The notes under the pieces: generated by a model | Seen by the model: only the letters and a program-made list of their open reading frames with translations | The model's database searches: none | Told to the model about the DNA's origin: nothing | NCBI GenBank assembly: GCA_964195155.1 | Contig: CAXMOP010000115.1 | Span: forward strand, 4,986-68,985 | DNA length: 64,000 nucleotides | Direction: 5' to 3' | DNA from: an uncultured Kiloniellales bacterium | GTDB taxonomy: Bacteria > Actinomycetota > Acidimicrobiia > Spongiisociales > UBA5794 | Shown: positions 1 to 64,000 of the stretch, one piece after another | Layout: every line of letters starts with the position of its first letter | How positions within the stretch are numbered: the stretch's first letter is position 1 | Program-made: the position numbers and the translations under genes

Positions 1-62
1 TCGAGCTGGGCGGGGACGATGCCGCGGACGTCATATGCCTTGAAGATGGTCTCGAGCTGCAC
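1..62 (-). CDS. 5' end (about 20 codons) of a phosphomannomutase/phosphoglucomutase-family gene running off the left edge
   Basis: The reverse strand reads GTG-QLETIFKAYDVRGIVPAQL, the N-terminal FKAYDxRG motif of alpha-D-phosphohexomutases. The GTG start is at 62-60. Confidence 0.4.
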   Translation of the reverse strand, partial: MQLETIFKAYDVRGIVPAQL

Positions 63-80
63 GGAGCAGGAGTGTATGAG

Positions 81-216
81 TCGTCAGTCGTCAGTCGTCA
101 GTCGTCAGTCGTCAGAGGGCGGCGAAAAGGACAACCGCGTCTTCGGGCTGAAGACTGTGGACTCAGGACTGTGGACCTGAGGCCTATGGACTTGAAGACA
201 GGACTTGGACTCTCTT
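81..216. repeat. Heptamer tandem arrays: (TCGTCAG)x5 at 81-115, then about 9 GGACTNN-type units at 153-216
   Basis: Read directly from the sequence. The CAGTC and GACTG cores are complementary, so the two arrays can pair. They lie in the divergent region between the pmm-like start (62) and the GT2 start (238). Confidence 0.85.
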
Positions 217-237
217 TCGCCTCCTACTCTCCCCGAC

Positions 238-936
238 ATGGCCAATGGAACGCCGACCTTCTCGATTGTGATCCCGGTTCATAACGAGGCGAGCTATCTC
301 CCGGGCGCACTCGCCGAGCTCTTCGCCGAGCTGTCGTCGGTCCCGGCCACGGTCAAGGTCCTCGTCGTGGAAAACGGATCGACCGATGCCACTGCGGCGA
401 CTGTGCAGTCGCTCGCCGAGGACTATCCCGGTCTCTCGCTGATCTCCCTTCCCGCCGCCGACTACGGGGCGGCGATGCGAGAGGGGTTTCTCGCTACCGA
501 CGGCGATTGGGCCGTCAATTTCGACATCGACTACTTCTCCGGTGCATTCCTGGCCAGGGTGCTGGAACTCGGGAGCGACGCCGACCTCGTGCTCGCGTCG
601 AAACGCGCCCCTGGAGCGGACGACCGCCGGTCGGGCTTCCGCCGTTTCGCCACCTGGGCGTTCAATCAGATTCTTCGCTTCGGTCTGGGGTCGAGTGTGT
701 CCGACACCCATGGCATGAAGGCGATCCGACGGGAGGTGGTGGCCGTTATCACCCCGGACTGCCGGTCGACCCAGGACCTGTTCGACACCGAGCTCGTGAT
801 GAGAGCCGAACGAGCCGGCTACCGCATCGTCGAGGTGCCGGCGGTAGTGGAAGAGAAGCGGGAGACTCGCTCCAGCCTGATGAACAGGGTGCCCCGCACC
901 CTGCGTGGAGTCATTGCGATTCGCCGGAACCTCTAG
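238..936 (+). CDS. Glycosyltransferase family 2, polyprenol-phosphate sugar synthase-like (Ppm1/GtrB/PpgS type)
   Basis: ATG at 238. TFSIVIPVHNEASYL, VVENGSTD and a DxD-like region are GT2 hallmarks. It is about 230 aa and soluble, as expected for a polyprenyl-P-sugar synthase. Confidence 0.75.
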   Translation: MANGTPTFSIVIPVHNEASYLPGALAELFAELSSVPATVKVLVVENGSTDATAATVQSLAEDYPGLSLISLPAADYGAAMREGFLATDGDWAVNFDIDYFSGAFLARVLELGSDADLVLASKRAPGADDRRSGFRRFATWAFNQILRFGLGSSVSDTHGMKAIRREVVAVITPDCRSTQDLFDTELVMRAERAGYRIVEVPAVVEEKRETRSSLMNRVPRTLRGVIAIRRNL

Positions 937-1751
937 CCGGGCAGTCCGGCGAGTTGCCGCAGCGAGGCCTCACTGTCGGCGTCGGCGGGTAGCAGCGCCT
1001 CCAGGCGAAGCTCCTCGAGCGTCACGTCGTAGGGGGCACCGATGGTGGCGATGGTGGTGAAGAGCTTCAGCTCCAGATCCTCGATACGGAGGTGCAGCGG
1101 TACCAGCAGCGCCGAGCTGGTCGGCACCGGCTGGGCCTCCGGGAGGTCGGCGATACCGGGATAGGACCGTACCTCCCCCAGCAGTTGGGTGAGGGTGGTA
1201 TCGGTCGGTCGGTCCATCGCCTCACGCTCGACACGGTCGAGCAGGGCCGTCGCTGCCTCTTCCCAGTTGACGAGGTACCGCCGCAGGCCCCTCGGGTGCA
1301 GCGACAGCCGGATGAGGTTGCCGGCAAACAACGCAACGTCGGTGGGGTCGATCAGCCGCGCCACCAGCGCCCCGGCCGCCTCGTTACTCAGCAACAGGTT
1401 CCAGCCCCGATCGACGACGTACGCGGGGAACGGCTCGTGCGCACCCAGGATCACGGACAGGACATGCCGCACCTGTTCGAGGCCCGGTTCGTCGAGGCGC
1501 CGTTCCTGGTACACCGGCGCGAAGCCGGCAGCGGCGAGCAGCGCGTTCCGATAGCGAAGGGGCACGTCAAGCGCCGTGCCGAGATGCAGCACCATCTCCC
1601 GACTGGGCTTGGCTCGCCCGGTCTCGAGAAAGCTCAGGTGACGCTGGGACACCGCGGCGGTTGCGGCCAGATCGAGCTGGCTGACCCGGCGGGCGGTGCG
1701 CCACTGCCTCAGCAGGTCGCCGAACTTGGGGGCGGAGCCGGTCGTGGTCAT
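933..1751 (-). CDS. XRE-family HTH transcriptional regulator with an MmyB-like C-terminal domain
   Basis: ATG at 1751 is confirmed in the sequence. The N-terminal HTH is LRQWRTARRVSQLDLAATAAVSQRHLSFLETGRAKPS. The 626-aa ORF in the track is an upstream-extension artefact. The stop overlaps the GT2 stop region at 933-936. Confidence 0.8.
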   Translation of the reverse strand: MTTTGSAPKFGDLLRQWRTARRVSQLDLAATAAVSQRHLSFLETGRAKPSREMVLHLGTALDVPLRYRNALLAAAGFAPVYQERRLDEPGLEQVRHVLSVILGAHEPFPAYVVDRGWNLLLSNEAAGALVARLIDPTDVALFAGNLIRLSLHPRGLRRYLVNWEEAATALLDRVEREAMDRPTDTTLTQLLGEVRSYPGIADLPEAQPVPTSSALLVPLHLRIEDLELKLFTTIATIGAPYDVTLEELRLEALLPADADSEASLRQLAGLPG

Positions 1752-1784
1752 GCGAGTCGAGCGTACTTCGCCGGGGGACCCGTT

Positions 1785-1803
1785 CCTATTACCTATTAGG
1801 TAA
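1785..1803. promoter_or_regulatory. AT-rich operator-like palindrome TTACCTA-T-TAGGTAA, preceded by an extra CCTATT half-site
   Basis: A perfect 7-bp inverted repeat with a 1-nt centre, in a 117-bp divergent spacer between the XRE regulator (start 1751) and a small membrane protein (start 1869). AT-rich sequence is rare in this 70% GC DNA. Confidence 0.6.
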
Positions 1804-1868
1804 TTGATTCCATTCCTAGCCGGTCTGATACTTGACGGGTCTGGCAAGAAACGGCACCAGGAGGATCC

Positions 1869-2285
1869 ATGAAGAACCAAGACGCTCGCAGCTCCCTGTT
1901 GGGCAGGGCGATGACCGACAACGGCCTGTTCTCCGGCACCGCCGGCATCGTGCTCATCATCGGTGCGGCGTTCGGCCTCGGTGGCTGGATCGGCATCAAC
2001 GCCTGGCTCCTGGCCGGCCTCGGAGTCGGTCTGGTGGTGTACGCCGCCGATCTGTTGTGGTTGGCGCGCTCCTCCCGCATGATCGTCGCCGGCGGACGGG
2101 CCGCGGTGCTGGCCGACGTCGCCTGGGTGATCGCCGCCGCAGCGTTGATTGCCTTCAGCGCGGTGCTGACCCGGCAGGGAGAGCTGGCCCTCGCCATCGT
2201 CAGCATTGTCGTCGCCGGGTTCGCAGCCGCTCAATGGATCGGCCTGAGGCGACTCAGCGACGCTGAGGACCACACCGCGGTGTAG
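1869..2285 (+). CDS. Small integral membrane protein (4 predicted TM helices), divergent partner of the XRE/MmyB regulator
   Basis: ATG at 1869 with a GGAGGA Shine-Dalgarno sequence 5 nt upstream. The hydrophobic segments are clear. Confidence 0.6.
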   Translation: MKNQDARSSLLGRAMTDNGLFSGTAGIVLIIGAAFGLGGWIGINAWLLAGLGVGLVVYAADLLWLARSSRMIVAGGRAAVLADVAWVIAAAALIAFSAVLTRQGELALAIVSIVVAGFAAAQWIGLRRLSDAEDHTAV

Positions 2286-2303
2286 ACCGTGTAGACAAGG
2301 GGC

Positions 2304-2886
2304 GTGCTCATCCGACGGGCGGTTCTCGACGGGGTCGTAGCGGGCGAGATCGATCTCGCCTTTCGACGCTGGGATCGCCCGTCGGTCAAGGTCGGAACCC
2401 GACAGCGCACGGCGGTGGGGATCATCGAGATCACGGCCATGGAGGTGATCGACCTCGCCAACATCACCGACGAGGAGGCCGTCCGAGCCGGCGCGGCATC
2501 GGCGGCCGAGATCCGGGCATGGCTCGGAGCAAGAACCGGCTCGGTCTATCGCATCAGCCTCATATACGCGGGAACCGACCCCAGGGTGGCGTTGCGCAAG
2601 GCCGAGATCACTACCGATGAGGACCAGTCGAAGTTGGCCGCTCAATTGGACCGCTTCGATGGAACCGGGCGCCGCGGGCCTTGGACGGTTGCGGTGCTGC
2701 GGGCCATCGGAGATGCGCCCGGCACCCCGGCGGCGGGATCTCGCCTTGCGGTTCGGCCGCGAGAAGCGCCTCTTCAAAACCGACGTGCGGAAACTGAAGG
2801 AACTCGGCCTCACCGAGAGCCTGCGACCAGGGTATCGGCTGTCGCCGCGGGGCCGGTCGTTCCTGAAACGGCTCGACGAAGACTAG
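2304..2886 (+). CDS. Hypothetical protein with an apparent +1/-1 frameshift near 2724-2738 (frame 0 from 2304, frame 1 to 2886)
   Basis: The frame-0 product looks protein-like up to GDAPGTPAAG. Frame 1 continues as RDLALRFGREKRLFKTDVRKLKELGLTESLRPGYRLSPRGRSFLKRLDED. The switch falls in the run caccccggcggcggg. Downstream, frame 0 reads antisense through gtrA and is not coding. Confidence 0.4.
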
Positions 2887-3035
2887 AGGATGCGCGGATA
2901 GGTGATCGGCCTTCTCGACAGAGGTGCTTCTTTGCCTTCCGCTCTTGCTGCTTCGCAGCGGGCCGCTCGGGCCCCGGCTCAGCGGATACTCTTTCTCAGA
3001 TCGTGACCGGAATCGCGCCCTACCCGCTGAGCCTC

Positions 3036-3503
3036 TTAGTCGGCCGCTACCGGCTCAGCCGCTTCCTCCCCGGCGAGGGCACGGCCGAACACGATGTCAC
3101 GGTACGAGGCGAACTTGGGGAGCAGGATCATCACCGAGGCGAACAGATAGACCCCGTTGGCGGCAACGGCAGACAGCGGGCCGAAGAACGACTCGGCAAG
3201 CCACATGATGCCGGCAGTCACCGCCCAGGCAGCCCCATTGACCAGGTAGAACTGGAAGGTCTCGCGCCCGGACAGTTTCCCGTCGCGCAGCTCAAAGGTC
3301 CAGGTGCGGTTGAGCAGGTAGGAGAGGAACGTCGTCACGGCGAAGGCAACCGACACCGAAGCCACCGACGACCAGTCGAATCCGATCAGGAAGAGGTTGA
3401 ACAGCGCAAACGACACCACGGTATTGACCACGCCGACCACGCCGACCTTGACGAACTGGTCGAGCGACTCACGATTGAGGAAGCTCTCGACATACTGCTT
3501 CAC
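3036..3503 (-). CDS. GtrA-family small membrane protein (polysaccharide/lipid-sugar flippase-like)
   Basis: GTG at 3503 preceded by GAGAGGA. It is a 155-aa protein with 4 TM helices and matches the GtrA/DUF2304 profile (VKVGVVGVVNTVVSFALFNLF...). The GTGA overlap with the upstream gene's stop (3500-3503) indicates translational coupling. Confidence 0.8.
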   Translation of the reverse strand: MKQYVESFLNRESLDQFVKVGVVGVVNTVVSFALFNLFLIGFDWSSVASVSVAFAVTTFLSYLLNRTWTFELRDGKLSGRETFQFYLVNGAAWAVTAGIMWLAESFFGPLSAVAANGVYLFASVMILLPKFASYRDIVFGRALAGEEAAEPVAAD

Positions 3504-5725
3504 ACGCCGGTCCTCTCGTTCCGCTCCCGCCGCCGCAAATACGCATAGGCGGCCAGCCCACCAAGCGCGAGCACGGTGAGCACCATGCCGATGTTCTCGG
3601 CACCGGTGTTGCGAAACTCGAGGACTACATCTTCCTGGGTGGGAACGACCACCATCAACGACGGCGCGGCACGGTATGGCCCCTCGGCACCATCCACCTG
3701 CCAATTCGGGAAGTAGGAGATCTTGACCAGATGCGGAACACCAATGGCGGTGGTGGTAAACGACAAGCGATGGTTCTCGAGTACCACGTTGGTCACGGAG
3801 CCGCCCTCCGGATACGGATCGCTGGAGATGAGCCGATCGCCGACCGAGGTCACGGCGGGCCATTCCGCCGGACCGGTCTCGACGAGCCAGTGGTCGAGGT
3901 TGGCGACGTCGTCGTACCACTCGAGTGATGGCTCGAGGAAGTCGCCGCCACCGCCCCACACCGCAGGCGTGACGGTGGCCACGTCGACGAAGTCGGAGTC
4001 CGGCAGCGCGAAGATCGTCCACGGCAAGGCGACACCGACTTCAACGAGGCCTGAGTCTCGAGCCGCGGTTTCCCCACGTTCGGTGAAACTGACGTAATAG
4101 GCCACGTCGTAGAGGGCGAGATGCTGAATACCGCGATCGAGGTCGAAGCCCCGGTAGTCGAGGCCGCGCACCGGGTTGGACGGCCGATCACTGACTTCCG
4201 AGGCGTTGAGGAAGTGGAATGGTGTGGTGAGGGATGATTCGAAGAACAGACCCTCCATGGACGGGTGCTCCTCGCTCCAAAAGCCCGTCAGCATGAGGGC
4301 CATCGGCGTGCCGTACTGGTTGAGTTCGTGGTTCGCCTCCCACATCACCCGGCCAGGCGGGAGTCCGTCGATCTCCTGCATGAGGGCCTCGTATTCGTGG
4401 TAGTTGGGCTTGCCCTCATACCCCTCGTAGTTCCACTTGACCCAGCCCGGAACGTCGTGGATGTTGGCAATGGTGGCGACAAGCACCAGAAACCCGGCAA
4501 TGAGGGACCCGGCGATCAGCACGGTCCTGCGCGCCGACGATCGCCTGGCCACTTCGGTCACCGCGAGTCCCAACGCAATACCGGCAAATACAAACATCCC
4601 GAAATACCAGTACGGCAGCAGCCGGGCGTTGTAGAGGATCGTGACGCCAAGAAGGGGCAGCACGAGATATCCGACGATGGGCAGGACGGTCAACCACGCC
4701 AATGCCACCACGTCGTCACGTCGCAGCATGCTCCACACCACGCCGACACCGCCGAGGATGACGACCGGAACGAACTCTCCCGGGAGCGGGGTCCCGGGAC
4801 TCTGCTCGCCGACGAGACCCGTTACCGCCGACCACCCCATGTCGGTCGTCAGCCCGCCCATCACGCCGAGGATGAGCGGAAGTGCCCAGAACGCGGCAAT
4901 GCCGAAGCCAAGCAGCCACGAGGGAAACACGACCCGTGGCCCGCCCTTACGGAACAGGAGGGGCACCGTTGCGATGACGATGATCATCGTGGTGACGATG
5001 TGGCTGAGCGCGGTCAGCCCGAGCAGCACGCCGGCGAGCGGCGTCCAGCCTCGGCCCTCGCGCACGTCGCGCACGACCACGCCGAGATAGAGGATCGAGA
5101 GGGCAAAAGACCACGAGAAGGAGAACTCGCCGGCGAGGGTGGACTTGATGTTGGCGCCGAAGATCGAATAGCTCTCCATGAACAGAAACATCCCGCCGGC
5201 CACAGCGGCGATCCCTGCGATCGGACGGGAGAACCCGGACATGCGGGAAAACAGATAGGTCACGGCGGGGAGGGCAACCAGGCCGACGATGGTGACCAGC
5301 TTGAACGCGACCCCGTAGGGAAGGACCACGTCGAGCAGCACCGTCGTGACCGCAGGCAAAGGGAAGTAGAAGTAGAGGACGGGGAAACCGGCATACCAGG
5401 CGTTCGACCAGCCCAGCAGCCTTCCCGATGAAATCAGATTGTCCGCCAACACCTTCGGCAGCAGGACGTGGGCGCCCATATCTCCGCCGGTCGGGGTGTT
5501 GGCGACCAGCAGCTGCGGGAATCTGATGAGATCACCGCTGCCGATCGTGCCCAGGATTCCCGACATCACCAGCAGGATGAGCAAGGTGGGAGCGCCGACC
5601 AGGACCGCAATCACCCAGGTCGGCACACCCTGGCGCGGGGTGAGCGGACGGCGAGGAGGCGCCGACTCTGGCGGCGCGATCGCGGTGGTTGACACCAGCG
5701 GCAGGCTAGAGGAGGTGGTGAGCAA
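3500..5725 (-). CDS. Large polytopic membrane protein, GT-C-like glycosyltransferase candidate (about 12 TM N-terminal, about 250-aa extracytoplasmic C-terminus)
   Basis: 741 aa. The architecture and the position upstream of gtrA match a GtrC-like/GT-C transferase. Confidence 0.7.
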   Translation of the reverse strand: MLTTSSSLPLVSTTAIAPPESAPPRRPLTPRQGVPTWVIAVLVGAPTLLILLVMSGILGTIGSGDLIRFPQLLVANTPTGGDMGAHVLLPKVLADNLISSGRLLGWSNAWYAGFPVLYFYFPLPAVTTVLLDVVLPYGVAFKLVTIVGLVALPAVTYLFSRMSGFSRPIAGIAAVAGGMFLFMESYSIFGANIKSTLAGEFSFSWSFALSILYLGVVVRDVREGRGWTPLAGVLLGLTALSHIVTTMIIVIATVPLLFRKGGPRVVFPSWLLGFGIAAFWALPLILGVMGGLTTDMGWSAVTGLVGEQSPGTPLPGEFVPVVILGGVGVVWSMLRRDDVVALAWLTVLPIVGYLVLPLLGVTILYNARLLPYWYFGMFVFAGIALGLAVTEVARRSSARRTVLIAGSLIAGFLVLVATIANIHDVPGWVKWNYEGYEGKPNYHEYEALMQEIDGLPPGRVMWEANHELNQYGTPMALMLTGFWSEEHPSMEGLFFESSLTTPFHFLNASEVSDRPSNPVRGLDYRGFDLDRGIQHLALYDVAYYVSFTERGETAARDSGLVEVGVALPWTIFALPDSDFVDVATVTPAVWGGGGDFLEPSLEWYDDVANLDHWLVETGPAEWPAVTSVGDRLISSDPYPEGGSVTNVVLENHRLSFTTTAIGVPHLVKISYFPNWQVDGAEGPYRAAPSLMVVVPTQEDVVLEFRNTGAENIGMVLTVLALGGLAAYAYLRRRERNERTGV

Positions 5726-5883
5726 TCCTCCGGCGGGCCGCTGCGGTCAGGAGAAACCAAGTCACCGGATTATCCGAGCAAGCGGCGGCACGTAGCACTC
5801 GTCATTGTTCACCACCGTCCTAGTGAGGCAGGCTTTCTAGGGGTATGGCCGGCAGCCGTGCGCGCCGCCGCCCAAGCATCGCT

Positions 5884-6084
5884 TCAGGGTTCGCCGCGCT
5901 CCACATCGAGCAATGCGCCGAGTTCGAGATGCTCACCGTCGCGGTCCCACCACTTCGACTCACAGCGGTGGCATGAGCAGAAGATGACCTGAGAGCCATC
6001 CGGGAGGGTCAGCTCGATCTGGATGACCGAGTCGTTGCCACATTCTGCGCAGCGGAGCCCGGATGAGGGTTCTTGCCTTCCCAT
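5884..6084 (-). CDS. Small zinc-ribbon protein (CxxC...CxCHRC)
   Basis: 66 aa with CAECG and CSCHRCE cysteine pairs. Confidence 0.5.
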   Translation of the reverse strand: MGRQEPSSGLRCAECGNDSVIQIELTLPDGSQVIFCSCHRCESKWWDRDGEHLELGALLDVERGEP

Positions 6085-6103
6085 GACCGGTCAGGGTAGC
6101 GCG

Positions 6104-6391
6104 CTAAGCGCGAAAAGCGGCCTCTGGGAGGTCCTCGAGTTTGCCGAGGTAGCGCGACCGACGTTTGCCGTCCTCGGACCAATAGGCGTACCAATACGGG
6201 CCGTGGGGACAGCGGGTGCAGCTCTCCTTTCCGCAACGCACCTTCTGCTGGCGCAGCTTCACGTTGGGCCCGCGGTCGGAGAGCACCAGGCCCCGGCTCT
6301 CCAACCGGGCCTTGGCCAGGATGTAGAGGCGGCGCAGTTCGTGCTCATCCATCTCACGGACCGCCTCGAGCACATCTCTGTCGATTGGCAT
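6104..6391 (-). CDS. Hypothetical protein with a C-terminal CxxxxC..C..H motif
   Basis: ATG at 6391 is confirmed (MPIDRDVLEAV...). The C-terminus reads CGKESCTRCPHGPYWYAYW. Confidence 0.5.
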   Translation of the reverse strand: MPIDRDVLEAVREMDEHELRRLYILAKARLESRGLVLSDRGPNVKLRQQKVRCGKESCTRCPHGPYWYAYWSEDGKRRSRYLGKLEDLPEAAFRA

Positions 6392-6449
6392 GGAGCAAAC
6401 GAACTTAGGGCTCGGCGGGCTTCGGACCAAGGACTCAGGCGGTTGCCGG

Positions 6450-6512
6450 CCACTGGCCACTGGTCATTGGTCACTCGTCACTGGTCACTCGTCACTGATC
6501 TCACTCGTCACC
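6450..6512. repeat. Heptamer tandem array (CACTGGT/CACTCGT)x about 8
   Basis: Directly visible as ccactggccactggtcattggtcactcgtcactggtcactcgtcactga. It lies between two co-directional minus-strand genes. Confidence 0.85.
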
Positions 6513-6891
6513 GATCAAGCCCCGCTCGCCTTGCCGCGTCGCTCAGCGATCGCCGTCTCGGCACGCCGGCGACGAGGAGCTCGACCCGGAGGTCCCGATT
6601 GACTACCGCGGTGAGCGGGACGGATTCGACGCCGAGCTCCTCGAACACGGTCGGCTCGAGCTCCCAGGTGACCTCTCTCAGCGGCACACCGAGGGACTCA
6701 ACCATTGCCAGGGCTTGCTTGCAGTTCGCGCAGTCGGTGGAAGTGAAGACGACGACCCCGGGCTTGTCGGTGAGACCACCCAGGTCGATCGGCGGATGGG
6801 ATGGGCGGCGCCATCGTGCGATGAGCCTGGCGATGGCGATCACGATCAGGACTGCCAACAGCACGACGGCAATCCTGATCGCGATCGTCAC
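6508..6891 (-). CDS. Membrane-anchored thioredoxin/glutaredoxin-like protein (CANC motif)
   Basis: GTG at 6891 overlaps the upstream stop (GTGA). An N-terminal TM helix is followed by VVVFTSTDCANCKQA. Confidence 0.6.
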   Translation of the reverse strand: MTIAIRIAVVLLAVLIVIAIARLIARWRRPSHPPIDLGGLTDKPGVVVFTSTDCANCKQALAMVESLGVPLREVTWELEPTVFEELGVESVPLTAVVNRDLRVELLVAGVPRRRSLSDAARRAGLDR

Positions 6892-8348
6892 TCGACCGGG
6901 ATCCCGCCGATAAAGGCCACGCCGCGGCTGCTGGAAACGGAAAGGGCGGCACTGATTGGCACGGTCGCATCGATGATTACGCCGGACGTTCCGCTCTCGG
7001 TCACCTCGCCGAACGGGATCTCCACCTGCCGGCCCGGCAGGATGATGATCTTGTCCGGCCCTGCCGCGGCGGCGCCGAGTGGGGTGATGGTCACCGTGGC
7101 CTGATCGCCAGACGGGTTGATGATCCACAACGAGGTTTCGGCGGCAGGAACCACTCCGACACCGGGGATGATCCAGCGGGTCGCGGGATCGATATTGCCG
7201 GTCGTTGACGCCAGCCCGTTGAAGACCGCCGGCACCACGGGCTCTTCGGCTACAACGTCGCCCTCACCACCGCTATCGGGGGGCGGGTCCGCCGCATCGT
7301 CGGAGATGTCGTCGCCCACCACCGGATCAGCGCGGGGAAATGTGCCGGGCGGCGCAGCCTGGATCACTGCTCCCACCGGGACATTCGACCTGACCCTGAC
7401 GCCGAACGGCGGGTCGGCAAAGTCGCTCAGCTCGAGCCGTATCGGCTGGTTTGGCGACACCAACAGGCTAGTTACCTCCAGGATCGGCCCGCCGGGAGCG
7501 AAGATGTCGATGGCGACGTTCGCGGCCAGGCTGCCGGTATTGGAAAGGACGAGGGTGGGTTCGAGGCCGGGAACGCTGGTCACCGGGAAGTCCCAGGTCG
7601 CCGAACGACTCGTCCCGTTCCAGGTGGCTTCGTCTTGCTCGTTGCTCAGCACCAATGCGGGAATGACCAGCCCGGGATCGGTCTGCACGGTGAGGGTGAC
7701 GGTGTCGAGGAAGGGGATCACCCGAGAGAGGTCCTCGGTGACCCACGATCGGCCGGGAACGTCGAGCCCCTCGAAGCCGCCGAGGGGTGAGCTCCCGAAC
7801 TCACTGATCGCTTGCACCGTCACCTTGGCCGACTCCGGGAACGGATTGAAGAGCCTGAGCTGCAGGGTGAAACCCTCCGCGGTCGTGCCACCGACGAGGT
7901 GCCATACCTTCGGCACGGAGGCCACGCACTGGTCCCCACTCAGCAGATTCTCGGTCCACATCGCGGTGGTCACCACCGCCGGGCCGTCGTCGAACTCCAC
8001 GATGCCGGGCGACTCGCCTCGTCGCACGATCTCCGCGGTGTCGACGCTGCGGGCATCGGCGCCTTGCAGCTGGAATGCCAGGAGGTCCGGCTCGAGGATC
8101 GGGTTGACGTTTGGCAGCGTGATGAGTGCTTCCACATTGACCGCAGTGGCCACGTCGTATGTTGAATCCCTGACCGCGCCCGACGCCACCCACGGGCAAT
8201 ACCAGACGCTCTCCTCGCCCACCGCGCCGGCGGCATCGACCGGGACGGGGAACCCGAGGGCGGAGCCTTGGGACGGCACCGGCTCTGGCTGAACGAACGC
8301 CAACCCCGCCAGGACCATGAGTACGACGACGACGGCGATCCTTCTCAT
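6888..8348 (-). CDS. Secreted protein of unknown function (signal peptide MRRIAVVVVLMVLAGLAFVQP)
   Basis: ATG at 8348 forms an ATGA overlap with the upstream GT2 gene's stop. 487 aa, rich in beta-type sequence, with no recognisable catalytic motif. Confidence 0.65.
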   Translation of the reverse strand: MRRIAVVVVLMVLAGLAFVQPEPVPSQGSALGFPVPVDAAGAVGEESVWYCPWVASGAVRDSTYDVATAVNVEALITLPNVNPILEPDLLAFQLQGADARSVDTAEIVRRGESPGIVEFDDGPAVVTTAMWTENLLSGDQCVASVPKVWHLVGGTTAEGFTLQLRLFNPFPESAKVTVQAISEFGSSPLGGFEGLDVPGRSWVTEDLSRVIPFLDTVTLTVQTDPGLVIPALVLSNEQDEATWNGTSRSATWDFPVTSVPGLEPTLVLSNTGSLAANVAIDIFAPGGPILEVTSLLVSPNQPIRLELSDFADPPFGVRVRSNVPVGAVIQAAPPGTFPRADPVVGDDISDDAADPPPDSGGEGDVVAEEPVVPAVFNGLASTTGNIDPATRWIIPGVGVVPAAETSLWIINPSGDQATVTITPLGAAAAGPDKIIILPGRQVEIPFGEVTESGTSGVIIDATVPISAALSVSSSRGVAFIGGIPVE

Positions 8349-11131
8349 CCGAATCTCCGCCCCGCCCACGCAGAGACAACCAGCACAGACAGCCAAACGG
8401 CGGCGAGGATCGCCTGGGTGCGGCGCTCACCGATCGGAGCGAAGGCGGCCGTCCCGCTGTCCGCCGAAACCTCGTTCCACACGCCCGATTGAGCCCAAGG
8501 CGCAGGTCCCCATCGGCCGTGTGCGTTGTCGCGAACGGTGAGTCGGCTCCCCGTCTCCGCGGTCCCCTCGTAGTCGGCGCCGACACTCGGCCATGCGATT
8601 CCGGCCGACGTCATGGAACGGAAGGCTCCCGCTGCCTCAATTTCATACGTCTCGTTCTCCAACCCTGCGCTGAGCGAGACGATGTCGAGTTGGCCGGTCA
8701 GCCGCTCGGACCAGGCCGCGGCGTAGGGCTGGTCCTGCATGATCACGATCCATCGGATGCCGAAGGAGGCAAGCGCCTCGCCCGCCCGGGAGGTCTCCCC
8801 AGCGATGACCGACAACAGCTCGGCGTGCAGCGCGTCGTCTGCGGGCCGCGGTGCGGCGAGATCGGCCTCCCACAACTCGACCGTGGGCGCCGAGACGACC
8901 CGGTAGGCCGCGCCCTCGATGATGCGCTCGTCGCCCGGCAGCTCCCCGGGTGCACCGAGAAGCAACACGCGAGACTCGGCGGCGTCGCCGGGTCGAGCCT
9001 CGGTGAAGGCAAGCGCCTCGCGATACCGGTCTGGAGGGAGCCCCGCCCTCCCTCCCAGCAATACGGTGGACGAGGCCGCCAGCAGCACCAGGGCGCCGGC
9101 AACGGCGACGCCGCCGACGATCCGCCGCCAGCCGCTGGTCTCGGAGCGCGTGATGGCCTCGAGCGCCGCACCGGTGATCGCCGCCAGACCGAGCGTGACG
9201 AGGGTCAATCCGGCGTATCCGATCTCGCTGCCACCGCCGAGACCGGCACTCCTCGCCAGGAGGGCTCCGCCGGCAGCGAGCACGCCGCCCCAACCGGCAA
9301 CCAGGGCAAGGCGCCGCGGCGCCGAGACGACGACGGCCACGGCTGCGATCATCGTCGCCGCGACCACCACGATCGAGGTCGACCAGAATGCGGCACCCTG
9401 GGTGAGGAATACGTTCAGATCGACGGCGCCGGCCCACGGAAACAGCATCGGAATCGCCAGGACGACTCCCGCGCCGCTGATCGCCACGGCCCGCCACGCC
9501 CCGCCGTCGTTCACGTTGATCAAAGCCCATACCAGCAATGCCACAACCGGCACGAGTAGCAGCGAAGGAGAAGCCAGGGCGACGATGCCGGTGCTGGCGC
9601 CGATAGCGGCGACCCGACCTGCCCGGCCAAGGGCGGTCTTCGGCCACCGGGCCAGCGCCAGTCGCAGCACCAACGGAACCACACCAAGCCCGATCATCGT
9701 CCCGATGGCGGTCTGCGAGGCCAGACCCTGGTACGCCGACCCGGTCACGTACACCAGACCGGCAAGGGTGCCGGGCACCGCCTTGATCCCCCATCCACGC
9801 AGCAATCGAACGGTCCCCCATACCCCGAGGAGGGCCGATCCGGCGATGGCTACATACTCGGCGAGCCGGCCGGAGTCGAGGGTCAGCCCGCGTAGAACGC
9901 TGACGACGGCAACCAGTGGCGGAAGCACCTCTTCGCTGCCGAATCCGGCGGGGTTCCATCCACCGGCATACGCGCCGAGGCCCGCCAGCCAGGAGCCCGG
10001 AAACGCCAGACTCTCGCCAACGGCCGGAAGCCCGAACGACCAGAGCGAGCGGACGGCGATCAGGACCAGGAACACCGCGGCGACACCCACGATCAACGAC
10101 GGTCGCCGCAACTCCTGGCCGATCGCCTCAACCCCGATCGCGTCTTCACCGGGAAGCCTGGCCCTGATCCGGTCCGACAGTTGAGACGAGGTGCGTTTGA
10201 GTGATACCGACCCGCTGACTTGATAGCGGAAGAGCTCTTCATCGCCGACGGCACGCGCATGTCTGGCGCGTCGGCGCTCCCCGAGCGTGTTCGGCAGACG
10301 CACCAGATTCCAGGCCCAGGCGCGAAGCCAGTCGAAGAACGTCCATCGGCCCAGGAACAGGGAAAGCGTCGAATCGGCAAAGCCGGAAAGGAAGGCAACC
10401 GGCACCGTCCACAGCAGGGTCAACGGCCCGTAGACCTTGCCCATCGCCCGGAACCTGCCGGCGCGCTCGCGCCACGGCTCCCGCTCGGTTCCCCCGTCCA
10501 CAACGAGAACCTCAGACGACGGGACCACGATGACCCTTGCGCCGCGGAGCCGTGCCCGCTGGCAGAAGTCCGTCGCCGCGGCGAGGGACGGCAGGAGTCG
10601 GTCCGGCCCTCCGAGGCCGCGAGCGAGGTCTCGTCGCACGAACAGCGACTCACCGCCGACGGCTGCGACATCGCGCACGACGTCGTACTGGCCCTGGTCG
10701 AGTTCGTCGTCGTCGAGCCCGGTGTACGGGGAATCAAAGACGTCGGTGGCGAAGCCGACCGACAGCAGGTGACCCGGATCGTCGAGGTCGAGGATCTTGG
10801 ATCCGGCGACCGCAGCGTCAAGGGAGGTCGCGGTGTCGGCGAGGGCGGCAAGGGCATCGGTGCGGGGTCTGGCGCCGCTGCGCACAAACCAGAGGTGGCT
10901 CGCGGTGCTGCCATCGCGGGAAAACATGGCGGCGATGGCCGGAAACCATTCGACGTCCTCCGCACCGGCGAGACGACGCGCATCGGTGTCACCGCCGATA
11001 ATGACGATCTCGTCCGACTCGTACACTTGGCCACGAACCGCATCGAGGGTTTCGGCAAGGCCGGGCGTGCTGCCAACGAGAATGGCGGTGACGACCGAGG
11101 CGGGGTTCGCTCCCGCGGAAGAGGCTGACAT
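8345..11131 (-). CDS. Glycosyltransferase family 2 domain fused to a large (about 650-aa) polytopic membrane domain
   Basis: The N-terminus SVVTAILVGSTPGLAETLDAVRGQV with ESDEIVII is GT2-like, and the remainder is highly hydrophobic. The start at 11131 is tentative: it overlaps the cofD start divergently (catg) and has no Shine-Dalgarno sequence. Confidence 0.7.
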   Translation of the reverse strand: MSASSAGANPASVVTAILVGSTPGLAETLDAVRGQVYESDEIVIIGGDTDARRLAGAEDVEWFPAIAAMFSRDGSTASHLWFVRSGARPRTDALAALADTATSLDAAVAGSKILDLDDPGHLLSVGFATDVFDSPYTGLDDDELDQGQYDVVRDVAAVGGESLFVRRDLARGLGGPDRLLPSLAAATDFCQRARLRGARVIVVPSSEVLVVDGGTEREPWRERAGRFRAMGKVYGPLTLLWTVPVAFLSGFADSTLSLFLGRWTFFDWLRAWAWNLVRLPNTLGERRRARHARAVGDEELFRYQVSGSVSLKRTSSQLSDRIRARLPGEDAIGVEAIGQELRRPSLIVGVAAVFLVLIAVRSLWSFGLPAVGESLAFPGSWLAGLGAYAGGWNPAGFGSEEVLPPLVAVVSVLRGLTLDSGRLAEYVAIAGSALLGVWGTVRLLRGWGIKAVPGTLAGLVYVTGSAYQGLASQTAIGTMIGLGVVPLVLRLALARWPKTALGRAGRVAAIGASTGIVALASPSLLLVPVVALLVWALINVNDGGAWRAVAISGAGVVLAIPMLFPWAGAVDLNVFLTQGAAFWSTSIVVVAATMIAAVAVVVSAPRRLALVAGWGGVLAAGGALLARSAGLGGGSEIGYAGLTLVTLGLAAITGAALEAITRSETSGWRRIVGGVAVAGALVLLAASSTVLLGGRAGLPPDRYREALAFTEARPGDAAESRVLLLGAPGELPGDERIIEGAAYRVVSAPTVELWEADLAAPRPADDALHAELLSVIAGETSRAGEALASFGIRWIVIMQDQPYAAAWSERLTGQLDIVSLSAGLENETYEIEAAGAFRSMTSAGIAWPSVGADYEGTAETGSRLTVRDNAHGRWGPAPWAQSGVWNEVSADSGTAAFAPIGERRTQAILAAVWLSVLVVSAWAGRRFG

Positions 11132-12101
11132 GAACGACGCTATTCAAGAGACGAAGCCGCGCTATTCCAATCATCCGCGCCTTGCCGTCCTATGCGGCGG
11201 CGTCGGCGGGGCACGGGCGGCCAGGGCTCTGGCGAGTGTCCTCCCCGCCCCGCATCTCACCGTAATCGGCAACGTCGGGGACGACGAAGTGCGCTACGGC
11301 GTCCACGTGTCGGCAGACATGGACACGATCGTGTACACCCTGGCCGGGCTTCAGGGCCCGCACGGGTGGGGCATCGCCGGGGACACGTTTGCCGTGATGG
11401 ACCAATTGTCGGTGCTCGGTGAGGACACCACCTTCCGGCTCGGCGACCAGGATCTGGCCACCTGTCTGCATCGGACGGTTCGGCTGGGGGCCGGTGATTC
11501 CCTGTCGACGACGATCGCCGAGGGTGCTGCCGCGTTTGGCGTCACGGTGCTGGTCCTCCCGGCCACCGATGATCGGCTTCGCACCGAGATCATCACCAGC
11601 GACGGGGAGCGCCTGGCCTTCCAGGACTATTTCGTCATCCGTGGTCACCGCGATGAGGTCGCCGGGCTCGACTTCGTCGGCAGCGAGGCGGCAGTGCCTG
11701 CCCCGGGTGTGGTGGAGGCGATCGAGGAAGCCGATGTCGTCGTCATCGCACCGTCGAACCCGCCACTCTCGATCTGGCCGATTCTTGCGGTTGGCGACAT
11801 CGCGGCGGCGGTGGATCGGCACGACCGGGTGGTGGCGATCAGCCCGCTGTTCGGGGGTGCGCCCATCAAGGGACCGGCCGATCGTGTCCTCGCCTCGCTT
11901 GGCTTTGCGCCGGGAAATGAGGGAGTTGCGGGTGCCTATGCCGGTCTGCTCAGCGATCTCGTCATCGACGTCGGTGACGCCGCCGACATCGAGCTGCTGG
12001 CGGCGCCCCAACTGGCCGTGCACGCACTTGACACGCGAATGGGTGGGCCCAATGCGGGTAAGCGCTTCGCCGCCTCCCTGCTGGAGACGCTCGGATGGTG
12101 A
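11130..12101 (+). CDS. cofD: 2-phospho-L-lactate transferase CofD (FbiA), F420 biosynthesis
   Basis: LAVLCGGVGGAR, the DTIVYTLAG region and GWGIAGDTF are CofD/LPPG:FO transferase hallmarks. Confidence 0.85.
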   Translation: MNDAIQETKPRYSNHPRLAVLCGGVGGARAARALASVLPAPHLTVIGNVGDDEVRYGVHVSADMDTIVYTLAGLQGPHGWGIAGDTFAVMDQLSVLGEDTTFRLGDQDLATCLHRTVRLGAGDSLSTTIAEGAAAFGVTVLVLPATDDRLRTEIITSDGERLAFQDYFVIRGHRDEVAGLDFVGSEAAVPAPGVVEAIEEADVVVIAPSNPPLSIWPILAVGDIAAAVDRHDRVVAISPLFGGAPIKGPADRVLASLGFAPGNEGVAGAYAGLLSDLVIDVGDAADIELLAAPQLAVHALDTRMGGPNAGKRFAASLLETLGW

Positions 12102-12796
12102 AGCGGATCGAGCTCATCCCCGTTGAGGGAGTTCCGGAGGTCCGGTCGGGCGACGAACTCGGCGGGATGATCGTCGCCGCCCTGGCGTCGTCGGGCGAGT
12201 CGCTCATCGACGGCGACGTGCTGGTCGTGACCCACAAGGTGATCTCGAAAGCCGAGGGACGGATCGCCGAGGTCGCTTCGGAGGAGGACTACCGAAAGCT
12301 GGTGGAGGACGAGGCCGAATCCATCATCCGCCGGCGGGGCGACCTCGTCATCACCAAGACGCGCCACGGCTTCATCTGCGCCAACGCCGGTGTCGATCGC
12401 TCGAATACCGCAGAGGGAACCGCGGTGCTGCTGCCGATCGAGCCGGATCGATCGGCCCATCGCCTTCGCGTCCAGATCCAGCACATGTTCGGGGTGTCGA
12501 TTGCCGTCGTAGTCACCGACACCTTTGGCCGCGCCTGGCGCCGCGGCCTGGTCGACGTGGCCATCGGGGTGTCTGGCCTGCCGGCGATCGTCGACCTGCG
12601 CGGCACCACCGACGCCTTCGGCCGAGTCCTCGACGTCACCGAGATCGCCCTCGTCGACGAGATCGCCGCTGCCGCCGACCTGGTGATGGGCAAGGCCAGC
12701 CAGGTCCCGGCGGCAATCCTGCGCGGGCTCACCCTCACCGGCGACGGCCGGGCCACCGACCTGGTCCGCCCCCCCGATGAAGACCTGTTCCGATGA
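12095..12796 (+). CDS. cofE: Coenzyme F420-0:L-glutamate ligase CofE (FbiB N-terminal domain type)
   Basis: An ATGGTGA overlap with the cofD stop. The VITHKVISKAEGR and ICANAGVD motifs are present. Confidence 0.85.
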   Translation: MVKRIELIPVEGVPEVRSGDELGGMIVAALASSGESLIDGDVLVVTHKVISKAEGRIAEVASEEDYRKLVEDEAESIIRRRGDLVITKTRHGFICANAGVDRSNTAEGTAVLLPIEPDRSAHRLRVQIQHMFGVSIAVVVTDTFGRAWRRGLVDVAIGVSGLPAIVDLRGTTDAFGRVLDVTEIALVDEIAAAADLVMGKASQVPAAILRGLTLTGDGRATDLVRPPDEDLFR

Positions 12797-12878
12797 GTCG
12801 CGAGTCACGAGTCGCGAGTCGCGAGCCCGAATCTTCGGTCGTGGTTTTGCTCGCGACTCGCGACTCGCGTCTGGCGTC
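12795..12878. repeat. Inverted heptamer arrays (GAGTCGC)x4-loop-(GCGACTC)x3 forming a long hairpin
   Basis: Directly visible as gagtcgcgagtcacgagtcgcgagtcgcgag ... ctcgcgactcgcgactcgcg, between cofE and fpg. Confidence 0.9.
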
Positions 12879-12883
12879 TTCTC

Positions 12884-13771
12884 ATGCCTGAGCTGCCTGA
12901 GATCGAGGCGTACCTGTATGCGCTGCGACCGCGGATCGTTGGCCGCCAACTGAAGGAGCTCCGGGTGGCCAGCTTCTCGCTGCTCCGCACCTACGACCCA
13001 CCGGTGTCGGCGGTGGAAGGCAAGGAGGTTGCCGGGGTGCACCGCATCGGGAAGCGCATCGCCATCGACCTCGAGGACGATCTCGCCATCGTGGTTCACC
13101 TGATGATCGCCGGACGGTTGAAGTGGGAGAAGGTGGGCAAGGCGATTCCAAAACGTTACGGGCTCGCCGCCCTCGACTTCGACGACGGAACGCTGCTGCT
13201 GACCGAGGCCGGCACAAAGCGACGGGCGACGATGCACATCGTGCGGGGAGACGAGTCGCTCGATGCGCTCGACCCCGGCGGCGCCGAGCTCGCCGACTTG
13301 GACGTGGCAGGTTTCAAGGAACGTCTACTCGTAGAGCGCCACACCCTCAAGCGAAGCCTCACCGATGCCCGATTCCTTTCTGGAATCGGTGGCGCGTTCG
13401 CCGATGAGATCCTGTGGCAGGCCAAGCTGTCGCCTACCCAGATCAACACCAACCTCGACGACGAGGAGGTCGAGCGTCTGTACCGCGCCAGCGTCGGCGT
13501 CATGGATCGGTGGACCGAGGTGCGCATCGACGAGACCGGCGACGGCTTCCCCGAGAAGGTCACCGCCTTTCATCCCGGCATGGGGGTGCACGGCAAGTTC
13601 GGCGAGGCTTGCCCGGAATGTGGCGCCCCGGTGCAGCGCATCGTGCATGGTCGCCGCGAGACCAACTACTGCCCGGGGTGTCAGACCGGAGGCAGGATCC
13701 TCGCCGACCGATCACTGTCGCGGCTCCTCAAGGACGACTGGCCGAAGACCCTGGACGAGCTAGAGGACTAG
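12884..13771 (+). CDS. Formamidopyrimidine-DNA glycosylase / endonuclease VIII family (Fpg/Nei)
   Basis: The N-terminus MPELPEIE carries the catalytic Pro2 and Glu3. The C-terminal zinc finger is CPECGAPVQR...CPGCQ. Confidence 0.85.
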   Translation: MPELPEIEAYLYALRPRIVGRQLKELRVASFSLLRTYDPPVSAVEGKEVAGVHRIGKRIAIDLEDDLAIVVHLMIAGRLKWEKVGKAIPKRYGLAALDFDDGTLLLTEAGTKRRATMHIVRGDESLDALDPGGAELADLDVAGFKERLLVERHTLKRSLTDARFLSGIGGAFADEILWQAKLSPTQINTNLDDEEVERLYRASVGVMDRWTEVRIDETGDGFPEKVTAFHPGMGVHGKFGEACPECGAPVQRIVHGRRETNYCPGCQTGGRILADRSLSRLLKDDWPKTLDELED

Positions 13772-13965
13772 CTGCGACCGCGTCGGATCTCGACGTGTAT
13801 GTTCGGGGGTTGTTTCCACGTTTGAGCAGGGTTTCCGCGGACCGTCGAGGGTACCCGCAGTGCAGATCTGGACCGCCGTTATTCCCTGACGTGACTCTTC
13901 CATGTTTCTTTTGTTTCTGTTGTTTCTGGCCGGTTTGTGTCATACCTGGTTGATAGGTTGTGGCC

Positions 13966-14639
13966 ATGGAAGACATCATCTTCGAGGGCCGTTCGCTCGA
14001 CGAGATAGAACAGATTCTTGCTCGTTGCGAGTCGGCGGTGGGGCGTCTGCGCTCGATACAGATGCGGGCACTGCGCCACGTCGACCGTGTCCAAGGCCCA
14101 CTGGCCGATGGCTGCCGCTCCATGGGGAATGGGTGACGGGCCGCCTCGACGTTTCACCGGACACCGCCAAGAGTCTGGTCTCCACCGCCCAACGCCTCGG
14201 TGAGCTGCCGGCAGTCGAAGAAGGCGCCGCCGGCGGTGACCTGACCTACGACCGGGCCGTGGCGGTGGCGAGGCTCGCCGAAGGCGGAGACGGCACCACC
14301 GCGTTGGAAGAGTCCGCCGGCCTCGACGTAGCCGGCATCCACCGTCAAGTAGCGCAGCGGCGTCGTCTCAGCCGACACCAACAAGCATTCGACGACACGT
14401 ACGCCTGGGTGCGACGGAATGGTGACGAGATCCTCCATCTTCGGCTCGTGCCGGAGCTGGACCCCGCAGCGAACGAGTCGGCCGGCTACTTCCACGTGGA
14501 GGATGCGGACTCCTGGCATGCTGCGTGGACGGGGGGCGATGTGCATCTCACCGCCATCGAAGACCATCCGTCGGGGATGCGCGAGTTCTCGTTCTCCGAT
14601 CCAAACGGCAACCTGATCCGGGTCGGACACAACCTCTGA
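13966..14639 (+). pseudogene. Degenerate DUF222 (REP13E12-type HNH endonuclease) N-terminal remnant with a frameshift near 14125, fused in frame to a VOC/glyoxalase-like C-terminal half-domain
   Basis: Frame 1 reads MEDIIFEGRSLDEIEQILARCESAVGRLRSIQMRALRHVDRVQG then stops. Frame 0 continues EWVTGRLDVSPDTAKSLVSTAQRLGELP..., the DUF222 signature W...RL.LS...A. The last 60 aa (YFHVEDADSWHAAW...FSFSDPNGNLIRV) are a glyoxalase-type beta-alpha-beta-beta-beta half. No HNH domain is present. Confidence 0.5.
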
Positions 14640-14662
14640 GCCGGGCTCGACGAGTGATTGCG

Positions 14663-15589
14663 CTACCGGCTGGCCAGGAACTCACGAACGTCGTCCGATA
14701 GCTGGCGACTCTGGGGCGAGTCGAAGGTATAGAAGCCGTGCCGCGCCCCCTCGTACACCTTGTACTCGACATCGAAGGCCCGTTGCCGGAATCGTTCGGC
14801 ACAAATCCGAGACGATCGTGCCAATCGATCCTTGGATCCCGCGACGATGAAGGTAGATGGGAGCGAATCAAACGTCAGGTCCATCGGCGTCACGGAAAGA
14901 TGCGGCGCTACTTCTGCTGCAAGAGCTGCCTGACCGGCGTAACTCCGGAGCATCAGAGACGCGGGGCCGAACCCGTCTTCGATCCAGGTGAGACGGTCAA
15001 GCACCCCCTGAATCGATACAACACTCTGAATCGCCGGCACCTCTCCCGTCATCTCAACCCCGAGGGGCTGCGCCAGGCCGGGATTGGAGATCATGATCGC
15101 CGCCATCATCGCCAGGTTGCCACCAGCCGAATCACCCATCAGATGCACTGACTCGTACTCGGGATGGTGACGACGTATCCACGCCAACGCGGCGAGGGTC
15201 GAACGCAGGATGTGCGGATGCGGATACTCCGGAGCCAACGGGTACTCGACATTGAAGACCGGATGTCCTGCCGCGGCGACATCGAGTAATCGATACGTGG
15301 AGATGTCAGAGCTGCCGCTGATCCAACCGCCGCCGTGAAAATAGACCACTGCGGTCATCGGCGACGACTTCGGCGCGGCGGGTATGAAATCGAGATACTC
15401 GGCCGCGTTGGGCCCATATTGGTGGCGACCGACCGTTTCCGGCGGCCTGCCCTTCCGAAAACGAAATGCCGCTGCCACCGATCGACTCATGAACCTTGAC
15501 ACGCCAACGGAGAGCCGGTCACGAAACGGAGCCCTCACGAGGGAGACCCCGTCGGTCGGCTCGCTCGGTTCCATCCGCGGCACACTCAC
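14663..15589 (-). CDS. Alpha/beta-hydrolase esterase/lipase (HSL/Aes family)
   Basis: The HGGGW oxyanion motif and the GDSAGG nucleophile elbow are present. The start is GTG at 15589, or alternatively ATG at 15490. Confidence 0.75.
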   Translation of the reverse strand: MSVPRMEPSEPTDGVSLVRAPFRDRLSVGVSRFMSRSVAAAFRFRKGRPPETVGRHQYGPNAAEYLDFIPAAPKSSPMTAVVYFHGGGWISGSSDISTYRLLDVAAAGHPVFNVEYPLAPEYPHPHILRSTLAALAWIRRHHPEYESVHLMGDSAGGNLAMMAAIMISNPGLAQPLGVEMTGEVPAIQSVVSIQGVLDRLTWIEDGFGPASLMLRSYAGQAALAAEVAPHLSVTPMDLTFDSLPSTFIVAGSKDRLARSSRICAERFRQRAFDVEYKVYEGARHGFYTFDSPQSRQLSDDVREFLASR

Positions 15590-15636
15590 TACTCACCCTC
15601 TGGGTGCGTTTTTGCGACCCTGGATCTACCCGTCCG

Positions 15637-16581
15637 TCACAGGTTCTCCCGGAACCAGTCGATGGTCCGGACCAGGCCTTCCTCGATGGTCGTCCACGGC
15701 TCCCAGCCGAGATCGCGAGCTGCCCGGGACGGATCGAGGCAGGACCGTTGCTGCTCCCCCGCTCTCGCTGCGGCGTGACGTGGTTCGACATCCGATCCGA
15801 CGATGGCCGCCATCTTGGTGTAGAGGTCGACCACATTCGTCTCAACGCCGGTGCCGATATTGATGTACGCACCGCCGCCTTGCAAAGCCGCCCGCCAGCA
15901 AGCGTCGGTGACGTCTTCCACATAGACGTAGTCCCGGGTCTGCTTGCCGTCGCTGTAGATCGTCGACACCCTGCCCCCGAGCAGGTCACCGGCGAAGATC
16001 GCCACCACCCCGGCCTCGCCGTGTGGGTCTTGGCCGGGCCCGTACACGTTGGAGAAGCCGAGCGAGACAAAATCGACTCCGTGGGCACGGCGGTAGTACG
16101 CGAGATAGTCGTCGGCGACTTTCTTGGACACGCCGTACGGGGAGGCGGGCAGTCGCGTTTCGGATTCCTTGGTCGGAATCTGATCGGTGTCTCCGAACGT
16201 CGCTCCGCCGGAGGAAGAAAACACCACCCGCTCGACCGCCGCCTCCCGCGCCGCCTGAAGCAGGTTGATGGTGCCGATCAGGTTGACGTCGGCATCGAAG
16301 GCCGGGTCGACGACCGAAGCCCGCACGTCGATCTGTGCCGCTAAATGAAAGATGACCTGCGGCGTGAACCCCACCACGACCTGGCGTAGCTCGGGGGCGC
16401 GGATGTCCATCTGATGGAAGTGGACCTGCCCGCGATCGCGTGCGGGCGCCAGTCGGGACAACATCCCCGATGATAGGTTGTCGATGACCAGCACCTCGGT
16501 GCCCTCGTCGACGAGCCGTTCGACCAGGTTCGATCCAATGAACCCTGCTCCACCGGTGACGACGGCTTTGGAGGTTGCCAT
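15637..16581 (-). CDS. NAD-dependent epimerase/dehydratase (UDP-glucose 4-epimerase-like)
   Basis: ATG at 16581 is confirmed. The Rossmann motif VVTGGAGFIGSNL is followed by YGVSK (YxxxK). A TGATG overlap links it to the upstream gene. Confidence 0.8.
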   Translation of the reverse strand: MATSKAVVTGGAGFIGSNLVERLVDEGTEVLVIDNLSSGMLSRLAPARDRGQVHFHQMDIRAPELRQVVVGFTPQVIFHLAAQIDVRASVVDPAFDADVNLIGTINLLQAAREAAVERVVFSSSGGATFGDTDQIPTKESETRLPASPYGVSKKVADDYLAYYRRAHGVDFVSLGFSNVYGPGQDPHGEAGVVAIFAGDLLGGRVSTIYSDGKQTRDYVYVEDVTDACWRAALQGGGAYINIGTGVETNVVDLYTKMAAIVGSDVEPRHAAARAGEQQRSCLDPSRAARDLGWEPWTTIEEGLVRTIDWFRENL

Positions 16582-17285
16582 CAGATCTTTGCCGGCAGCG
16601 TGTCGGGCAGGAATTCGAGGACGCGATCCGCGGCGTCGTCGGCTGCACCGGCGGAATACTCGTCGGCATTGATGTTCCAGAACTGAGCACCGACACCGTC
16701 GTAGACCACCCAATCCGCATGCGGGGCCGCCTGGCGGGCCCGGTCAACGCCGTCGAGGGCCTCACGGCCCGATGTGCCAAGAATCGGGACGTCCAACTCG
16801 CCAAGCAGCGCCACGGCATGGTCGCCGATCACCGGGTCGACCAGCGCCAGGGAGGCCACGAGCGGTGAGGACGCCGCCTGTCCAATGGCGGTCAGGGCCC
16901 CATCGCCAAAGGCCAGTACCCCGAATCCGTGCTCGGCGTTGGACCAGTTGCCGGCCGGGTTGATGATGAATTTGACGAACGCGCTGAGCCCACCGGGCCC
17001 CGGTGCCACTGCCGCCATGCCGTGTCTGGCGATCAGCCGGCAGATATCGCCCACCGACGATGCGGCGTCGTATGACGGTGACACCACGACGACTGTCGGC
17101 CACTCCCCTATCAGATCCGGGCGCGCCAGGTAGCCGGGATGGGAGCGGGATCCCGTGGACACGCTGGTCGATCCGTACAAGATGACGGTGGTGCCCTCGC
17201 CCTTGAGAACGCTCAATTTGGCTCCTCGGATGCGGCGCCGCCGGAGAACGGCGGCGTCGCGAGCGTAGTGCCGGCGAAGGTTCAT
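16581..17285 (-). CDS. Dienelactone hydrolase-family alpha/beta hydrolase
   Basis: 234 aa with DLH-like organisation. ATG at 17285. Confidence 0.6.
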   Translation of the reverse strand: MNLRRHYARDAAVLRRRRIRGAKLSVLKGEGTTVILYGSTSVSTGSRSHPGYLARPDLIGEWPTVVVVSPSYDAASSVGDICRLIARHGMAAVAPGPGGLSAFVKFIINPAGNWSNAEHGFGVLAFGDGALTAIGQAASSPLVASLALVDPVIGDHAVALLGELDVPILGTSGREALDGVDRARQAAPHADWVVYDGVGAQFWNINADEYSAGAADDAADRVLEFLPDTLPAKI

Positions 17286-17327
17286 AGATCGTGACCGGGT
17301 TGTCGGGAAAGGATTGACGCGATCTAT
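17283..17327. other. Inverted repeat CATAGATCG-N27-CGATCTATG spanning the start codon of 16581..17285 and the stop codon of birA
   Basis: A perfect 9-bp inverted repeat seen in the sequence. Confidence 0.5.
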
Positions 17328-18004
17328 GAACCATCCACCCTGATCTCACCGCTGTGCACCGAGATCACGCCGTCGGCGGTGTCAATCAGGAGCGCGCCGC
17401 TGTCGTCGACCCCGACCGCAACGCCGCCGCCGCGTTCGTACGCGACCTCCTTTCCCAGGGTGGTGGAGGCGGATTCGTACTCATGGCGCCCCCAGAGAGA
17501 GCTCCCGGCGGCCATCCGTTCCAGGAACCGAACCGTCCAGGTCGCAGCCAGGTCGACGGCGACGTCAGGTCCAGGATCGCCCTCGACAATCCCAGCCGCC
17601 CCTTCGATCGGCTCGGCCCACCAAAGGTTGGCTCCGCACCCGACGACCACCCGCGCTCCCGACGCCTCGACAAGGATGCCACCGACCTTGGCTCCTCCCG
17701 ACATCAGGTCATTTGGCCAACGAAGGCCGACATCGATCGAGAAGGTCGCATCGATCGCATCGCGCATGGCAAGACCCGCAACCAGGGGGATCAGGCCCCA
17801 ATCCCCAACCGGCCACCAGGGCTCGAACGCCAGCGAGGCGAAAAGGGCGCGGTCCGGCTCAACCCACTCCCGATCAAAGCGGCCGCGGCCGGTGGTTTGA
17901 TGGCCGGCGACGACGAGCAGCGGCTCACCGGTGAACCTGGTGGCCGCCTCGTCCTGGGTCGATTCCGCGGTTGGGAGCACCACGCTCGCGTAATGTGTAT
18001 CCAT
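17324..18004 (-). CDS. birA: Biotin--[acetyl-CoA-carboxylase] ligase BirA (group I, no DNA-binding domain)
   Basis: GHQTTGRGR and KWPNDL-type motifs are present. It lies divergent from the carboxylase genes. Confidence 0.8.
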   Translation of the reverse strand: MDTHYASVVLPTAESTQDEAATRFTGEPLLVVAGHQTTGRGRFDREWVEPDRALFASLAFEPWWPVGDWGLIPLVAGLAMRDAIDATFSIDVGLRWPNDLMSGGAKVGGILVEASGARVVVGCGANLWWAEPIEGAAGIVEGDPGPDVAVDLAATWTVRFLERMAAGSSLWGRHEYESASTTLGKEVAYERGGGVAVGVDDSGALLIDTADGVISVHSGEIRVDGS

Positions 18005-18047
18005 CGATCAGGGTCAGAGGTCCAATGCTGAGCCTACCGGGAGCACC

Positions 18048-19598
18048 GTGAGCACCGAAGACCGCATCAACCGCCTGCGTGAACTGCGCCAGGAGGCCAT
18101 GGAGCCAGCAAACCAGCGCGCCGTCGACCGCCAGCACGATTTGGGCAAGCTCACGGCTCGCGAGCGCGTCGAGTTGCTGCTCGACAAGGGCTCGTTCCAG
18201 GAAATGGACATGTTCGTGCGCCACCAGGCCAAGGGCTTCGGCATCGAGGACAAGCGGCCGCCCGGCGACGCAGTCATCACCGGATGGGGGACGATCGATG
18301 GACGCACTGCGTTCGTTTTTGCCGAGGACTTCACCGCGTTTGGCGGCAGCCTCGGAGAAGCGGTAGCCGACAAGATCTGCAAGGTGCTTGACCTGGCAAT
18401 GGAGAACGGGGTCCCGATCATCGGGATCAAGGACTCCGGGGGCGCCCGGATCCAGGAAGGAGTCGTCGCACTCGACGGCTACGGTCGAATCTTCGAGAGG
18501 AACGTGCGGGCGTCGGGCGTCATCCCGCAGATCTCGGTCATCATGGGCCCCTGCGCCGGTGGAGCCGTGTACTCGCCGGCGATCACCGATTTCGTGTACC
18601 AGGTCGATGAGACCTCCCACCTGTTCATCACCGGGCCCGAGGTGATCAAGGCCGTGACCGGTGAAGACGTGACCATGGAGGAGCTGGGCGGGGCCCACGC
18701 CCACGCCACCCGTTCAGGAGTGACTCACTTCGTCGTCGACGACGACCGCGCCGCCATGGAGGAAGTCCGCTATCTGTTGTCGTTCCTACCGCAGAACAAC
18801 ATGGAGGTGGCTCCCTTCTTCACACCACTCGACAGCCCGGACCGCACCGAAGAAGACCTGACCACCATCATCCCCGAGTCTCCGAATCAGCCGTACGACA
18901 TGGTCGACGTCGTCGCCGCGATCTTCGACGACGGCGAGTTCTATCAGGTCCACGAGCACTTCGCCATGAATCTCATCGTCGGGTTCGCCCGGCTCGACGG
19001 TTACACCGTCGGCGTGATCGGCAACCAGCCGATGTCCCTGGCCGGCAGCCTCGACATCGACGCCTCGGTCAAGGGAGCCCGCTTCGTGCGGTTCTGCGAC
19101 GCTTTCAACATCCCGCTCGTCACCCTCGTCGACGTCCCCGGGTTCATGCCGGGCGTCGATCAGGAGCATGAGGGGATCATCCGCCACGGTGCCAAGCTGC
19201 TGTATGCCTTCTCTGAGGCGACGGTGCCACGGGTGACCGTCATCACGCGCAAGGCGTACGGGGGCGCCTATCTGGTGATGAACTCACGGGCCCTCAGGGC
19301 CGATATGGCGTTTGCGTGGCCCACCGCAGAGATCGCGGTGATGGGCGCACCAGGGGCGGTCAACATCATCCACCGCCGCACGATCGCCGCCGCCGACGAC
19401 CCGGACGCCGAGCGAGAAGCCCTGATCACGGACTACGAAGAGAAATTCTCCAATCCGTACATCGCAGCGGAGCGGGGCCTGATCGACGACGTCATCGAGG
19501 CAAGGGAGACCCGGCCGCGGTTGATCCGTTCCCTGGCCATGCTCCGCAACAAGCGCGAGGCGATGCCGCCCAAGAAGCACGGGAACATCCCGTTGTAG
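18048..19598 (+). CDS. Acyl-CoA carboxylase carboxyltransferase (beta) subunit, PccB/AccD5-like
   Basis: 516 aa with two crotonase-like carboxyltransferase halves, and a strong full-length match to propionyl-CoA carboxylase beta. GTG start at 18048. Confidence 0.9.
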   Translation: MSTEDRINRLRELRQEAMEPANQRAVDRQHDLGKLTARERVELLLDKGSFQEMDMFVRHQAKGFGIEDKRPPGDAVITGWGTIDGRTAFVFAEDFTAFGGSLGEAVADKICKVLDLAMENGVPIIGIKDSGGARIQEGVVALDGYGRIFERNVRASGVIPQISVIMGPCAGGAVYSPAITDFVYQVDETSHLFITGPEVIKAVTGEDVTMEELGGAHAHATRSGVTHFVVDDDRAAMEEVRYLLSFLPQNNMEVAPFFTPLDSPDRTEEDLTTIIPESPNQPYDMVDVVAAIFDDGEFYQVHEHFAMNLIVGFARLDGYTVGVIGNQPMSLAGSLDIDASVKGARFVRFCDAFNIPLVTLVDVPGFMPGVDQEHEGIIRHGAKLLYAFSEATVPRVTVITRKAYGGAYLVMNSRALRADMAFAWPTAEIAVMGAPGAVNIIHRRTIAAADDPDAEREALITDYEEKFSNPYIAAERGLIDDVIEARETRPRLIRSLAMLRNKREAMPPKKHGNIPL

Positions 19599-19629
19599 GA
19601 GTCGCGAGTCGCCAGTCGCCAGTTGCGAG
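19599..19629. repeat. Heptamer array GAGTCGC GAGTCGC CAGTCGC CAGTTGC
   Basis: Directly visible between the carboxylase beta and alpha genes. Confidence 0.85.
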
Positions 19630-19700
19630 CCCGATCGCTCGTAACGGAATGCTCACGTTCGAGGTCCGACCCCCACCCACCCTTCTCCTAGGATTCACCC

Positions 19701-21446
19701 GTGGATTCTGTTCTGATCGCCAACCGTGGAGAGATTGCCGTCCGGGTGATTCGCGCCGCCCACGACCTCGGGCTGCGCGCCATCGCGGTGTATTCCGAGC
19801 TCGACCGTGACGCCGTCCACGTCGAGCTCGCCGACGAGGCATGGAACATCGGGCCGGGCCCCTCTGCCGAGTCCTACCTGAACATCCCCAACATTCTCGA
19901 GGCCGCAGACGCCTCGAAGGCTGAAGCAGTACATCCGGGATACGGGTTCCTGGCCGAGAATGCAGGCTTCGCCCAGGCCGTCATTGACGCCGGGCTTATC
20001 TGGGTGGGTCCTCCGCCGGCGGCGATCGCGACCATGGGTGACAAGATCGCCTCACGATCCGCGGCCCAAGCGGCCGGGGTTGCTTCGGTTCCCGGAACCC
20101 TCGAACCGCTTGCCAGCGTGGACGAGGTGAGGGCTTTTGCCGAGGAGCACGGCCTTCCGATCGCCATCAAGGCGGCTCACGGCGGCGGCGGCAAGGGCCT
20201 GAAGGTCGTGCGAGAGGGCGACGATATCGAGGCCGCCTACGAAGGAGCCAAGCGGGAAGCCGACGCCTGGTTCGGCAACCCGGAGGTCTACGTCGAGCGC
20301 TATCTCGACAACCCGCGGCACATCGAGGCCCAGATCATGTTCGACACCCACGGCAACGGCGTCTTCCTCGGCGAACGCGACTGCTCGATCCAACGCCGGC
20401 ACCAGAAGCTGATCGAGGAGACGCCGGCACCGCGTTTCACCGATGAACAGCGGTCGGCCCTGGAGAGCGCCGCGCTCGCGGTGGCCGGTGCGGCCGACTA
20501 CGAGAACGCCGGCACCGTTGAATTCCTGATGGACGGGACCGGCGCCCTTTTCTTTCTCGAGATGAATACCCGAATCCAGGTCGAGCACACCATCACCGAA
20601 GAAGCCACCGGCATCGACCTCGTTGCAGAACAGCTTCGCGTCGCTGCCGGCGAGCCGCTTTCCTTCAGCACGGCCGCGTCGCGGGGCCACGTCATCGAGT
20701 TCCGCCTCAACGCCGAGGACCCCGCCCGTGGTTTCCTGCCGACGCCGGGCACGCTCTCTCGGTATCGAGAATCCGCCGGCCGGGGCATCCGCGTCGACAG
20801 CGGGGTCCGTCAGGGATCCACGATCTCGCAGTACTACGACAACCTCATCGCCAAGCTCATCGTCTCGGGTCGGGACCGGACCGAGGCCATCGACCGAGCC
20901 AAGCGCGCCCTGAGCGAGTTCGAGATCGGCGGCGTGGACACCACAATTCCGGCCCACCTCCTCATCCTTGACAACGAGGACTTCGTTTCGGGCAACCTGT
21001 CGACACGGCTGCTCGAAGAGGACCTGGATTTCTCAGGGCTCGCCACCAAGACGGCACCGGCGCTCCCCGAAGAGACCGAGCTCCAGGAACGCGGTATGAC
21101 GGTCGAGGTTGGCGGACGCCGATACGACGTGCGCTACTGGTCCCAAGTCATCGCCCCGACGACGTCCGGTCAGCGCCCCGCGCCGCGGCGGCGTGCGCCC
21201 AAGCTGTCGGAACGCTCCGCACCAGGCGACACCGAGGGAATCGTCACCGCCCCCATGCAGGGCACCATCGTCAAGGTGCACCACGGCGCCGGGGACGCCG
21301 TCGTGGCAGGGGAACCGGTGTGTGTTCTCGAGGCCATGAAGATGGAAAACGAGATCAAAGCGCCCAGCGACGGCGAGATCGTCGACCTCAGAGTGCAGCC
21401 CGGCGACACCGTGGCACCGGGCGCCGTGTTGATGGTGATTCGTTGA
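19701..21446 (+). CDS. Acyl-CoA carboxylase alpha subunit (biotin carboxylase plus C-terminal biotinyl domain, AMKM motif)
   Basis: The N-terminus VLIANRGEIAVRVIRA and the ATP-grasp are present. The C-terminal EAMKMENEI carries the biotinyl-lysine motif. Confidence 0.9.
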   Translation: MDSVLIANRGEIAVRVIRAAHDLGLRAIAVYSELDRDAVHVELADEAWNIGPGPSAESYLNIPNILEAADASKAEAVHPGYGFLAENAGFAQAVIDAGLIWVGPPPAAIATMGDKIASRSAAQAAGVASVPGTLEPLASVDEVRAFAEEHGLPIAIKAAHGGGGKGLKVVREGDDIEAAYEGAKREADAWFGNPEVYVERYLDNPRHIEAQIMFDTHGNGVFLGERDCSIQRRHQKLIEETPAPRFTDEQRSALESAALAVAGAADYENAGTVEFLMDGTGALFFLEMNTRIQVEHTITEEATGIDLVAEQLRVAAGEPLSFSTAASRGHVIEFRLNAEDPARGFLPTPGTLSRYRESAGRGIRVDSGVRQGSTISQYYDNLIAKLIVSGRDRTEAIDRAKRALSEFEIGGVDTTIPAHLLILDNEDFVSGNLSTRLLEEDLDFSGLATKTAPALPEETELQERGMTVEVGGRRYDVRYWSQVIAPTTSGQRPAPRRRAPKLSERSAPGDTEGIVTAPMQGTIVKVHHGAGDAVVAGEPVCVLEAMKMENEIKAPSDGEIVDLRVQPGDTVAPGAVLMVIR

Positions 21447-21492
21447 GCGAGTCGCTCATCGACGACGCCTACGTCGAGAGTTCAGGACCCTC

Positions 21493-23094
21493 CTAGGAAC
21501 CGGGCCGGTACCGGCCGAATACGCCTTCGAGCGTCGTTGAGACCTCGCCGACCGTGGCCCCCACCCGAAGAGCCTCTCGCATCGGATACAGCAGGTTGCC
21601 ATCCCCGGTGGCCGCATCCCGGACGGCGGCGAGCGAATCGAGGGCATCTTCGTCACGACCGGCGCGGTGTGCCTTCAGCGCCCGAATCTGATCGGCCTCG
21701 GTCTCCGGGTCGACCTGGAGCACCGCTATGGCCGGGCCCCCCTCCCCGCCTGGCGCGCTACTCCCCCCCAACGGGGGAGGGACTTCTCCCTGGTAACGAT
21801 TCACGCCAACGATGGTCACGGCGCCGGACTCAACACCGCGGGCGTACCGGTAGGCAGCCTCCTCGATCGCACCTTGCTGAAAACCGGCTTCGATGGCCGC
21901 AACCGCGCCGCCGAAGCCGTCGATGCGCTCGATCAACTCGGTTGCCTCGGCTTCGAGGCGGTCGGTGAGCGCCTCCACGAAATACGATCCGGCCAGCGGG
22001 TCGACCACTGCAGTCACCCCGGTCTCATCGGCCAGGATCTGCTGCGTTCTGAGAGCGACCAATGCGGCCTCCTCCGTCGGCAGGCCCAGCGCCTCGTCAA
22101 AGGAGTTGGTGTGCAAGGACTGGGTTCCGCCCAGCGTTGCGGCCAACGCCTGATAAGCGGTGCGAGTGATGTTGTTCAACGGTTGCTGGGCGGTGAGGGA
22201 CGAGCCTGCGGTCTGGGTGTGGAACCGCATTCGCCAGGACTCCGGTGCGCTGGCCCCGATGCGTTCTCGCATCAGGCGCGCCCACAGCCGCCGGGCGGCA
22301 CGGTATTTGGCTGCCTCCTCGAACAACCCGTTGTGGGCGTTCCAGAAGAACGACAGCCTTGGAGCAAACACATCGAGATCCAGCCCCGCGCGACGGGCCG
22401 CTTCGACATAGGCCAGACCGTCGGCGATGGTGAACGCGATCTCCTGGGCGGCGGTCGAGCCGGCCTCGCGGATGTGGTACCCGCTGATCGAGATCGTGTT
22501 CCAGTTGGGAAGGGCCTCAACGCAGTAGCCAAACAGATCGGTCACCAGGCGCATCGACGGCTCCGGCGGATAGATGTACGTGCCCCGTGCGATGTACTCC
22601 TTCAAAATGTCGTTCTGCACCGTGCCGCGGATCCGCTCCGGCGCCGCGCCCTGTTCGGTCGCCACCAGCTCGTAGAGGAGCAACAGGATTGCCGCGGTGG
22701 CGTTGATGGTCATCGAGGTGGTCACCTCGTCGAGAGGGATCTGATCAAACAGCCGGCGCATGTCCTCGATCGAGTCGATGGCCACCCCGACCTTTCCCAC
22801 CTCACCGGCGGCCATCTGGTGATCCGAGTCGTATCCCATTTGGGTAGGCAGGTCGAAGGCCACCGAAAGCCCGGTCTGTCCGCCGTCGAGGAGTGCGCGG
22901 AATCGCCGGTTGGTGTCGTCGGCGTCGCCAAATCCGGCGTACTGGCGGATGGTCCACGGCCGCTCGGTATACATCGAGGCGTACGGCCCACGCGTGTACG
23001 GGTACTCCCCAGGCTCTCCAAGCTGTTTCGCGGGATCCCACCCGGCGAGATCGTCGGCGGTGTAATCCATCTTCGACGGTTGGTCTTCTGCCAT
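21493..23094 (-). CDS. Methylmalonyl-CoA mutase large-subunit catalytic (N-terminal TIM barrel) domain protein
   Basis: 533 aa with conserved [14 protein letters not shown] and substrate-barrel motifs. The B12-binding domain is absent, so this is the split form. ATG at 23094 with a GAGGGG Shine-Dalgarno sequence. Confidence 0.85.
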
Positions 23095-23125
23095 CACATA
23101 CCCCTCATATTTGGAGGGTCTTCCT

Positions 23126-25720
23126 ATGCTTTTTGGCGATGGTACCCAGGGGGGCCATTTCTATTCCCCACCTCCACCGGTCTATTCGCCACCAGCAAGA
23201 ACGTTCATGACCATGGATCCCAATATCCACGAGGCCCATCGCAGGGACCGCCGCCGCAGGCGGCTCCCATCGTTACTGCTGCTCACGATCATTGTGATCG
23301 TCGGGGCGAGCTGGGTCGGGTTGTTCGGGTTCCTCGGCTCCACCTCCGCAATGGGCACCGTCGAGGAAGTGGAGGAGCGGTTTCTCTGCGACATCAGCGG
23401 CGTCGATCTTTCCTTCCCCGATGTTTCCCGCCTCTCCGCGGTCGAGACCAGCGATGGCGTCGAGCTGGGCAAGCTCTCAGAGCGGAACAGCCAGCCGATC
23501 CCGATCGACGAGATCCCCGAGCTCGTGGTCAATGCGTTGCTCTCCGCCGAAGACAAGAGCTTCTACGAGCACGAGGGGGTCGACTTCCTGGCGGTGTTCC
23601 GTGCCGCCACCAGCGGTGGCGAGAGCGGTGCTTCCACGATCACCCAACAGGTCGTGAAGCAGAACTTCCTCAGCTCGGATCGCACCATCGAGCGAAAGAT
23701 CTGTGAGGCGCAGTTGGCGACCGAGCTGGAACGCCTATATACGAAGGACCAGATCCTCGAGTTCTATGCCAACTCGGTCTTTTTCGGCGCCAACGCCTAC
23801 GGGATCACGGCGGCAGCCCAGGAGTACTTCGGGAAGCCGCTCGAGGACCTCGACGCTGCCGAGGCTGCCACGTTGGTCAGCCCGATCAGGAACCCAAGCT
23901 TCTACCACCCACGCCAGAACCCGAGCAACGCCATCGGTGTCCGCAATCGCACCATCGCGAGCATGGAGGAGAACGGGTTCATCACCGCCGAGGAAGCAAC
24001 CGCGGCCAAGAGCCAGTCACTTGGTGTGCTCCCCCACTCCGAACGCGAGGAACTCGCTCCACAGGTCATGATCGCGGTGCGTCGCGCATTGCTTGACGAC
24101 ACCACAAACCGATTTGGTCTCGGCACTACCTATACCGAGCGCAAGCAAGCGGTGTTCGGGTGCCCGGCTGCGGACACCACGTGCGCCGGCGGGGGCGGCC
24201 TGAATATCGAAGTCACCGTCAACTTCGATTGGCAAACCGAAGGAACCCGGATCTTGCGGGCCTGGTATCGGCACGATGCCGGCGGGCCAACCGGCGCCAT
24301 CGCGACCGTGGAGAATGCGACCGGCGCGATTCGCGTGCTGGCGTCTGGCGTCGAGTACGGCACCGACCTCGCCGCCGGGGAGCGGCCATACGACCTTGCT
24401 CTCGAAGGGCGACGCCACGCCGGGTCGGCATTCAAGCCCTACACGCTGGCGGCGGCGCTCGAAAGCGGTGATCTGAACGGGCGGCCGGTCACCTTGAACT
24501 CGTACTGGGACCGAGGCAGGCCGGCCGTGATCGATTGTGGCTTCCCGTGTTCCTCGCGCGGCAATTTTTGGGTGGTCGATGCGGGCCTGAACACCCCTCA
24601 TGAGTTGCGTACCCTCGAGTCCGCAACGGTGTCGTCGCTGAATCCTGTCTACGCCAGGTTGATTGCCGCCATCGGCGCCGAGCCGGTCGTCGACATGGCC
24701 TATCGGCTCGGCATCCGCACGTCGGAGGTGAAGCCGGTGTATGCGGTGACCCTGGGCGCAGCGTCGGTCAGTCCGCTGGAGATGGCATCTGCGTACTCGA
24801 CCTTCGCCAACCAGGGGAACTACCTGGAGCCTTACCTGATCGAACGGATCACCGACTCGTCGGGCAACGTGATCTACCAGCATCGTCCCCAGCCGGAGCG
24901 AGTGCTCTCGCCGCAAATCGCTGCGGCGGTGACGACGACGCTCGAAAAGGTCGTCGCCGGGGGCACCGGTACCCGGGCCAAGATAGACCGGCCGCAGGCG
25001 GGCAAGACCGGAACGGCAACCGACAACACCGACGTGTGGTTCGTCGGATTCATCCCGCAATACTCCACTGCGGTGTGGGTCGGCTATCCCGACGGCGCGG
25101 TTCCGATGAAGAACTTCACGATCTTTAACGACGTCGAAGGCCGCGAGCAGTCGATTCGCCAGGCCTTCGGGGGCACGGTCGCCGCTCCCGCCTGGCGCCA
25201 GTTCATGCTCTACCTCACCGACGGTCTCGAGGTTCTCGACTTTCCCGAGCCGCCGGAGGGCACCAGCCAGTACTACCGCGTGCCGGGGACGCGGGTACCC
25301 AATATCAACCTCGAGAACATGAACCTCGCCAGGATCGAGGATCTGATCTATGCCGCCCACCTGCGCGTCGCGCTCGTCGAGGTCCCATCGCTCGAAGAGG
25401 TGGACACGCTGCTCAGCATGACGCCGGGATCGGGCGCGTCGATGGGTCAGGGCGGGGCCGTGACCATCGAGATCTCGATCGGCATCCCTGAGGAGATCGT
25501 GAGCCCGAACCTGGTCGGTCTGCCGGTAATCGAAGTCGATCCCACCCTCAATGCGTTCCTCGCCGAGTTCGCCGTCCAGCTCAACTGGGTGCGGCAAGAT
25601 GTCGAGACACCCGATCCCGCCCAGTGGGGACGCGTCGTCGCCACCGACCCCCCGCCGGGGGCCCTGGTGAGGCCCGGCGACACGATCATCGTGTCGGTTG
25701 GAGTCCAGCCAAGTAGCTGA
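23126..25720 (+). CDS. Class A penicillin-binding protein (PBP1A: transglycosylase plus transpeptidase plus a C-terminal PASTA-like tail)
   Basis: ATG at 23126 follows GGAGGG. A proline-rich cytoplasmic tail and a TM helix precede the domains. The GT51 motifs [12 protein letters not shown] and RKICE, the SAFKP serine and the KTGT box are all present. Confidence 0.85.
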
Positions 25721-25744
25721 GTCGCGAGTCGCGAGTCGCGAGTC
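25719..25744. repeat. (GAGTCGC)x3.5 heptamer array immediately after the PBP1A stop
   Basis: Directly visible. Confidence 0.9.
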
Positions 25745-25809
25745 ATGAGAACCTCTCACGCATCTCGCGTCTCGCATCTGGTCGGACCCCCAGCTAGGCG
25801 AATTCGTTG

Positions 25810-25894
25810 CCTCCCCCTCAGGGGGAGGTGCCGAGCGCCAGCGAGGCGGAGGGGGTCAAAGCCTTGCCGCGACCACGGTTCGACCCCCTCGCCT
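25810..25894. other. Two very stable GC hairpins: CCTCCCCCT/AGGGGGAGG at 25810-25828, and a 12-bp stem GGCGGAGGGGGTC...GACCCCCTCGCC at 25845-25894
   Basis: Perfect complementarity read directly. They sit in a 396-nt intergenic region. Confidence 0.7.
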
Positions 25895-25970
25895 CCCGAC
25901 TGTCGGGGCTCCCCCCTTTTCGGCTACTCGCTTCGCGCGCTTCCAGTGACCAGGTTTGTCCGTCCGGACT

Positions 25971-26048
25971 CGGTCACCGGTCACCGGTCACCGGTCCCTG
26001 GTCACTGGTCATTGGGATCTGCTCGCGTCACGGGTCTCGGGTCTGGCG
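25971..26048. repeat. Heptamer array (GGTCACC)x3 then GGTCCCT GGTCACT GGTCATT ...
   Basis: Directly visible. Confidence 0.85.
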
Positions 26049-26116
26049 ATGCTATTCTTCGCGCTCTCAGCTCGGCCTACTTGACTATAAGGGCGCCTAG
26101 CTGTACCTATATACCT

Positions 26117-26620
26117 ATGTCAGACTCGGCGGCGTCCGAAGCATCCCTCGCCGACGGTGTACGTCCTCCCACCGCTTCGATCAGGGAATCCGCGCCACCC
26201 TCGGGCGTCGCCGAGCATGACCAGTTCCTACCGAGTGGCCGGCCCATGTCCGCCCCCGCGGCTCCCCGGCCCACCGCTTCGATCCGGCCGCATCTTCGGC
26301 CCGTGGCATGGCGCGGGACCGGCGTGCGGAGCGGATTCTCCACCGACGATCCCTATGTGCGCCGCTTCTGGACGGCGGCCATAGGTCCGGGAGCGGTCGC
26401 GGACCTGATGCGTCTCGCCGTTGCCGCAGAGCGCGGCCGCTCCCTCCCCCGCCCCGAAGCCATCGGTGTCCTCGTCCGGGAGGACCTGGCTCGGTGGGTG
26501 GAGGGACGGCTGTTCGTGCGCACGACGATCCCGCCGCTGTCTGCCGCCCAGGAACGCCGCCTCAGCCCGGGGCTGAAGCGAGAGCACCGCGCCTCCCCGC
26601 AGCCTGCCGCGTCGAGCTAG
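26117..26620 (+). CDS. Hypothetical protein with an Ala/Pro-rich N-terminus and a conserved-looking C-terminal half
   Basis: ATG at 26117, preceded by the AT-rich run gtacctatatacctATG. The coding potential is moderate and no family could be assigned. Confidence 0.4.
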   Translation: MSDSAASEASLADGVRPPTASIRESAPPSGVAEHDQFLPSGRPMSAPAAPRPTASIRPHLRPVAWRGTGVRSGFSTDDPYVRRFWTAAIGPGAVADLMRLAVAAERGRSLPRPEAIGVLVREDLARWVEGRLFVRTTIPPLSAAQERRLSPGLKREHRASPQPAASS

Positions 26621-26630
26621 CGTTGTCGCC

Positions 26631-27743
26631 ATGGACTACCGGCGGCTCATCGAGCAATACCGCTCGGAAGTATCCGAGTTCTCGCCGTCGGAGGCGAAGA
26701 CGGAAGACTTCGCCGTCGTGATCGACGTCCGGGAACCCGTACAGCGTCTCGAAGGATCGATCGCCGATTCGATCGCCATGCCGAGGTCCGTCCTGGAACG
26801 AGAGATCAATGGAACGGTGCCGGACCGCGACGCGTCGATCCTCCTGTACTGCGTCGTCGGTGAGAGCTCGATCCTGGCCGCCCACACACTGCAGGCGCTC
26901 GGCTACCGCAACGTGAGCTCGTTGGCCGGCGGCTTCCGTCGATGGAAGGCCGACGGAAACCCCATCGTCCTCGATGACGCACTCGCCGCCGATGAGCGCA
27001 TCCGATACGACCGCCAGATTCGGCTCGACGAGATCGGCACCTCAGGTCAGCAGCGATTGCTCGCTTCTCGGGCACTGTTGATCGGAGCCGGCGGGCTTGG
27101 CTCCCCCGCCGCGCTCTACCTGGCTGCCGCTGGAGTCGGCTCCATCGGGATTGTCGACTTCGACCGGGTCGACGTGACCAATCTTCACCGGCAGATCCTG
27201 CACGACACGCCATCGATTGGAAGGGCGAAGACCGATTCGGCGGCCGAGCGGCTCGAAGCCCTGAACCCCGACGTCAAGGTCGAGGTCCACGGCATCCAGG
27301 TGTCGGACGAGAACGCGGTCGGCCTCGTGTCGGGCTACGACGTGATCATCGATGCCTCGGACAACTTCCCCACCAGGCTCGCCCTCAACGACGCCTCGAT
27401 TGCCACGGGGGTTCCACTGGTGCACGGATCGGCGCTGCGTTTCGAAGGAACGGTGGCAGTCTTCGACCCACCCAACGGTCCGTGCTATCGATGCCTGTTC
27501 CCCATCCTCCCGCAGGACGCGGCAACCTGCTCGGACGTCGGCGTCCTCGGAGCGTTGACCGGCGTCATCGGCTCGACCCAGGCCGTCGAGGCGATCAAGC
27601 TATTGCTCGGTGTCCGGCCCCTCTCCGGCGAGTTCCTCACCTACAACGCCCTCGACTCCCACTGGGCGAGGTACCGCTTCGAGAAGGACCCGCAGTGCCC
27701 TGCCTGCGGCGCAGAGTCCAGAGTCGAGAGGCCAGAGTCCTGA
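26631..27743 (+). CDS. ThiF/MoeB-type E1-like adenylyltransferase with an N-terminal rhodanese domain (reverse of the MoeZ order)
   Basis: Residues 1-110 form a rhodanese domain with an LYCVVGESS active-site Cys loop. Residues 120-370 form the ThiF domain with the GAGGLGS nucleotide motif and the CYRC...CPAC zinc motifs. Confidence 0.8.
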   Translation: MDYRRLIEQYRSEVSEFSPSEAKTEDFAVVIDVREPVQRLEGSIADSIAMPRSVLEREINGTVPDRDASILLYCVVGESSILAAHTLQALGYRNVSSLAGGFRRWKADGNPIVLDDALAADERIRYDRQIRLDEIGTSGQQRLLASRALLIGAGGLGSPAALYLAAAGVGSIGIVDFDRVDVTNLHRQILHDTPSIGRAKTDSAAERLEALNPDVKVEVHGIQVSDENAVGLVSGYDVIIDASDNFPTRLALNDASIATGVPLVHGSALRFEGTVAVFDPPNGPCYRCLFPILPQDAATCSDVGVLGALTGVIGSTQAVEAIKLLLGVRPLSGEFLTYNALDSHWARYRFEKDPQCPACGAESRVERPES

Positions 27744-27806
27744 GCAAGAGGCCCGAGTCCGACTCTCGACTCATGACTCTCGACTTAAGGCTCTCGACTC
27801 ATGACT
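27714..27806. repeat. Inverted heptamer arrays (GAGTCNN)x about 6 and (GACTCNN)x about 6 forming a long imperfect hairpin between convergent genes
   Basis: Directly visible. Confidence 0.85.
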
Positions 27807-29239
27807 GCTGCTAGCTCCACAAGGGTTCTGACGCCGAAACCGGATCCACCCTTGACCATGTAGTGATCGGTCTTGTCCGCCCGCGCTGGCCCGGCGATGT
27901 CCAGGTGCACCCAGGGCCGGTCCCCGGCGAACTCGGCAAGAAACAGGGCTGCGTTGATGGTGCCGCCCCAGTTGTCGTCTGCGATGTTCTGCAGGTCGGC
28001 GATCGACGAGTCGAGCTTCTGGCGGTATTCATGTTCCAGGGGAAGCTGCCACCACTTCTCTCCGGCGAATCGGCCGGCGGCGAGCACCGACTCTATTGCG
28101 TCCTCGTCGTTGCCGAGCACCGCACCGATGAGCTGGCCGAGGGCAACCTTGGCGGCGCCGGTCAGCGTGGCGATGTCGACCACGAGGTCGACGTCGGCAT
28201 CCGCGGCGATGCCGAGACCATCTGCCAACACCAGCCGGCCCTCGGCATCGGTGTTCAGCACTTCGACGGTCTTGCCGCCGTATGCGGTGAACACGTCGCC
28301 CGGGCGTTGCGCGGCGCCGCCGGTCATGTTCTCGGTGAGAGGAGCCACACCGATCACCCGAATCGGCAGGCCGAGCGCGGCAATGGCCTGCATGGCGCCG
28401 AAGACGGTCGCGGCTCCCGCCATGTCGGTCTTCATCGCCTCCATGCCCTTGGCCGGCTTGATCGACAGTCCGCCCGAGTCAAAGACGATTCCCTTGCCGA
28501 CCAGAGCCAGCGATGTGGAGGCGTCGTCTGGCTCGTAACGGAGCAGCACCATGCGGGGAGGACTGGTGGCACCGGAAGCGACGGCGAGCAGCCCGCCGTA
28601 GCCGCGGGATCGTGCCTCTTGCTCGTCGACGATCTCGACTTCGACTCCGGCGATCCCTGCGGCGCGCTCGGCGAGTACCGCCGGTGGCTTGTCGCCCGCC
28701 GGCTCATTGACCAGATCCCGTGTGAAGTTGACGCCCGCGGCGATCTTGGATGCCCGTTCGATCGCAGCACCGGCGCCGTCTTCGGCCTCCAGGAGCACGA
28801 GCCGCTCGGTCCTACGCTCCTTCGGTTCTGATCGGTACTCGTCGAATGAATAGGATCCGAGCAGAAAGCCAAGGGCCACCGCCTCGGCGGCCCCTTCGAC
28901 GTCGACCAGATGCAATGTGGTGGCGACCTTTGCCAAGGGACGGGCGGCTCGGCCGAGGGTGCCGGCTGCCCTTCGGATCGCCTCGGCATCGACCTCGTCG
29001 CCGAGACCGAGAAACAGCACCTCGGTGAAGCCGGTCTCCCCCCCGGGGACCGCGACCTGCTGGCCGGTCTTGCCGCTGAACTCACGCGCTGCGAGGTACT
29101 CGTCGAGCCAGTCGCCGAGCCGCTCGGAGACTGCGGCTCCCCCAGGCCCGTAGGTAGAATCGGCGAATACCGGCACGGCGAGCAAGTCGCCGGCCGCTTC
29201 GGCGAGGGATCCTCCTGTTTCGATCTCAGTCATCGGCAT
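27785..29239 (-). CDS. pepA: Leucyl aminopeptidase (M17, PepA)
   Basis: NTDAEGRL and the M17 metal-ligand region VGKGIVFDSGG are present. Confidence 0.85.
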   Translation of the reverse strand: MPMTEIETGGSLAEAAGDLLAVPVFADSTYGPGGAAVSERLGDWLDEYLAAREFSGKTGQQVAVPGGETGFTEVLFLGLGDEVDAEAIRRAAGTLGRAARPLAKVATTLHLVDVEGAAEAVALGFLLGSYSFDEYRSEPKERRTERLVLLEAEDGAGAAIERASKIAAGVNFTRDLVNEPAGDKPPAVLAERAAGIAGVEVEIVDEQEARSRGYGGLLAVASGATSPPRMVLLRYEPDDASTSLALVGKGIVFDSGGLSIKPAKGMEAMKTDMAGAATVFGAMQAIAALGLPIRVIGVAPLTENMTGGAAQRPGDVFTAYGGKTVEVLNTDAEGRLVLADGLGIAADADVDLVVDIATLTGAAKVALGQLIGAVLGNDEDAIESVLAAGRFAGEKWWQLPLEHEYRQKLDSSIADLQNIADDNWGGTINAALFLAEFAGDRPWVHLDIAGPARADKTDHYMVKGGSGFGVRTLVELAAVMSREP

Positions 29240-29777
29240 CCTCTCGACTGGGGAGCCATTCGCCCTCGACGGAGCGAGCCAGCATGTACAGATAGTCGGC
29301 GAGCCGGTTGAGGTAGACGATGACGAGACTGTCTTCGACCGGTCCGTCGGTTGCCCAGGTCACGGCCCGGCGCTCGGCCCGCCGAACCACGGATCTCGCC
29401 ACGTCAATCGACGCTGCCACCGGGTCACCGCCCGGCACGATGAACTCCGTCGGCATCCCGCGCTCGTCGACAATGGCGTCGATCCGGGCCTCGAGACCGT
29501 CGATCATCGACTGATCAACCCGGCTCACACCGTCCTCGAGCTTTGCCCGGTTCGCCGCAGCGGTGGCAAGTTCGGCACCGACTACGAACAATTGGCGCTG
29601 CACGGCCAGCAGCGCCTCGGCGACCGGAGCGCCGGCCGATGCCCGGGCAACACCAAGCAGAGAAACCGACTCGTCGACGGTGCCGTAGGCCTCGGGACCG
29701 ATCTCATCCTTTGCCACACGCCCTCCATGGAACAACCCGGTCGAGCCGTCGTCGCCACGCCGGGTGTAGATCCGCAT
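29226..29777 (-). CDS. ATP:cob(I)alamin adenosyltransferase, PduO type
   Basis: ATG at 29777 gives MRIYTRRGDDGSTGL, the canonical PduO-type N-terminus. Confidence 0.8.
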   Translation of the reverse strand: MRIYTRRGDDGSTGLFHGGRVAKDEIGPEAYGTVDESVSLLGVARASAGAPVAEALLAVQRQLFVVGAELATAAANRAKLEDGVSRVDQSMIDGLEARIDAIVDERGMPTEFIVPGGDPVAASIDVARSVVRRAERRAVTWATDGPVEDSLVIVYLNRLADYLYMLARSVEGEWLPSREDADD

Positions 29778-29803
29778 TGCGGTGAGACTAGGACTCGGTC
29801 CGC

Positions 29804-30481
29804 TCACAGGCCGCCGCCGGTGAGGGCCCGGCCGACGGTGACGATGCCGAAGCTCACCAGCACCGCCAGGTAGGACAGCCCGGTCGCGGCCATCACCCCC
29901 GAGTACCGCGGCTCGCGGATGGAGAACCAGACACCGGCAAGCAAGAGGGCGCCGAGAACCACCAGAGCGACCCACACCCAGGTCAGGACCGAGCCGGTGA
30001 GGGCAAGGGCGCCGGAGAGCACGACCGCAACCGTCTCCCCGCCCAGGGCCACCGCGGCGGACTCATCGAGGTCATACAACGGCCGACGGGGCAGGGTCGG
30101 GTCCACCAGGAACCAATGCCCGAGGAGCATTTCGGATGTCACACCGCCGAGCAGCATCGTGCCCGTCGCCAGCAACACGATCGCCAGGAGCCCGGGCTCG
30201 TATCCAGCCAGCAACAGCAGTGCGGCGGCCAGGATGAACAACGTGCGCGAGGCAAGAGCCTGTTTGGCGGCTACCGCCCCACCGACGGCAAGTACCGCGG
30301 CAACCCAAGCGAGCGTACCGACCCCGGCGAGAGCAGCAAGGGCCGCAAGCGCTGCGGTAACCGAACCCGCCAGCCACACATAGCCGGGACCCACCACCCG
30401 CCATTGGACGACGAGTGCGGTACCGGCGGCGACCCCGGCTCCCCACATGATGAAGAGCAGCTCCGGACCGAGCTCGATCAC
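29804..30481 (-). CDS. Hypothetical polytopic membrane protein translationally coupled to tkt
   Basis: GTG at 30481 overlaps the tkt stop (GTGA). About 7 hydrophobic helices. Confidence 0.5.
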
Positions 30482-32427
30482 TCGCCGAGCCAGGCGGCGA
30501 TGCGTTGCGCCACCGCCTCGGGCGTGAACCCCCATTCGGCTGCGATCACCGTCCACGGAGCCGAGGCGCCGAAGTGGTCGATCCCGATGCGCAACCCGTC
30601 CGTTCCGGCGAATTCTGCCCAGCCGAAGGTCGCCGCCGCCTCCAGGGTGGCGACCGGCATCGTCTCAGGGAGTACCTCAGCGCGGTATTCATCCTCCTGT
30701 TCGGCAAACGCCTCCCAGCACGGCATCGACACGACCCTGATCGAAATGCCATCGGCGGCGAGCAACTCGGTCGCCCGCTCGGCAAGCTGCACCTCTGACC
30801 CGGTGGCGACGAGGGTGGCGTCGGTGCCGTCGCGCCGGATGTACGCACCCCGCCGTACCAGCTCGCGATCGGGTTCCACCGCCGGGACGGGGAGATTCTG
30901 CCTGGTCAGCGCCATCGCGGTGGGGCCGTCGGTTCGGCCGATCGCCATCTCCCAACCCACTGCGACCTCGGTGGGATCGGCGGGTCTGATCACCCACAGA
31001 TTTGGCATTGCCCGCAGCGAGGCGAGGTGCTCGATCGGCTGGTGGGTCGGGCCGTCCTCGCCGAGGAACACTGAGTCGTGGGTCCAGATCCAGATCGAGG
31101 GCGCCCCCATGAGGGCGGACAGCCGCACCGAGGCCCGCATGTAGTCCGAGAAGATGAGAAAGGTTCCGCCGTAGCAGCGGAGCCCGCCGTGGAGGTTGAT
31201 CCCGTTGACCACCGCCCCCATGGCGTGCTCACGGACCCCGAACTTGAGGTTTCTTCCCTCGGGGTGGGCAGCCGAGAAGTCTCCGGAGCCATCGATCTGG
31301 GTGTTGTTCGACGGCGTCAGGTCGGCCGACCCGCCGACGAGGCCGGGCATCGCCGCAGCAAGTTGCTGGATCACCGCGCCGGAGGCGCTCCTGGTTGCTA
31401 CCGATCCCTCGAACGACGGCGTGGCGAGGGTCACCGGGCCCGGATCGAAATACGAATCCGATCGCTGCTCGAGGTCAGGATCGGCTTCGAAGGCCTCGGT
31501 TCGCCGCTGTTCCCACGCCCGTCTCGCCGCCCTCCCCCGGTCCATGCCGACACGGAACCATTCGTAGACCTCGTCGGGGACCACGAATGGCGGGTACTCC
31601 CAGTCATACTCCTCGCGGACGAGCTTGACCTCGTCGACGCCGAGCGGGTTGCCGTGCGCCGAGGCGCTGTCCTGCTTGTTCGGTGAGCCGTAGCCGATGT
31701 GGGTCTTGGCGACCACCAACGACGGACGCTCCTCCCCGTTTGCTTCGGCGATCGCCTGCCGGATCGCCGGGCGATCGTGGCCGTCGACCCCGACCGTGTG
31801 CCACCCATAGGCGGCGAATCGGCCGGCGACGTCCTCGCTGAAGGCCAGCTCGGTCGAACCATCGATCGTGATCGAATTGTCGTCGTACAGGTAGGTGAGC
31901 TTGGAGAGGCTCAGGTGCCCGGCCAGCGAGGCCGCCTCCGAGGCGACGCCCTCCATCAGATCGCCGTCAGAGACAAACGCATAGGTGCGGTGATCGACGA
32001 GATCTGCACCAAACTGGGCACGAAGGTGGCTCTCGGCGATGGCCATGCCAACCGCGGTGGCGAAGCCCTGACCGAGCGGACCGGTGGTGGTCTCGATCCC
32101 GATTCCGGGTTCGTATTCGGGATGCCCGGCGGTGCGAGACCCAAACTGGCGAAAGTCCTCGAGCTCGTCCATGGCCAGCCCGAAGCCGCTGAGATGCAGC
32201 AGCGAGTAGAGCAACATCGATGAATGGCCGTTCGAGAGCACGAAGCGGTCGCGGTCGGGCCAGGTTGGGTCGTCCGGGTCGAGCAGGGTGAACTCGGACC
32301 ACAACACCGCGGCGAGGTCCGCCATCCCCATCGGCGCGCCGGGGTGCCCCGATTCGGCACGCTGCACCGCATCCACCGACATCATGCGCATTGCGTCGAC
32401 GGAGAGCTGTTCGATGTCTTTGGCCAA
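30478..32427 (-). CDS. tkt: Transketolase
   Basis: Proposed TTG start at 32427, 5 nt after GAGGAGGAGG, gives [37 protein letters not shown], a typical Tkt N-terminus. The in-frame ATG at 32490 is the alternative start. The ThDP motif GDGDLMEG is present. Confidence 0.9.
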
Positions 32428-32542
32428 GTCAACCTCCTCCTCGGCGACGCGCAAGGGTAGGCGGCGGGCGCGGTCGGGCCGCCCGGGCATCGTGCGCGTA
32501 TGGTTTGTGGAACATGAGCCGCGAGCAATCCGAGGTGTTGTG

Positions 32543-33208
32543 ATGACGGCAAAGGGTGGCAACGGTCGGCTTCCCCTCTCCTACCTGACCCTGCGACGGA
32601 CTTTGGGAATCCTGGGCATGGCGCTTCCGGTGATTTTGGTGATCGGCGGCCTCATCTTCACCTCCAACAGCGAGATCGAGAACACCATCAGCGACTATTA
32701 CGACACCATCATGGTGGGCGTCTTTGTCGGCGTGCTGTTTGCCATTGCCACGTTCATGTTCTCCTACCTCGGCTACGAGATGCCGAACAGGGGACGATTC
32801 GAGGCTACCGACAACATCGCCGGCAACCTGGCGGCCCTCTTCGCCGTCCTGGTGGCGCTGTTCCCGACCACCCATTCCGTGCAGTGGGTGCGAGGCGTGC
32901 ACCTGGCATCGGCGTTGCTGTTCTTCATGACCCTGGCGTACTTCTCGATCCACTTGTTCACCAAGACCACGCCGGGCGAGACCGCGCAGGGGAGAAAGGC
33001 CGATCGGAACCGGATCTACCGAGTCTGCGGCTGGGCCATCATCCTGTTCATCGCCCTGATCGCCGTCTACTTCCTGTTCTTCCAGGACACGGGCATCGCC
33101 GATCTCAAGCCCGTGCTCGTGCTCGAGTCACTTGCGCTGTGGGCATTTGGCATCTCCTGGCTGGTCAAGGGCGATACGTTGCTCCAGGACTCACCGCCCG
33201 CCCGGTGA
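32543..33208 (+). CDS. Hypothetical membrane protein (5-6 TM helices); first gene of the low-GC island
   Basis: ATG at 32543 with a GAGGTG Shine-Dalgarno sequence. GC content is clearly lower than in the flanking DNA. Confidence 0.55.
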
Positions 33209-33393
33209 GCGCTTCCGGTCGAGCCTCGAGCCCGAGGCGATCGCCGAACGGCGGATGGCGAGTTGAGGCCCGAGGGCAGCGCGGTATTGCCGGTTCTCGG
33301 ACGCCGCGACGTGGGTTGGTGAGCCGGCGCGTGCGTCGTTATGTGCGGTCTGCGCAGACGGTGGAAACCGACGATCTTGCCAGGGGTCAGGGA

Positions 33394-33415
33394 GCGCATA
33401 TTGCCGGATATGCGC
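33394..33415. promoter_or_regulatory. Island palindromic motif copy a: GCGCATATTGCCGGATATGCGC
   Basis: An 8-bp perfect inverted repeat around a GCCGG core. It lies upstream of the MBL hydrolase gene. A related copy is at 33454-33473. Confidence 0.6.
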
Positions 33416-33540
33416 TAGCTGATCTTGACGAACCGCTACGGGGAGCGCGAACAGAATGCCGGTTATGTGCGGGTGTCTGGGGGCCTTCTCCGGGCCCCGT
33501 CAGAACGAACTAGGGTGCGTCGACCCGAAGGAGGCCTTCT

Positions 33541-34677
33541 TTGTCGAACTTTGTCCTAGCGCATCTGGGTGGTACTACAGCGCTTACTACTGAGCCGGTC
33601 GTCGGGTCATCAGATATTGACCCGAGCGTGGCATTTCTGCCCGGGACCGAGGAGCTCGCCGAAGGTGAGATCCGAGTGTCAATCTTGGGTTCCGGGTTGC
33701 CGTGGGTGACCAAGTCGCAGGCATCCGGATCGGTTCTCATGGAGGTGGGCAATCCCGAAAAGGATGTGCTCGTCTTCGATATGGGAACAGGATCGCTGGC
33801 GAACTTCAGCGGTCTTCAAGTTCCTGTCACAAGCCTGAAGAACGTGTTCTTGAGCCATCTACATGCAGACCACATCTCCGACTACGTCACATTCATGGGC
33901 AGCTACGTCAAGGCTGGACGTCTAGACCCTGTCGAGGTGTGGGGTGGAGCGTCCGACGATCCCACATTGGGCCTTGCGACTTTCGTGGACCACATTCAGC
34001 GAGCCCTCGCGTGGGACCAGGCCTCAATCGAGGGATATGTACCTACTACCGGAGGACATGCCACCGCTCACGAAGTTCCATACGACAGGACTGAGGTGAT
34101 CTACGAGCGCAATGGCGTAACCATCACTTCGTTCCCAGTCATCCACGTCCTCAACGGTGCGGTGGGTTTCCGCGTCGATTACGGCGGGCAGTCCGTCGTG
34201 TTCTCTGGCGACACCCTCCCAACGATGACGCTTGTTGAGGCCTCTCAGAATTGTGATCTCCTGATCCACGAGGCAGCCCTTCCCGCCGAGCTGTTTGCCG
34301 AGTTGTACAGCTTCCCGATCGAGCAGGCGCGGATGGTCATCAATGAAGGCCACACCCCCGCCAACGCTGCTGGAATGGTGTTCGACATGGTGACGCCGCG
34401 AATGGCAGCCATGTGGCACACGGCCGTTGTAGACAAGTACGTCGATCCTTTCTTTGAGTCTCTCCGCACGACGTACTCCGGGCCGGCAACGCTGTGCCAG
34501 GACCTAACCGTGTTCAACGTCACGGCCGACGCCGTCACCGCCCGCCAAGCGACCATCGATTGGACCCAACAGGCGGTCGTAGGCGAATCCGATACCGCCC
34601 GGTCCTACGCAGAGCGGCGTCCCAGCCCGACATGGTTCGCCGACGCATATATCGACTGGCAGTCAAAACTCGGCTAA
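33541..34677 (+). CDS. MBL-fold metallo-hydrolase
   Basis: The HLHADHISD motif (HxHxDH) is present. TTG start at 33541, 7 nt after AAGGAGG. Confidence 0.75.
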   Translation: MSNFVLAHLGGTTALTTEPVVGSSDIDPSVAFLPGTEELAEGEIRVSILGSGLPWVTKSQASGSVLMEVGNPEKDVLVFDMGTGSLANFSGLQVPVTSLKNVFLSHLHADHISDYVTFMGSYVKAGRLDPVEVWGGASDDPTLGLATFVDHIQRALAWDQASIEGYVPTTGGHATAHEVPYDRTEVIYERNGVTITSFPVIHVLNGAVGFRVDYGGQSVVFSGDTLPTMTLVEASQNCDLLIHEAALPAELFAELYSFPIEQARMVINEGHTPANAAGMVFDMVTPRMAAMWHTAVVDKYVDPFFESLRTTYSGPATLCQDLTVFNVTADAVTARQATIDWTQQAVVGESDTARSYAERRPSPTWFADAYIDWQSKLG

Positions 34678-34680
34678 TCA

Positions 34681-34752
34681 GCCGCACATAACGGCACATA
34701 GTGGGCGGTCGCCTCCAGCTAGCGCATATCGGCACATATGCGCATATGTGTC
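34681..34752. promoter_or_regulatory. Island palindromic motif copies c1 and c2 (CCGCACATAACGGCACATAGTGGGCGG and GCGCATATCGGCACATATGCGCATATGTG)
   Basis: Directly visible in the convergent spacer after the MBL gene. Confidence 0.6.
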
Positions 34753-34855
34753 GATTGGGCGGGGGATTGGGTGCGTGTCTATGAAGCGCGAAGCGGCGCT
34801 GTGGACGTTTGCCGAGTCCGACGATTGAGTCGGGTCTTCTGTGGGTGAGTGGCGG

Positions 34856-35170
34856 TCAGCCCACCTCGACGTATTCCGAAATTGTCTTCATGAACTCGTC
34901 GGGGTCATCTGGGGTGACCGTGGCCCGTAGACGGCCGCCAGCATCTATCGCAATCCCCGTGGTCTTGTGTCGGCGTGCAGTGTCCCAGTTATACCAGTTC
35001 GACCATCCGCCCGGACCGAGTCCTATGACCCTCCACCGCCCGCCGAATCCCATCTCAAACACCTCGACTGATCGAATCTCGCCGTACGGAACCCGCTTCT
35101 CGCCCAATAGCCCGTAGCGAGCGATCGTGATACCCGTGTCATCGGCTCGCACCGTGTTGTCCTCATACAT
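34856..35170 (-). CDS. Bacterial PH-domain (bPH_2-like) small protein
   Basis: 104 aa. ATG at 35170. Confidence 0.5.
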   Translation of the reverse strand: MYEDNTVRADDTGITIARYGLLGEKRVPYGEIRSVEVFEMGFGGRWRVIGLGPGGWSNWYNWDTARRHKTTGIAIDAGGRLRATVTPDDPDEFMKTISEYVEVG

Positions 35171-35305
35171 CAGCCGCAGAGTATTGACACACTCGTCGTA
35201 TCAACACCGCCGCTGTCGCCGGTCGAATGAGCCACATCTCAATCGGGCGCGGCGGACTCACGAGGCCCAGACGCCCTCCGTCAGACAGTTCGGATTGAGA
35301 AGGCC

Positions 35306-35375
35306 CCCCCATAACCGGCAATATGGGCGGTTTCGCCCGGCGGGTCGGGTAGCGCATATGTGCCGATATGGGCGG
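35306..35375. promoter_or_regulatory. Island palindromic motif copies d1 (CCCCCATAACCGGCAATATGGGCGG) and d2 (GCGCATATGTGCCGATATGGGCGG)
   Basis: Directly visible. d2 ends at the ridA stop codon. Confidence 0.6.
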
Positions 35376-35834
35376 CTATTGGATCTCGACGATCGCCTCG
35401 ATCTCTACCGGTATGTTCATTGGAAGCGATCCAAGTCCGACCGCTGAACGTGCATGCCGTCCAGCCTCGCCGAATACGTCCGCCAGTAGATCAGAGCACC
35501 CGTTGATGACAGCCGGGTGATCAGTGAAATCGGTCGTGCAATTCACCATCCCCAGCACCTTGACTACCCTTACGACCTCGTCAAGCGAACCGAGATTCTT
35601 TCGAAGCGTCGCAAGCAAGCCAAGGCATGTGACTCGTGCCGCCTCGCTAGCTTCATCGGTATCGAGGTCCTCTCCAACCTTGCCGGTCATCCACGACCCG
35701 TCGGCGCGCATCGGGCCATGACCGGACGTGTAGGCGAGGTTCCCCGTTCGCACAAACGTGACATAGGACGCAATCGGATCGGGAGGTGAGGGCAACACCA
35801 AACCGAGTTCCTTGAGTCGAGCCTCCGCCGACAT
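35376..35834 (-). CDS. RidA/YjgF-family reactive-intermediate deaminase
   Basis: 152 aa with typical RidA fold motifs. ATG at 35834. Confidence 0.8.
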   Translation of the reverse strand: MSAEARLKELGLVLPSPPDPIASYVTFVRTGNLAYTSGHGPMRADGSWMTGKVGEDLDTDEASEAARVTCLGLLATLRKNLGSLDEVVRVVKVLGMVNCTTDFTDHPAVINGCSDLLADVFGEAGRHARSAVGLGSLPMNIPVEIEAIVEIQ

Positions 35835-35920
35835 CAGACGCTCCTGCCTCTACGAATCCCCCGAGGGTACAGGCCCACGTCTCCCGTCAACATTCTCGGC
35901 CGCACCAAGCCACTCAGAGA

Positions 35921-35944
35921 GCGCATATGTGCCGATATGGGCGG
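35921..35944. promoter_or_regulatory. Island palindromic motif copy e: GCGCATATGTGCCGATATGGGCGG
   Basis: Identical to d2, and located upstream of ridA. Confidence 0.6.
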
Positions 35945-35954
35945 GTGTTTGGTG

Positions 35955-37124
35955 TCAGCCGCAGGTGGCCTCGGAGCTGCTACTGACGGTATCGATCCAG
36001 TGGACGGATTGTCCGGTGGCGATGTCGCCTGTGGAGATCGTCCCTGATGCGGTGTATGTCGAGGGGTCGACGTTGAAGGTGTGGCGGTAGTCCGTTTCGT
36101 TGCCTGTTGTAGTGATGATCCCGGAGAACGTGTCGGTGGGGGCGCGGGATGGGATTTGGCGGTCATCGAGTCGGATGCTGGCGTGTAGGGGGCCGCCCCA
36201 GTCTCCCCACGTCAGGATCACTTGACACTCGCCCGAGCTTGGATCCCTGGACAGTTGGAGTGTTAGTTCAGCTTCGAGGGACGGCTTGTCGTTCAAACTG
36301 GCCTGTACGTCGATGAAGTTGCCTGCCAGCGGTACCAGTCGCGGGTTCCCGTAGAGGAAATCGACGTCGGCAACACCTGGGGTATTGGAGAACCGGAGGA
36401 ACATGGTGCGAGCGAATGGTCTGAAGATGCCCACGGTGTCAGGACCAGGCAGGTCGTCCTTCTGTGCCCAGTCACCGGCGATGATCCTGTCACCAGGATC
36501 TCCGTAGTAGAAGGTGCTATCGGCGATCCCCTGGGTATTCGAGTTCCGGAGGAACACCTGTCCGGTTGATTCGCGGTGGAGACCGACGGTGTCGATGTCG
36601 TCGTCGTCGAAGTCGCCTACGAACGGCTTGTCGAGAGGATTCCCGTAGTAGAACGAGTAGCTGGCCGCGCCCAGACCCTGTTCCCCACTGCCGAGACTGT
36701 CGAATATGAAGACTTGACCCTGCGACGGCCGGTACAGCGACACCGTATCGCACCCGTCCCCGTCGAAATCTCCTGTGATCGGAACGTCACCACGGCTGCC
36801 GAGGTAGAACCTGACATCGCCCTCTCCGATCGCGATGTGATTCCGCAGGTACACGTATCCATCCGTCGGTCGGAACATGCCTGGCGTATCCCAGCCATCG
36901 CAGTCCCAATCACCGACGATCGGGATATCTCCGGGTACGCCGAAGAAGAATCTATAGCTCGAAATCGTCCCGGATTGCTCGTGCTGCTGACGCAGGTACC
37001 ACAGGCCCGATGTGGTATCAACCACACCGACGGTGTCCTCGGGCGTCTCGGCCAAAACCGGAGCCGGTAAGGCGAGCCAACCGAGCACGACAATCAACAC
37101 AAGAGCCGTCACTGTCACCCTCAC
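35955..37124 (-). CDS. Secreted FG-GAP / beta-propeller repeat protein
   Basis: The signal peptide is VRVTVTALVLIVVLGWLALPAPVLA. At least five repeats of F(Y)YG.PGD.P..GD[WF]D.DG.DT.G.FRP follow. The start is GTG at 37124, or TTG at 37160. Confidence 0.7.
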   Translation of the reverse strand: MRVTVTALVLIVVLGWLALPAPVLAETPEDTVGVVDTTSGLWYLRQQHEQSGTISSYRFFFGVPGDIPIVGDWDCDGWDTPGMFRPTDGYVYLRNHIAIGEGDVRFYLGSRGDVPITGDFDGDGCDTVSLYRPSQGQVFIFDSLGSGEQGLGAASYSFYYGNPLDKPFVGDFDDDDIDTVGLHRESTGQVFLRNSNTQGIADSTFYYGDPGDRIIAGDWAQKDDLPGPDTVGIFRPFARTMFLRFSNTPGVADVDFLYGNPRLVPLAGNFIDVQASLNDKPSLEAELTLQLSRDPSSGECQVILTWGDWGGPLHASIRLDDRQIPSRAPTDTFSGIITTTGNETDYRHTFNVDPSTYTASGTISTGDIATGQSVHWIDTVSSSSEATCG

Positions 37125-37388
37125 CGACACCCCCGGACCCTCCACAATTTCGATCCTCAACGATCACGGATCATACGACTCAGACTATGAGAGGAAACGG
37201 ACCATGGTTCCCCATGACGTCCGGCTCAGCTAGCTCCTAGACGCCGAAGGAAGAGCGATCGCCGAATGGAATGGTGCTGCGGACGACCAGACGCTCGACT
37301 CTCTGCTCGAACAGTCCCTCGGGTGATCAACCCGGCCGAACGCCACCAAACCAATGACCTTCGGCGGCACGTCAAACCTCCGACCACA

Positions 37389-37414
37389 CCCGCCCATAAC
37401 CGGCAATATGCGCC
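37389..37414. promoter_or_regulatory. Island palindromic motif copy f: CCGCCCATAACCGGCAATATGCGCC (reverse complement of copy a type)
   Basis: Directly visible in the divergent spacer between the FG-GAP gene and the HNH gene. Confidence 0.6.
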
Positions 37415-37585
37415 CCCTACGTCCCGGTCTCCAGAGGCAGGACCGGGTACAGCACGAACACCGATCACCCGGTCTGAGCGACATCGCCGACATCCACGAG
37501 TGCTCTGGAACGGCACTTCGGAGTGCGGTCAGTTTCCTTGCATTTCTTCTGGAATCTGTCACCCGCACCGTGTAGGATCGAACAT

Positions 37586-38821
37586 ATGTTCGATAGAGAA
37601 TTCACCTCTGTCCCCGATGGGCTCGACGACATGGAACCAAGCGTGGAGTTGGCAACCGCGCTCAATGACATCGACGTCGATCTGGTGTCGCCGCATGACC
37701 GGATCATCGTCATCCGCGCCTACGCCCGAATGGAGTCCTACTACCAGGCCCGCAAGTATCGCGCCATGGCCTCGGTCGCCGACGCCTTGGAAGAAGACGA
37801 CATGCAGCATGGCCTCGACACCGCTGCCGCCGAGATCCAAGCCGCCCTGTGTCTGACCCGCCGCGCTACCGAAACCGAACTCGGGTTCGCGTTGGATCTG
37901 TGGCATCGCCTTCCGCAGGTCTGGTCTGCGTTGGCGGCGGGGATGATCGACTACCGGAGGGCCCGGGTCATCTCCCTCGGGACGGTCCACCTCGACACCG
38001 GTGCCGCATGGGAAGTCGTCGAACGCATCTTGGAGGACGCCGGCCGGCTCACCTCCGGCGAGCTGCGGAGCCGTCTGCACCGGATGGCGATCGAAGCCGA
38101 CCCGGAGGACGCGCGGCTCCGCTACGAGGACGCCGTCAAGGAGCGGCGAGTGGTTCTCGAACCCGCCGATGACGGGACCGCCAACCTGCTCGGCCTCCAG
38201 CTGGCTCCCCATCGCGCCGCAGCTGCTTCCCGTCATGTGAACCATCTCGCCCGATCGCTGAGGACGAGGGACGAGACCCGCACCATGGATCAACTCCGCG
38301 CCGACGTCCTCATCGACCTGCTCTTGGGCAAGGCACACAGCGGCAAGAAGGCGGGAGCGGTGAATTTGCGGGTCGATCTGGAAACCCTCTCAGGCCTCGC
38401 CGAAGACGCAGGTGAGTTGAACGGCTACGGCCCGGTGATCGCCGACATCGCCCGCCAGATCGCCGCTGAAGCCGAAGATGCCGAATGGCGCTACGCCATC
38501 ACCGACCCGCACACCGGCCAATTGATCACCGACGGGACCACCCGCCGTCGCCCCACCGCCGCGTTGCGCCGCACCGTGGAGGCAAGAGATCAGACCTGTG
38601 TGTTCCCCGGCTGTCGCGTGCCCGCGGTCGACTGCGACTTCGACCACAGCACCCGATGGGCCGACGGCGGCGAAACCACAGAAGACAACGGCGCCCCCCT
38701 CTGTCGCCACAACCACATCACCAAGGACCAACTCGGTTGGAGCTACCGGCGGCTCCGTGACGGCCGCTACCGATGGCGCAGCCGACTCGGCCACACCTAT
38801 TACAGCGCCAGATCCCCATAG
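37586..38821 (+). CDS. DUF222 (REP13E12-family) HNH endonuclease
   Basis: The N-terminal DUF222 region is followed by a C-terminal HNH motif, CVFPGCRVPAVDCDFDHSTRWADGGETTEDNGAPLCRHNH. Confidence 0.8.
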   Translation: MFDREFTSVPDGLDDMEPSVELATALNDIDVDLVSPHDRIIVIRAYARMESYYQARKYRAMASVADALEEDDMQHGLDTAAAEIQAALCLTRRATETELGFALDLWHRLPQVWSALAAGMIDYRRARVISLGTVHLDTGAAWEVVERILEDAGRLTSGELRSRLHRMAIEADPEDARLRYEDAVKERRVVLEPADDGTANLLGLQLAPHRAAAASRHVNHLARSLRTRDETRTMDQLRADVLIDLLLGKAHSGKKAGAVNLRVDLETLSGLAEDAGELNGYGPVIADIARQIAAEAEDAEWRYAITDPHTGQLITDGTTRRRPTAALRRTVEARDQTCVFPGCRVPAVDCDFDHSTRWADGGETTEDNGAPLCRHNHITKDQLGWSYRRLRDGRYRWRSRLGHTYYSARSP

Positions 38822-38838
38822 TCGATCGCGCCGGCGCG

Positions 38839-39912
38839 CTACCCGACCGTGTACAGCTCGCGGTCCGACCGGTTCAACCGCTCCACGCCGTCGTCGGTGA
38901 CCGTCACGATGTCTTCGATCCGCATCCCCCAGTGACCGGGTTGGTAGATGCCCGGCTCGATGGAAAAAGCCATGCCGGAGACCAGCTCAGTGGTGTCTCC
39001 TTTGACGAGATAGGGTCGCTCGTGGGTGTCGAGGCCGATACCGTGCCCGGTGCGGTGGATGAAGAGCTCGCCGTATCCGCCGTCCTCGATCACGGTCCGA
39101 GCTGCGACATCAATGGACCCGGCGGTTACCCCCGGCTTCACCGCATCCACGGCCGATCGTTGCGCGGCGCCGAGCACCTCGTACGCCTCGGCGAACCCCC
39201 CCGGGGGGTCTCCCACCACGAACATGCGAGTGGTGTCGGATCCGTATCCATCGAGCCAGCCGCCGAAGTCAACGACAACGGCGTCGCCACGCTCGATCAT
39301 CCGGCCGGTCGGCTCGTGGTGGGGCGATGCGCCGTTTGGCCCGGAGGCGACGATGGCAAAGCCGCTCCTCTGATGGCCCGAGTCGAGCGTCATCTCGTCG
39401 ATCAGCCGCGACAGCTCGCGTTCGCTGCGCCCTGAGAACCTGGTCGCCCCCAGCCGGGCAACCACCGCGTCGGTGGCTGCACCCGCGGCGCGGAGAGACG
39501 CGATCTCGCCCTCGTCCTTCACCATGCGCAGCTCGGACATCAGCGGTTCGGCCGGTTCGAACCGCGCACCCGGCAGCCGGGTCTGCATGCCGATCAAGAA
39601 GGTTGCCCAGGTCTGGTTGCCAACGGCGACGGTGGAAGCGTTGCCGATCAGGCCAGCGAGGATCGCGATTGGATCCTCGGTCTCCGACCAGGCCCGCTTC
39701 TCCACACCGGACTCGACGCGCACCTCCTCGAGCACCGGTACCAACAGGACTGGATCACCCTCGGCGGGCAGCACCAGTGCGGTGATGCGCTCGTTCTCCA
39801 TTGCCTGGTACCCGATCAGATACGGCAGATCGGATCCAACGGTGACGACGAGGGCATCGACGCCGCGGCGAGCCATCTCCAGTCGCGCCGAAGCGATCCG
39901 GCGCTCGTTCAC
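38839..39912 (-). CDS. M24-family Xaa-Pro aminopeptidase/dipeptidase
   Basis: A pita-bread fold with HRTGHGIGLDTHE metal ligands. GTG start at 39912. Confidence 0.8.
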   Translation of the reverse strand: MNERRIASARLEMARRGVDALVVTVGSDLPYLIGYQAMENERITALVLPAEGDPVLLVPVLEEVRVESGVEKRAWSETEDPIAILAGLIGNASTVAVGNQTWATFLIGMQTRLPGARFEPAEPLMSELRMVKDEGEIASLRAAGAATDAVVARLGATRFSGRSERELSRLIDEMTLDSGHQRSGFAIVASGPNGASPHHEPTGRMIERGDAVVVDFGGWLDGYGSDTTRMFVVGDPPGGFAEAYEVLGAAQRSAVDAVKPGVTAGSIDVAARTVIEDGGYGELFIHRTGHGIGLDTHERPYLVKGDTTELVSGMAFSIEPGIYQPGHWGMRIEDIVTVTDDGVERLNRSDRELYTVG

Positions 39913-41555
39913 GTGGCCTGGGCGAGCGAGTCGCGGGCGTGATAGGAGGAACGGACCAGCGGACCGGACTCAACATGGCTGATCCCGAGAGACTCGCCGT
40001 GGCTGCGATATCTGGCGAACTCATCGGGATGGACGTAGCGATGGATCGGGCGGTGCCGCGGCGTTGGCCGGAGGTACTGGCCGATCGTGACCAGATCGAC
40101 GCCGACCGCCCGGAGGTCGGCGAGCGTCCCGAGCACCTCTTCCTCGGTCTCCCCCATCCCGACGATCAGGCCCGACTTCACCGTGCCCGCCGGGTTGAGC
40201 CACTTGGCTCTCGCCAGCAGGGTCAACGACCGTGCGTAGTTGGCGGCGGTGCGGATCTCCCGTTGCAGACGCAGCACGGTCTCGGTGTTGTGATTGAGGA
40301 CCTCGGGCTTCTCGCCGACCATGGACTCGAGAGCGTCCCGATCGCCCTTGAAGTCGGGGATCAGCACCTCGACGTCGCAGCCGGGAACGAGGTCGCGGAT
40401 CCTTCGGACCGTCTCAGCAAAGATCCCGGCGCCACCGTCGGGAAGGTCGTCGCGGTTGACCGAGGTCAATACCGCGTGACGCAATCCCATCTGCTGTATG
40501 GCCTCGGCGGCCCGCAGCGGCTCATCGACGTCGACCTCGCCGGGCTTGCCCGTGTTGACGTCGCAGAAGGAACAGGCGCGGGTGCAGGTATCACCGAGCA
40601 GCATCAAGGTCGCAGTGCCGGCCTCCCAGCACTCATAGATGTTGGGGCAACCCGCTTCCTCGCACACGGTGTTGAGCTCGAGTCCCCGCATCAGCTGCTT
40701 CAGCTCCCCGTATCCGTCAGAGCCAAGGTTTGCCCTGACCTTCATCCATTCGGGACGAGCCGGCTCGCCCGGGAGGAGGCCACCGATCAGGATCGGGGTC
40801 TCCCCACGGCCGGCCGCGGAGAACGCACCGGATGCGACCATCGCATCGACGTCGTACCGGCCGGATCGCTCGCTTGGCCGGAAGGCGCCGAGCTGTATCT
40901 CCGGCTCCACGGATCCAAAGACTGCCGCTGCGTGCGGAACCAGGGCATCGATGACGGACTCCATCGGGAGATGCTCACCGATCAGCTGGGCGATCGAGGT
41001 CACCGGCCGGTCGGCGATCCCGCATGGGACGATGTTGGAGAAGTATGCAAGGTCCGGGTCCACGTTGAGGGCAAAGCCGTGGGTTGAAACTCCCCGGGCA
41101 ACCCGAACCCCGATGGCGGCCACCTTGCCCCGCCCGGTCCACACGCCGGTCTGGCCGGCCTCGGCCCAGGCTTCGATGCCGAGATCGGCGAGGGCGGCGA
41201 TGAGCATCGCCTCGAGGCGGCGAACGTGGCCGACCATGTCCCAGCCATTTGCCAGCTTCGGGATAGCAACGATCGGGTAGCCGACGAGCTGGCCGGGGCC
41301 GTGGTACGTGATGTCGCCGCCGCGATCGACGTGGTGCAACCTGGCACCAATCGCGTCGAGGTCGGCCTCGGCGATGGTGAGATTGGATCCGTCACCGTTT
41401 CGGCCGACCGTGTAGGTATGCGGGTGCTCCAGCAGCAGCAGGTAGTCGTCCGCGGACCGACCCTCGGTTCGTCCCTCCCAGAACGCACGCTGCAGGTCCC
41501 ATGCCTCGTCGTACTCGACGCGGCCGAGCCACCGCACACGGAGGCGGTGGCTCAT
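39909..41555 (-). CDS. In-frame fusion of octanoyltransferase LipB (N-terminal, about 238 aa) and lipoyl synthase LipA (C-terminal, about 310 aa)
   Basis: ATG at 41555 forms an ATGA overlap with the E2 gene stop. The LipB catalytic region includes TYHGPGQLVGYPI and the catalytic C of ...VPCGI. LipA then follows with RPEWMKV, the [4Fe-4S] triad CEEAGCPNIYEC and the radical-SAM triad CTRACSFC. There is no stop codon between the two halves. Confidence 0.8.
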   Translation of the reverse strand: MSHRLRVRWLGRVEYDEAWDLQRAFWEGRTEGRSADDYLLLLEHPHTYTVGRNGDGSNLTIAEADLDAIGARLHHVDRGGDITYHGPGQLVGYPIVAIPKLANGWDMVGHVRRLEAMLIAALADLGIEAWAEAGQTGVWTGRGKVAAIGVRVARGVSTHGFALNVDPDLAYFSNIVPCGIADRPVTSIAQLIGEHLPMESVIDALVPHAAAVFGSVEPEIQLGAFRPSERSGRYDVDAMVASGAFSAAGRGETPILIGGLLPGEPARPEWMKVRANLGSDGYGELKQLMRGLELNTVCEEAGCPNIYECWEAGTATLMLLGDTCTRACSFCDVNTGKPGEVDVDEPLRAAEAIQQMGLRHAVLTSVNRDDLPDGGAGIFAETVRRIRDLVPGCDVEVLIPDFKGDRDALESMVGEKPEVLNHNTETVLRLQREIRTAANYARSLTLLARAKWLNPAGTVKSGLIVGMGETEEEVLGTLADLRAVGVDLVTIGQYLRPTPRHRPIHRYVHPDEFARYRSHGESLGISHVESGPLVRSSYHARDSLAQAT

Positions 41556-43048
41556 CGCAGTTCCTGTTCCCAATCCCAGGATTCGAGGTTCCGCTTGATT
41601 TGGGCGAGGAACAGCACCGCCGTCGAGCCGTCGAATGCCCGGTGGTCCCAGCTGAGCCCGAGATACCCGATGTGACGAATGGCAACGGTGTCGGTGCCGT
41701 CGGGAAGGGTCACCACAACCGGGCGCTTCACCACGGTGTCGGTGGACAGGATGGCGACGTTTGGCTGGTTGATGATCGGTGCGCTCATGAACGAGCCGAA
41801 CGGCCCCGGGTTGGTGATCGTGAACGTGCTGGTGGAAAGATCCTCCGGATGGAGCTTCCCGGCGCGGGCGCGTTCCGCAACACCGCGGATGTCCCGGGCA
41901 AGGCCGGTGAGGCTGCCCGAGTCGGCCTCAGGGAGGGTCAGGACGATGAGCCCTCCCTGACTGAGGTCGACGGCGATGCCGAGGTCAACGCCGCTGTGGA
42001 ACGTCTGTGTGCCCGCTTCGAGGTCGAACGAGCTGTTCACCGCCGGGTAGGCGCCGAGGGCATCGATCGTCGCCCGCGAGATGAACGGGAGGTAGGTGAG
42101 CGAGAAACCCTCGGTTTCCTTGAAACGCGGCCCGTGCCCTTGACGGGCTCGGGCGACCGACTCGAAATCCACCTCGACCGAGGTCCACACGTGAGCCGAA
42201 GTTTGCTTCGAGGCGATCATGTGCTCTGCCGTGACGCGACGGATCTTCGTCATCGGTGTGACCCCGCCGGCCTCGTCGGCCGTAGGCGCCGCCGCGTCGG
42301 CCGCGGGCACGACCAGTTCGGCCGCTGGTGGCTCTGCTCGCTCCTGGGGCTCGACGGCGACCGCAACCACCGGCTCCTCGACAATCACTTTGGTCGTTGC
42401 GGCCACTGCGCCCGTGGCAACGAATGCCTCAACATCCTTTCGGGTGATCCGGCCACCGGTGCCGGTGCCGACAACCTGATCGAGGTCCACGCCGTTGTCG
42501 GCGGCGAGCTTCCGCACCACCGGCGAGAGCTGCGCCCGTCGTGAGTCGTCGCCTGCAACAGCGGTCGTCGCGGCGGCTGCGGCGACGGGGACGGCCGGTT
42601 GGACGGGAGCCGACTCGGCCGGCGTCGATGCCACCGCGTCGGAGGACTCGGGCGGCGGTCGCTCGGTACCCGTTGGCCCCTGCTGCGACCACACCGCGCC
42701 CGCGCCGGCCGGTGCCTGGGCGGCGACCGGCTGTGGCGAAGGGGCCTCTTCGGGGGCTGCTTCCGCTGCTGGCTCCGTCACCGGTTCTTCCGCCGCCCCC
42801 GGCTCCTCGTCGGCGCCGGTGATGACGACGATCTCGGTACCGACCTCGACCGTTTCGCCCTCCTGGACGAGGATCTGCTCGATGACGCCGGCTACCGGCG
42901 ACGGCATCTCGGTGTCGACCTTGTCGGTGGAGATCTCGACGAGAACCTCATCGATGGCGATCTCGTCGCCGACCTGCTTCGCCCAGGAAAGGATGGTGCC
43001 CTCGGTGACCGTTTCACCGAGTTGGGGCATCGTGACCGTCACTGCCAT
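41552..43048 (-). CDS. Dihydrolipoyllysine-residue acyltransferase (E2 of a 2-oxo-acid dehydrogenase complex; DlaT/SucB-like)
   Basis: ATG at 43048, 9 nt after GGAGGAG. A single lipoyl domain (EISTDKVDTE) is followed by an Ala/Pro linker, a PSBD and a catalytic domain with the DHRAFDG motif. Confidence 0.85.
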   Translation of the reverse strand: MAVTVTMPQLGETVTEGTILSWAKQVGDEIAIDEVLVEISTDKVDTEMPSPVAGVIEQILVQEGETVEVGTEIVVITGADEEPGAAEEPVTEPAAEAAPEEAPSPQPVAAQAPAGAGAVWSQQGPTGTERPPPESSDAVASTPAESAPVQPAVPVAAAAATTAVAGDDSRRAQLSPVVRKLAADNGVDLDQVVGTGTGGRITRKDVEAFVATGAVAATTKVIVEEPVVAVAVEPQERAEPPAAELVVPAADAAAPTADEAGGVTPMTKIRRVTAEHMIASKQTSAHVWTSVEVDFESVARARQGHGPRFKETEGFSLTYLPFISRATIDALGAYPAVNSSFDLEAGTQTFHSGVDLGIAVDLSQGGLIVLTLPEADSGSLTGLARDIRGVAERARAGKLHPEDLSTSTFTITNPGPFGSFMSAPIINQPNVAILSTDTVVKRPVVVTLPDGTDTVAIRHIGYLGLSWDHRAFDGSTAVLFLAQIKRNLESWDWEQELR

Positions 43049-43089
43049 CGGAAAGCGTCTCCTCCGTACGTGTTCAGTTTTCTGTTGTG

Positions 43090-44508
43090 CTAGTGCAGCG
43101 GTCGACCGGCGGCGGCCATCAACGTCTCGCCGATCGCCTCGGATACGGTCGGGTGGGCATGAATAAACGCCGCGGCCTCGGCCGGCACGGCCTCCCATCC
43201 AACAACGTACATCAACTCGTGAATGATCTCGCCGGCCAGGGGATCCACGACGGTGGCGCCAAGCACCGGGCCGTTCTTCTCTGCCACGATCTTGACCGTT
43301 CCTCCGGTCTCGTTGTGAATGATCGCCCGGGCGAGCCCCCGCATGCCGTGCTCGGTGGTCTCTACGTCGTGCCCGAGCGCGATCGCCTCCTCCTCGGTCA
43401 GCCCGACCGAGGCAACTTCGGGCTGCGAGTAGACGATCATCGGAATGGCCCGGTAATTGATTGCATCGCTCGCTCCGGTGGCGATGTGGGTGATCGCCGC
43501 CATCCCCTCGGCGAACCCGACATGGGCGAGCTGCGCGGTGCCGGCGACGATGTCACCGATCGCATAAATCCGGGGATTCGCAGTCTGCATCGTCGTCTCA
43601 TCCACCACGATGAAACCGCTGTCAATCGTCACGCCCGCATCCTCGAGACCGATGTTCGACGTCACCGGTTTGCGCCCAACCGCGACCAGGACGACATCGA
43701 CCGTGACCGCGTCGTCTGCGAATGGGACCGATACTTCTGAGCCCTTGATCTCGGCGGGCCCGACCGCGGTGCCGGTCCTAATGGCGACGCCCTTTCGTTT
43801 GAGGGCTCTGCTCAACGCCTTTGCCGCCTCGGGCTCCATGCCCGGCAGTACCTGGTCCTCCATCTCGAAAAGGTGGACCTCGCTGCCGACGTCGGCGAGC
43901 AACGAGGCGAATTCGATCCCAATGGCACCGGCGCCGATCACCGCTACCCGACGGGGCTGATCCATCCAGTCCAGCGCTTCGTCGCTGGTGACGATCCATT
44001 CGCCGTCGATGTCGTAGCCGGGAATCGCCCCGGGAACCGACCCGGTGGCAACGATGATGTGCTTGGCCTCGAGCGTCGTATTCTCGCCATCGGCGAGCGC
44101 AACGTGGACCTGGCCGTCGACGATCCGCCCGAACCCATCGAGGATGTCAACCCCGCGGGCCTTGAGCAGGCCCGTAAGACCCTTCACCAGCCCGTCGACC
44201 ACGCCGTTCTTCCGTTCGAGCGCGGCTCGCCAGTCGAGTTTCGGCTCGCCGGCCTGCACGCCGAACGTGTCGGCGGTGGCCACCGTGTGAAAGACGTGGG
44301 CGGTCTCGAGCCAGCTCTTGGCCGGAATACAACCTCGGACCAGGCAGGTGCCCCCCACCGTGTCCTTCTCGACGAGTGCGACGGAAAGCCCGAAGTTGTG
44401 CGCATACAGGGCCGCCGCGTAGCCGCCGGGGCCTCCGCCGATGATCACCACGTCGTACAACAGACCTCCACGGAGCGACGACTTGAGGTTAGTGGAGGGA
44501 GTGGCCAT
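43090..44508 (-). CDS. lpd: Dihydrolipoyl dehydrogenase (E3)
   Basis: GGGPGGY FAD motif, the GTCLVRGCIPAK redox disulfide and a C-terminal HAHPT interface motif. The exact start is uncertain: ATG at 44508, or TTG about 14 codons downstream. Confidence 0.85.
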   Translation of the reverse strand: MATPSTNLKSSLRGGLLYDVVIIGGGPGGYAAALYAHNFGLSVALVEKDTVGGTCLVRGCIPAKSWLETAHVFHTVATADTFGVQAGEPKLDWRAALERKNGVVDGLVKGLTGLLKARGVDILDGFGRIVDGQVHVALADGENTTLEAKHIIVATGSVPGAIPGYDIDGEWIVTSDEALDWMDQPRRVAVIGAGAIGIEFASLLADVGSEVHLFEMEDQVLPGMEPEAAKALSRALKRKGVAIRTGTAVGPAEIKGSEVSVPFADDAVTVDVVLVAVGRKPVTSNIGLEDAGVTIDSGFIVVDETTMQTANPRIYAIGDIVAGTAQLAHVGFAEGMAAITHIATGASDAINYRAIPMIVYSQPEVASVGLTEEEAIALGHDVETTEHGMRGLARAIIHNETGGTVKIVAEKNGPVLGATVVDPLAGEIIHELMYVVGWEAVPAEAAAFIHAHPTVSEAIGETLMAAAGRPLH

Positions 44509-44595
44509 GCTTGTTTGGCTATGCAGACCCGCTACCTGATCCTTGCCTCGTTGATCACCGGTCTCGCCATCCTGATCGCCGCCGCGCTGTGGTTC

Positions 44596-45420
44596 TCAGG
44601 AATCTGATCCGATCCCCAGCAGCCGCTCGGCGTTCTCATAGAGCACCCGGTGCCTCAGCCGATCATCCGCCAGCTCCCACTCCTTGAGTTGCTCGTCGAG
44701 ATCGGCAAACGCCCAGCCGCTGCCGAACAGCGCCTTGTCGGTGTCGAGCATTGAGGCTGAATCGTCGAACACCGTGGCGTATTCGGCGGCGGGCGCCCCG
44801 ATCAGGCTGAGCCACACGTTCTGTTTGTGCGAGGCAACCGCAAGCGCCTCCTGGCGCCACAGCCCTCCGTTGTGGGCCATCACGACTCTCAGGTCCGGAT
44901 ACAGGGAAGCGACCACGTCGACACCCCGGGGGTCGCCGTGGGAGAGTCGCAGCCCAGCGCCACCCGGCAGGCCGCGCCCCAGGCGCGAGATGCCGGTGTG
45001 GAACAGCACGATCAGACCGTGGTCGGAGGCGTTTGCCCACAGCGTGTGGGTCGAGCGCTCGGCCGGGTCGAAGGCCTGAGCCACCGGGTCGAAGGCCAAC
45101 CCGGCAAGGCCGAGGCGCGCCGCCTCGTGGACGCCTGCCACCGCCTTTGCCCCCATCGCCGGGTCTACCGAGCCGAAGCCGATGAAGATCGATTGATCCG
45201 AGGCAACGATCTCTGCCACGTCCTCGCTCGAGAACGGGCGGTGCCGTGTCGTTGAAACGGTGTCAAGGCCAAGAATCACTGCTCTGCCGTCGCGCCGGCG
45301 ATAGTGGTCGGCCACGTCCACGGCGGTCAGGACATCCAGGCCGACGTCGAATGGTGCCACCGGGCCTTCGACGAATTCGGCGACCGGCGGATGCACATGG
45401 AAGTCGATGAAGGTCCTCAA
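44596..45420 (-). CDS. Amidohydrolase-2 family metal-dependent hydrolase (TIM barrel)
   Basis: The N-terminal IDFHVH motif is present. TTG start. Confidence 0.7.
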   Translation of the reverse strand: MRTFIDFHVHPPVAEFVEGPVAPFDVGLDVLTAVDVADHYRRRDGRAVILGLDTVSTTRHRPFSSEDVAEIVASDQSIFIGFGSVDPAMGAKAVAGVHEAARLGLAGLAFDPVAQAFDPAERSTHTLWANASDHGLIVLFHTGISRLGRGLPGGAGLRLSHGDPRGVDVVASLYPDLRVVMAHNGGLWRQEALAVASHKQNVWLSLIGAPAAEYATVFDDSASMLDTDKALFGSGWAFADLDEQLKEWELADDRLRHRVLYENAERLLGIGSDS

Positions 45421-45620
45421 GAGTGCCGGAACCCGCGATTTCGTGCCTCCGCTGCGGTGTCGGGGCTGAAGGACTGGAGGCCGTTGTGCTTTACCAGCGC
45501 ATCGCGCTCGACGCGGTCGCTCAAGACCGCGTAATCGGCGTCGTCGTCGCAGTCGAACAGCTCCATGTCATCGCGGGTGCCGATGAATCGGTGCTCGGCA
45601 AACGTGCTCAGGCGGGCCAT
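45417..45620 (-). CDS. Small hypothetical protein (67 aa)
   Basis: The ORF fills a 200-nt gap with a 4-nt overlap to the next start. It has no Shine-Dalgarno sequence and weak support. Confidence 0.3.
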   Translation of the reverse strand: MARLSTFAEHRFIGTRDDMELFDCDDDADYAVLSDRVERDALVKHNGLQSFSPDTAAEARNRGFRHS

Positions 45621-45642
45621 GACCGCGGACGATAGCGCCGCC

Positions 45643-46044
45643 CTAGTCTTGACCCGCCTGCTCGCCGACCGCGCCGAGCTCGGCGAGATATGCGGCTTGC
45701 AGGTCGAGCACCGCGAAGATCACCGACGGCTCGTACCCGTACCCCTGTTCGATGGCCCGCTCCTGGGCATATGCGGCAGCGTCGACTCCTGCAACGATTG
45801 CCGCACCCTCTCGATGGTCCGGGCGTTGCAGATAGTGCATCTCCCACTCGAGGATGCGACGCACATCACCACGCCCGACTTCCGCCTTGGTCGATTTGCT
45901 CAGGCCGTTCCACACGAAGTCGAGCGCGTCCTCGACGCTGTAGACGATTGCCACCTCACTCGGAGTGCGCTCCTGGAGCAAGAGCCCGACCCCGAAGATC
46001 ACCAGAACAGCAACCAGAGCAAGCAGCAGGAGGAGTGGAGCCAT
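45643..46044 (-). CDS. Hypothetical membrane-anchored protein
   Basis: An N-terminal TM helix (MAPLLLLLALVAVLVIFGVGLLL) is followed by a soluble domain. ATG at 46044. Confidence 0.5.
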   Translation of the reverse strand: MAPLLLLLALVAVLVIFGVGLLLQERTPSEVAIVYSVEDALDFVWNGLSKSTKAEVGRGDVRRILEWEMHYLQRPDHREGAAIVAGVDAAAYAQERAIEQGYGYEPSVIFAVLDLQAAYLAELGAVGEQAGQD

Positions 46045-46096
46045 CTGGGCAGCGTACCGACCGCCAAATCGTGTGTAGTGCTACCTTTCCGCCGCG

Positions 46097-46684
46097 ATGA
46101 CCCTGGAAACGCTGAGTCTCTTCTTCGCCCTCCTCGCGATCGCGGCAACCGCCGCAACGATCGGGATCGTCGGCATTGGACTCGCCGGCACCACCAGGGT
46201 CGGCGCCCCCCTAAGGCATACGGTGTTCTCCGCGTTCCAGGGGCTCGAACTGTGGCTGGCGTTTGCAGTGGCAGCGACCGCAACCCTCGCAAGCCTCTAC
46301 CTGTCAGAGGTCGCACACCTCATCCCGTGCACCCTCTGCTGGTACCAGCGCATCGCCATGTATCCGTTGGCGGTGATCCTCCTGATCGCTGCCATCCGCG
46401 CCGACCACCGCATCAGGATCTATGCGGCAACGCTGGCCACGATCGGCGCCGGCATCTCGCTGTACCACCGCTTCATCCAGGCGTTCCCGGACCTGGAGGG
46501 CGGAACCTCGTGCGACCCCAACGCACCGTGCACCGCCGCCTACGTTGAGATCTTCGAGTTCATCACGATCCCCACCATGGCGCTGAGCGGATTCCTGTTC
46601 ATCCTCGCCCTGCTGTGGCTTGATCGATTCAATACCCCGGCCGATCCACCATCATTGACCGCCAACGAGCCGGAGAAGCCATGA
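46097..46684 (+). CDS. DsbB/BdbC-family disulfide bond formation protein
   Basis: 4 TM helices with the CTLCWYQR redox pair and a second Cys pair in a periplasmic loop. Confidence 0.7.
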   Translation: MTLETLSLFFALLAIAATAATIGIVGIGLAGTTRVGAPLRHTVFSAFQGLELWLAFAVAATATLASLYLSEVAHLIPCTLCWYQRIAMYPLAVILLIAAIRADHRIRIYAATLATIGAGISLYHRFIQAFPDLEGGTSCDPNAPCTAAYVEIFEFITIPTMALSGFLFILALLWLDRFNTPADPPSLTANEPEKP

Positions 46685-47286
46685 CACAAAAGAAGACGTT
46701 TTCGATCAAGACCCTGCTGATCGCAACCGGAGGCGTGCTGATCGTCGCACTGCTGGTGGGCGCCGTCCTGTTCGGCGGCAGCACCGAGCAGACCGGCTCC
46801 CCCGAGGTGTCGGGAATCCTGCCCCCCATGCCGGCCAGCGTTCGCGCCGACCAGACGGCGACGGGCAGCGAAGCCCCGACCGTGGTGGGCGCCGACTTCG
46901 ACGGCAACGAGGTCTCGATCCAGAACGACGGGCGACCGAAAGCCATCGTGTTCCTGGCACATTGGTGCCCGCACTGCCAGGCCGAGGTCCCCTCGGTGCA
47001 GGCGTGGCTCGACGCCACCGGCGGGGTCGAGGGCGTCGACATGTATTCGGTGGCCACCGCAGTCAACTCGAGCCGGGGAAACTACCCGCCATCGGACTGG
47101 CTGAGCAACGAAGGCTGGTCGGTCCCGGTGATCCGCGACGACGCCAACAGCTCCGTCCTGGTCGCCCATGGCAACGGCGGGTTCCCGTTCTGGGTGTTCA
47201 CCAACTCCGACGGCACGGTTGCGCTGCGGATTGCCGGCGAGCTCCCCATCGCGGACCTGGAACAGATCATGGGAGGGCTCACCTAA
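46681..47286 (+). CDS. TlpA/ResA-like secreted thioredoxin (WCPHC)
   Basis: An ATGA overlap with dsbB. A signal/TM anchor is followed by HWCPHCQAE. Confidence 0.75.
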   Translation: MTQKKTFSIKTLLIATGGVLIVALLVGAVLFGGSTEQTGSPEVSGILPPMPASVRADQTATGSEAPTVVGADFDGNEVSIQNDGRPKAIVFLAHWCPHCQAEVPSVQAWLDATGGVEGVDMYSVATAVNSSRGNYPPSDWLSNEGWSVPVIRDDANSSVLVAHGNGGFPFWVFTNSDGTVALRIAGELPIADLEQIMGGLT

Positions 47287-47335
47287 GTCCAGGGTCCGAA
47301 CTCCCGACTCTCGACTCTCATTAGGCTCTCGCTCC
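47287..47335. repeat. Heptamer array GACTCTC GACTCTC ... preceded by AGTCCAG GGTCCGA
   Basis: Directly visible between tlpA-like and the LLM oxidoreductase gene. Confidence 0.8.
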
Positions 47336-48268
47336 ATGGAACTTGGATTGATGGTCGAACCGCAGGTCGGCGGCTCATATCAGCGATTGCTTGAACTGGC
47401 CCGTTGGTCCGAGGAACAGGGACTCGACGCCTTCGCCCGCTCGGATCACTACCTCAACGGCGAGGAGTCGGCGCCGGCAACGGATTCGTTGACCTCCTTT
47501 GGCGGGCTGGCGAGGGAGACCGAGCGGATCCAGCTGGTCAGCCTGGTGTCGCCGCTCACCTTCCGTCACCCGGCGGTGCTTGCCAAGACCGCAGCCACGC
47601 TCGATGAGATGTCCGGCGGCCGGTTCGCCCTCGGCATCGGCACCGGCTGGATGGAGTCCGAGCACGAGGCATTCGGCATCGAGCTGTTCACCCTCCGGGA
47701 AGGCTTCTCGAGACTCTTCGAGACGCTCAGCTATGTCCGTTCCGCCTTCTCCGGAACCGAGGGGTTCAGCGGCCGCCACTACCACCTCGCTGCCGGATTC
47801 GAAGTGCTCCCCCGCCCCGCAGACGTGCCGATCGTGGTCGGCGGGTCCGGGATGAAGAAGACACCGACCATGGCGGGCCGCTTCGCCAACGAGTACAACA
47901 TGTTCGTCAGCAACACCGACACGATCGAACAGCGGCTCGAGGTCATGCGTGCCGCCGCCGAGGCCGCCGGCCGCAAGCCGCAGGACATCCGGATCAGCGT
48001 GTCGTCGCCCGCAATGATCGCAGACACCGAGGACGGCTACCGGGCGTTGCTCGAGAAGCGCGGCGCCAAGCGCGACATGACTGCAGACGAATACGAGGCC
48101 TTCCTGGCCGAAAAGAACATTCCTCGCGGGACCCTGGATACGGTCGCCGACGCCGTCGATGTATTGGCCGGTGTTGGAGTTTCCCGCTTTTATCTGCAGG
48201 AAATCACCGCCCTCGACAAGATCGACACCGGCCGAATCGGATCGATCTTTAATGCACTACGCGGATAG
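47336..48268 (+). CDS. LLM-class (luciferase-like) flavin/F420-dependent oxidoreductase
   Basis: ATG at 47336. 310 aa with a TIM-barrel LLM signature. Confidence 0.75.
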   Translation: MELGLMVEPQVGGSYQRLLELARWSEEQGLDAFARSDHYLNGEESAPATDSLTSFGGLARETERIQLVSLVSPLTFRHPAVLAKTAATLDEMSGGRFALGIGTGWMESEHEAFGIELFTLREGFSRLFETLSYVRSAFSGTEGFSGRHYHLAAGFEVLPRPADVPIVVGGSGMKKTPTMAGRFANEYNMFVSNTDTIEQRLEVMRAAAEAAGRKPQDIRISVSSPAMIADTEDGYRALLEKRGAKRDMTADEYEAFLAEKNIPRGTLDTVADAVDVLAGVGVSRFYLQEITALDKIDTGRIGSIFNALRG

Positions 48269-48314
48269 GGGAAAACCTGCCGGGTACGGCCTGCGAAGGC
48301 TCTAACCTCGGCGT

Positions 48315-49067
48315 GTGACCGACCTGCTCGTCGTCGACGACCTCCATGCCGCCGCCGAAGGCACCGAGATCCTCAAGGGCATCAACCTCACCGTCGCCCC
48401 CGGGGAGACCCACGCCATCATGGGGCCGAACGGGTCGGGAAAGTCGACGCTGGCCAATGTGCTGCTCGGCCACCCCGGCTACCTGGTCACCAAGGGCACG
48501 GTCACCTACAAAGGCGTGGACATCACCCGCATGACCCCGGAAAAGCGGGGCAAGGCCGGCATGTTCCTCGGCTTTCAATACCCACAAGAGATCCCCGGGG
48601 TCTCGGTGGTGAACTTCCTGCGCACGGCACTGTCCAACCGCACCGGTACCGACCTCACCGTGCTCGAGCTGCGCCTCAAGGTCATGGATGCTCTGCAGGA
48701 CCTCGACATGGATCCGAGCTTTGCCGATCGCTATCTGAACGAAGGTTTCTCCGGCGGTGAGCGCAAACGCAACGAGATTCTCCAAATGGCGGTACTCGAG
48801 CCCGACCTCGCCATCCTCGACGAGACCGACTCCGGTCTCGACATCGACGCGCTGAAGATCGTCGCCGAGGGAATCGAGCGACTGCGAAACGACGAGCGCG
48901 GCATTGTCGTAATCACGCATTACCAGCGCATGCTCGACTACATCACCCCCGACGTCGTCCATGTCATACTCGACGGCCGTATCGTCGAGGCGGGCGGACC
49001 CGACCTTGCGGACGCCATCGAAGACACCGGCTACGAGCGGTATCGCACCGAGGCGGCTGCGGGGTGA
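48315..49067 (+). CDS. sufC: Fe-S cluster assembly ATPase SufC
   Basis: The Walker A motif GPNGSGKST, the ABC signature and a full-length SufC match are present. GTG start. Confidence 0.9.
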   Translation: MTDLLVVDDLHAAAEGTEILKGINLTVAPGETHAIMGPNGSGKSTLANVLLGHPGYLVTKGTVTYKGVDITRMTPEKRGKAGMFLGFQYPQEIPGVSVVNFLRTALSNRTGTDLTVLELRLKVMDALQDLDMDPSFADRYLNEGFSGGERKRNEILQMAVLEPDLAILDETDSGLDIDALKIVAEGIERLRNDERGIVVITHYQRMLDYITPDVVHVILDGRIVEAGGPDLADAIEDTGYERYRTEAAAG

Positions 49068-50296
49068 ACGACCTCGCTCACCTCCGCGAAGACTTCCCGA
49101 TCCTCGGCCGCGAGGTGAACGGCCATCCGCTGGTCTACCTGGACTCGGCTGCCACGACCCAGAAGCCGGTACAAGTGATCGACGCCGTCGACCACTTCTA
49201 CCGGACATCGAACGCCAACGTCCACCGTGGCGCCTACGCCCTCTCCGAGGAAGCCACGCAGGCCTACGAGGGAGCACGGGCCAAGGTGGCGTCCTTCATC
49301 AACGCCGGCTCCAAGAACGAGGTCGTATTCACCAGGGGGACCACCTCCGGCCTCAACCAAATTGCCTACGGCTACGGCCTCAACGTGCTCAAACCCGGAG
49401 ACAAGGTGCTGCTGACGATCATGGAGCACCATTCGAACATCGTGCCCTGGCAGCTCGTTGCCAAACACACCGGGATCGAACTGGTGTACCTGACGCTGAA
49501 CGACGATTTCGAGGTCGACCTCGATGGTCTCGAGGAAGTGCTCGACGACCGGGTGAAGATCATCACCGTCTCCGGGATGTCGAACGTCACCGGAGCGCTC
49601 GGCCCCGTCCGAGAGCTGGCCGATGCAGCCAAGAGCGTCGGGGCCCTGGTCGTGGTCGATGGTGCCCAGCTCGTGCCGCACCACCCCACCGACGTTGCCG
49701 AGCTCGGCGCCGACTTCCTGGTGTTTTCCGGGCACAAGATGCTCGGCCCCACCGGCATCGGGGCAATGTGGGGCAGGCCGGAGCGCCTGGAGGAGCTCGA
49801 GCCCACCGAGGGCGGCGGTGAGATGATCTCCGACGTCCAGCTCTACGAGTCGCGTTGGGCACCGGTGCCGCACAAGTTCGAGGCGGGAACACCACCCATC
49901 GCCCAGGCAGTCGGGCTCGGCGCCGCTGTCGAGTATCTCGAAAAGGTAGGGATGCCGGCGATCCGCGATCACGAGATCGAGATCACCCGCTACGCGCTCG
50001 ACCGCCTCGCCGAGGTTCCCGATCTGACCGTCTATGGCCCTTCGGACACAACCAAACGCGGCGGTGCCGTCAGCTTCGAGCTCGCCGACATCCACGCCCA
50101 CGACGTCGCAACCATCCTCGACCAGTACGGCGTGGCGGTCCGTGCCGGGCATCATTGCGCAAAGCCGCTCATGCGCCACCTCGACGTGGCCGCCACCGCC
50201 CGTGCCTCGTTCTATCTCTACAACAACAACGACGACGTCGACCGACTCATCGAGGCGCTCTATGAAGCCCGCAAAGTCTTCGGCCTCGACGACTGA
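49064..50296 (+). CDS. sufS: Cysteine desulfurase SufS
   Basis: A GTGA overlap with sufC. The PLP lysine lies in SGHKMLGPTG, and the active-site Cys in RAGHHCA. Confidence 0.9.
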   Translation: MNDLAHLREDFPILGREVNGHPLVYLDSAATTQKPVQVIDAVDHFYRTSNANVHRGAYALSEEATQAYEGARAKVASFINAGSKNEVVFTRGTTSGLNQIAYGYGLNVLKPGDKVLLTIMEHHSNIVPWQLVAKHTGIELVYLTLNDDFEVDLDGLEEVLDDRVKIITVSGMSNVTGALGPVRELADAAKSVGALVVVDGAQLVPHHPTDVAELGADFLVFSGHKMLGPTGIGAMWGRPERLEELEPTEGGGEMISDVQLYESRWAPVPHKFEAGTPPIAQAVGLGAAVEYLEKVGMPAIRDHEIEITRYALDRLAEVPDLTVYGPSDTTKRGGAVSFELADIHAHDVATILDQYGVAVRAGHHCAKPLMRHLDVAATARASFYLYNNNDDVDRLIEALYEARKVFGLDD

Positions 50297-50326
50297 CCAA
50301 ACCGGGCGGGGCGGTATCGTTTTGCC

Positions 50327-50782
50327 ATGAGCAATCTCGAAGAGCTGTACCGCCAGGTCATTCTCGACCACTACCGCAACCCACGGCGCCGGGGAAAGCT
50401 GACCGGGCCGCACGTCCATGCCGAGGGGCTCAATCCGTCGTGCGGCGACGAGTTCTTCCTCGATCTGCTCATCGAAGACGGCGTGATCACCGATATGGCG
50501 ATCGATGGCCAGGGGTGCTCCATCTCGCAGGCTTCGGGTTCGATGATGACCGACGCCATTGTCGGCAAGAGCGTCGAGGACGTCCGGATCGTGTCCGGCC
50601 AGTTCAAGCTGATGATGGGGATCGACGAGGGTGACGACCCGCTCGACCATGAGCGCCCCGGAGCCGTGCTCGGCGATCTCGAGGCATTGCAGGGGGTCCG
50701 AAAGTTTCCGGTGCGCATCAAGTGTGCGGATCTGCCCTGGACGACGCTGGCCGACGCCCTTGATCATGCAGAGGATGAGTAG
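50327..50782 (+). CDS. sufU: SufU/IscU-like zinc-dependent sulfurtransferase scaffold
   Basis: The NPSCGDE, GQGCSIS and C-terminal CADLPW cysteines are present. Confidence 0.85.
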   Translation: MSNLEELYRQVILDHYRNPRRRGKLTGPHVHAEGLNPSCGDEFFLDLLIEDGVITDMAIDGQGCSISQASGSMMTDAIVGKSVEDVRIVSGQFKLMMGIDEGDDPLDHERPGAVLGDLEALQGVRKFPVRIKCADLPWTTLADALDHAEDE

Positions 50783-50791
50783 CCTGAAACC

Positions 50792-51373
50792 GTGGAGTAC
50801 TCACCAACCACCGCTCTCATCGTGGTGGATGTGCAGAACGACTTCGCCGACCCGGAGGGATCGCTGTACGTAACGGGTGGTGAAGAAACGCTCCCATTCA
50901 TCAATGCCAACATCGGGGCAGCCCGCGATGCTGGCTCGGTCATCGTCCGCACCCAGGATTGGCACCCCGAGCACACCCCACACTTCGCCGAAGATGGCGG
51001 TATCTGGCCCCACCATTGTGTCGCTGGAACCTGGGGGGCTGAATTCCATCCAGAGCTCGCGGGCGAAGGACCGGTTGTTCAGAAAGGCACGAGCGGCGAA
51101 GACGGCTACTCCGGTTTCACCGTCCGCGATCCCGAGACCGGCGAGGAGAGCCCGACCGGGCTCGAGCAACTCCTTCGTGACCGGGACGTGACCAGGGTCG
51201 CCGTACTCGGCCTCGCCACCGATTACTGCGTATTGGACACCGCGGTCGACTCCGCAAGGCTCGGCTTCGAGACCACGCTGCTGGCCGACGGCACCAAGCC
51301 GGTCAACGTCGAGCCCGGCGACGGAGCCAGAGCCATTGCCGAGATGGTGGCCTGCGGCGTGAACGTCGAGTAG
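50792..51373 (+). CDS. pncA: Isochorismatase-family nicotinamidase/pyrazinamidase
   Basis: The VVDVQNDF catalytic Asp, the Lys, and LATDYCV with the nucleophile Cys are present. GTG start at 50792. Confidence 0.7.
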   Translation: MEYSPTTALIVVDVQNDFADPEGSLYVTGGEETLPFINANIGAARDAGSVIVRTQDWHPEHTPHFAEDGGIWPHHCVAGTWGAEFHPELAGEGPVVQKGTSGEDGYSGFTVRDPETGEESPTGLEQLLRDRDVTRVAVLGLATDYCVLDTAVDSARLGFETTLLADGTKPVNVEPGDGARAIAEMVACGVNVE

Positions 51374-51376
51374 CGG

Positions 51377-52042
51377 TTACCCGGTCTCCCAATCGCCGGC
51401 GCCGAGCGGCGGCTCGTCCGTTGCTCTGATGAGGACGGAACCTTCGGCATCGACGAAGTCGCCGTCGACCCAGATCCCGGCCCCGACCGCGACGCCGGAA
51501 CGGGCATGGCCGCTGCTCCCCCACTCGACGTAGCTGACGATCGAGCTCGTGCTGCCGAAGTTGGAGTCGCGGTACAGGCCAATTTCCCCGCCGGACGCGC
51601 TGAGCGATCCAAAGCGGCCGCCGGCGTCGATCACGGGACCGTCAACGTCGAGGCCGACCACGGTGGTAGTGGTCACGTACACGGTCTCGCCGGGCGCCAG
51701 CTCCTGGGAGGGCATCCCGAAGTATGAGGGGCGCTGGCAGAGCTGCCACCGCTCGAGGTTGCCGGTTTCGCTGCCAATGTTGGTGATCGCGACGTAGCCC
51801 TGGTCGCCGAACACGACCTCGGTCACGGCGAAGACGGCGCCCTCGCCGGCGGCAGCAGTTGTCGTGGTTTCCGCCGTAGCGGTCGTCGTGGTTTCGTCGG
51901 CGGCTGTGGTCGTCGTCTCCTCTGCCGCAGTCGTGGTCGTCGCCGCGGCGGCGGCAGCGGCCGTGGTCGTGGTGTCATCGCCGCTAGCTCCGCATGCTGC
52001 GGCAACAAGAGCAAGGACGATGAGCAACATCAGCTTCTTCAT
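51377..52042 (-). CDS. Lipoprotein with a Thr/Ala-rich low-complexity linker and a C-terminal lamin-tail-like (LTD) domain
   Basis: ATG at 52042 follows AGGAG. The lipobox is LVAAAC. The linker reads (TTTTAA...)n, and the LTD-like segment is VAITNIGSETGNLERWQL. Confidence 0.6.
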   Translation of the reverse strand: MKKLMLLIVLALVAAACGASGDDTTTTAAAAAAATTTTAAEETTTTAADETTTTATAETTTTAAAGEGAVFAVTEVVFGDQGYVAITNIGSETGNLERWQLCQRPSYFGMPSQELAPGETVYVTTTTVVGLDVDGPVIDAGGRFGSLSASGGEIGLYRDSNFGSTSSIVSYVEWGSSGHARSGVAVGAGIWVDGDFVDAEGSVLIRATDEPPLGAGDWETG

Positions 52043-52137
52043 CGGGGAACACTCCTGGGATCGGGTAGCCGATTGTATTTCACCCGAGAGCTGTCGCTGA
52101 CGGCACGGCACCGCTTAATGAAGCTTTAATCAAGCGC

Positions 52138-52167
52138 GGACTCGCGACTCGCGACTCGCGACTCAGT
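52138..52167. repeat. (GACTCGC)x4 heptamer array in a divergent promoter region
   Basis: Directly visible. Confidence 0.9.
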
Positions 52168-52178
52168 ACGCTCGCAAC

Positions 52179-52874
52179 ATGCGCGGCATCGTGTTCGATT
52201 TGTTCCACACACTGGTTGACCCCGAGGATTTTCGGCCGCGGGAGTCGTGGCGACTGCGTCACGTTGCCGAGACCATCGATGCCAACGGACGGGACCTGGT
52301 CATGTTCTGGAAGGACACCTACTTCGAGCGAACCACCAGCCCGGTGTCCGGTACCGCGCTGGTCCTGCGCTACGCCGCCGACAACGGGATCGACCTCTCC
52401 GAGTCACAGGTCGCTGACATCACCGACCACCTCGGCGACTACCAGGACATCGCTCTCGACCGGCCTCGCCCCGATGTGCTCGAGGCAGTGGCATCGATGG
52501 CCGGCGCTCATGAGCTTGCGCTGCTATCCAACTGCTACCTCGAAGAGGTTGCGGCCTGGCCGCGATCACCACTGGCGCCACACTTTGTCGGCGCCGCGTT
52601 CTCCTATGCGATTGGGTTCAGGAAGCCCGACCACAGCGCATACCTGGCGGCCACTAGATTGCTGGGCGTGGAGCCCGGGGAATGTGCCTTCGTCGGTAAC
52701 GGCGGCAGCAACGAGCTCAGCGGCGCAAAAAGCGCCGGATTCGGGCTCGTCGTCCACCAGAACCAGTTCAACCAAAGCGACGGTCTCGTCACGGCGGAAG
52801 AACAACAACGCCGGGCGGCAGAAGCCGACGCACAGATCACGGCCCTTGGGGAGCTCGAACCACTACTCGGCTGA
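52179..52874 (+). CDS. HAD-superfamily hydrolase
   Basis: Motif I FDLFHTLVD is present, as are motif IV region GNGGSNE and downstream conserved HAD positions. Confidence 0.7.
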   Translation: MRGIVFDLFHTLVDPEDFRPRESWRLRHVAETIDANGRDLVMFWKDTYFERTTSPVSGTALVLRYAADNGIDLSESQVADITDHLGDYQDIALDRPRPDVLEAVASMAGAHELALLSNCYLEEVAAWPRSPLAPHFVGAAFSYAIGFRKPDHSAYLAATRLLGVEPGECAFVGNGGSNELSGAKSAGFGLVVHQNQFNQSDGLVTAEEQQRRAAEADAQITALGELEPLLG

Positions 52875-54419
52875 GAGCGATCCCGCCCGCGCCTCCACCA
52901 CCAGTTCGCGCTGCAGGTCCTTGACCGTCGAGGTCAGCGACACGTGGTACACGTGGGGGTTCACCAGCCGCTTCACCCCGGGATCGAGCCGGTCCAGATC
53001 GGCCATTCGCCACGCCCGCATCGCATCGAGGGACGGGGAGCCGTCGAGTCGTACACCCTTGTCGTAGACCGGGACCAGCAGCTCCTCGACCGAGGCGACG
53101 TCCTCGAGCCGGCGCACGATGCCCTCCCGGTGCGGGTGGTACAGGTCGATCTCGCCGATTCTCGACAGGTCCTCGTCCCCGGCCGACACCACATCGGCGC
53201 TCGCCATCCCCCGCGAGTCGTACACCCGCCACACCCGCTTCTCTCCGGGAATCGGCATCTTCTCCGGGGTGTCGGAGATCTTGATCGCCGGGGTCCACAT
53301 TCCATCCTCGTCGATGGCGACCAGCTTGAAGACGCCCCCGAGGGCGGAGTACCCGTGTGAGGTGATCAGCCGGGTCCCGACCCCGTAGACCAGCCTGGCA
53401 AGCACCGAGTCGGCATCGACGCCGTAGCGGGGGGACTCTTCGGCAATCTGCGCTCGGATCTGCCACATCGCAAGCTCGTCGAGCTCGGAGGACAAGACAA
53501 TGCCGGCCTCGGGGAAGCCCGCTTCGTCGAGCATCGCCGCTGCCCGTACTGCGAGGTGGGCGAGGTCGCCGGAGTCGAGACGGATCCCCATCGGCTCGTG
53601 CCCGGCCGCTCGCAGCTCGTGAAAGACCGTGATCGCATTGGGGATGCCGCTGCGAAGCGTGTCGATCGTGTCGACGAGCAGGACGGTCTCATCCGGATAC
53701 ACCTCGGCATAGGCCCGGAAGGCCCCCAACTCGCCTTCGCCGAGCGCCATGAACAGTTGCACGAGCGAGTGGGCATGGGTTCCCGCGGGCTGCGTTTCGA
53801 GGTAGTGCGCCATGCCGACGTTGCTCGTCGTGTCGGCACCCCCGATCAGCGCGGCGCGGCCGCCGGCGTTGGCGCCGATGTCCGGTCCGCGCCTGAGACC
53901 AAATTCCAGCACGGGGCTTCCCTGTGCCGATTCGGTGACGCGGGAGGCCTTGGTCGCCACCAGGGTCTGATAGTTGAGGTGGTTGAGCAGGGAGGTTTCC
54001 AGGATCTGCGCAACTCCGAGGGGGCCGTCGACGACGGCGATGGGGGCGTGGGCGTGCACGACGCGACCTTCGGGGACGGCTCGGATCGACACCGACGTGA
54101 AGTCCGCGGTCTCCTTCAGCCAGGCCAGGAAGCCCTCGTCGAACCTGGGCTTGCCGGTGATGTCCACCTGGCCGCGAAGCAGTGCCAGATCCTCGTCACT
54201 GATCCGCGTCCTCTCAATCCGGTCGAGGAGCCATCCGAGGCCGGCGGTCACCGCATAGCCGGCCTGATGGCGTCCGTAGTCCGGGTAGCTGCGGAAGAAA
54301 TAGTCGAACAGCGCCCGCCGCTCGTGCAGGCCTTGCTTCCAGTACACCTGGGCCATCGTCAGCTGGTACTGGTCGGTGAACAAGAACCCCTCGGTCAGGT
54401 CGCGGCGATCCGAAGCCAT
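52863..54419 (-). CDS. pncB: Nicotinate phosphoribosyltransferase
   Basis: 518 aa with the full NAPRTase family pattern (FTDQYQLTM N-terminus, phosphohistidine region). Confidence 0.85.
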   Translation of the reverse strand: MASDRRDLTEGFLFTDQYQLTMAQVYWKQGLHERRALFDYFFRSYPDYGRHQAGYAVTAGLGWLLDRIERTRISDEDLALLRGQVDITGKPRFDEGFLAWLKETADFTSVSIRAVPEGRVVHAHAPIAVVDGPLGVAQILETSLLNHLNYQTLVATKASRVTESAQGSPVLEFGLRRGPDIGANAGGRAALIGGADTTSNVGMAHYLETQPAGTHAHSLVQLFMALGEGELGAFRAYAEVYPDETVLLVDTIDTLRSGIPNAITVFHELRAAGHEPMGIRLDSGDLAHLAVRAAAMLDEAGFPEAGIVLSSELDELAMWQIRAQIAEESPRYGVDADSVLARLVYGVGTRLITSHGYSALGGVFKLVAIDEDGMWTPAIKISDTPEKMPIPGEKRVWRVYDSRGMASADVVSAGDEDLSRIGEIDLYHPHREGIVRRLEDVASVEELLVPVYDKGVRLDGSPSLDAMRAWRMADLDRLDPGVKRLVNPHVYHVSLTSTVKDLQRELVVEARAGSLSAE

Positions 54420-54428
54420 TGGTTCACG

Positions 54429-55817
54429 TTACCCGGGCGTCCCACCCTCCGTCATCGGGCGCACGTCGAGGGCGGCATCGAGTTCGCTCTCGGGAAGGAC
54501 TTCGAGCTCGAGGGCAACTTCCCGTACGCCACGTCCCTCGTTGAAAGCTTTCTTGACGACCTCGGCCGCCTTGTCGTACCCGATGTGGGGGACGAGCGCG
54601 GTCCCGACGATGGCGTTCTGATCGAGGAGCCATGCCGCTCGATCCTCGTTGGCCGTGATCTCGCCAATGCACTTTTCGTTCAGGACGCCGGCGCCCGCCG
54701 CCAACAGCTCGATGGATTCCAGAAGCGCATGGGCCATGACCGGCATCATCACGTTCAGCTCGAAATTGCCGTTGGCGCCACCCCAGGTGATCGTCGTGTC
54801 GTTCCCGATCACCCGGGTGGCCACCATCATCACCGCTTCGGGGATCACCGGGTTCACCTTGCCGGGCATGATCGAGGAACCCGGTTGCAGAGCCGGCAGC
54901 GTGATCTCCCCGATGGCATTCCTGGGCCCGGATGCGAGCCAGCGCAGATCGTTCGAGATCTTGAACAATGACGTCGCCACCGTCTTCATCGCGCCGGACG
55001 CATTGACGTAGGCGTCCTTGGACGCCTGGGCCTCGAAATGGTTGTCCGCCTCGCGAAAGGTGTACCCGGATTGGCGATTGATGATGTCGATCGCTCCGGC
55101 AGCGAAGCCGGCGGATGCGTTGATGCCCGTGCCCACCGCGGTACCGCCAAGAGCAAGATCGAACAGCTCGGTCTCGACCCGCTCGACTCGCTCGATACCC
55201 TTGGCCACCTGAGCGGCATACCCGGAGAATTCCTGCCCGAGCCGGATCGGAGTTGCGTCCTGGAGATGGGTACGCCCCGACTTGAGCACGTCGTCGAATT
55301 CGACGGCCTTGGCGTCGAGGCCGCTGTGCAGCTCACCGAGGGCGGGGAGCAACGCTTCCTCGATGGCCGCAACGGCTGCCACATGCATCGCGGTAGGGAT
55401 GACGTCGTTCGACGACTGGCTTGCGTTCACCTCATCGTTTGGGTGCACCAGCTTCGAGCCGCGGTCGCCGCCGAGGATCTCCGACGCCCGGTTGGCCAGG
55501 ACCTCGTTGGCGTTCATGTTCGTCGAGGTGCCCGATCCGGTCTGGAAGACATCGACCACGAACTGATCGTCGAACTTGCCGGCCATCATCTCTCCGGCTG
55601 CGGTCACGATGGCGTCTGCCTTGTCAGCTTCGATGACGCCGAGGGAGCGGTTCATCTCCGCTGCTGCGCTCTTGATCAAGCCAAGCGCCCAGATGAGGCG
55701 ACGGCCGAAACGCAGGTCCGAGATCGGGAAGTTCTCGACGGCCCGCTGGGTGCTAGCGCCGTAGTAGGCGTCGTCCGGGACCGCGATCTCGCCCATGGAA
55801 TCACGTTCGATCCGCAT
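54429..55817 (-). CDS. fumC: Class II fumarate hydratase (fumarase/aspartase family)
   Basis: ATG at 55817, 8 nt after GGGGAG. GSSIMPGKVNP signature and QTGSGTSTNMN are present. An aspartase assignment cannot be fully excluded. Confidence 0.75.
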   Translation of the reverse strand: MRIERDSMGEIAVPDDAYYGASTQRAVENFPISDLRFGRRLIWALGLIKSAAAEMNRSLGVIEADKADAIVTAAGEMMAGKFDDQFVVDVFQTGSGTSTNMNANEVLANRASEILGGDRGSKLVHPNDEVNASQSSNDVIPTAMHVAAVAAIEEALLPALGELHSGLDAKAVEFDDVLKSGRTHLQDATPIRLGQEFSGYAAQVAKGIERVERVETELFDLALGGTAVGTGINASAGFAAGAIDIINRQSGYTFREADNHFEAQASKDAYVNASGAMKTVATSLFKISNDLRWLASGPRNAIGEITLPALQPGSSIMPGKVNPVIPEAVMMVATRVIGNDTTITWGGANGNFELNVMMPVMAHALLESIELLAAGAGVLNEKCIGEITANEDRAAWLLDQNAIVGTALVPHIGYDKAAEVVKKAFNEGRGVREVALELEVLPESELDAALDVRPMTEGGTPG

Positions 55818-55855
55818 CGCTCCCCAGGATACAGGCACGACCGGCCTCGTCGGCG

Positions 55856-56632
55856 TCAGCCGAGGGCAGCGTTGACGGCCTGCGGGAACACCTCGCCAAC
55901 GTCACCCTCGATCCGCAGCGTGACCTGTGCCAACCCATCATGTTCGGTCTCGCCGCGGTTCACGATCGCATAGGGGGCACCGCCGGCGGCGCCGGCGAGG
56001 GGGATGTCTGCCGCCGGCGTCACCGACAGCGTCGACCCGAGCGAAACAACCAGGTCGGACCGCGGTGCGGCGTCGAACGCCTTCGCCACTTCGGCTTCCC
56101 TGAGCTGCTGGCCGAAGGAGATCGTCGCCGACTTCAGGATCCCGCCACAATGGCACACGGGCGGCACCCCGGTTTCGGTGAACGACTCCCGGTGAGACAC
56201 CGGGTCGGTGCGCTCGCCGCAGGCCTGGCACTCGGTCTCCCGCGCGGTGCCGTGGATCTCGACGAGATGGTCCGGGTCGGTGCCGGCATCCCGATGCAAC
56301 CCGTCAACGTTCTGGGTGACGACGAGCTCGACCTTGCCGGCCCGCTCCAGGTCGACCACCGCGCGGTGAACCGCGTTTGGCTTCGCCGCATCGAGGATCT
56401 CTGCGCCTGCGACCGAGCGCTCCCAGTACTCGACCCTGGCGTCCGGGTCGGCCATGAATCTCTGATAGAAGATGGGCGCGCTGCTCTTCCACACGCCATG
56501 CGGTCCCCGGAAGTCCGGGATGCCGCTCGCAGTGGAGATCCCGGCGCCGGTAAACACCAGCGCACGGGTGGAGGCTCGGATGAGCGCCGCCAGCGGCTCG
56601 ACTCCTGCCACTGCGTCGACACGGTTGGCCAT
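55856..56632 (-). CDS. cobB: Sir2-family NAD-dependent protein deacylase
   Basis: GAGISTASGIPDFRG, a zinc ribbon (CQACG...CHCGG) and the catalytic His in QNVDGLH are present. Confidence 0.85.
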   Translation of the reverse strand: MANRVDAVAGVEPLAALIRASTRALVFTGAGISTASGIPDFRGPHGVWKSSAPIFYQRFMADPDARVEYWERSVAGAEILDAAKPNAVHRAVVDLERAGKVELVVTQNVDGLHRDAGTDPDHLVEIHGTARETECQACGERTDPVSHRESFTETGVPPVCHCGGILKSATISFGQQLREAEVAKAFDAAPRSDLVVSLGSTLSVTPAADIPLAGAAGGAPYAIVNRGETEHDGLAQVTLRIEGDVGEVFPQAVNAALG

Positions 56633-56659
56633 GGCCTGATTATGGACGCTGTGTCGGGC

Positions 56660-56740
56660 CGGGAGACCAGATTCAGTCGTTCAACCGGGTCGCGTCGTGC
56701 AACGAGTCCAGCCGGTCAACGAGTTCAGTCGTTCAACGAC
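56660..56740. promoter_or_regulatory. Four direct repeats of a GTCGTNCAACGAG-like motif, spaced 18-23 nt apart, 40-110 nt upstream of cobB
   Basis: The units are ttcagtcgttcaacc, cgtcgtgcaacgag, ccggtcaacgag and ttcagtcgttcaacgac. Confidence 0.5.
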
Positions 56741-57000
56741 CCGCTGTCGTCCAGATACTCATCGAGGTTGGCGGCGCTGCAGGCAGGGAATCCGAAGACA
56801 TATCCATGACGATGGTGAACACCACGATGGCTCCGTCGCGGTGGGGAGAGGCGGCGAGCGGCGGCGTGGGAAGTTGAGAGCGGACGTCGTCTGGCGTTGC
56901 GATCGATCATCGTCCAGTCACCCCGAAATAGGCTGTGCTCTCTGGGGTATCGGAAGAATGACGCCGGTCTTGAATGAGTGTTCTCGACCGTGTTCACGAA

Positions 57001-57777
57001 CTAGTCAGCGGTCCCATACCCTTCGGCTTCGAGGCGCTCGGCAACCTCACGCCCGCCTGATTCGACGATGCGGCCACCGACAAGCACGTGGACACGGTCG
57101 ACCTGCATGTAGCGCAGGATCCGGCTGTAGTGGGTGATCACCAGCACCCCCCGGTCGGGGCTGCGCAGCGACTCGACCATCTCTGCGACCTCGCGTACCG
57201 CGTCGACGTCGAGACCGGAGTCGATTTCGTCGAGGATGGCCACCGTAGGAGCAGCGAGGGCCAGCTGATACATCTCGGACCGTTTCCGCTCACCCCCGGA
57301 AAGGCCAACGTTCACATAGCGGTCCATGAACGGCCCCAAGCGGAGCCGCTCCGCGGCGGCCGATGCCCGCTCGCCGGCCTCCGGATCGCCCGCGGTGTCC
57401 TCCATCGAGGCACTGAGCTCCTCGAGAGAGATCCCGGGAAGCGCGACCGGGTACTGGAAGGCTTGAAACAACCCGGCGAGGGCACGCTCGTCAACGGACA
57501 GGCCGATCAGCTCGACACCACCGACCTTGGCCGACCCCGCTGCCTCGTAGTCGCTGTGACCGCTCAGCACATGCGCCAGGGTCGACTTTCCAGACCCGTT
57601 TGGTCCCATGAGCACATGTACCTCGCCAAAGGGAACGATGAGGTCGACACCGTTGAGGATCTGGAGCTGCCCGAGGTCGGCGGTCAGACCGCTGATCTCG
57701 AGCGCCTCGGTCCCGGCCGCCCCGGTCATGACGGCCTCGGTCATGGCGGCCTCGGTCATGGCGGCATCGTCGGTCAT
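57001..57777 (-). CDS. sufC: Second SufC-family Fe-S cluster assembly ATPase (paralog) with an N-terminal MTEAA-type pentapeptide repeat
   Basis: ATG at 57777 forms an ATGA overlap with the Rieske gene stop. The N-terminus reads MTDDAAMTEAAMTEAVMTGAAG, followed by Walker A GPNGSGKST. Confidence 0.85.
   Translation of the reverse strand: MTDDAAMTEAAMTEAVMTGAAGTEALEISGLTADLGQLQILNGVDLIVPFGEVHVLMGPNGSGKSTLAHVLSGHSDYEAAGSAKVGGVELIGLSVDERALAGLFQAFQYPVALPGISLEELSASMEDTAGDPEAGERASAAAERLRLGPFMDRYVNVGLSGGERKRSEMYQLALAAPTVAILDEIDSGLDVDAVREVAEMVESLRSPDRGVLVITHYSRILRYMQVDRVHVLVGGRIVESGGREVAERLEAEGYGTAD
57727..57777. repeat. 15-nt tandem repeat x3 (ggcggcctcggtcat) encoding MTEAA repeats at the sufC-paralog N-terminus
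   Basis: Directly visible. Confidence 0.85.
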
Positions 57778-58085
57778 GGCGCCTCCAGCTCGAGATAGAC
57801 ATCGCCGTCTCTCACTGCCACCGGGAAGACCGGCACCGGAGCCGTCGCCGGCAACGTCTGCGGCTCGCCGGTGACCAGGTCGAACGGGGATCCGTGGCGC
57901 GGGCACTCCACCTCGCCGTCGAAGATCTCGCCCTCCGACAGCGAAGCCTTCGCGTGGCTGCACTGGTTGCCCAGGGCGTGCACTTCGTCGCCGATCCGGA
58001 ACAGCGCGATCTCGGTCTCCCCGATTTCGACCAACACGCCCCGGCCATCCGGGAGCTGATCGAGTGGCGCCACCTTGACTTCCAT
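57774..58085 (-). CDS. Rieske [2Fe-2S] ferredoxin-like protein embedded in the suf operon
   Basis: ATG at 58085. The CSH...CPRHG Rieske ligands are present. 103 aa. Confidence 0.8.
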   Translation of the reverse strand: MEVKVAPLDQLPDGRGVLVEIGETEIALFRIGDEVHALGNQCSHAKASLSEGEIFDGEVECPRHGSPFDLVTGEPQTLPATAPVPVFPVAVRDGDVYLELEAP

Positions 58086-59368
58086 CAAACCCGACCTGCG
58101 AGCTGCGCGGTGACAAACTTGCCGTTGATCCATTTTCGAACCGGGGCCACGAGCTCGCGCTGGGGGAGTTTGACGAGGGCCTCCTCAAAAAAGCCGTGGA
58201 CCTGCAGCTGGTCGGCGCGGGGCGCTCCGAGGCCCCGAGTCATCAGGTAGTAGCGCTGGGCTGCATCGAGGGGGCCAACCGTCGAGCCGTGACCGCATTT
58301 GACGTCGTTGGCAAGGATCTCGAGGTTGGGAACCGATTGTGCCGAGGCACCCTCGGACAGGATGAGGTTGCGATTGGTCTGGAACGCCTCGGTCTTCTGC
58401 CCGGTCTCTTCGATCCTGATCATCCCGGTGAACACCGAGCGCGCCTCATCCTCGACTGCGCCCTTGAGAAACATGTCGGAGCGGGTATTGGTGCCGATGT
58501 GGCGCATGAAGTACCGGTAGTCGAGGGTTTGCTCGGCCTCGCCGAAGTAGGCGCCGACGACGTCGGCGGCCGACCCGGTGCCTTGCATGCGCATGTCGAG
58601 GTGAAGCCGTGAGAGCTTGCCGCCAAGCCCGACCTCGGCGAAGCGGAGCGTTCCGTCGCGGCCGATGGAGGCATTGGCGTTTCCCAGGGACCGGGTCGCA
58701 TAGCCCCAGTTCTGGACGACGGTGATGGCGAGCCGTGCGTTGGTGCCGACGGCAGCGGCAATCTGGGGAACGACGACCAGGTCGTCGTTGGGTTGAGACC
58801 TGAGATGGATGACGAGTGCAGCTTCTGCACCATCGTCGACCGCGACCACGATGCGGGGAAACGTCACCGATCGAGGCTGCGTTGCCTGGACGTCGAGGTA
58901 GATGACACCGGGGGCGGTCGTTCCCGTTGGAACGTGCACAAATGCCCCGTCGGCGCCGAATGCGGTAGCGGCGAGCGCAAAGCGGTCGCGCACATCGCCA
59001 AGTCCTGCCTCGGCGAGCACCGACTCGATGAGCTCGGGCTTGGCGCTCGACGAGCTATGCAGCGAAGCGAAGGTCACATCGGCGCCGTCCTGGTCCTGCC
59101 CGATCCAGTGTCCGTCGATCAGTGATGCAGACAACTTTGTGTCGAATATTCCGCCGAGCGGGTCGTCGTCGAGTGGGTTGCCCGCTCTCGGGACCGGCGC
59201 ATAGTCGTCCAGATCGAATCCGAGCTCAATGTAGCGCCAGATCTCCTCGGCGCTGTCGGGCATTGCCGTCTCGGCGAACGCCTCGGCGGCGGCCGCCCGC
59301 TGTTCACGACGCCATCCGGCATCTTCGGCGCCGATGGCGTCGACGGTATCTTGATCCAAGGCGGGCAC
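58085..59368 (-). CDS. sufD: SufD (SufB/SufD family) Fe-S cluster assembly protein
   Basis: 427 aa with a SufBD beta-helix core. GTG start at 59368. Confidence 0.8.
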   Translation of the reverse strand: MPALDQDTVDAIGAEDAGWRREQRAAAAEAFAETAMPDSAEEIWRYIELGFDLDDYAPVPRAGNPLDDDPLGGIFDTKLSASLIDGHWIGQDQDGADVTFASLHSSSSAKPELIESVLAEAGLGDVRDRFALAATAFGADGAFVHVPTGTTAPGVIYLDVQATQPRSVTFPRIVVAVDDGAEAALVIHLRSQPNDDLVVVPQIAAAVGTNARLAITVVQNWGYATRSLGNANASIGRDGTLRFAEVGLGGKLSRLHLDMRMQGTGSAADVVGAYFGEAEQTLDYRYFMRHIGTNTRSDMFLKGAVEDEARSVFTGMIRIEETGQKTEAFQTNRNLILSEGASAQSVPNLEILANDVKCGHGSTVGPLDAAQRYYLMTRGLGAPRADQLQVHGFFEEALVKLPQRELVAPVRKWINGKFVTAQLAGRV

Positions 59369-59489
59369 GAGTTTCCTGTGGTCGCAAGCTCACGGAGGGT
59401 ACCGACGCGTCGGCGACTAGCCGCGGGCCGCCGGTGTGCCGCTATGTGCGCTTTGTCCCTGCGGTTGACCCAAGCCAGCAACGCTGGCG

Positions 59490-60131
59490 GTGGTGGGACG
59501 CGCGCCGGCAAGGACGCAAATCTTGAGACGATTTCTTTCCGTCGCGCTCATCCTCGCCACCACCATCGCCTTGGCCGCGGTGGAGAGCCTTGGTTCGCAA
59601 GCCGCGCTCGCCGCGGAGAACACCGAACAGGCGTTCACCCTCGAGGCTTTCCCGCATTCTTCGGGTGACGTGACCTTCCGCGACCCGTGGGGAGCGCGGC
59701 GCTCCGGCGGTCGCCATCACCGGGGAACCGACATCCTCAGCCCTCGCGGCACTCCGATCGTGGCAGTCGCCCCCGGCGTGGTGATCTTCATAGGTGAACA
59801 GAACCTTTCGGGCTATGTGATCAAAATCGATCACGGCGACGGGTGGAGCACCGTGTACATGCACCTGAACAACGACGATCCCGGAACCGACAACGGTGAC
59901 GCCGGCGAGCTCGGCGCGTTTTCCCCCGGCCTCTACGAAGGTGCAACCGTCGAAGCGGGGCAGCTGATTGGCTGGGTCGGGGACTCCGGCAATGCCGAAA
60001 ATACCACGCCGCACACCCACTTCGAGTTGAAGCACGACGAAGAGAAAGAGAACCCTTTCCCCTACCTCGAGCAGGCGTGGATCCGGTCGGGTCGAGCCGC
60101 AAGCGGCTCGACGATGCTGCTGGCGATTTAG
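59490..60131 (+). CDS. Secreted M23-family metallopeptidase (possible Tat signal LRRFLS)
   Basis: HRGTDI and GDSGN...PHTHFE zinc ligands are present. GTG start at 59490, or alternatively TTG at 59523. Confidence 0.75.
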   Translation: MVGRAPARTQILRRFLSVALILATTIALAAVESLGSQAALAAENTEQAFTLEAFPHSSGDVTFRDPWGARRSGGRHHRGTDILSPRGTPIVAVAPGVVIFIGEQNLSGYVIKIDHGDGWSTVYMHLNNDDPGTDNGDAGELGAFSPGLYEGATVEAGQLIGWVGDSGNAENTTPHTHFELKHDEEKENPFPYLEQAWIRSGRAASGSTMLLAI

Positions 60132-60157
60132 CCGGCTTGGCACGTAGCGGCGATCCA

Positions 60158-60856
60158 CTAGCGGATGTTGACGAGATCCCGTGCTCGTGCGAACACCCGG
60201 TCCAGCATCGATTCGGTGAGCCTTCCGGTAAAGGTGTTCTGCTGACTCGGGTGATAGGACGCCAGTACGACCGGGCCTTGGGGAAGCGCCACCTCGAGGC
60301 CGTGCGCAAACTTGGGCCGGGGCCGCGGCATCGGGTGGTTTCGATCGGACAGATACCGCCACACCGATTGATAGGCGTAGCCGCCGAGAACAACGAAGAC
60401 GGAAGGGACGATCAGGCCGAGCTCGGCATCGAACCACGACCGGCAGTTGTCGCGCTCTTCGATGCTCGGCTTGTTCTGCGGTGGTGCACACCGCACCGGG
60501 GCCGTCACCCATGCCCCCGTCAACTTGAGCCCGTCATCGATTCTCGACGAGTCCGGTTGGTTGGCGAAACCCGCTCGATACATCGCCCGGTACAGCCAGT
60601 CCCCGCTGCGATCGCCGGTGAACATCCGTCCGGTCCGATTTGCCCCGTGTGCGGCGGGAGCCAGTCCGATGACGGCGAGCGATGCCACGGGGTCACCGAA
60701 CCCCGGCACCGGTCGGCCCCAGTACTCCTCATCCTGGAATGCGGCACGTTTCTCCGCTGCGACCTGCTCCCGCCAGGCAACGAGGCGGGGGCAGCGTCGG
60801 CAACCGGTGATCGACGCGGTCAGCTCCTCGAGCTCGGAAGGCGACACCCGGCTCAT
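60158..60856 (-). CDS. Uracil-DNA glycosylase, family 4/5 (UdgB-like; GLAPAAHGANRTG motif)
   Basis: ATG at 60856 forms an ATGA overlap with the upstream gene stop. CRRCPRL, GLAPAAHG and HPSQQN motifs are present. Confidence 0.8.
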   Translation of the reverse strand: MSRVSPSELEELTASITGCRRCPRLVAWREQVAAEKRAAFQDEEYWGRPVPGFGDPVASLAVIGLAPAAHGANRTGRMFTGDRSGDWLYRAMYRAGFANQPDSSRIDDGLKLTGAWVTAPVRCAPPQNKPSIEERDNCRSWFDAELGLIVPSVFVVLGGYAYQSVWRYLSDRNHPMPRPRPKFAHGLEVALPQGPVVLASYHPSQQNTFTGRLTESMLDRVFARARDLVNIR

Positions 60857-62352
60857 CGCCGCGGCAGGTATTCCGTCGAGTAGCTCGCGCTGTTGGACCA
60901 CAGCATCCATCCCATGCCCCGTTCGGCGGTGACCCGCTGGAGGTCGACCACGTCCTCGGCGGTCACCGTCCAGGTCTGCAACCACGGGCGCAGGTAGGCA
61001 AAGCCCTCGAGCCGCGACAGACCGCTGGCCAGGGCCTCGTCGATGATCTGAACCGCATGGGCATCCGGGTCTGCAAAATCCTTCCAACCGGGTCCATAGT
61101 TCGTGGAGTACAACGTGGGGCTGAGCACGTCGATGGTTCGGGACATCCGGCCGGGGCGCTGGCCGATGCCCTCGTCGATACTCGACTCGAGGGTGATGCC
61201 GAGCAGGGTCGACCCAACGGCGCAGCCAAGCGGGTTGAGCAGGGAGTACGCCCGCTCGAGGAACTGGATGATCGACTCGACACGATTCTCCTCGTTGTTC
61301 TCGGCGTCGAAGACGGCTGAATCCCGGCGTCCCCCAAACGGGAACGATGCAAAGTCGAACTGGGCCTCGTCGAATCCGGCCTTGCACGCCTCCTCCGCGA
61401 GCGCGATCGGATACTCGTACGACACCGGGTCGGACGCGTCCATCCACGCCTCCTCCGCGGCCGTTCGCCAGACCTCGCCGGTCTCGGTATCGAGGACGGC
61501 ATGGTCGGGATTGGCCAGCGCCATCGGGGTGTCCTGAAAGGCTGCGATCCTGGCGATTTTGTACAGCCCGGCCTCGTCCATGTCGGCGACGATGCCATCG
61601 AGCTCGTACAGGGGGGTGACTGCGCCGACATTGTGGGCGTCGACGACCTCCGTGTCGTAAAAGACCGTGCCAAATTCGTCTTTGATGTCGACGACGAAGG
61701 CGTTGACCCCGGTCGACTCTGCCAATTCGAGCAGGCTGGCCCACCGCACGGCATCTCCGGCGGCGCGCCCGCCGACGCGAACCCCCACGATGTCGAGGGA
61801 CTCCATGGCGATGTCGATCTCATCCTCGGTTCCGTCCCACACCACGGTGAGATCGTTCCAGGCCGGTCGAACCAGAGCGAGGTCCCCCGGCTGTGCTCGA
61901 CCGATCTCGAACAATCCGTCGTCGTTGGTGACGTCATCGGCCGATCCGAGCGTGACCAGCACACCCGGCAGCGGCAGCCCGATGTCCGTGGTGACTCGCC
62001 CGCTGAGCACGACCGGCTCGAGCCTGACCTCGATCTGATCGTCGGATGGCCGTCCATCGAAACGATGTGACCAGGGAACGAAACCGGGAGAGGACACCAG
62101 GACCTGCGTGCCGTCTCCCGGCCACACGAACGACCAATCGGTTGGTGCTCCCCCGGCGGGGAGGACGGTGTCGGAAACGACCACTTCGGCTTCGATCGGG
62201 GAGAGATCGTCTCCGGCGAGGACGATGACCTCGACGATCGGCGGTCCGCTCTCGGGGGGACGGACGCCGGCGACATCGAGAGGGGCCGGCCCCGTGCATG
62301 CAGTGGCTAGCAATGCGGTGGCGACCGCGATGATGGCGAAGCGTTGAACCAT
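60853..62352 (-). CDS. Lipoprotein, putative TIM-barrel glycoside-hydrolase-like domain
   Basis: ATG at 62352 is confirmed. The lipobox is LLATAC. The GVNAFVVDIKDEFG segment resembles DUF4015/GHL-type barrels. Confidence 0.6.
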   Translation of the reverse strand: MVQRFAIIAVATALLATACTGPAPLDVAGVRPPESGPPIVEVIVLAGDDLSPIEAEVVVSDTVLPAGGAPTDWSFVWPGDGTQVLVSSPGFVPWSHRFDGRPSDDQIEVRLEPVVLSGRVTTDIGLPLPGVLVTLGSADDVTNDDGLFEIGRAQPGDLALVRPAWNDLTVVWDGTEDEIDIAMESLDIVGVRVGGRAAGDAVRWASLLELAESTGVNAFVVDIKDEFGTVFYDTEVVDAHNVGAVTPLYELDGIVADMDEAGLYKIARIAAFQDTPMALANPDHAVLDTETGEVWRTAAEEAWMDASDPVSYEYPIALAEEACKAGFDEAQFDFASFPFGGRRDSAVFDAENNEENRVESIIQFLERAYSLLNPLGCAVGSTLLGITLESSIDEGIGQRPGRMSRTIDVLSPTLYSTNYGPGWKDFADPDAHAVQIIDEALASGLSRLEGFAYLRPWLQTWTVTAEDVVDLQRVTAERGMGWMLWSNSASYSTEYLPRR

Positions 62353-62382
62353 GGAAGACCGTTGAGGGTACCGGTGATGGTC

Positions 62383-62450
62383 ATCGACCGCCCCCGAGCG
62401 TTCGGTGGGAATGGTGGCGATCGACCATCCATCACCATTGCCGGATCCGT
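62383..62450. promoter_or_regulatory. 17-bp inverted repeat GGTGATGGTCATCGACC ... GATCGACCATCCATCACC in the divergent sigma-factor promoter region
   Basis: Directly visible. Confidence 0.5.
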
Positions 62451-62493
62451 ACCTGCGTGATAGGTTCTCGATGCGCACCAATAGGTGAGAGGC

Positions 62494-63420
62494 ATGACCG
62501 ATCGCGCTCTGCGAACAGCAGGCGACGCAGTCGGCCGCTATCTGGGCGAGGTGTCGGGATACAACCTGCTCGACGCGAACGAGGAGGTGCGCCTCGCCCG
62601 TGCGATGGAAGGGGGGCGCCGAGCTCTGCAGCGCCTCGAGGACGGTGGACGGTTCACCGCACTAGAACACGCCGCCCTCTACGAGGAAGTCCGCACCGGC
62701 GAAGAGGCCAAGGCCACGTTCATCCGATCCAATCTCCGCCTGGTCGTATCGATCGCCAAGCGATACACGGGACGCGGCCTCGACCTGCTCGATCTGATCC
62801 AGGAAGGGAACCTCGGCTTGATCAGGGCCGTCGAGAAGTTTGACTGGCGCAAGGGCTTCAAGTTCTCCACCTACGCCACGTGGTGGATTCGTCAATCAAT
62901 CACGAGAGGTTTGGGAAACCACGGGCGCACCATTCGCCTGCCCGTGCAAATGATCGACGTCGTGCGCACGGTCCAGGAGACCGACCTCGCCCTGCAGGAG
63001 CGGTATCGGCGCAAACCCACGGTTGCCGAGATTGCCCTCACCAGCGGGCTCGACGAGGAGCAAGTGATCATCGCTCTCTCCGCCCCCGGCGAAACCGTGT
63101 CGCTCGACCGACCGGTGAGCAAGAACGGCGATGCCCACCTCGGCGACTTCGTCCAGGACGAGCGCACGCCCGACCCGTTCTCCGTCGCCGCCGAGCGGGC
63201 CCGCTGCGAGGAGGTTGCCAGGGCGTTGAGCATGCTCGACGAGCGCGAGGGCAAGGTCCTCATGATGCGGTACGGCATCGGCGGCGACAGCCCGCACACC
63301 CTCTCCGACGTCGGAGCCGCACTCGGGATCACCCGTGAACGCGTCCGCCAGATCGAGACCCGGGCCCTGAACAGGCTGCGCGACCCCCACACGATCTGCG
63401 ACCTGCGGAGCCTGCTGTGA
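62494..63420 (+). CDS. Group-2 sigma-70 family RNA polymerase sigma factor (SigB-like)
   Basis: ATG at 62494 follows GGTGAGAGG. Region 2 reads LDLIQEGNLGLIRAVEKFD...FSTYATWWIRQSITR and region 4 reads LGITRERVRQIETRALNRLR. Confidence 0.85.
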   Translation: MTDRALRTAGDAVGRYLGEVSGYNLLDANEEVRLARAMEGGRRALQRLEDGGRFTALEHAALYEEVRTGEEAKATFIRSNLRLVVSIAKRYTGRGLDLLDLIQEGNLGLIRAVEKFDWRKGFKFSTYATWWIRQSITRGLGNHGRTIRLPVQMIDVVRTVQETDLALQERYRRKPTVAEIALTSGLDEEQVIIALSAPGETVSLDRPVSKNGDAHLGDFVQDERTPDPFSVAAERARCEEVARALSMLDEREGKVLMMRYGIGGDSPHTLSDVGAALGITRERVRQIETRALNRLRDPHTICDLRSLL

Positions 63421-63512
63421 GTCGCTAGTCGCGAGTCGCGAGACGCGAGCAAGAACGAGCGTGAGCCTTGGGCTCTCGACTCAAGACTCTCGACTCAAGA
63501 CTCTCGACTCAA
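63419..63512. repeat. Inverted heptamer arrays (GAGTCGC-type x4) and (CTCTCGA CTCAAGA)x3 forming a long hairpin between convergent genes
   Basis: Directly visible. Confidence 0.9.
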
Positions 63513-64000
63513 AAAAGCCGCAGCACGTCGCTTTCGGCGCCTGTCAGGGCTTCGTAGTCGATTTCGCGCCAGCCGATCTTGCGGTCTTCCGCAAGGGTCC
63601 GAGCCTGTGGCTTGACGATCTGGGCGACGAACAGCCCGCGCACGGGAGCCAGGCTGTCGTCACGGTTGAGAAACTCGAGGTATCGGGTGAGCTGCTCCAC
63701 GCCGTCGATCTCGCCCCGACGCTTCACCTCGACGGCGACGGTGCCCCCCTCGACATCCCGACACAGCAGGTCCACCGGGCCGACCGGGGTCGGGTACTCG
63801 CGGCGGACGAGGGTCATCCCTTCCTCGAGCGACTCCGGTTTTTCGGCGAGGAGGCGCTGCAGCTCGACCTCGACGGCGTCCTTCTGCAGACCGGGATCTT
63901 CGCCAAGCTCGATCTCGGTTTCGAATTCGATCTCGTGAAGATCGACGGTGAGCCGCTCCTTCTTCCCGTTGGTGATCACCCACCGATCCTCTTCCTCCGT
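63509..64000 (-). CDS. nucS: Endonuclease NucS (EndoMS), C-terminal nuclease domain; the N-terminus lies beyond the window edge
   Basis: [46 protein letters not shown] matches the NucS RecB-like nuclease core. Confidence 0.7.

Follow-up and report, generated by a model that had tools for sequence, protein, structure and literature searches.

The segment between positions 13772 and 14639 of the window (the whole 64-kb stretch of DNA analysed here) holds the start of a DUF222 gene that is broken by a frameshift and then runs into part of a glyoxalase gene. The question is how the two fragments came to be joined. The original prediction read the segment as a decayed insertion of a 13E12-type element into a glyoxalase gene and paired it with an intact DUF222-HNH gene elsewhere in the window. 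Comparison with related loci points to a different origin. The segment is very probably what is left, after decay, of the content of a variable spacer, which is bounded by fpg and an epimerase gene, both conserved and convergent. Its chimeric ORF was in all likelihood born by deletion in a resident gene and then frameshifted, which would make it a case of ordinary gene decay and not a new system. The features of both DUF222 loci are listed in Table 1.

Table 1 Features of the two DUF222 loci and their surroundings (window coordinates)
Feature	Position	Strand	Basis or remark
fpg/nei-type DNA glycosylase gene, 295 aa	12884-13771	+	conserved left anchor of the variable spacer
Remains of a gene for a 579-aa Asp-box-repeat protein	13799-13889	+	comparison with the intact L004 gene
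T-rich tract, 2.9 tandem copies of TGTTTCTGT	13903-13929	+	TRF, period 9; 9-35 nt upstream of the -26 element
PafBC/RecA-NDp-type promoter TGTCAT-N10-TAGGTT, TGTCATACCTGGTTGATAGGTT	13938-13959	+	-10 hexamer ends 6 nt before the ATG at 13966
DUF222-HNH pseudogene, 5' part	13966-14136	+	original frame: codons 1-53, 3 aberrant codons, frameshift-made TGA; 56 aa
GGGG run with 1-nt frameshifting deletion	14124-14127	+	GGGGG in intact relatives and in haplotype L180
DUF222 N-terminal domain, continued in the shifted frame	14128-14381	+	~codons 55-141 of 371-373; gene truncated here
Putative deletion junction, then BLMA-like VOC/glyoxalase codons 44-128 and stop	14382-14639	+	DNA alignment; NCBIfam BLMA and Pfam matches
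Alpha/beta-hydrolase (Abhydrolase_3) gene	14663-15589	-	remaining intact spacer cargo
NAD-dependent epimerase/dehydratase gene	15637-16581	-	conserved right anchor of the spacer
T-rich segment TTGCATTTCTTCTGGAATC and adjoining promoter, upstream of the intact copy	37538-37578	+	T-rich part 37538-37558
PafBC-type promoter TGTCAC-N10-TAGGAT, TGTCACCCGCACCGTGTAGGAT	37557-37578	+	ends 7 nt before the ATG of the intact copy
Intact DUF222-HNH gene, 411 aa (P0038)	37586-38821	+	second, very divergent subfamily; 24 kb from the remnant

The DUF222 remnant and the glyoxalase fragment

The remnant (13966-14381) corresponds to codons 1 to ~141 of a DUF222-HNH gene. Its DNA is 95% identical to that of an intact relative of 373 aa (95.4% between window positions 13927-14380 and positions 2-462 of locus L003) and 85.6% identical to locus L004 in the DNA alignment. 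The DUF222 region that had been proposed for 13966-14300 is thus real, but its extent was underestimated, as the homology reaches 14381. For the domain analysis, the ORFs 13966-14136 (56 aa from the ATG) and 14133-14639 (168 aa, frame-shifted) were used with one base restored. After this repair, the remnant aligns to positions 3-91 of the 306 positions of the DUF222 profile PF02720 with 31.1 bits (cut-off 24.4; E-value 2e-7). The HNH domain is absent, as predicted: the DUF222 homology stops at codon ~141 and the whole C-terminal part of 230 aa is missing. The close protein relatives of the remnant (P0002-P0012) all comprise 347-387 aa and contain PF02720, at 57-87% identity, as well as PF01844.

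The frameshift, expected near 14125, is a 1-nt deletion at 14124-14127 that shortens the GGGGG run of the intact L003 and L004 genes to GGGG. Programmed frameshifting was rejected as a candidate explanation: there is no slippery motif, the relatives keep the reading frame and the shifted allele is simply one G short.

The glyoxalase homology begins at 14383 with the equivalent of codon 44 of P0014 (128 aa) and is joined in frame to the DUF222 sequence at 14381/14383. Window positions 14383-14644 share 81.7% DNA identity with positions 724-985 of L001, where the intact P0014 gene occupies 594-980. At the protein level, the fragment is about 78% identical to the matching part of P0014. The expected in-frame continuation into a glyoxalase-like domain is therefore found, with the C-terminal two thirds of the domain present. 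Like BLMA/VOC proteins, the 3' fragment aligns to PF00903, where it covers positions 48-120 of 121, and to NF033156 of the BLMA subfamily; unlike them, it retains codons 44-128 alone and lacks the first beta-alpha unit. Members of the VOC/BLMA family have two complete beta-alpha-beta-beta-beta modules (about 120-130 aa), of which only the equivalent of P0014 residues 44-128 is present, and the BLMA score of 23 bits lies far under the family cut-off of 140 bits. At the N-terminus, DUF222-derived sequence replaces the beta1-alpha1 segment (PILPxRSLDExxAFYxxLGF), and within the motif PWGMREF the fragment has S where W/Y is conserved (family alignment A3). The chimera has lost the catalytic half of its DUF222-HNH parent and the beta1-alpha1 core of its glyoxalase parent, and is read as a putatively non-functional pseudogene. 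Public gene calls list the 56-aa and 168-aa ORFs as separate hypothetical proteins; annotation should flag the locus as a routine pseudogene.

Apart from the chimera of this population itself, no protein combining DUF222 and glyoxalase similarity was found in a word-indexed search of 5.8 billion proteins and an exhaustive search of 1.84 billion representatives. The DUF222-N::VOC-C architecture is limited to the population's own cluster (P0001 and P0158-P0163). In the exhaustive search, the best stretches of the DUF222 type start at query residues 1-13 and those of the glyoxalase type end at residues 162-168. A few full-length glyoxalases reach back over the junction, P0185 as far as residue 38 and P0252 as far as residue 31. 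All other proteins found are either DUF222 proteins or stand-alone glyoxalases, and by these sequence comparisons the chimera is a remnant, as the original prediction held, and not a member of a conserved fusion family.

Genomic context of the spacer and origin of the chimera

For the synteny comparison, 80 related loci were fetched with the fpg gene, whose identical counterpart in L002 carries the Pfam domains Fapy_DNA_glyco, H2TH and zf-FPG. The space between fpg and the epimerase gene is variable. In 9 more distant relatives the site is empty and the stop codons of the two genes abut. The sister lineage L004, with flanks that are 88-91% identical, encodes an intact DUF222-HNH protein (P0003) downstream of fpg. 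Similarly, the sister lineage L007 shows the gene order CofD-CofE-Fpg-DUF222-HNH, with an intact DUF222-HNH gene. The spacer of L010 holds a different DUF222 subfamily. Among the fetched loci, the Abhydrolase_3 gene is found in the spacer of this lineage only.

Three gene fragments now lie in the spacer, namely the DUF222 5' part, the glyoxalase 3' part and the two ends of the 579-aa gene. Of the latter, 13799-13810 supplies the ATG and 3 codons; the final 26 codons (13809-13889; TGA at 13887-13889) follow in a different frame. About 1.64 kb is deleted, with breakpoints within GGGGGT and GGCGGT. An intact 579-aa gene is located between the same flanks in L004 (2255-3994), and its start is also present in L009. 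Its end translates to VVSTFEQGFRGPSRVPAVQIWTAVIP before the stop codon in the window and to VVSTFQQTFSGPPTIPAVQIWTALIP in L004. Rfam and tRNA scans of the whole 64-kb window returned nothing, and the search for repeats and inverted repeats in 13700-14700 yielded short chance-level matches only. A sigma-70 and terminator scan was uninformative.

These comparisons show that a resident DUF222-HNH gene with its own promoter occupied the spacer, orthologous to the intact 371-aa genes of the sister lineages. This gene would have lost everything from codon ~142 on, including the HNH nuclease, in one deletion that involved about 2 nt of microhomology. The same event would have taken whatever DNA lay in between as well as codons 1-43 of a BLMA-like glyoxalase gene downstream in the same orientation, the adjacency of which we infer. 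The product would have been an in-frame chimeric ORF of 224 aa, which appears to survive in one near-identical haplotype. A later 1-nt loss in the G5 run would have split the chimera into the ORFs of 56 and 168 aa, and a G-to-C exchange would have altered the junction codon. The 579-aa gene was lost in a second deletion just upstream, between short GGNGGT repeats. The undeleted precursor was recovered in no contig, and in no fetched locus does this glyoxalase gene or the Abhydrolase_3 gene come after a DUF222 gene.

The insertion of a REP13E12-type mobile element into an intact glyoxalase gene, followed by decay, would also bring a DUF222 fragment next to glyoxalase coding sequence of the same orientation. 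It would fit the multi-copy, dispersed occurrence of DUF222-HNH genes in related MAGs as repeated units of about 1.2 kb, and the different DUF222 subfamily in the L010 spacer. However, positions 13772-13965 are fully explained by the fpg flank, the remains of the 579-aa gene and the DUF222 promoter, and no 5' glyoxalase piece is found upstream. Since the junction also cuts the DUF222 gene short, this model, too, needs at least one deletion. In L004 and L007, the position at which an intact glyoxalase might be sought is taken by intact DUF222-HNH orthologues downstream of fpg, with a divergence comparable to that of the flanks. The closest intact glyoxalase gene (L001) is non-syntenic. Insertion into a glyoxalase gene, as originally proposed, is thus highly improbable.

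Deletion within the resident gene could also have yielded a functional fusion, consisting of the DUF222 N-terminal domain and a partial VOC domain and expressed from a DNA-damage promoter. Under this reading, the frameshifted alleles might give two pieces, as a stop and a start codon overlap in the GTGA at 14133-14136. The birth of new genes from fusions made by deletion has been described (bioRxiv 10.64898/2026.01.05.697752). As in the described cases, one deletion has apparently joined two unrelated gene fragments in frame behind the unchanged promoter of the upstream gene; unlike them, the chimera was later frameshifted in most haplotypes, has lost both functional cores and shows no sign of selection. 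An uninterrupted 224-aa allele exists and the chimera is seen in several independent metagenome assemblies, but an in-frame junction arises by chance in 1 of 3 cases and the frameshifted allele is the commoner one (8 contigs vs 1). The loss of the nuclease domain and of the VOC beta1-alpha1 core, the W/Y to S exchange and the absence of the architecture elsewhere in the protein searches also stand against a function.

The near-identical haplotypes bear on the same point. Haplotype L180 has GGGGG, the junction RHQE/AFDD and the uninterrupted ORF. L008 has GGGG and a Glu junction codon, and the window and L002 have GGGG and a Gln codon. The junction base 14382 is C in the window and G in L008 and L180, which changes Glu to Gln. 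All 3 differences among these haplotypes inside the chimera are non-synonymous or frameshifting, which argues against a functional fusion, and we regard this explanation as very unlikely. The dN/dS value on the remnant lineage is based on 3 lineage-specific codon changes only and has no power. Under the preferred origin by deletion and decay, the series from in-frame fusion through frameshift to junction substitution would provide a clean natural snapshot of a deletion-born chimera arising and decaying.

The identical G deletion is present in the independent contigs L002 (JGI 3300027997) and L008 (Ga0255058), and the 56-aa product (P0158) is recorded from 8 contigs of NCBI, JGI, Logan and ENA assemblies. 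On these grounds, the frameshift does not appear to be a one-off assembly error. L180 is the sole unframeshifted haplotype and its contig has the lowest coverage (3.8x), so its fifth G could be an error. It is hardly credible that the frameshift stems from faulty sequencing or assembly and that this genome, too, encodes the uninterrupted 224-aa chimera. The alleles do differ by just one homopolymer base, and L180 has GGGGG, but GGGG is shared by the window, L002 and L008, and a run of 4-5 G is short for a systematic error.

Upstream elements of the two DUF222 loci

The 64-kb window was scanned for the promoter pattern TGTC-N12-TAnnnT. Two matches were obtained, at a chance expectation of 1.44, and they are located 6 and 7 nt before the ATGs of the two DUF222 genes. 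By our own arithmetic, the probability of both placements by chance is about 5e-10. The promoter of the remnant is identical in L003 and L004, and the same arrangement and distance are found in 77 of 83 family loci from Acidimicrobiia MAGs. The second DUF222-HNH subfamily also carries the motif (L010, L174, L178), which in the same MAG loci precedes RuvC, PD-(D/E)XK nuclease and SSB genes as well.

The known PafBC motif is tGTCgg(N10)tA(N3)T, in which the GTC triplet is essential (PMC8635444). The promoters found here resemble it in the tGTC..(N10)..TAnnnT layout, the invariant GTC, the canonical -10 hexamer and the lack of a -35 element. In contrast to the PafBC promoter, the loci of this family show the consensus gTTTcTGTCAcAcc-N-tGaTAcgTT, in which a TTT 5' of GTC is conserved; the distance to the ATG is fixed at 6-7 nt and a T-rich tract often lies upstream. 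Leaderless mRNAs are predicted from both promoters because these end 6-7 nt before each ATG. Transcription would begin at the start codon, with DNA damage as the switch and the WYL activator PafBC adapting the sigma-A RNA polymerase. This damage-induced leaderless transcription is suggested by the motif, the comparative data and the mycobacterial literature, according to which the 13E12 genes of M. tuberculosis are DNA-damage-induced and carry the RecA_NDp promoter (PMC3381160). A crude screen for WYL-protein motifs, which is uninformative, returned no PafBC candidate in the window or the fetched loci.

A T-rich segment upstream of both copies had been reported as a shared feature. Such segments are indeed present at 13903-13929 and 37538-37558, but they are weakly conserved across the family (about a third of promoters; degenerate in L004 and L007), and the promoter is the conserved element. 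The first tract lies in the only stretch of the window with 15 or more T per 27 nt (peak 18/27), and the second belongs to a set of about 15 stretches that reach 13 or more T (or A) per 27 nt. The hexamer TTCTGG shared by both tracts is by itself near chance, whereas T composition and position are not. The tract is possibly an accessory, UP-like part of the promoter.

The near-universal presence of a PafBC-type promoter on Acidimicrobiia DUF222-HNH genes would mean that the regulatory link described for M. tuberculosis reaches into an actinobacterial class far removed from it. As a sequence marker that is easily applied, the motif could also help to trace the DNA-damage regulon of uncultured lineages.

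The intact copy and the 13E12 family

The intact gene at 37586-38821 is a full DUF222-HNH gene, in agreement with the original prediction, and a very divergent paralogue of the remnant. Its product matches PF02720 with an E-value of 6.3e-21 (75.4 bits). The Pfam HNH score of 19.2 bits is just under the cut-off of 21.4, PHROG HNH families match with an E-value of 9e-5, and all invariant Cys, Asp and His columns of the subfamily alignment A2 are present; the family is characterised by a C-terminal HNH motif with zinc-binding cysteines. More than 1800 full-length relatives exist. A sequence search against the PDB found no match. In the AlphaFold2 model of the intact copy (mean pLDDT 68.7), the N-terminal helical domain is confident and the HNH region poor; Foldseek against the PDB returned nothing significant for this model (best E about 0.7), with recurring weak matches to ParB/Noc.

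Profile searches establish both loci as 13E12-type DUF222/HNH genes, one intact and one degenerate. Pairwise, remnant and intact copy share no detectable similarity (blastp E = 2) and no DNA similarity, and their subfamily profiles align with an hhalign probability of 97.8% (E 8e-13, 23% identity). Counting family members by BLAST, as initially suggested, fails in the window: tblastn with the intact protein returns only its own gene, and profile methods are needed because the remnant is undetectable in this way.

In M. tuberculosis, the 13E12/REP13E12 DUF222-HNH proteins include Rv1128c, Rv1148c, Rv1945 and Rv3466. REP13E12 of the M. tuberculosis complex is a repeat of about 1.4 kb that occurs in several copies and contains the attB site used by the prophages phiRv1 and phiRv2. 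The 13E12 family corresponds to PF02720 (PMC13157036), and its biological function is still undefined (PMC13061034). The genes studied here share with M. tuberculosis 13E12 the architecture of PF02720 with a C-terminal HNH domain (PMC13157036), the multi-copy, dispersed occurrence in genomes of organisms related to that of the window, the RecA_NDp/PafBC-type promoter (PMC3381160) and the existence of truncated copies. They differ in that the host is Acidimicrobiia-like and not Mycobacterium, and no LexA box was identified. Unlike REP13E12, a repeat with high mutual DNA similarity in the strict sense, the two copies within the 64-kb window lack DNA similarity and share 23% profile identity, so that they do not form a DNA repeat here. 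In related MAGs, intragenomic DUF222-HNH copies are 87-97% identical over about 1.2 kb.

Neither a phage attachment site nor a prophage is evident, and the called-gene tables list no integrase or prophage genes beside either window copy. At the ends of the intragenomic copy pairs, neither target-site duplications nor terminal inverted repeats were found, and the left boundaries vary. A scan of IMG/VR with both subfamily profiles returned no relatives and PADLOC gave no match for the family. Since, in addition, only 7 plasmid records and 2 weak phage records are on hand, the DUF222-HNH family is not obviously phage, plasmid or defence cargo.

A more far-reaching reading, which we consider unlikely, is that the unit of about 1.2 kb (-26 element, -10 hexamer and leaderless DUF222-HNH ORF) might be an autonomous selfish element across Actinomycetota, with breaks by the damage-activated, PafBC-controlled nuclease driving spread and deletions. 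If this were true, nuclease breaks would drive copying into new intergenic sites, explaining why two unrelated subfamilies occupy the fpg-epimerase spacer in different genomes, and would also cause nearby deletions by microhomology like the two in this spacer. The family would then be a damage-triggered engine of genome rearrangement. Consistent with this reading, 13E12 loci are hotspots of inversion and gene conversion in M. tuberculosis. Unlike free-standing HNH homing endonuclease genes, the genes described here stand outside any intron, intein or phage context. Like them, they form a compact single-gene unit with an HNH nuclease, and their intragenomic copies share little past the promoter, the ORF and up to about 100 nt.

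A degenerate DUF222 gene joined to a glyoxalase fragment

Within the window, which has a G+C content of 65%, the remnant is represented by two overlapping open reading frames (see table). When one base is restored between them, the joined translation matches positions 3-91 of 306 of the Pfam domain DUF222 (PF02720; 31.1 bits, cut-off 24.4, E 2e-7). Its C-terminus matches positions 48-120 of 121 of Glyoxalase (PF00903) as well as the NCBIfam BLMA bleomycin-binding subfamily, both with scores below the family cut-off. For the HNH motif of the intact copy, the Pfam score is 19.2 bits (cut-off 21.4), and PHROG HNH families are matched at E 9e-5. The original prediction of two DUF222 loci, one intact and one degenerate and forming a mosaic with a glyoxalase, is thereby confirmed.

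Coordinates of the remnant, its neighborhood and the associated promoter motifs (window positions unless a relative locus, L, is named)
Feature	Position	Strand	Description
fpg/nei-type glycosylase gene	12884-13771		Upstream flank of remnant
579-aa gene, start piece	13799-13810		ATG and 3 codons
579-aa gene, end piece	13809-13889		Last 26 codons and conserved stop
Putative promoter of remnant	13938-13959		TGTCAT-N10-TAGGTT; ends 6 nt before ATG at 13966
56-aa ORF	13966-14136	plus	From ATG; overlaps 168-aa ORF
168-aa ORF	14133-14639	plus	Overlaps 56-aa ORF
Alpha/beta-hydrolase gene	14663-15589	minus	Convergent with remnant ORFs
Epimerase gene	15637-16581
Putative promoter of second (intact) copy	37557-37578		TGTCAC-N10-TAGGAT; ends 7 nt before ATG at 37586
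Intact DUF222-HNH gene	37586-38821		411 aa; DUF222 E 6e-21
GAGTCGC repeat copies	12796-12879, 19599-19634, 25718-25744, 52139-52165, 63418-63503
Motif before RuvC gene	L117	minus
Motif before PD-(D/E)XK nuclease gene	L104	minus
Motif before SSB-family gene	L119, about 2425
Motif before gene of a 316-aa protein	L177, 3782		Protein without Pfam match; directly 3' of a DUF222-HNH gene

A protein search (5.8 billion) with the remnant returned three classes of match: the 168-aa product of the same population (P0001), about 30 full-length DUF222-HNH proteins of 347-387 aa (closest P0002, 373 aa, and P0003, 371 aa), and stand-alone glyoxalases of 126-142 aa (closest P0014, 128 aa). DNA alignments pair 13927-14380 with the 5' end of the intact P0002 gene (L003 2-462) at 95.4% identity, and 14383-14644 with an intact glyoxalase gene, from codon 44 to just beyond the stop (L001 724-985), at 81.7%. 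According to these alignments, the DUF222 part reaches approximately codon 141 and not only about 14300 as proposed. The remnant lacks the C-terminal 230 residues of DUF222-HNH proteins, including the HNH-bearing part, and glyoxalase codons 1-43. The VOC fragment is without the conserved N-terminal PILPxRSLDExxAFYxxLGF segment, and a conserved Trp/Tyr is changed to Ser at PWGMREF. The frameshift placed near 14125 corresponds to GGGG at 14124-14127, compared to GGGGG in L003 and in L004, a related MAG locus. The resulting TGA stop overlaps the GTG start called for the 168-aa ORF (GTGA, 14133-14136), a geometry in which termination-reinitiation could be possible.

A genuine fusion gene would be expected to belong to a conserved family. 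When 1.84 billion representatives were searched exhaustively with the 168-aa ORF, no protein with both DUF222 and glyoxalase similarity was found. Only two kinds of match occurred, DUF222-type matches beginning at query residues 1-13 and glyoxalase-type matches ending at 162-168, of which a few full-length glyoxalases run back over the junction. As no conserved fusion family exists in this set, the locus is a remnant, in line with the earlier reading.

Origin of the chimera in the fpg-epimerase spacer

The proposed insertion of a DUF222 element into a glyoxalase gene is disfavoured, since it would leave a 5' glyoxalase piece upstream; none is present, and 13772-13965 is wholly accounted for by other sequence. 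In L004 (MAG GCA_964194755.1), whose flanks share 88-91% identity with the window, fpg is followed by a 579-aa gene and an intact DUF222-HNH gene (P0003). Of the 579-aa gene, just two pieces are left in the window (VVSTFEQGFRGPSRVPAVQIWTAVIP*, compared to VVSTFQQTFSGPPTIPAVQIWTALIP* in L004), and their out-of-frame joint lies between GGGGGT and GGCGGT. The start of this gene lies at the same point in a further relative (L009). In the window, the DUF222 promoter region directly follows the remains of this gene. In the more distant L007 (flanks with 79% nucleotide identity), CofD-CofE-Fpg is directly followed by an intact 371-aa DUF222-HNH gene. With intact copies at the same place in L004 and L007, the DUF222-HNH gene is a long-standing resident of the site downstream of fpg in this clade. 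From these comparisons, the locus is best read as an orthologue of this 13E12-type gene that has become a pseudogene: a deletion joined it to part of a glyoxalase gene, and a frameshift followed. The spacer also contains the remains of a third gene, and the window lineage appears to have lost parts of it by two separate deletions.

The order of events is suggested by near-identical haplotypes, whose three differences within the chimera are all non-synonymous or frameshifting. L180, the contig of P0161 (224 aa, a member of the 90% identity cluster of P0001), carries the same locus with 99.8% identity, GGGGG and the junction RHQE|AFDD. L008 has GGGG and Glu at the junction, while the window and L002 have GGGG and Gln, via a G-to-C change at 14382. 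Accordingly ordered, a deletion would have produced an in-frame chimera, a 1-nt deletion would have broken the frame, and the junction codon would have been altered last. The unframeshifted stage rests on one weak contig, as the coverage of L180 is only 3.8x. The frameshifted allele predominates, with its 56-aa product on record from 8 contigs. With G at 14382, the junction shows an overlap of about 2 nt (GA) between the two parents in our reading of the alignments, which fits illegitimate end-joining.

The genes fpg and epimerase are convergent. They abut in 9 more distant relatives (5-51 nt between coding ends) and are separated by 145 nt in L011, so the spacer is a variable island in the clade of the window. 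Its cargo differs by lineage, for which targeted insertion or chance may apply. The L010 spacer holds ECF sigma- and anti-sigma-like genes (read by eye) and a DUF222-HNH gene from the subfamily of the intact window copy at 37.6 kb (59% identity). The spacer spans 1054-3905 in L010, 2255-5187 in L004, 5001-8044 in L007 and 13772-15636 in the window. In L011, a unit of about 27 nt, CAGTTACCAGTTCTCAGCAAGAAGGGA, occurs in it twice in tandem (6885-7024).

A shared putative PafBC-type promoter

The T-rich segment reported upstream of both copies is real. At 13903-13928 it comprises 2.9 copies of TGTTTCTGT, part of the window's most T-rich stretch, and the tract preceding the second copy ranks within the approximately 15 most T- or A-rich stretches. 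Alignment of the upstream regions of relatives revealed a much better conserved element immediately 3' of the tract. Both window elements conform to the bipartite PafBC (RecA-NDp) motif tGTCgg(N10)tA(N3)T and are assigned to it as putative promoters; in this motif, the PafB HTH domain reads GTC at about -26 and sigma-A the -10 hexamer (PMC8635444). The pattern TGTC-N12-TAnnnT has exactly 2 matches on both strands of the 64 kb, both at the two promoter positions, with 1.44 expected by chance anywhere in the window.

The family set consisted of 80 loci from Acidimicrobiia MAGs, collected via a profile of the subfamily to which the remnant belongs, and metagenome loci. The motif is found at 77 of 83 gene starts (logo gTTTcTGTCAcAcc...tGaTAcgTT), each time with 6-7 nt between the end of the -10 hexamer and an in-frame ATG or GTG. 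In the second subfamily, three of four further members carry it. By established actinobacterial promoter geometry, the 6-7 nt spacing implies a leaderless mRNA. Of 109 pattern matches across 1.19 Mb of collected sequence, 90 lie in front of DUF222 genes. The small remainder includes matches ahead of RuvC, PD-(D/E)XK nuclease and SSB-family genes, which supports a DNA-damage regulon signal and suggests a PafBC-like damage regulon in Acidimicrobiia. For M. tuberculosis, a member of a distant class, the literature describes induction of 13E12 genes by DNA damage, with RecA_NDp and/or LexA boxes at these genes (PMC3381160), and it equates the 13E12 family with PF02720 (PMC13157036). The PafBC-type promoter is therefore considered a family trait that extends to this class. 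The most useful finding in general terms is its near-universal presence, with predicted leaderless transcripts, at Acidimicrobiia DUF222-HNH genes.

For the T-rich tract, conservation of position is only weak. A TTTC[TC] or TTCTT word lies within -50 to -6 of the motif in 26 of 73 family promoters, compared to 0-13 in control windows, and the tract is probably a UP-like accessory element. In the upstream regions of L090, L096, L103 and L174, an imperfect palindrome of the type TTTCT-N2-4-AGAAA replaces it; this might serve a second regulator as operator and is not found at the window copies. The intact window copy is preceded by 425 nt without an obvious gene (37161-37585), of which the last 50 nt or so, with T-rich tract and promoter, were inspected.

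DUF222-HNH family and dispersed repeats

The remnant and the intact copy are not similar pairwise (blastp E = 2), while their subfamily profiles align with 97.8% probability and 23% identity. Eight contigs carry the intact copy in identical form, and its full-length relatives number more than 1800. Related MAGs encode several copies each. Within one genome, pairs of copies share 87-97% identity over about 1.2 kb, from just 5' of the -26 element to a point approximately 30-100 nt beyond the stop, and neither target-site duplications nor terminal repeats were found at these pairs. Truncated copies occur elsewhere at 2 of 48 starts examined. The family is almost absent from phage, plasmid and defence-system collections, and structure searches yielded no solved or confidently matched structure. 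Its function is called undefined in the 2026 literature (PMC13061034). In L118 (about 2880-2946), a DUF222-HNH unit starts about 10 nt after a tRNA-3'-end-like sequence (GGTTCGAATCCTGCC...); the DNA upstream of its sister copy L119 (97% identity; same contig, at a distance of 670 kb) is unrelated.

The window also contains a dispersed intergenic palindromic repeat, in which GAGTCGC heptamers stand in tandem together with their complement. Its copy lying between cofE and fpg forms a long hairpin when folded (-59 kcal/mol, z = -6.3 compared to shuffles), and the repeat looks REP- or MITE-like.

Follow-up and report, generated by a model that had tools for sequence, protein, structure and literature searches.

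A catalogued rhodanese-first ThiF/MoeB-type enzyme and the neighbor gene for a predicted winged-helix protein in Acidimicrobiia

The protein that we call Rhod-ThiF, encoded in the 64-kb stretch of DNA that we analyzed (the window), is an already catalogued enzyme type, whose rhodanese-first domain order has been modelled and named and is widespread. We consider it probable that Rhod-ThiF is a MoeZ-like E1-type enzyme that activates sulfur carriers encoded elsewhere and contains its own persulfide donor. The original prediction had described a rhodanese domain with its Cys at the N terminus and a ThiF domain with both CxxC pairs at the C terminus, and had proposed that this inverted order could mark a distinct sulfur-relay variant. 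Pfam analysis bore out the order (Table 1). The proposed variant found no support: the architecture is common and assigned (NF006444; at least 120 clusters), an outcome that the prediction had itself named as telling against it. The flagged order is no discovery and adds little to what is known of the enzyme as such; mild novelty is limited to the gene cluster and the intergenic heptamer arrays.

Table 1. Features in and around the Rhod-ThiF cluster, in window coordinates
Feature	Position	Strand	Basis
Heptanucleotide tandem arrays, spacer between PBP gene and winged-helix gene	25719-26044		TRF
Promoter of winged-helix gene	26081-26116	+	Conservation across homologous loci
-35 element, TTGACT	26081-26086	+	Conserved TTGAY
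Extended -10 TG	26102-26103	+	T/G at -15/-14
Weak -10 hexamer, ACCTAT	26105-26110	+	TAT at -12 to -10
Gene for 167-aa winged-helix-like protein	26117-26620	+	ORF, 167 aa plus stop codon
Rhod-ThiF gene, 370-aa protein	26631-27743	+	Pfam and NCBIfam matches
Rhodanese domain, residues 28-107	26712-26951	+	PF00581, E 7.8e-12
Rhodanese Cys74 codon	26850-26852	+	Loop CVVGESS
ThiF/MoeB adenylation domain, residues 126-358	27006-27704	+	PF00899, E 4.1e-77
Zinc-binding Cys285/288 codons	27483-27494	+	Alignment to MoeB 1jw9_B
Crossover-loop Cys300 codon	27528-27530	+	Aligned to MoeB C187
Zinc-binding Cys356/359 codons	27696-27707	+	CPACG, end of MoeB alignment
Complementary arrays (CAGAGTC)n and (CGACTCT)n, long hairpin	27712-27806		TRF and folding

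Both domains were recognized with scores above the Pfam cutoffs (46 bits vs. 22.2 for PF00581 and 259 bits vs. 28.1 for PF00899). The whole protein contains six Cys residues: C74, which lies within the rhodanese loop LLYCVVGESS; the CYRC pair C285/C288; C300; and the CPAC pair C356/C359. The motifs GAGGLG (residues 152-157) and NLHRQ (184-188), as well as Asp244, are present in the ThiF domain. In a HMMER alignment to E. coli MoeB (1jw9_B), C285, C288, and C300 correspond to C172, C175, and C187, and D244 corresponds to D130. Rhod-ThiF has the GxGxxG nucleotide loop, the Arg, and the catalytic Asp that characterize ThiF/MoeB/HesA E1-like proteins, the two CxxC pairs of a structural zinc site, and a rhodanese fold match in which a Cys opens the six-residue active-site loop, where persulfide formation is predicted. 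Among 39 aligned homologues, G152/G154, D176, R187, D244, and the first CxxC pair were kept in 38 or 39, G157 in 35, and the second CxxC pair and C300 in 32; the rhodanese Cys was kept in every aligned homologue with an N-terminal rhodanese domain. The loop usually reads CxxGxRS, and in the close clade of the window protein it reads CVVGESS or CVVGQSS. Judging from the sequence, the substitution of Glu for Arg in CVVGESS could lower or alter persulfide chemistry.

The NCBIfam model NF006444 (PRK08762, "molybdopterin-synthase adenylyltransferase MoeB") agrees with Rhod-ThiF in both domain content and domain order and aligned end to end with its residues 4-363, including the N-terminal rhodanese (profile positions 4-371 of 387, E 1e-129). 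Despite this full-length coverage, the score of 432.4 bits narrowly missed the equivalog cutoff (449), whereas the cutoff of the subfamily model NF004281 was passed (283.8 vs. 266). The MoeZ model NF005902 matched only the ThiF part (267 bits vs. a cutoff of 647, profile positions 12-262 of 392), and the model NF047750 for UbaA, an E1 of SAMP/TtuB-type conjugation, reached 269.7 bits vs. a cutoff of 450. As far as could be found, NF006444 owes its family name to annotation, not to experiment, and the literature that we searched yielded no biochemical study of any rhodanese-first enzyme.

A protein identical to Rhod-ThiF (P0001) is present in NCBI, JGI, and ENA. The full-length architecture recurs in at least 120 clusters; each of the best 120 spans 96% or more of the query and bears the name MoeB or sulfur-carrier adenylyltransferase/sulfurtransferase. 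The rhodanese-first order occurs in Acidimicrobiia, Chloroflexota, and Deltaproteobacteria. When the query was cut into its two domains, loci from Gemmatimonadota, Verrucomicrobiota, Bacteroidota, Acidobacteriota, Myxococcota, and a Thermoplasmata archaeon were rejected as instances of the same architecture, their canonical ThiF-Rhod proteins having matched the query in two segments. N-terminal rhodaneses of this clade matched the query at E 1e-10 to 1e-50, far better than the C-terminal rhodaneses of canonical relatives (E 1e-5 to 1e-12), and for this reason the two arrangements look like separate fusions and not like a recent permutation.

Mycobacterial MoeZR/MoeBR, human MOCS3, and yeast Uba4 likewise combine E1-like adenylation and rhodanese domains in a single chain and are expected to share the chemistry of carrier adenylation followed by thiocarboxylation, but their rhodanese domain is C-terminal. 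Urm1 is described as being adenylated and thiocarboxylated by Uba4 (PMC7527816, PMC6007339). The best PDB sequence matches of Rhod-ThiF were E. coli MoeB (1JW9) and ThiF (1ZUD/1ZFN), at 198 bits and E 1e-57 each, followed by Uba4 at E 1e-45. The two E. coli proteins share with Rhod-ThiF the nucleotide loop, the catalytic Asp, the four zinc Cys, and the crossover-loop Cys. They have no rhodanese domain, and their sulfur is supplied by separate proteins.

That the best NCBIfam models and the NCBI homologue names point to MoeB, and that a MoCF_biosynth gene lies 7.6 kb from the homologue in locus L006, would suit an enzyme dedicated to molybdenum-cofactor synthesis only. We regard so narrow a role as unlikely. 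The names come from family models, not experiments, ThiF and MoeB of E. coli score equally, and the window holds no Moco gene, while JAB and PALP/Cys_Met_Meta_PP neighbors in two loci (L005, L006) favor CysO-type or other carriers. Furthermore, the rhodanese-fused mycobacterial MoeZR has been reported to function in the biosynthesis of both the molybdenum cofactor and cysteine (CysO) (PMC3227635), indicating that one E1-rhodanese protein is able to serve unlinked carriers.

The original observation that no carrier gene lies nearby extends to the whole 64-kb window, which yielded no ThiS/MoaD Pfam match, no plausible GG-terminal ORF (for a few ORFs that were small or lacked a Pfam match, the assessment relied on GC3 and sequence), and no MoaE, ThiG, CysM, or JAB gene. 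An Rfam scan of the entire window at gathering thresholds gave no match, and hence no riboswitch ahead of the cluster. GG-terminal small ORFs adjoin rhodanese-first homologues in four loci (L020, L026, L027, and L072), and a Prok-JAB peptidase gene does so in L005 and L006. The MoaD-like GG neighbors in L030, L048, L059, and L061 and the ThiS-like neighbor in L023 were discarded, as they belong to canonical ThiF-Rhod genes and not to rhodanese-first ones.

From these features, we infer that the ThiF domain, as a zinc-stabilized dimer, would bind ATP and adenylate the C-terminal Gly of one or more ThiS/MoaD/CysO-type carriers whose genes would lie elsewhere in the genome. Cys74 would probably be loaded with persulfide by a cysteine desulfurase, for which the SufS-type gene at 49064-50296 is a candidate, and the persulfide sulfur would then turn the acyl-adenylate into a thiocarboxylate. 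Points that count against this reading are the carrier-free window, the NF006444 score under its cutoff, the Glu in the rhodanese loop, and the failure of our literature searches to turn up biochemistry on a rhodanese-first enzyme. The crossover-loop Cys300 is probably a catalytic nucleophile or resolving residue, since a TGA (putative Sec) codon occupies the same column in six deltaproteobacterial homologues that have the same Rhod-ThiF order. Sec/Cys pairs are the usual mark of catalytic redox residues. These six homologues recall the published MoeB selenoprotein family (Zhang, Fomenko and Gladyshev 2005, PMC1088965), of which the window protein would be the Cys form. The Sec/Cys pair at Cys300 and the unusual CVVGES loop offer concrete residues for the biochemistry of rhodanese-first enzymes.

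The gene upstream of Rhod-ThiF had been described as encoding an Ala/Pro-rich protein of 168 aa. The ORF and its composition were as described (A 15.6%, R 13.2%, P 12.0%, and S 10.8%), but the protein is 167 aa long. Its residues 1-50 are disordered and Ala/Pro/Ser-rich, and residues ~55-160 are predicted to form a winged-helix-like domain; the structure model, a confident one, is of a winged helix and not of a beta-grasp carrier. We rejected a WhiB-like or sulfur-carrier identity on the basis of this helical model, the lack of Cys, and the lack of a GG end; the C terminus is variable across the family, and none of the homologues ends in GG. The family comprises about 300 clusters in Acidimicrobiia and has no Pfam entry. 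Pfam searches with 27 family members and 10 distant or longer members gave no match except for a serine recombinase (P0382), which resembles the family profile over its C-terminal 60 residues. A PDB sequence profile search yielded nothing beyond a chance match of 17 residues to CalO2 (E 0.67), and the best Foldseek hit of the 167-aa protein against the PDB had an E of 0.3. The likeness to the winged-helix N-terminal domains of the primosome proteins DnaB and DnaD of Gram-positive bacteria (5WTN, 8OJJ, and 2VN2), with 5-12% sequence identity and no match at the sequence level, is a fold resemblance and not family membership, with generic winged-helix regulators scoring nearly equally. Most likely, the protein binds DNA, possibly in an autoregulatory manner, and acts outside sulfur chemistry. 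GC3 is 0.79 within 26117-26617 vs. 0.63 in the upstream in-frame open stretch, and the homologues share the same N terminus, suggesting that a 291-aa database call for this gene (P0121) is probably over-extended through the repeat-filled spacer. Elsewhere in the window, the ORF at 6023-6913 corresponds to no gene on record and is probably not a gene.

In the window, 10 nt separate the winged-helix gene from Rhod-ThiF. Of 56 metagenomic loci that were informative, 55 have the winged-helix gene upstream of Rhod-ThiF and on its strand; in L014, it is inverted yet still adjoins Rhod-ThiF. Such adjacency, together with the carrier-free window, would fit a distinct sulfur relay in which Rhod-ThiF dispenses with a classical GG carrier and might use the 167-aa protein as partner or substrate. 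We give this idea almost no credence: the neighbor is modelled as a winged helix with a variable C terminus, a SIR2 gene intervenes in most relatives (43 of the 56 loci), and most Rhod-ThiF loci outside the Acidimicrobiia subclade (L005, L006, L013, and L015-L021) have no winged-helix neighbor. The classical GG-terminal ORFs and JAB peptidase genes beside some Rhod-ThiF genes also speak against it, as do the unlinked carriers that are common for E1-type enzymes, e.g., MoeZR (PMC3227635).

We put at somewhat under an even chance the reading that the link between the two genes is inherited gene order in a conservative region, devoid of functional meaning. The whole block is syntenic across the Acidimicrobiia compared, running from methylmalonyl-CoA mutase through a class A PBP, the winged-helix gene, SIR2 where present, Rhod-ThiF, CAP where present, and PepA to cobalamin adenosyltransferase and transketolase. 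The PBP gene always precedes the winged-helix gene in the Acidimicrobiia loci compared, and 11 loci tolerate extra genes between the winged-helix gene and SIR2. On the other hand, same-strand order and short gaps persist between loci whose proteins are 44-56% identical, whereas genes such as ABC, SLT, and CAP come and go in the flanks. It seems doubtful that the winged-helix gene, the sirtuin, and the rhodanese-first E1 make up one functional module in the Acidimicrobiia subclade, with the winged-helix protein regulating or partnering sulfur-carrier activation and lysine deacylation; if this were true, sulfur-carrier or Ubl-type chemistry would be under a control unit that has not been described before.

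The sirtuin genes between the two genes of relatives and the JAB genes adjoining Rhod-ThiF in L005 and L006 also bear on whether Rhod-ThiF could be an E1 for TtuB/SAMP-like ubiquitin-like conjugation, the sirtuin or JAB acting on lysine modifications. This we judge highly improbable. The UbaA (SAMP-activating E1) model does give 270 bits, but this is far under its cutoff, and the window's own cluster contains no SIR2 or JAB gene. Moreover, the PADLOC models for anti-phage E1-E2 or Cap2-like systems (NF058523) match only the generic adenylation core, at no more than 69 bits and with partial profile coverage, and neither the winged-helix protein nor either SIR2 protein matched a PADLOC defence model. 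The fused rhodanese itself favors sulfur transfer, and we retain sulfur-carrier activation as the preferred role of Rhod-ThiF.

The AT-rich sequence around the start of the winged-helix gene, TACCTATATACCTATG (26104-26119, with the ATG at 26117), had been taken to suggest a leaderless or unusual promoter, and comparison of homologous loci lent support to this idea. Of the 78 homologous loci that could be evaluated (54 distinct sequences), 64 have TTGAY exactly 36 nt ahead of the start codon. Among the 54 distinct sequences, T at -15 is found in all 54, G at -14 in 52, and T/A/T at -12 to -10 in 44-45. No Shine-Dalgarno sequence precedes the start at 26117, and the fixed promoter-to-start spacing leaves no room for a 5' UTR; transcription is predicted, on sequence grounds, to begin at the A of the ATG, which would yield a leaderless mRNA. 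The promoter was found only through this comparison: a consensus promoter/terminator scan of 25600-27900 returned nothing, having missed it on account of the weak -10 hexamer in the window. Rhod-ThiF is probably co-transcribed with the winged-helix gene from this conserved promoter, which is placed for a leaderless mRNA. The winged-helix family, tightly linked to Rhod-ThiF and the sirtuin, presents a clean case for leaderless expression in an uncultured lineage.

The spacer between the PBP and winged-helix genes is 396 nt long in the window vs. about 70-170 nt in L007, L010, and L011. TRF identified four arrays within it (GAGTCGC x3.7, CGCATCT x3, CGGTCAC x5.9, and CTCGGGT x3.3), and folding gave -32.1 kcal/mol (z -2.3) for 25712-25790 and a z of -1.4 for 25960-26055. 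The hairpin formed by the complementary arrays downstream lies between the convergent Rhod-ThiF and pepA genes and encodes the last ~10 codons of Rhod-ThiF. It folds at -54.1 kcal/mol on the + strand (z -3.5) and -58.1 kcal/mol on the - strand (z -3.4) and is a probable bidirectional terminator.

Pfam placed a rhodanese domain in the N-terminal part of the Rhod-ThiF protein and a ThiF domain in its C-terminal part (see the table), the rhodanese-first order that the original prediction had described. The protein contains six cysteines: C74, within the rhodanese loop LLYCVVGESS, the CxxC pairs C285/C288 and C356/C359, and C300. When we aligned it with E. coli MoeB (1jw9_B) using HMMER, C285, C288 and C300 corresponded to C172, C175 and C187, and D244 corresponded to D130; in MoeB, C172 and C175 are two of the zinc ligands, C187 is the crossover-loop cysteine and D130 is the catalytic aspartate. 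Across 39 aligned homologues, the adenylation and zinc-binding motifs of Rhod-ThiF were all present and conserved, and the rhodanese cysteine was kept in every rhodanese-first homologue of the set. The rhodanese loop reads CVVGESS or CVVGQSS in the window's close clade and CxxGxRS in other members. The last ~10 codons of the gene (AESRVERPES; 27712-27743) come from a heptamer array, and this tail extends beyond CPACG, where the ThiF domain ends; several close homologues have only 360-367 aa, a difference of up to 10 residues. The window has a GC content of ~65%. Metagenomic contigs and one contig of MAG GCA_964194755.1 encode a protein identical to these 370 aa amid the same flanking genes, and the nearest relatives of the protein carry Acidimicrobiia or Acidimicrobiaceae labels.

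Coordinates of the Rhod-ThiF and winged-helix genes, heptamer arrays and other features discussed in the text
Feature	Position	Strand	Details
Rhod-ThiF gene	26631-27743	+	370 aa
Rhodanese domain	Rhod-ThiF residues 28-107		Pfam, E 7.8e-12
ThiF domain	Rhod-ThiF residues 126-358		Pfam, E 4.1e-77
Winged-helix gene	26117-26620	+	167 aa; rich in Ala, Arg, Pro, Ser
SufS-type desulfurase gene	49064-50296	+	class V aminotransferase
SIR2 homologue	55856-56632	-	only one in window; ~29 kb from cluster; beside NAPRTase and fumarase genes
Heptamer arrays	79-192
Heptamer arrays	6451-6516
Heptamer arrays	12795-12869
Heptamer arrays	19599-19629
Heptamer arrays	25719-26044
Heptamer arrays	27712-27806
Heptamer arrays	47300-47319
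Heptamer arrays	52139-52164
Heptamer arrays	63419-63512
Hairpin	12788-12878		-54 kcal/mol, z -6.0
Hairpin	27700-27815		-54 kcal/mol, z -3.5; separates Rhod-ThiF from the convergent pepA gene

The NCBIfam model NF006444 (PRK08762, "molybdopterin-synthase adenylyltransferase MoeB") matched residues 4-363 with positions 4-371 of its 387; since this alignment reaches the N-terminus, the curated model already includes the N-terminal rhodanese. The score of 432 bits lies slightly below the equivalog cutoff of 449, Rhod-ThiF exceeds the cutoff of the subfamily model NF004281, and the canonical MoeZ model covers its ThiF half only (267 bits vs. a cutoff of 647). A 100% identical protein is on record in NCBI, JGI and ENA. 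Each of the best 120 clusters (90% identity) gave one collinear alignment with at least 96% query coverage, and those of them that carry a name are called MoeB or sulfur-carrier adenylyltransferase/sulfurtransferase. We then scanned one genome per species, afterwards dividing the query into its rhodanese and ThiF halves, and found the rhodanese-first order in Acidimicrobiia and other Actinomycetota, Chloroflexota and Deltaproteobacteria (Syntrophus, Syntrophorhabdaceae and Desulfomonilaceae); many other phyla had either ThiF alone or, in the canonical order, ThiF before rhodanese. The N-terminal rhodaneses are far more alike among themselves than to the C-terminal ones, so that the two orders look like separate fusions. 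A literature search did not retrieve a paper on the biochemistry of any rhodanese-first enzyme. With the architecture covered by NF006444, at least 120 clusters and several lineages, we conclude that Rhod-ThiF belongs to a known kind of enzyme for which annotation already exists and that its architecture is not new. The observation behind the original prediction thus stands, and its interpretation holds only in part, the proposal of a distinct sulfur-relay variant not being supported.

The statement that no small GG-terminal carrier is encoded nearby was borne out across the 64-kb window: it contains no plausible GG-terminal ORF, no ThiS-like ORF lies in the gaps left by a GC3-based gene map, and Pfam (precomputed matches and our own scans) detected no ThiS/MoaD, MoaE, ThiG, CysM or JAB across most window genes, a few small or Pfam-less ORFs being assessed by GC3 and sequence only. 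Eight window ORFs ending in GG were rejected as carriers, as they are off-frame, Arg/Pro-rich junk. At other loci, a ThiS-like GG protein adjoins the rhodanese-first homologue (L020), a Prok-JAB peptidase does so in two Acidimicrobiia relatives (L005 and L006, 53% identical), and ~95-aa ORFs ending ...RFxMLSGG, possibly the cognate carriers, immediately follow the rhodanese-first ThiF gene (L026, L027 and L072). These neighbours agree with the E1+rhodanese/JAB neighbourhoods of Iyer, Burroughs and Aravind (PMC1779556). Mycobacterial MoeZR reportedly has a dual role, acting both in molybdenum-cofactor biosynthesis and in that of cysteine (CysO; PMC3227635), and an unlinked carrier is thus normal for such enzymes.

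In the likely reaction, the C-terminal glycine of the carrier would undergo ATP-dependent adenylation, a persulfide would form on Cys74, and a thiocarboxylate would be formed. A candidate for supplying sulfur to the rhodanese domain is the product of the SufS-type gene. The Suf genes are split: SufC-type ABC ATPase, SufS-type and SufU-type NifU_N genes lie at 48315-50782 (+), and a SufBD-core protein and a Rieske protein are encoded ~7 kb from them on the opposite strand (57774-59368). In six deltaproteobacterial rhodanese-first homologues (L018, L019, L020, L026, L027 and L072), TGA occurs exactly at the Cys300 column (APTUSEVGVLG vs. AATCSDVGVLG). Sec/Cys pairs are the usual mark of catalytic redox residues, and from this pair we infer that Cys300 participates in catalysis, a role also proposed for the Uba4 thioester cysteine (PMC6007339). 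The six homologues are probable selenoproteins of the MoeB selenoprotein family, on record since 2005 (PMC1088965).

What remains of interest in the region is a winged-helix family that is still uncharacterised, together with the conserved cluster and promoter of this family and the heptamer arrays. The original prediction had correctly described the sequence of the ORF directly upstream of Rhod-ThiF and the AT-rich string at its start, TACCTATATACCTATG, which ends in the ATG. A word-indexed search returned 134 homologues and a full HMM search 294 clusters (50% identity), nearly all members being 100-170 aa and all named ones coming from Acidimicrobiia or Actinomycetota; these matches show that the 167-aa protein represents a genuine family, in which we found no Pfam domain. 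The start at 26117 matches the N-termini of homologues, and GC3 goes up there. The public gene call (25745-26620; 291 aa, product P0121) has 124 extra codons crossing the repeat-filled spacer, and since these have a low GC3 (0.63) and are not present in homologues, the call looks over-extended. The protein is modelled as winged-helix-like, and it was accordingly rejected as a beta-grasp carrier. Its conserved R82, R99, R106 and R108 would be compatible with nucleic-acid binding. The only multi-domain context found for the domain was P0382 from the full HMM search, a 575-aa serine recombinase (Resolvase and Recombinase domains) whose C-terminal ~60 residues match the family profile (E 6e-8), which fits a DNA-binding role.

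The order in relatives is methylmalonyl-CoA mutase (-), class A PBP (+), at times an ABC transporter, winged-helix gene, SIR2, Rhod-ThiF, CAP and PepA (-). Searching metagenomes with the alignment of the winged-helix family yielded 80 loci, 56 with at least 3.5 kb of downstream sequence, and Rhod-ThiF lay downstream on the same strand in 55 of these 56. The two genes adjoin directly in 12 loci (the window's close clade and three distant loci), SIR2 stands between them with short gaps in 32, and 11 have a further gene in addition to SIR2; at L014 the winged-helix gene is inverted, yet still beside Rhod-ThiF. The gap in the window is only 10 nt because its SIR2 homologue sits outside the cluster. 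The linkage is strong, and as the whole region is syntenic, inherited order and functional coupling are inseparable on present data.

Four divergent loci share a conserved TTGAC and an A/T-rich block directly before the ATG of the winged-helix gene. TTGAY lies exactly 36 nt before the start codon in 64 of 78 evaluable loci (54 distinct sequences), with T at -15 in 54/54, G at -14 in 52/54 and T/A/T at -12/-11/-10 in 44-45 of 54. This layout, in which an 18-nt spacer separates the -35 hexamer from an extended -10, would put position +1 at the A of the ATG, with no leader room or Shine-Dalgarno sequence before the start codon. The leaderless or unusual promoter suggested by the original prediction thus gains support, and a leaderless mRNA is well supported comparatively, though not proven. 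The window site has TTGACT (26081-26086), TG (26102-26103) and a weak -10 hexamer, owing to which a consensus promoter scan did not call it. At L124, L128, L129, L144, L167 and other loci, TTGA-type repeats spaced by ~10 nt (for example TTGACGTTGC TTGATGTTAT TTGATATGTA) occur within 45 nt before the start; one group of loci has TTGATATCA at both the -35 and -10 positions, and TACCTATA is duplicated in the window's clade. The winged-helix protein could itself use such repeats as operator sites.

The window carries 15 heptanucleotide tandem arrays of 3-7 copies, essentially all intergenic, with units including GAGTCGC, GACTCGC, AGTCGTC, CAGAGTC, CGGTCAC and CACTGGT, many of which hold GANTC. Both the 396-nt spacer preceding the winged-helix gene and the one following Rhod-ThiF are filled with them. 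An array together with its complement forms a long hairpin; single arrays form none. Arrays are common in this organism and also in L014, which carries its own set with units that differ from those of the window, and they are absent from relatives L007, L010, L011 and L012. They are possibly terminators or REP-like elements. A 296-aa ORF (6023-6913, +) has no Pfam match and no gene on record and contains the arrays at 6451-6516, and is therefore probably non-coding. The 741-aa ORF at 3500-5725 (-) has good codon bias and no Pfam match. The gene at 39909-41573 (-), whose neighbours encode the E2 and E3 components of a 2-oxoacid dehydrogenase, specifies a 548-554-aa product combining LplA-B_cat (lipoate-protein ligase/octanoyltransferase) with lipoyl synthase (LIAS_N, Radical_SAM), an apparent LipB-LipA fusion.

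Follow-up and report, generated by a model that had tools for sequence, protein, structure and literature searches.

The junction studied here lies between two convergent genes, one for a ThiF-family adenylyltransferase with a rhodanese domain and one for a leucyl aminopeptidase (pepA). Both genes run into arrays of a seven-base repeat that face each other across the junction (Table 1). Coordinates refer to the window, by which we mean the whole 64-kb stretch of DNA analysed. The ThiF/rhodanese stop codon (TGA, 27741-27743) falls within the left arm, whose first 30 nt encode the protein tail ...CPACG-AESRVERPES, and the Pfam match of this protein stops at residue 358 of 370. The pepA stop codon (TAA, 27785-27787) falls within the right arm, whose last 22 nt encode the tail ...VMSREP. 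With both stops inside the arms, the non-coding part of the junction is just 41 nt. Inverted-repeat pairs (I1-I6) involve the right arm. The segment 27705-27815 folds better than dinucleotide shuffles (z -3.2 on the + strand, -3.7 on the - strand), and the longest unbroken helix of its minimum free energy (MFE) structure has 10 bp.

Table 1. Repeat arrays of the window and the two genes that converge at 27714-27806
Feature	Position	Strand	Details
AGTCGTC x5.3	79..115	+	17 nt from start of - strand phosphoglucomutase/phosphomannomutase gene
Degenerate opposed array GACTGTG/GACTCAG (+ strand)	153..216	-	upstream of GT2 glycosyltransferase gene, ATG at 238
Variant-unit array ACCAGTG/ACGAGTG (- strand; CACTGGT/CACTCGT on +)	6446..6516	-	overlaps stop of gene 6508-6891(-)
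Left arm GAGTCGC x4.4	12795..12825	+	begins on cofE stop codon (TGAGTC)
Right arm GCGACTC x2-3, then GCGTCTG GCGTCTT	12850..12879	-	ends 5 nt before fpg ATG at 12884
Single array GAGTCGC x4.4	19599..19629	+	begins 1 nt past carboxyltransferase gene stop
GAGTCGC x3.7, then degenerate opposed arm CGCATCT/CGCGTCT	25719..25779	+	on PBP gene stop codon
CGGTCAC x5.9 + CTCGGGT x3.3 arrays	25971..26044	+	within long spacer 25721-26302
ThiF-family adenylyltransferase, N-terminal rhodanese domain	26631..27743	+	Pfam PF00899 4e-77, PF00581
Left arm of target hairpin	27712..27760	+	degenerate (C/G)AGAGTC heptamers; TRF period 7, 7.1 copies
Right arm of target hairpin	27761..27806	-	14-nt double unit GAGTCAT GAGTCGA (- strand) x3.3; TRF period 14
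M17 leucyl aminopeptidase (pepA)	27785..29239	-	Pfam PF00883 2e-114
Small pair TAAGTCCAGGGTCC, then GACTCTC x2.9	47286..47319	.	between co-directional genes
Single array GACTCGC x3.7 (+ strand)	52139..52164	-	ends 15 nt before HAD hydrolase ATG, divergent spacer
Left arm GAGTCGC x4.4	63419..63449	+	begins on sigma-70 gene stop codon (TGAGTC)
Right arm, 14-nt double unit GAGTCGA GAGTCTT (- strand) x2.9	63473..63512	-	begins on NucS stop, TGAGTC (- strand)

Heptamer arrays across the window

Tandem heptamers in 3-7 copies were found by TRF at 10 loci, and autocorrelation and a regex census were run in addition. A period scan returned 10 array regions at period 7 versus none at periods 5, 6, 8, 9, 10 and 11. 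The regex motif census of the window counted 10 arrays versus a chance expectation of 0.05. All 10 census arrays lie outside gene bodies, and only ~10% of the window is non-coding. The arrays are confined to non-coding DNA and the last few codons of genes, and they can append short junk tails to proteins.

The unit GAGTCGC is common to the arrays at 12795, 19599, 25719, 52139 and 63419 and to five loci in the flanking parts of the contig. Several other unit types (AGTCGTC, CACTGGT, CGGTCAC) occur side by side in the window. An assembly artefact is ruled out, since independent assemblies carry the same arrays. The genes next to the arrays share no common function, and all annotated genes of the window are housekeeping genes. 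A search of the whole window with Rfam gathering thresholds gave no match. Typical features of the heptanucleotide LSSR/STRR class are found together here: tandem units, an excess at period 7, a gene-free location, a shared unit, change in steps of units and inverted pairs. The spacers of this uncultured marine-type actinobacterium (Acidimicrobiia) thus contain a lineage-specific 7-base microsatellite made of GAGTCGC and its variants.

The individual arrays differ in several respects from the original prediction. The region 81-216 had been described as a single array; it consists instead of two opposed arrays, AGTCGTC x5 followed by GACTGTG/GACTCAG, and its fold does not surpass that of shuffles (z -0.16). 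The array at 52139, likewise described as single, is indeed a single array in a divergent spacer. The array at 6450-6512 had been assigned to the same repeat, but its unit is a different one (CACTGGT/CACTCGT). Furthermore, the arrays at 25719-25779, 25971-26044 and 47286-47319 had been overlooked. The single array at 19599..19629 precedes a short GCGAGC/GCTCGT stem, and it is missing from the orthologous junction of the sister lineage L008. The segment 25719-25779 folds with z -2.1, and orthologous arrays built from other units are present in L082, L008 and L009. Regarding hairpin potential, the sites at 78-216, 6446, 19599 and 52139 fold no better than shuffles.

Stems, polarity and variation between lineages

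Opposed arms had been proposed at three sites, and all three pairs are confirmed, with GAGTCNN units on the left and NNGACTC units on the right at 27712-27806, 12795-12879 and 63419-63512. The long imperfect stems expected from them are equally present: the MFE structures comprise 31-36 pairs with energies of -41 to -59 kcal/mol, and the stems are GC-rich. Transcripts of either strand, or the DNA itself, can fold in this way, bringing the two gene ends together at the stem base. The sites had also been placed between convergent genes. This applies to 27714 and 63419, whereas 12795-12879 separates two co-directional genes, cofE (12095-12796, +) and fpg (12884-13771, +).

Comparison with shuffled controls, proposed as a check of the stems, separates the three sites. 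The hairpin at 12795 is the best stem, with a perfect helix of 19-21 bp, and the segment 12785-12890 reaches z -5.6 (+ strand) and -7.1 (- strand) against dinucleotide shuffles. Like 27714, it is significantly better than the controls. The third site is weaker: the segment 63410-63520 reaches a z of only -1.45 (+ strand) and -2.7 (- strand), the longest unbroken helix of its MFE structure has 7 bp, and its arms mismatch at the NN positions, with GC units on one arm and GA/TT on the other. Overall, stems are genuine at three to four loci.

The orientation of the arrays follows a strict rule. Each one is tied to a gene boundary, and its GAGTC, read 5' to 3', points away from the gene (15/15). 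Arrays at a left boundary always show GAGTC on the + strand, and arrays at a right boundary always show GACTC (again 15/15). The same polarity relative to gene boundaries is seen in the sister lineages L008, L068 and L082. Array starts coincide with stop codons (TGA-GTC, TAA-GTC, TAG-GAGTC). Inverted pairs occur at six loci of the window and six sister loci; every one has the form 5'-AGTC...GACT-3', and the reverse arrangement was found in none. Facing arrays are complementary because each carries a built-in polarity away from its own boundary. The view of the repeat as primary and of the hairpin as a secondary arrangement is therefore correct as to the repeat, but the orientation is not free and follows this polarity.

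Array length changes by whole units or double units. Between strains with otherwise identical flanks, the right arm at 63473-63512 is 14 nt (one double unit) shorter in strain L136, and the array at 6446-6516 is 14 nt (one extra double unit) longer in strain L138. The copy number at 12795 is identical in six contigs from different samples, all of which encode an identical Fpg protein; the arrays are thus not hypermutable. A hypermutable contingency locus was rejected on this ground, together with the modest variation elsewhere. The window and L132 share a tract of 300 nt, which includes the 12795 hairpin, at 99-100% identity, whereas the flanks match at only 60-93%. This mosaic in L132 could be an assembly chimera.

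Between lineages, gain or loss of arrays was seen at four orthologous junctions. At the pepA/ThiF junction, the genes overlap at CTAG and are array-free in L007 and L068; in the window, L082 and L008, the arrays are translated into C-terminal tails. The cofE-fpg spacer measures 87 nt in the window versus 6-9 nt in L133, L134 and L135. The junction of tkt with the next gene is a GTGA overlap in the window versus a hairpin of ~85 nt in L068 and L008, which was gained at a site where the relatives contain no recognisable seed. At the convergent biotin carboxylase/methylmalonyl-CoA mutase junction (21446/21493 in the window), L008 has 15 units and the window a single one. Junctions that carry arrays originally had spacers of 0-9 nt or tail-to-tail overlapping gene ends. 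In the sister genomes, z lies between -3.5 and -5.8 for the stems, which have the stop and the start codon at their base.

The unit itself differs between lineages: AAGTCGC is the unit at all loci of L008, L068 and L082. AG(T/A)C is preceded by G in 34, C in 9, A in 2 and T in 1 case in the window, versus A in 42, G in 9 and C in 2 cases in these three lineages. The unit has hence moved in concert (G versus A) between lineages that are only 8-20% apart in protein sequence.

Origin and role of the arrays

Our best reading, to which we attach moderate confidence, is that the repeats represent a further case of a bacterial repeat class that has been described but not explained, and not a special terminator or methylation device. 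In this heptamer microsatellite of the STRR/Xanthomonas type, the hairpins would probably be a by-product of polarity. Arrays may grow by replication slippage combined with template switching within the hairpin. The stem would mainly render the insertion harmless, as the extra RNA would be looped out and the stop/start or stop/stop pair kept adjacent. At most, it could act as a U-less 3' stem-loop that shields transcripts or terminates them in part; it appears to be neither a dedicated bidirectional intrinsic terminator nor a GANTC methylation device. Simple slippage from seeds present by chance leaves three points unaccounted for: why one unit fills most loci of a genome, why the unit shifted in concert (G versus A) between close lineages, and why orientation tracks the anchoring boundary in all 15 arrays.

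The original prediction had taken the opposed arms for bidirectional terminators. We consider it rather unlikely that paired arrays were selected for stem formation and function as transcription terminators or 3'-end stabilisers, in both directions where genes converge. The stems at 27714, 63419, 25719 and 12795 are stable and directly follow stop codons, and 3' hairpins built from repeats are known from other systems (REP, paired uptake sequences). In addition, matches to canonical hairpin-plus-U terminators elsewhere are at chance level in the terminator scan, without enrichment, so another 3'-end signal may be needed. Against this, none of the stems has a U-tract 3' of it, whichever strand is read; the A6 that follows 63512 lies on the side where neither transcript could use it. 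Canonical terminators were rejected, as the scan detects none of the hairpins. The positions differ: the stems at 27714 and 63419 are at the ends of convergent transcription units, but the strongest one lies 5 nt before fpg, and the hairpins of L068 and L008 occupy precisely the gap from stop to ATG in formerly overlapping, coupled gene pairs. At such places, efficient termination would shut off the gene that follows. Of the ~11 convergent junctions in the window, only 2 bear arrays, and unpaired and promoter-side arrays exist too. Finally, the arms vary independently, as the low + strand score at 63419 and the uncompensated 14-nt loss from one of its arms illustrate. As a general reading, bidirectional termination is thus not upheld.

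The concerted unit shift and the dominance of a single unit would suit a different idea, namely that a lineage-specific factor with a 7-nt footprint uses the arrays as binding platforms and, through its specificity, fixes the unit genome-wide. Candidates would be a single-strand binder of the cold-shock/S1 type acting on RNA, or a DNA-binding protein. De novo arrays with the lineage's own unit at seedless junctions are consistent with such a factor. Cold-shock and S1 proteins have been proposed for the TAACTGA heptamers (PMC4679880), and a binding partner for Nostoc heptamers (bioRxiv 10.1101/2022.06.06.494920). We nevertheless judge this decidedly unlikely: no candidate gene was found, different units coexist in the window, the units of paired arrays would be hidden in the stem, and the flanking genes have nothing in common functionally.

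More broadly, it seems quite improbable that the arrays are anything other than passive microsatellites, shaped either by a polar process that adds units to 3' ends or by a lineage-specific factor that dictates the heptamer. Units could be added to DNA 3' ends when these are healed in a telomere-like manner or copied by fold-back, before the ends are joined. Such a process or factor would explain the outward GAGTCGC polarity, the new stop-start hairpins with the lineage's unit and the concerted change from AAGTC to GAGTC. If general, this would provide a mechanism for the long-unexplained heptamer excess in cyanobacteria, Xanthomonas and other bacteria.

In its specific form, the paired arrays would be scars or products of polar, sequence-specific DNA synthesis and not of local slippage, for example through the joining of break ends whose 3' ends had received repeats, through copying of a folded-back strand or through a small mobile hairpin element. 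We regard this as very improbable. Extension of both 3' ends of a break would create exactly the observed polarity, with GAGTCGC away from the gene, and the lineage-typical unit at seedless junctions and the near-identical tract around 12795 in L132 point the same way. On the other hand, no reverse transcriptase, primase-polymerase, Ku/LigD, transposase or RAYT is encoded among the ~60 genes of the 64-kb window. Target-site duplications and conserved loop or terminal sequences are absent, strain differences are simple unit indels, and the L132 mosaic has the alternative explanation given above. A MITE/REPIN element was also considered and rejected: across 19 loci, the loops are unrelated, the heptamers are the only terminal repeats and target duplications are lacking. 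Element length is set by unit number and is not fixed, which sets the arrays apart from REP/REPIN elements and MITEs.

It is extremely improbable that the arrays serve to concentrate GANTC sites for a methyltransferase or restriction system of the CcrM/HinfI type, as had been speculated: 38 of the 170 GAGTC/GACTC sites of the window do fall in arrays that cover ~1% of the sequence, but the sister lineages form the same structures from AAGTCGC, which lacks GANTC, as do the AGTCGTC, CACTGGT and CGGTCAC arrays and the common variant GAGACGC, and the same ~60 genes include no methyltransferase or restriction enzyme. GANTC is accordingly not the conserved part of the unit. Outside arrays, sites are neither avoided nor enriched under a maximal-order Markov model (GAGTC 132 observed versus 130.5 expected; GAATC 112 versus 107.8). 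A depletion of GAGTC was considered as a sign of restriction, given 170 observed versus 222 expected under dinucleotide shuffling. It vanished under the maximal-order Markov model (170 versus 158.7) and is an artefact of the dinucleotide null model.

Comparison with known repeat systems

Several repeat families resemble the arrays in part. Enterobacterial REP/BIME elements are likewise hairpins that are repeated within a genome and specific to it; they lie in 3' UTRs and intercistronic spacers and can stabilise upstream mRNA. REPs are fixed imperfect palindromes of 20-40 nt spread by a RAYT transposase, unlike the arrays here, which are tandem heptamers of varying unit number in a window without RAYT.

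Knowledge of intergenic heptamer repeats goes back to 1990 and the STRR of cyanobacteria, with the units CCCCAGT, TTGGTCA and CAACAGT. We know of no polarity rule relative to gene boundaries described for them. The arrays described here, with the unit RAGTCNN (GAGTCGC in this genome), probably belong to the same class as these STRR and the Xanthomonas GGGAATC repeats. Similar to our case, STRR comprise several 7-bp unit families per genome, are intergenic and form hairpins between co-transcribed genes, for example between hupS and hupL; the roles suggested for them are in transcript stability or in translational coupling (PMC2670836). They differ in their units and in their hosts, which are heterocystous cyanobacteria with low-GC genomes.

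In Xanthomonas, 186 GGGAATC arrays, mostly of 4 units, are separated from the ORF upstream by 28 nt on average (Rehm et al. 2015, PMC4692102). About 90% of the arrays are intergenic, and each genome contains 70-75 convergent inverted pairs able to form stem-loops (PMC4692102). Shared with our arrays are 7-nt units in ~4 copies, the location near upstream 3' ends, the convergent pairs and the differences in length and sequence between sister species at the same junctions. In contrast, the Xanthomonas unit is rich in G-runs and forms G-quadruplexes, whereas GAGTCGC has no G-runs, and the phyla differ. Furthermore, the present arrays touch stop codons or run across them (0-1 nt) and extend ORFs, in contrast to the average distance in Xanthomonas.

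The TAACTGA direct repeats of marine Beggiatoaceae occur in 2-6 tandem copies at ~170 loci (MacGregor 2015, PMC4679880) and have been proposed as translational regulators (PMC4679880). They too are a genome-specific heptamer placed tightly at gene boundaries, in some cases overlapping ORF ends. Unlike our arrays, nearly all are direct and forward and end 1 nt before start codons, with one inverted pair only. Geobacter metallireducens contains multicopy scattered blocks of 4-5 tandem heptamers, but with fixed copy number, often within genes and with no opposed pairs described (PMC2700814). According to Mrazek (2007), as cited in PMC4679880, heptamers are the most abundant class of long SSR in many bacteria.

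To these heptamer repeats, the present genome adds a high-GC example from the Acidimicrobiia. Here, the arrays give lineage-specific C-terminal tails to housekeeping proteins and place stable stems between formerly overlapping genes; as hotspots, they can mislead gene calling and metagenome assembly. The comparative material is unusually clean, with array-free (L133-L135, L010-L016) and array-bearing relatives (L008, L068, L082) that can be compared at the same junctions, unit indels between strains, a concerted unit change and strict polarity. These regularities constrain any mechanism proposed for the class.

Heptamer arrays at gene boundaries

Gene context was derived from a codon-usage gene map, Pfam annotation and the genes called on public contigs. 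The window, with a GC content of 65%, belongs to the housekeeping part of the chromosome of an uncultured Acidimicrobiia (Actinomycetota). Among species representatives, the best match to its pepA is 79%, in an 'uncultured Acidimicrobiaceae' MAG, and the F420 genes and NucS are consistent with the placement. On the minus strand, a single 542-aa ORF (39909-41537) joins a LipB-like octanoyltransferase domain (LplA-B_cat) to a lipoyl synthase radical-SAM domain and is an apparent LipB-LipA fusion.

Autocorrelation within the window marks 10 regions at period 7 and none at periods 5, 6, 8, 9, 10 and 11. A regular-expression census requiring at least three in-register AG[T/A]C cores returned 10 arrays against 0.05 expected. 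All 10 lie outside gene bodies, in a window of which only ~10% is non-coding. The same arrays were found again in independent assemblies from several samples and are therefore not assembly artefacts.

At the target site, the stop codon of the ThiF/rhodanese ORF (27741-27743; tail ...CPACG-AESRVERPES*) falls within the left arm and that of pepA (27785-27787; tail ...VMSREP*) within the right arm, so that only 41 nt are non-coding. The opposed-arm layout recurs at two further sites (see the table). One of these, 12795-12879, had been placed between convergent genes but actually separates the co-directional cofE (12095-12796) and fpg (12884-13771). Similarly, what had been described as a single array at 81-216 consists of two opposed arrays.

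Coordinates and properties of the heptamer arrays (z, folding z-score against dinucleotide shuffles)
Feature	Coordinates	Units or remarks	Longest uninterrupted helix	z (+) / (-)
Left arm, target site	27712-27760	degenerate (C/G)AGAGTC heptamers
Right arm, target site	27761-27806	GACTCTC/GACTCAT heptamers
Target hairpin, 27714 region	27714-27806	opposed arms	10 bp	-3.2 / -3.7
12795 region	12795-12879	opposed arms	19-21 bp	-5.6 / -7.1
63419 region	63419-63512	opposed arms	7 bp	-1.45 / -2.7
Variant-unit array	6446-6516	CACTGGT/CACTCGT
Two opposed arrays	79-216	fold not significant
Additional arrays, absent from the original prediction	25719-25779, 25971-26044, 47286-47319
Geomonas arrays just downstream of pepA	L041:11387-11435, L047:11499-11542, L051:11445-11532	three species (Desulfobacterota), unit different in each

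Other repeats were also seen. The sole period-8 array, GCCGAGTA x3.5, lies just past the right end of the window between NucS and SufB (L136:11700-11790, a contig of the same species) and adjoins GGTGACC and GAGTCGC heptamers. A 15-nt tandem repeat (57704-57785, x5.3) and 24/27-nt repeats (51849-51957, x4.2 / x1.9) are in, or overlap the ends of, the coding regions of an ABC ATPase and a low-complexity LTD-domain protein; their periods are multiples of three and bear no relation to the heptamers.

Polarity and turnover of the arrays

Arrays located 3' of genes start on the stop codon itself: TGAGTC at 12794, 25718, 63418 and, on the minus strand, 63511; TAAGTC at 47284 and (minus strand) 27787; TAG-GAGTC at 19596. 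Arrays in the relatives L008, L082 and L009 do likewise. All five census arrays with AGTC on the plus strand are nearest the left-hand gene, and all five with AGTC on the minus strand are nearest the right-hand gene. Five further arrays, in ~20 kb of adjoining sequence from this genome, keep this rule (15/15 in total). Paired loci of the window and its sister lineages read 5'-AGTC...GACT-3' in 12 of 12 cases and never the reverse. GAGTCGC is always obtained 5' to 3' outward from the anchoring gene boundary, start or stop alike, and the complementarity of facing arrays follows from this polarity rather than being an independent feature. The unit has also shifted in concert between close lineages: the base preceding AG[T/A]C is A 42, G 9, C 2 in L008, L068 and L082 versus G 34, C 9, A 2, T 1 in the window.

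The pepA/ThiF junction illustrates gain and loss. In L007 (79% pepA identity) and L068 (81%) the genes overlap tail to tail at CTAG and the junction is array-free; the L068 pepA end (...QMSR*) is ATGAGTCGCTAG, so that one GAGTCGC is native coding sequence. A short hairpin of ordinary kind is present in L009 (71%), AAGTCNC arrays translated as longer C-terminal tails in L082 (92%) and L008 (77%), and GAGTCNN arrays in the window. The cofE-fpg junction, an 87-nt hairpin in the window, is a TGA-ATG gap of 6-9 nt in L133 (Fpg 91%), L134 (86%) and L135 (85%), where no heptamer arrays were found within 5-20 kb. Synteny was compared with L008 over 17.3-32.5 kb of the window. The 19599 array occurs in the window only; the biotin carboxylase/methylmalonyl-CoA mutase junction carries a 15-unit array plus opposed arm in L008 only, and one palindromic unit in the window. 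An array at the 3' end of the PBP gene is shared by four lineages, and its unit differs in each. In the species itself, six contigs agree in copy number at 12795, the right-hand arm at 63419 is shorter by one 14-nt double unit in strain L136, and strain L138 has one additional 14-nt double unit at 6446, both with 100% identical flanks. The arrays thus behave as microsatellites: they arise in spacers at first almost nil, gain or lose length in unit steps and are replaced from one species to the next.

Neither the polarity nor the concerted change is predicted by plain slippage from chance seeds. Given the strict polarity, the anchoring on stop codons and the shift of the unit in concert, there is a modest chance that the arrays are generated by a polar, sequence-specific process or factor; we consider this improbable, but it would be an interesting outcome if true.

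Several neighbouring features are recorded here. A ~300-nt tract (cofE 3' end, array hairpin, fpg 5' end) shows 99-100% identity between contig L132 (4377-4676) and the window (12677-12976), against only 60-79% (left) and 82-93% (right) in the flanks; it could be either a short recombination tract that carried the hairpin from one species to another or a chimeric assembly. The PBP 3' spacer holds a window-specific insert of ~180 nt between two array blocks (25786-25965), which L082 and L008 lack in the orthologous spacer. It contains a perfect 15-bp inverted repeat (GAGGCGGAGGGGGTC / GACCCCCTCGCCTCC) and a CCTCCCCCTCAGGGGGAGG hairpin, and may be another small element. A 6.3-kb segment (32540-38821) separates transketolase from an M24 peptidase and contains, at 37586-38821, a DUF222 (HNH-associated) gene; the transketolase and peptidase genes are adjacent in the relative L012, and L008 lacks the peptidase and has an array at the junction. 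Arrays may mark rearrangement points.

On the promoter side, a promoter-like TTGACT...TACCTATAT followed by ~150 nt of sequence (26075-26300) is shared with L082 and L008 and precedes a small gene (26303-26620) without Pfam match. This stretch has no Rfam match and is possibly a leader or short upstream ORF. At 52167-52181, TACGCT occupies -12 to -7 of the ATG of a HAD hydrolase gene, a spacing suggestive of a leaderless mRNA. In that case the GACTCGC array would lie at about -15 to -40, where a -35 region would be.

Terminator and GANTC readings

The original prediction regarded the paired arms as consistent with bidirectional terminators. Its '20-35 bp imperfect stems' were a fair description, since the predicted RNA folds of the three regions contain 31-36 pairs each. 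However, the stems lack the U-tract of intrinsic terminators: no T-run follows any of them on either strand, and the list from a consensus terminator scan includes none. The most stable stem (12795) ends 5 nt short of the ATG of fpg. In L068 and L008, an ~85-nt array hairpin exactly fills the gap from the transketolase stop to the ATG of the following gene, and the base of the predicted stem holds both codons; these genes overlap at GTGA in the window and are 3 nt apart in L007. Of the ~11 junctions between convergent genes in the window, only 2 have arrays. The 63419 arms are unequal at the NN positions (GAGTCGC on one, GAGTCGA/GAGTCTT on the other), and the two arms of one hairpin vary independently between strains. 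Together, these findings do not support a dedicated bidirectional intrinsic terminator; the modelled stems could conceivably act as weaker, U-less 3' stem-loops.

As a speculation, the GAGTC and GACTC cores had also been read as GANTC sites, a CcrM/HinfI-type methylation target. Arrays contain 38 of the 170 GAGTC/GACTC sites of the window. Yet the closest relatives make the same structures with AAGTCGC, GANTC is missing from the window arrays AGTCGTC, CACTGGT and CGGTCAC and from the frequent variant GAGACGC, and GAGTC outside arrays is at expectation (132 observed versus 130.5 under a maximal-order Markov model). An apparent genome-wide GAGTC deficit vanished under such a model. Pfam annotation revealed no methyltransferase or restriction gene in the 64-kb window. 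GANTC is not the conserved feature of the arrays, which match the definition of neither GANTC clusters nor MITE/REP elements. The earlier observation is largely real. Its interpretation is partly right: the repeat as primary element and the stems stand, whereas the context of one site, general terminator function and GANTC do not.

Relation to known heptamer repeats

Geomonas loci also carry heptamer arrays after pepA, including (CCCCAGT)x10 in L051, whose unit is the classical STRR1 of cyanobacteria.

In many bacterial genomes, no class of long SSR is more abundant than the heptamers, and the proposed cause is slippage of DNA polymerase at a 7-nt contact (Mrazek 2007, as cited in PMC4679880 and PMC4692102). 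In Xanthomonas, 186 GGGAATC arrays, mostly of four units, are ~90% intergenic at a mean of 28 nt from the upstream ORF; convergent inverted pairs number 70-75 per genome, and sister species are unlike at the same junctions (PMC4692102). Cyanobacterial 7-bp STRR repeats form hairpins in the hupS-hupL spacer, with suggested roles in transcript stability or translational coupling (PMC2670836). Beggiatoaceae TAACTGA arrays lie just upstream of start codons (PMC4679880), and Geobacter has heptamer blocks repeated 4-5x (PMC2700814). The window arrays display every testable defining feature of the heptamer microsatellite class. By their sequence characteristics, they are a new example of a known, mechanistically unexplained class, the STRR/Xanthomonas-type heptamer microsatellites.
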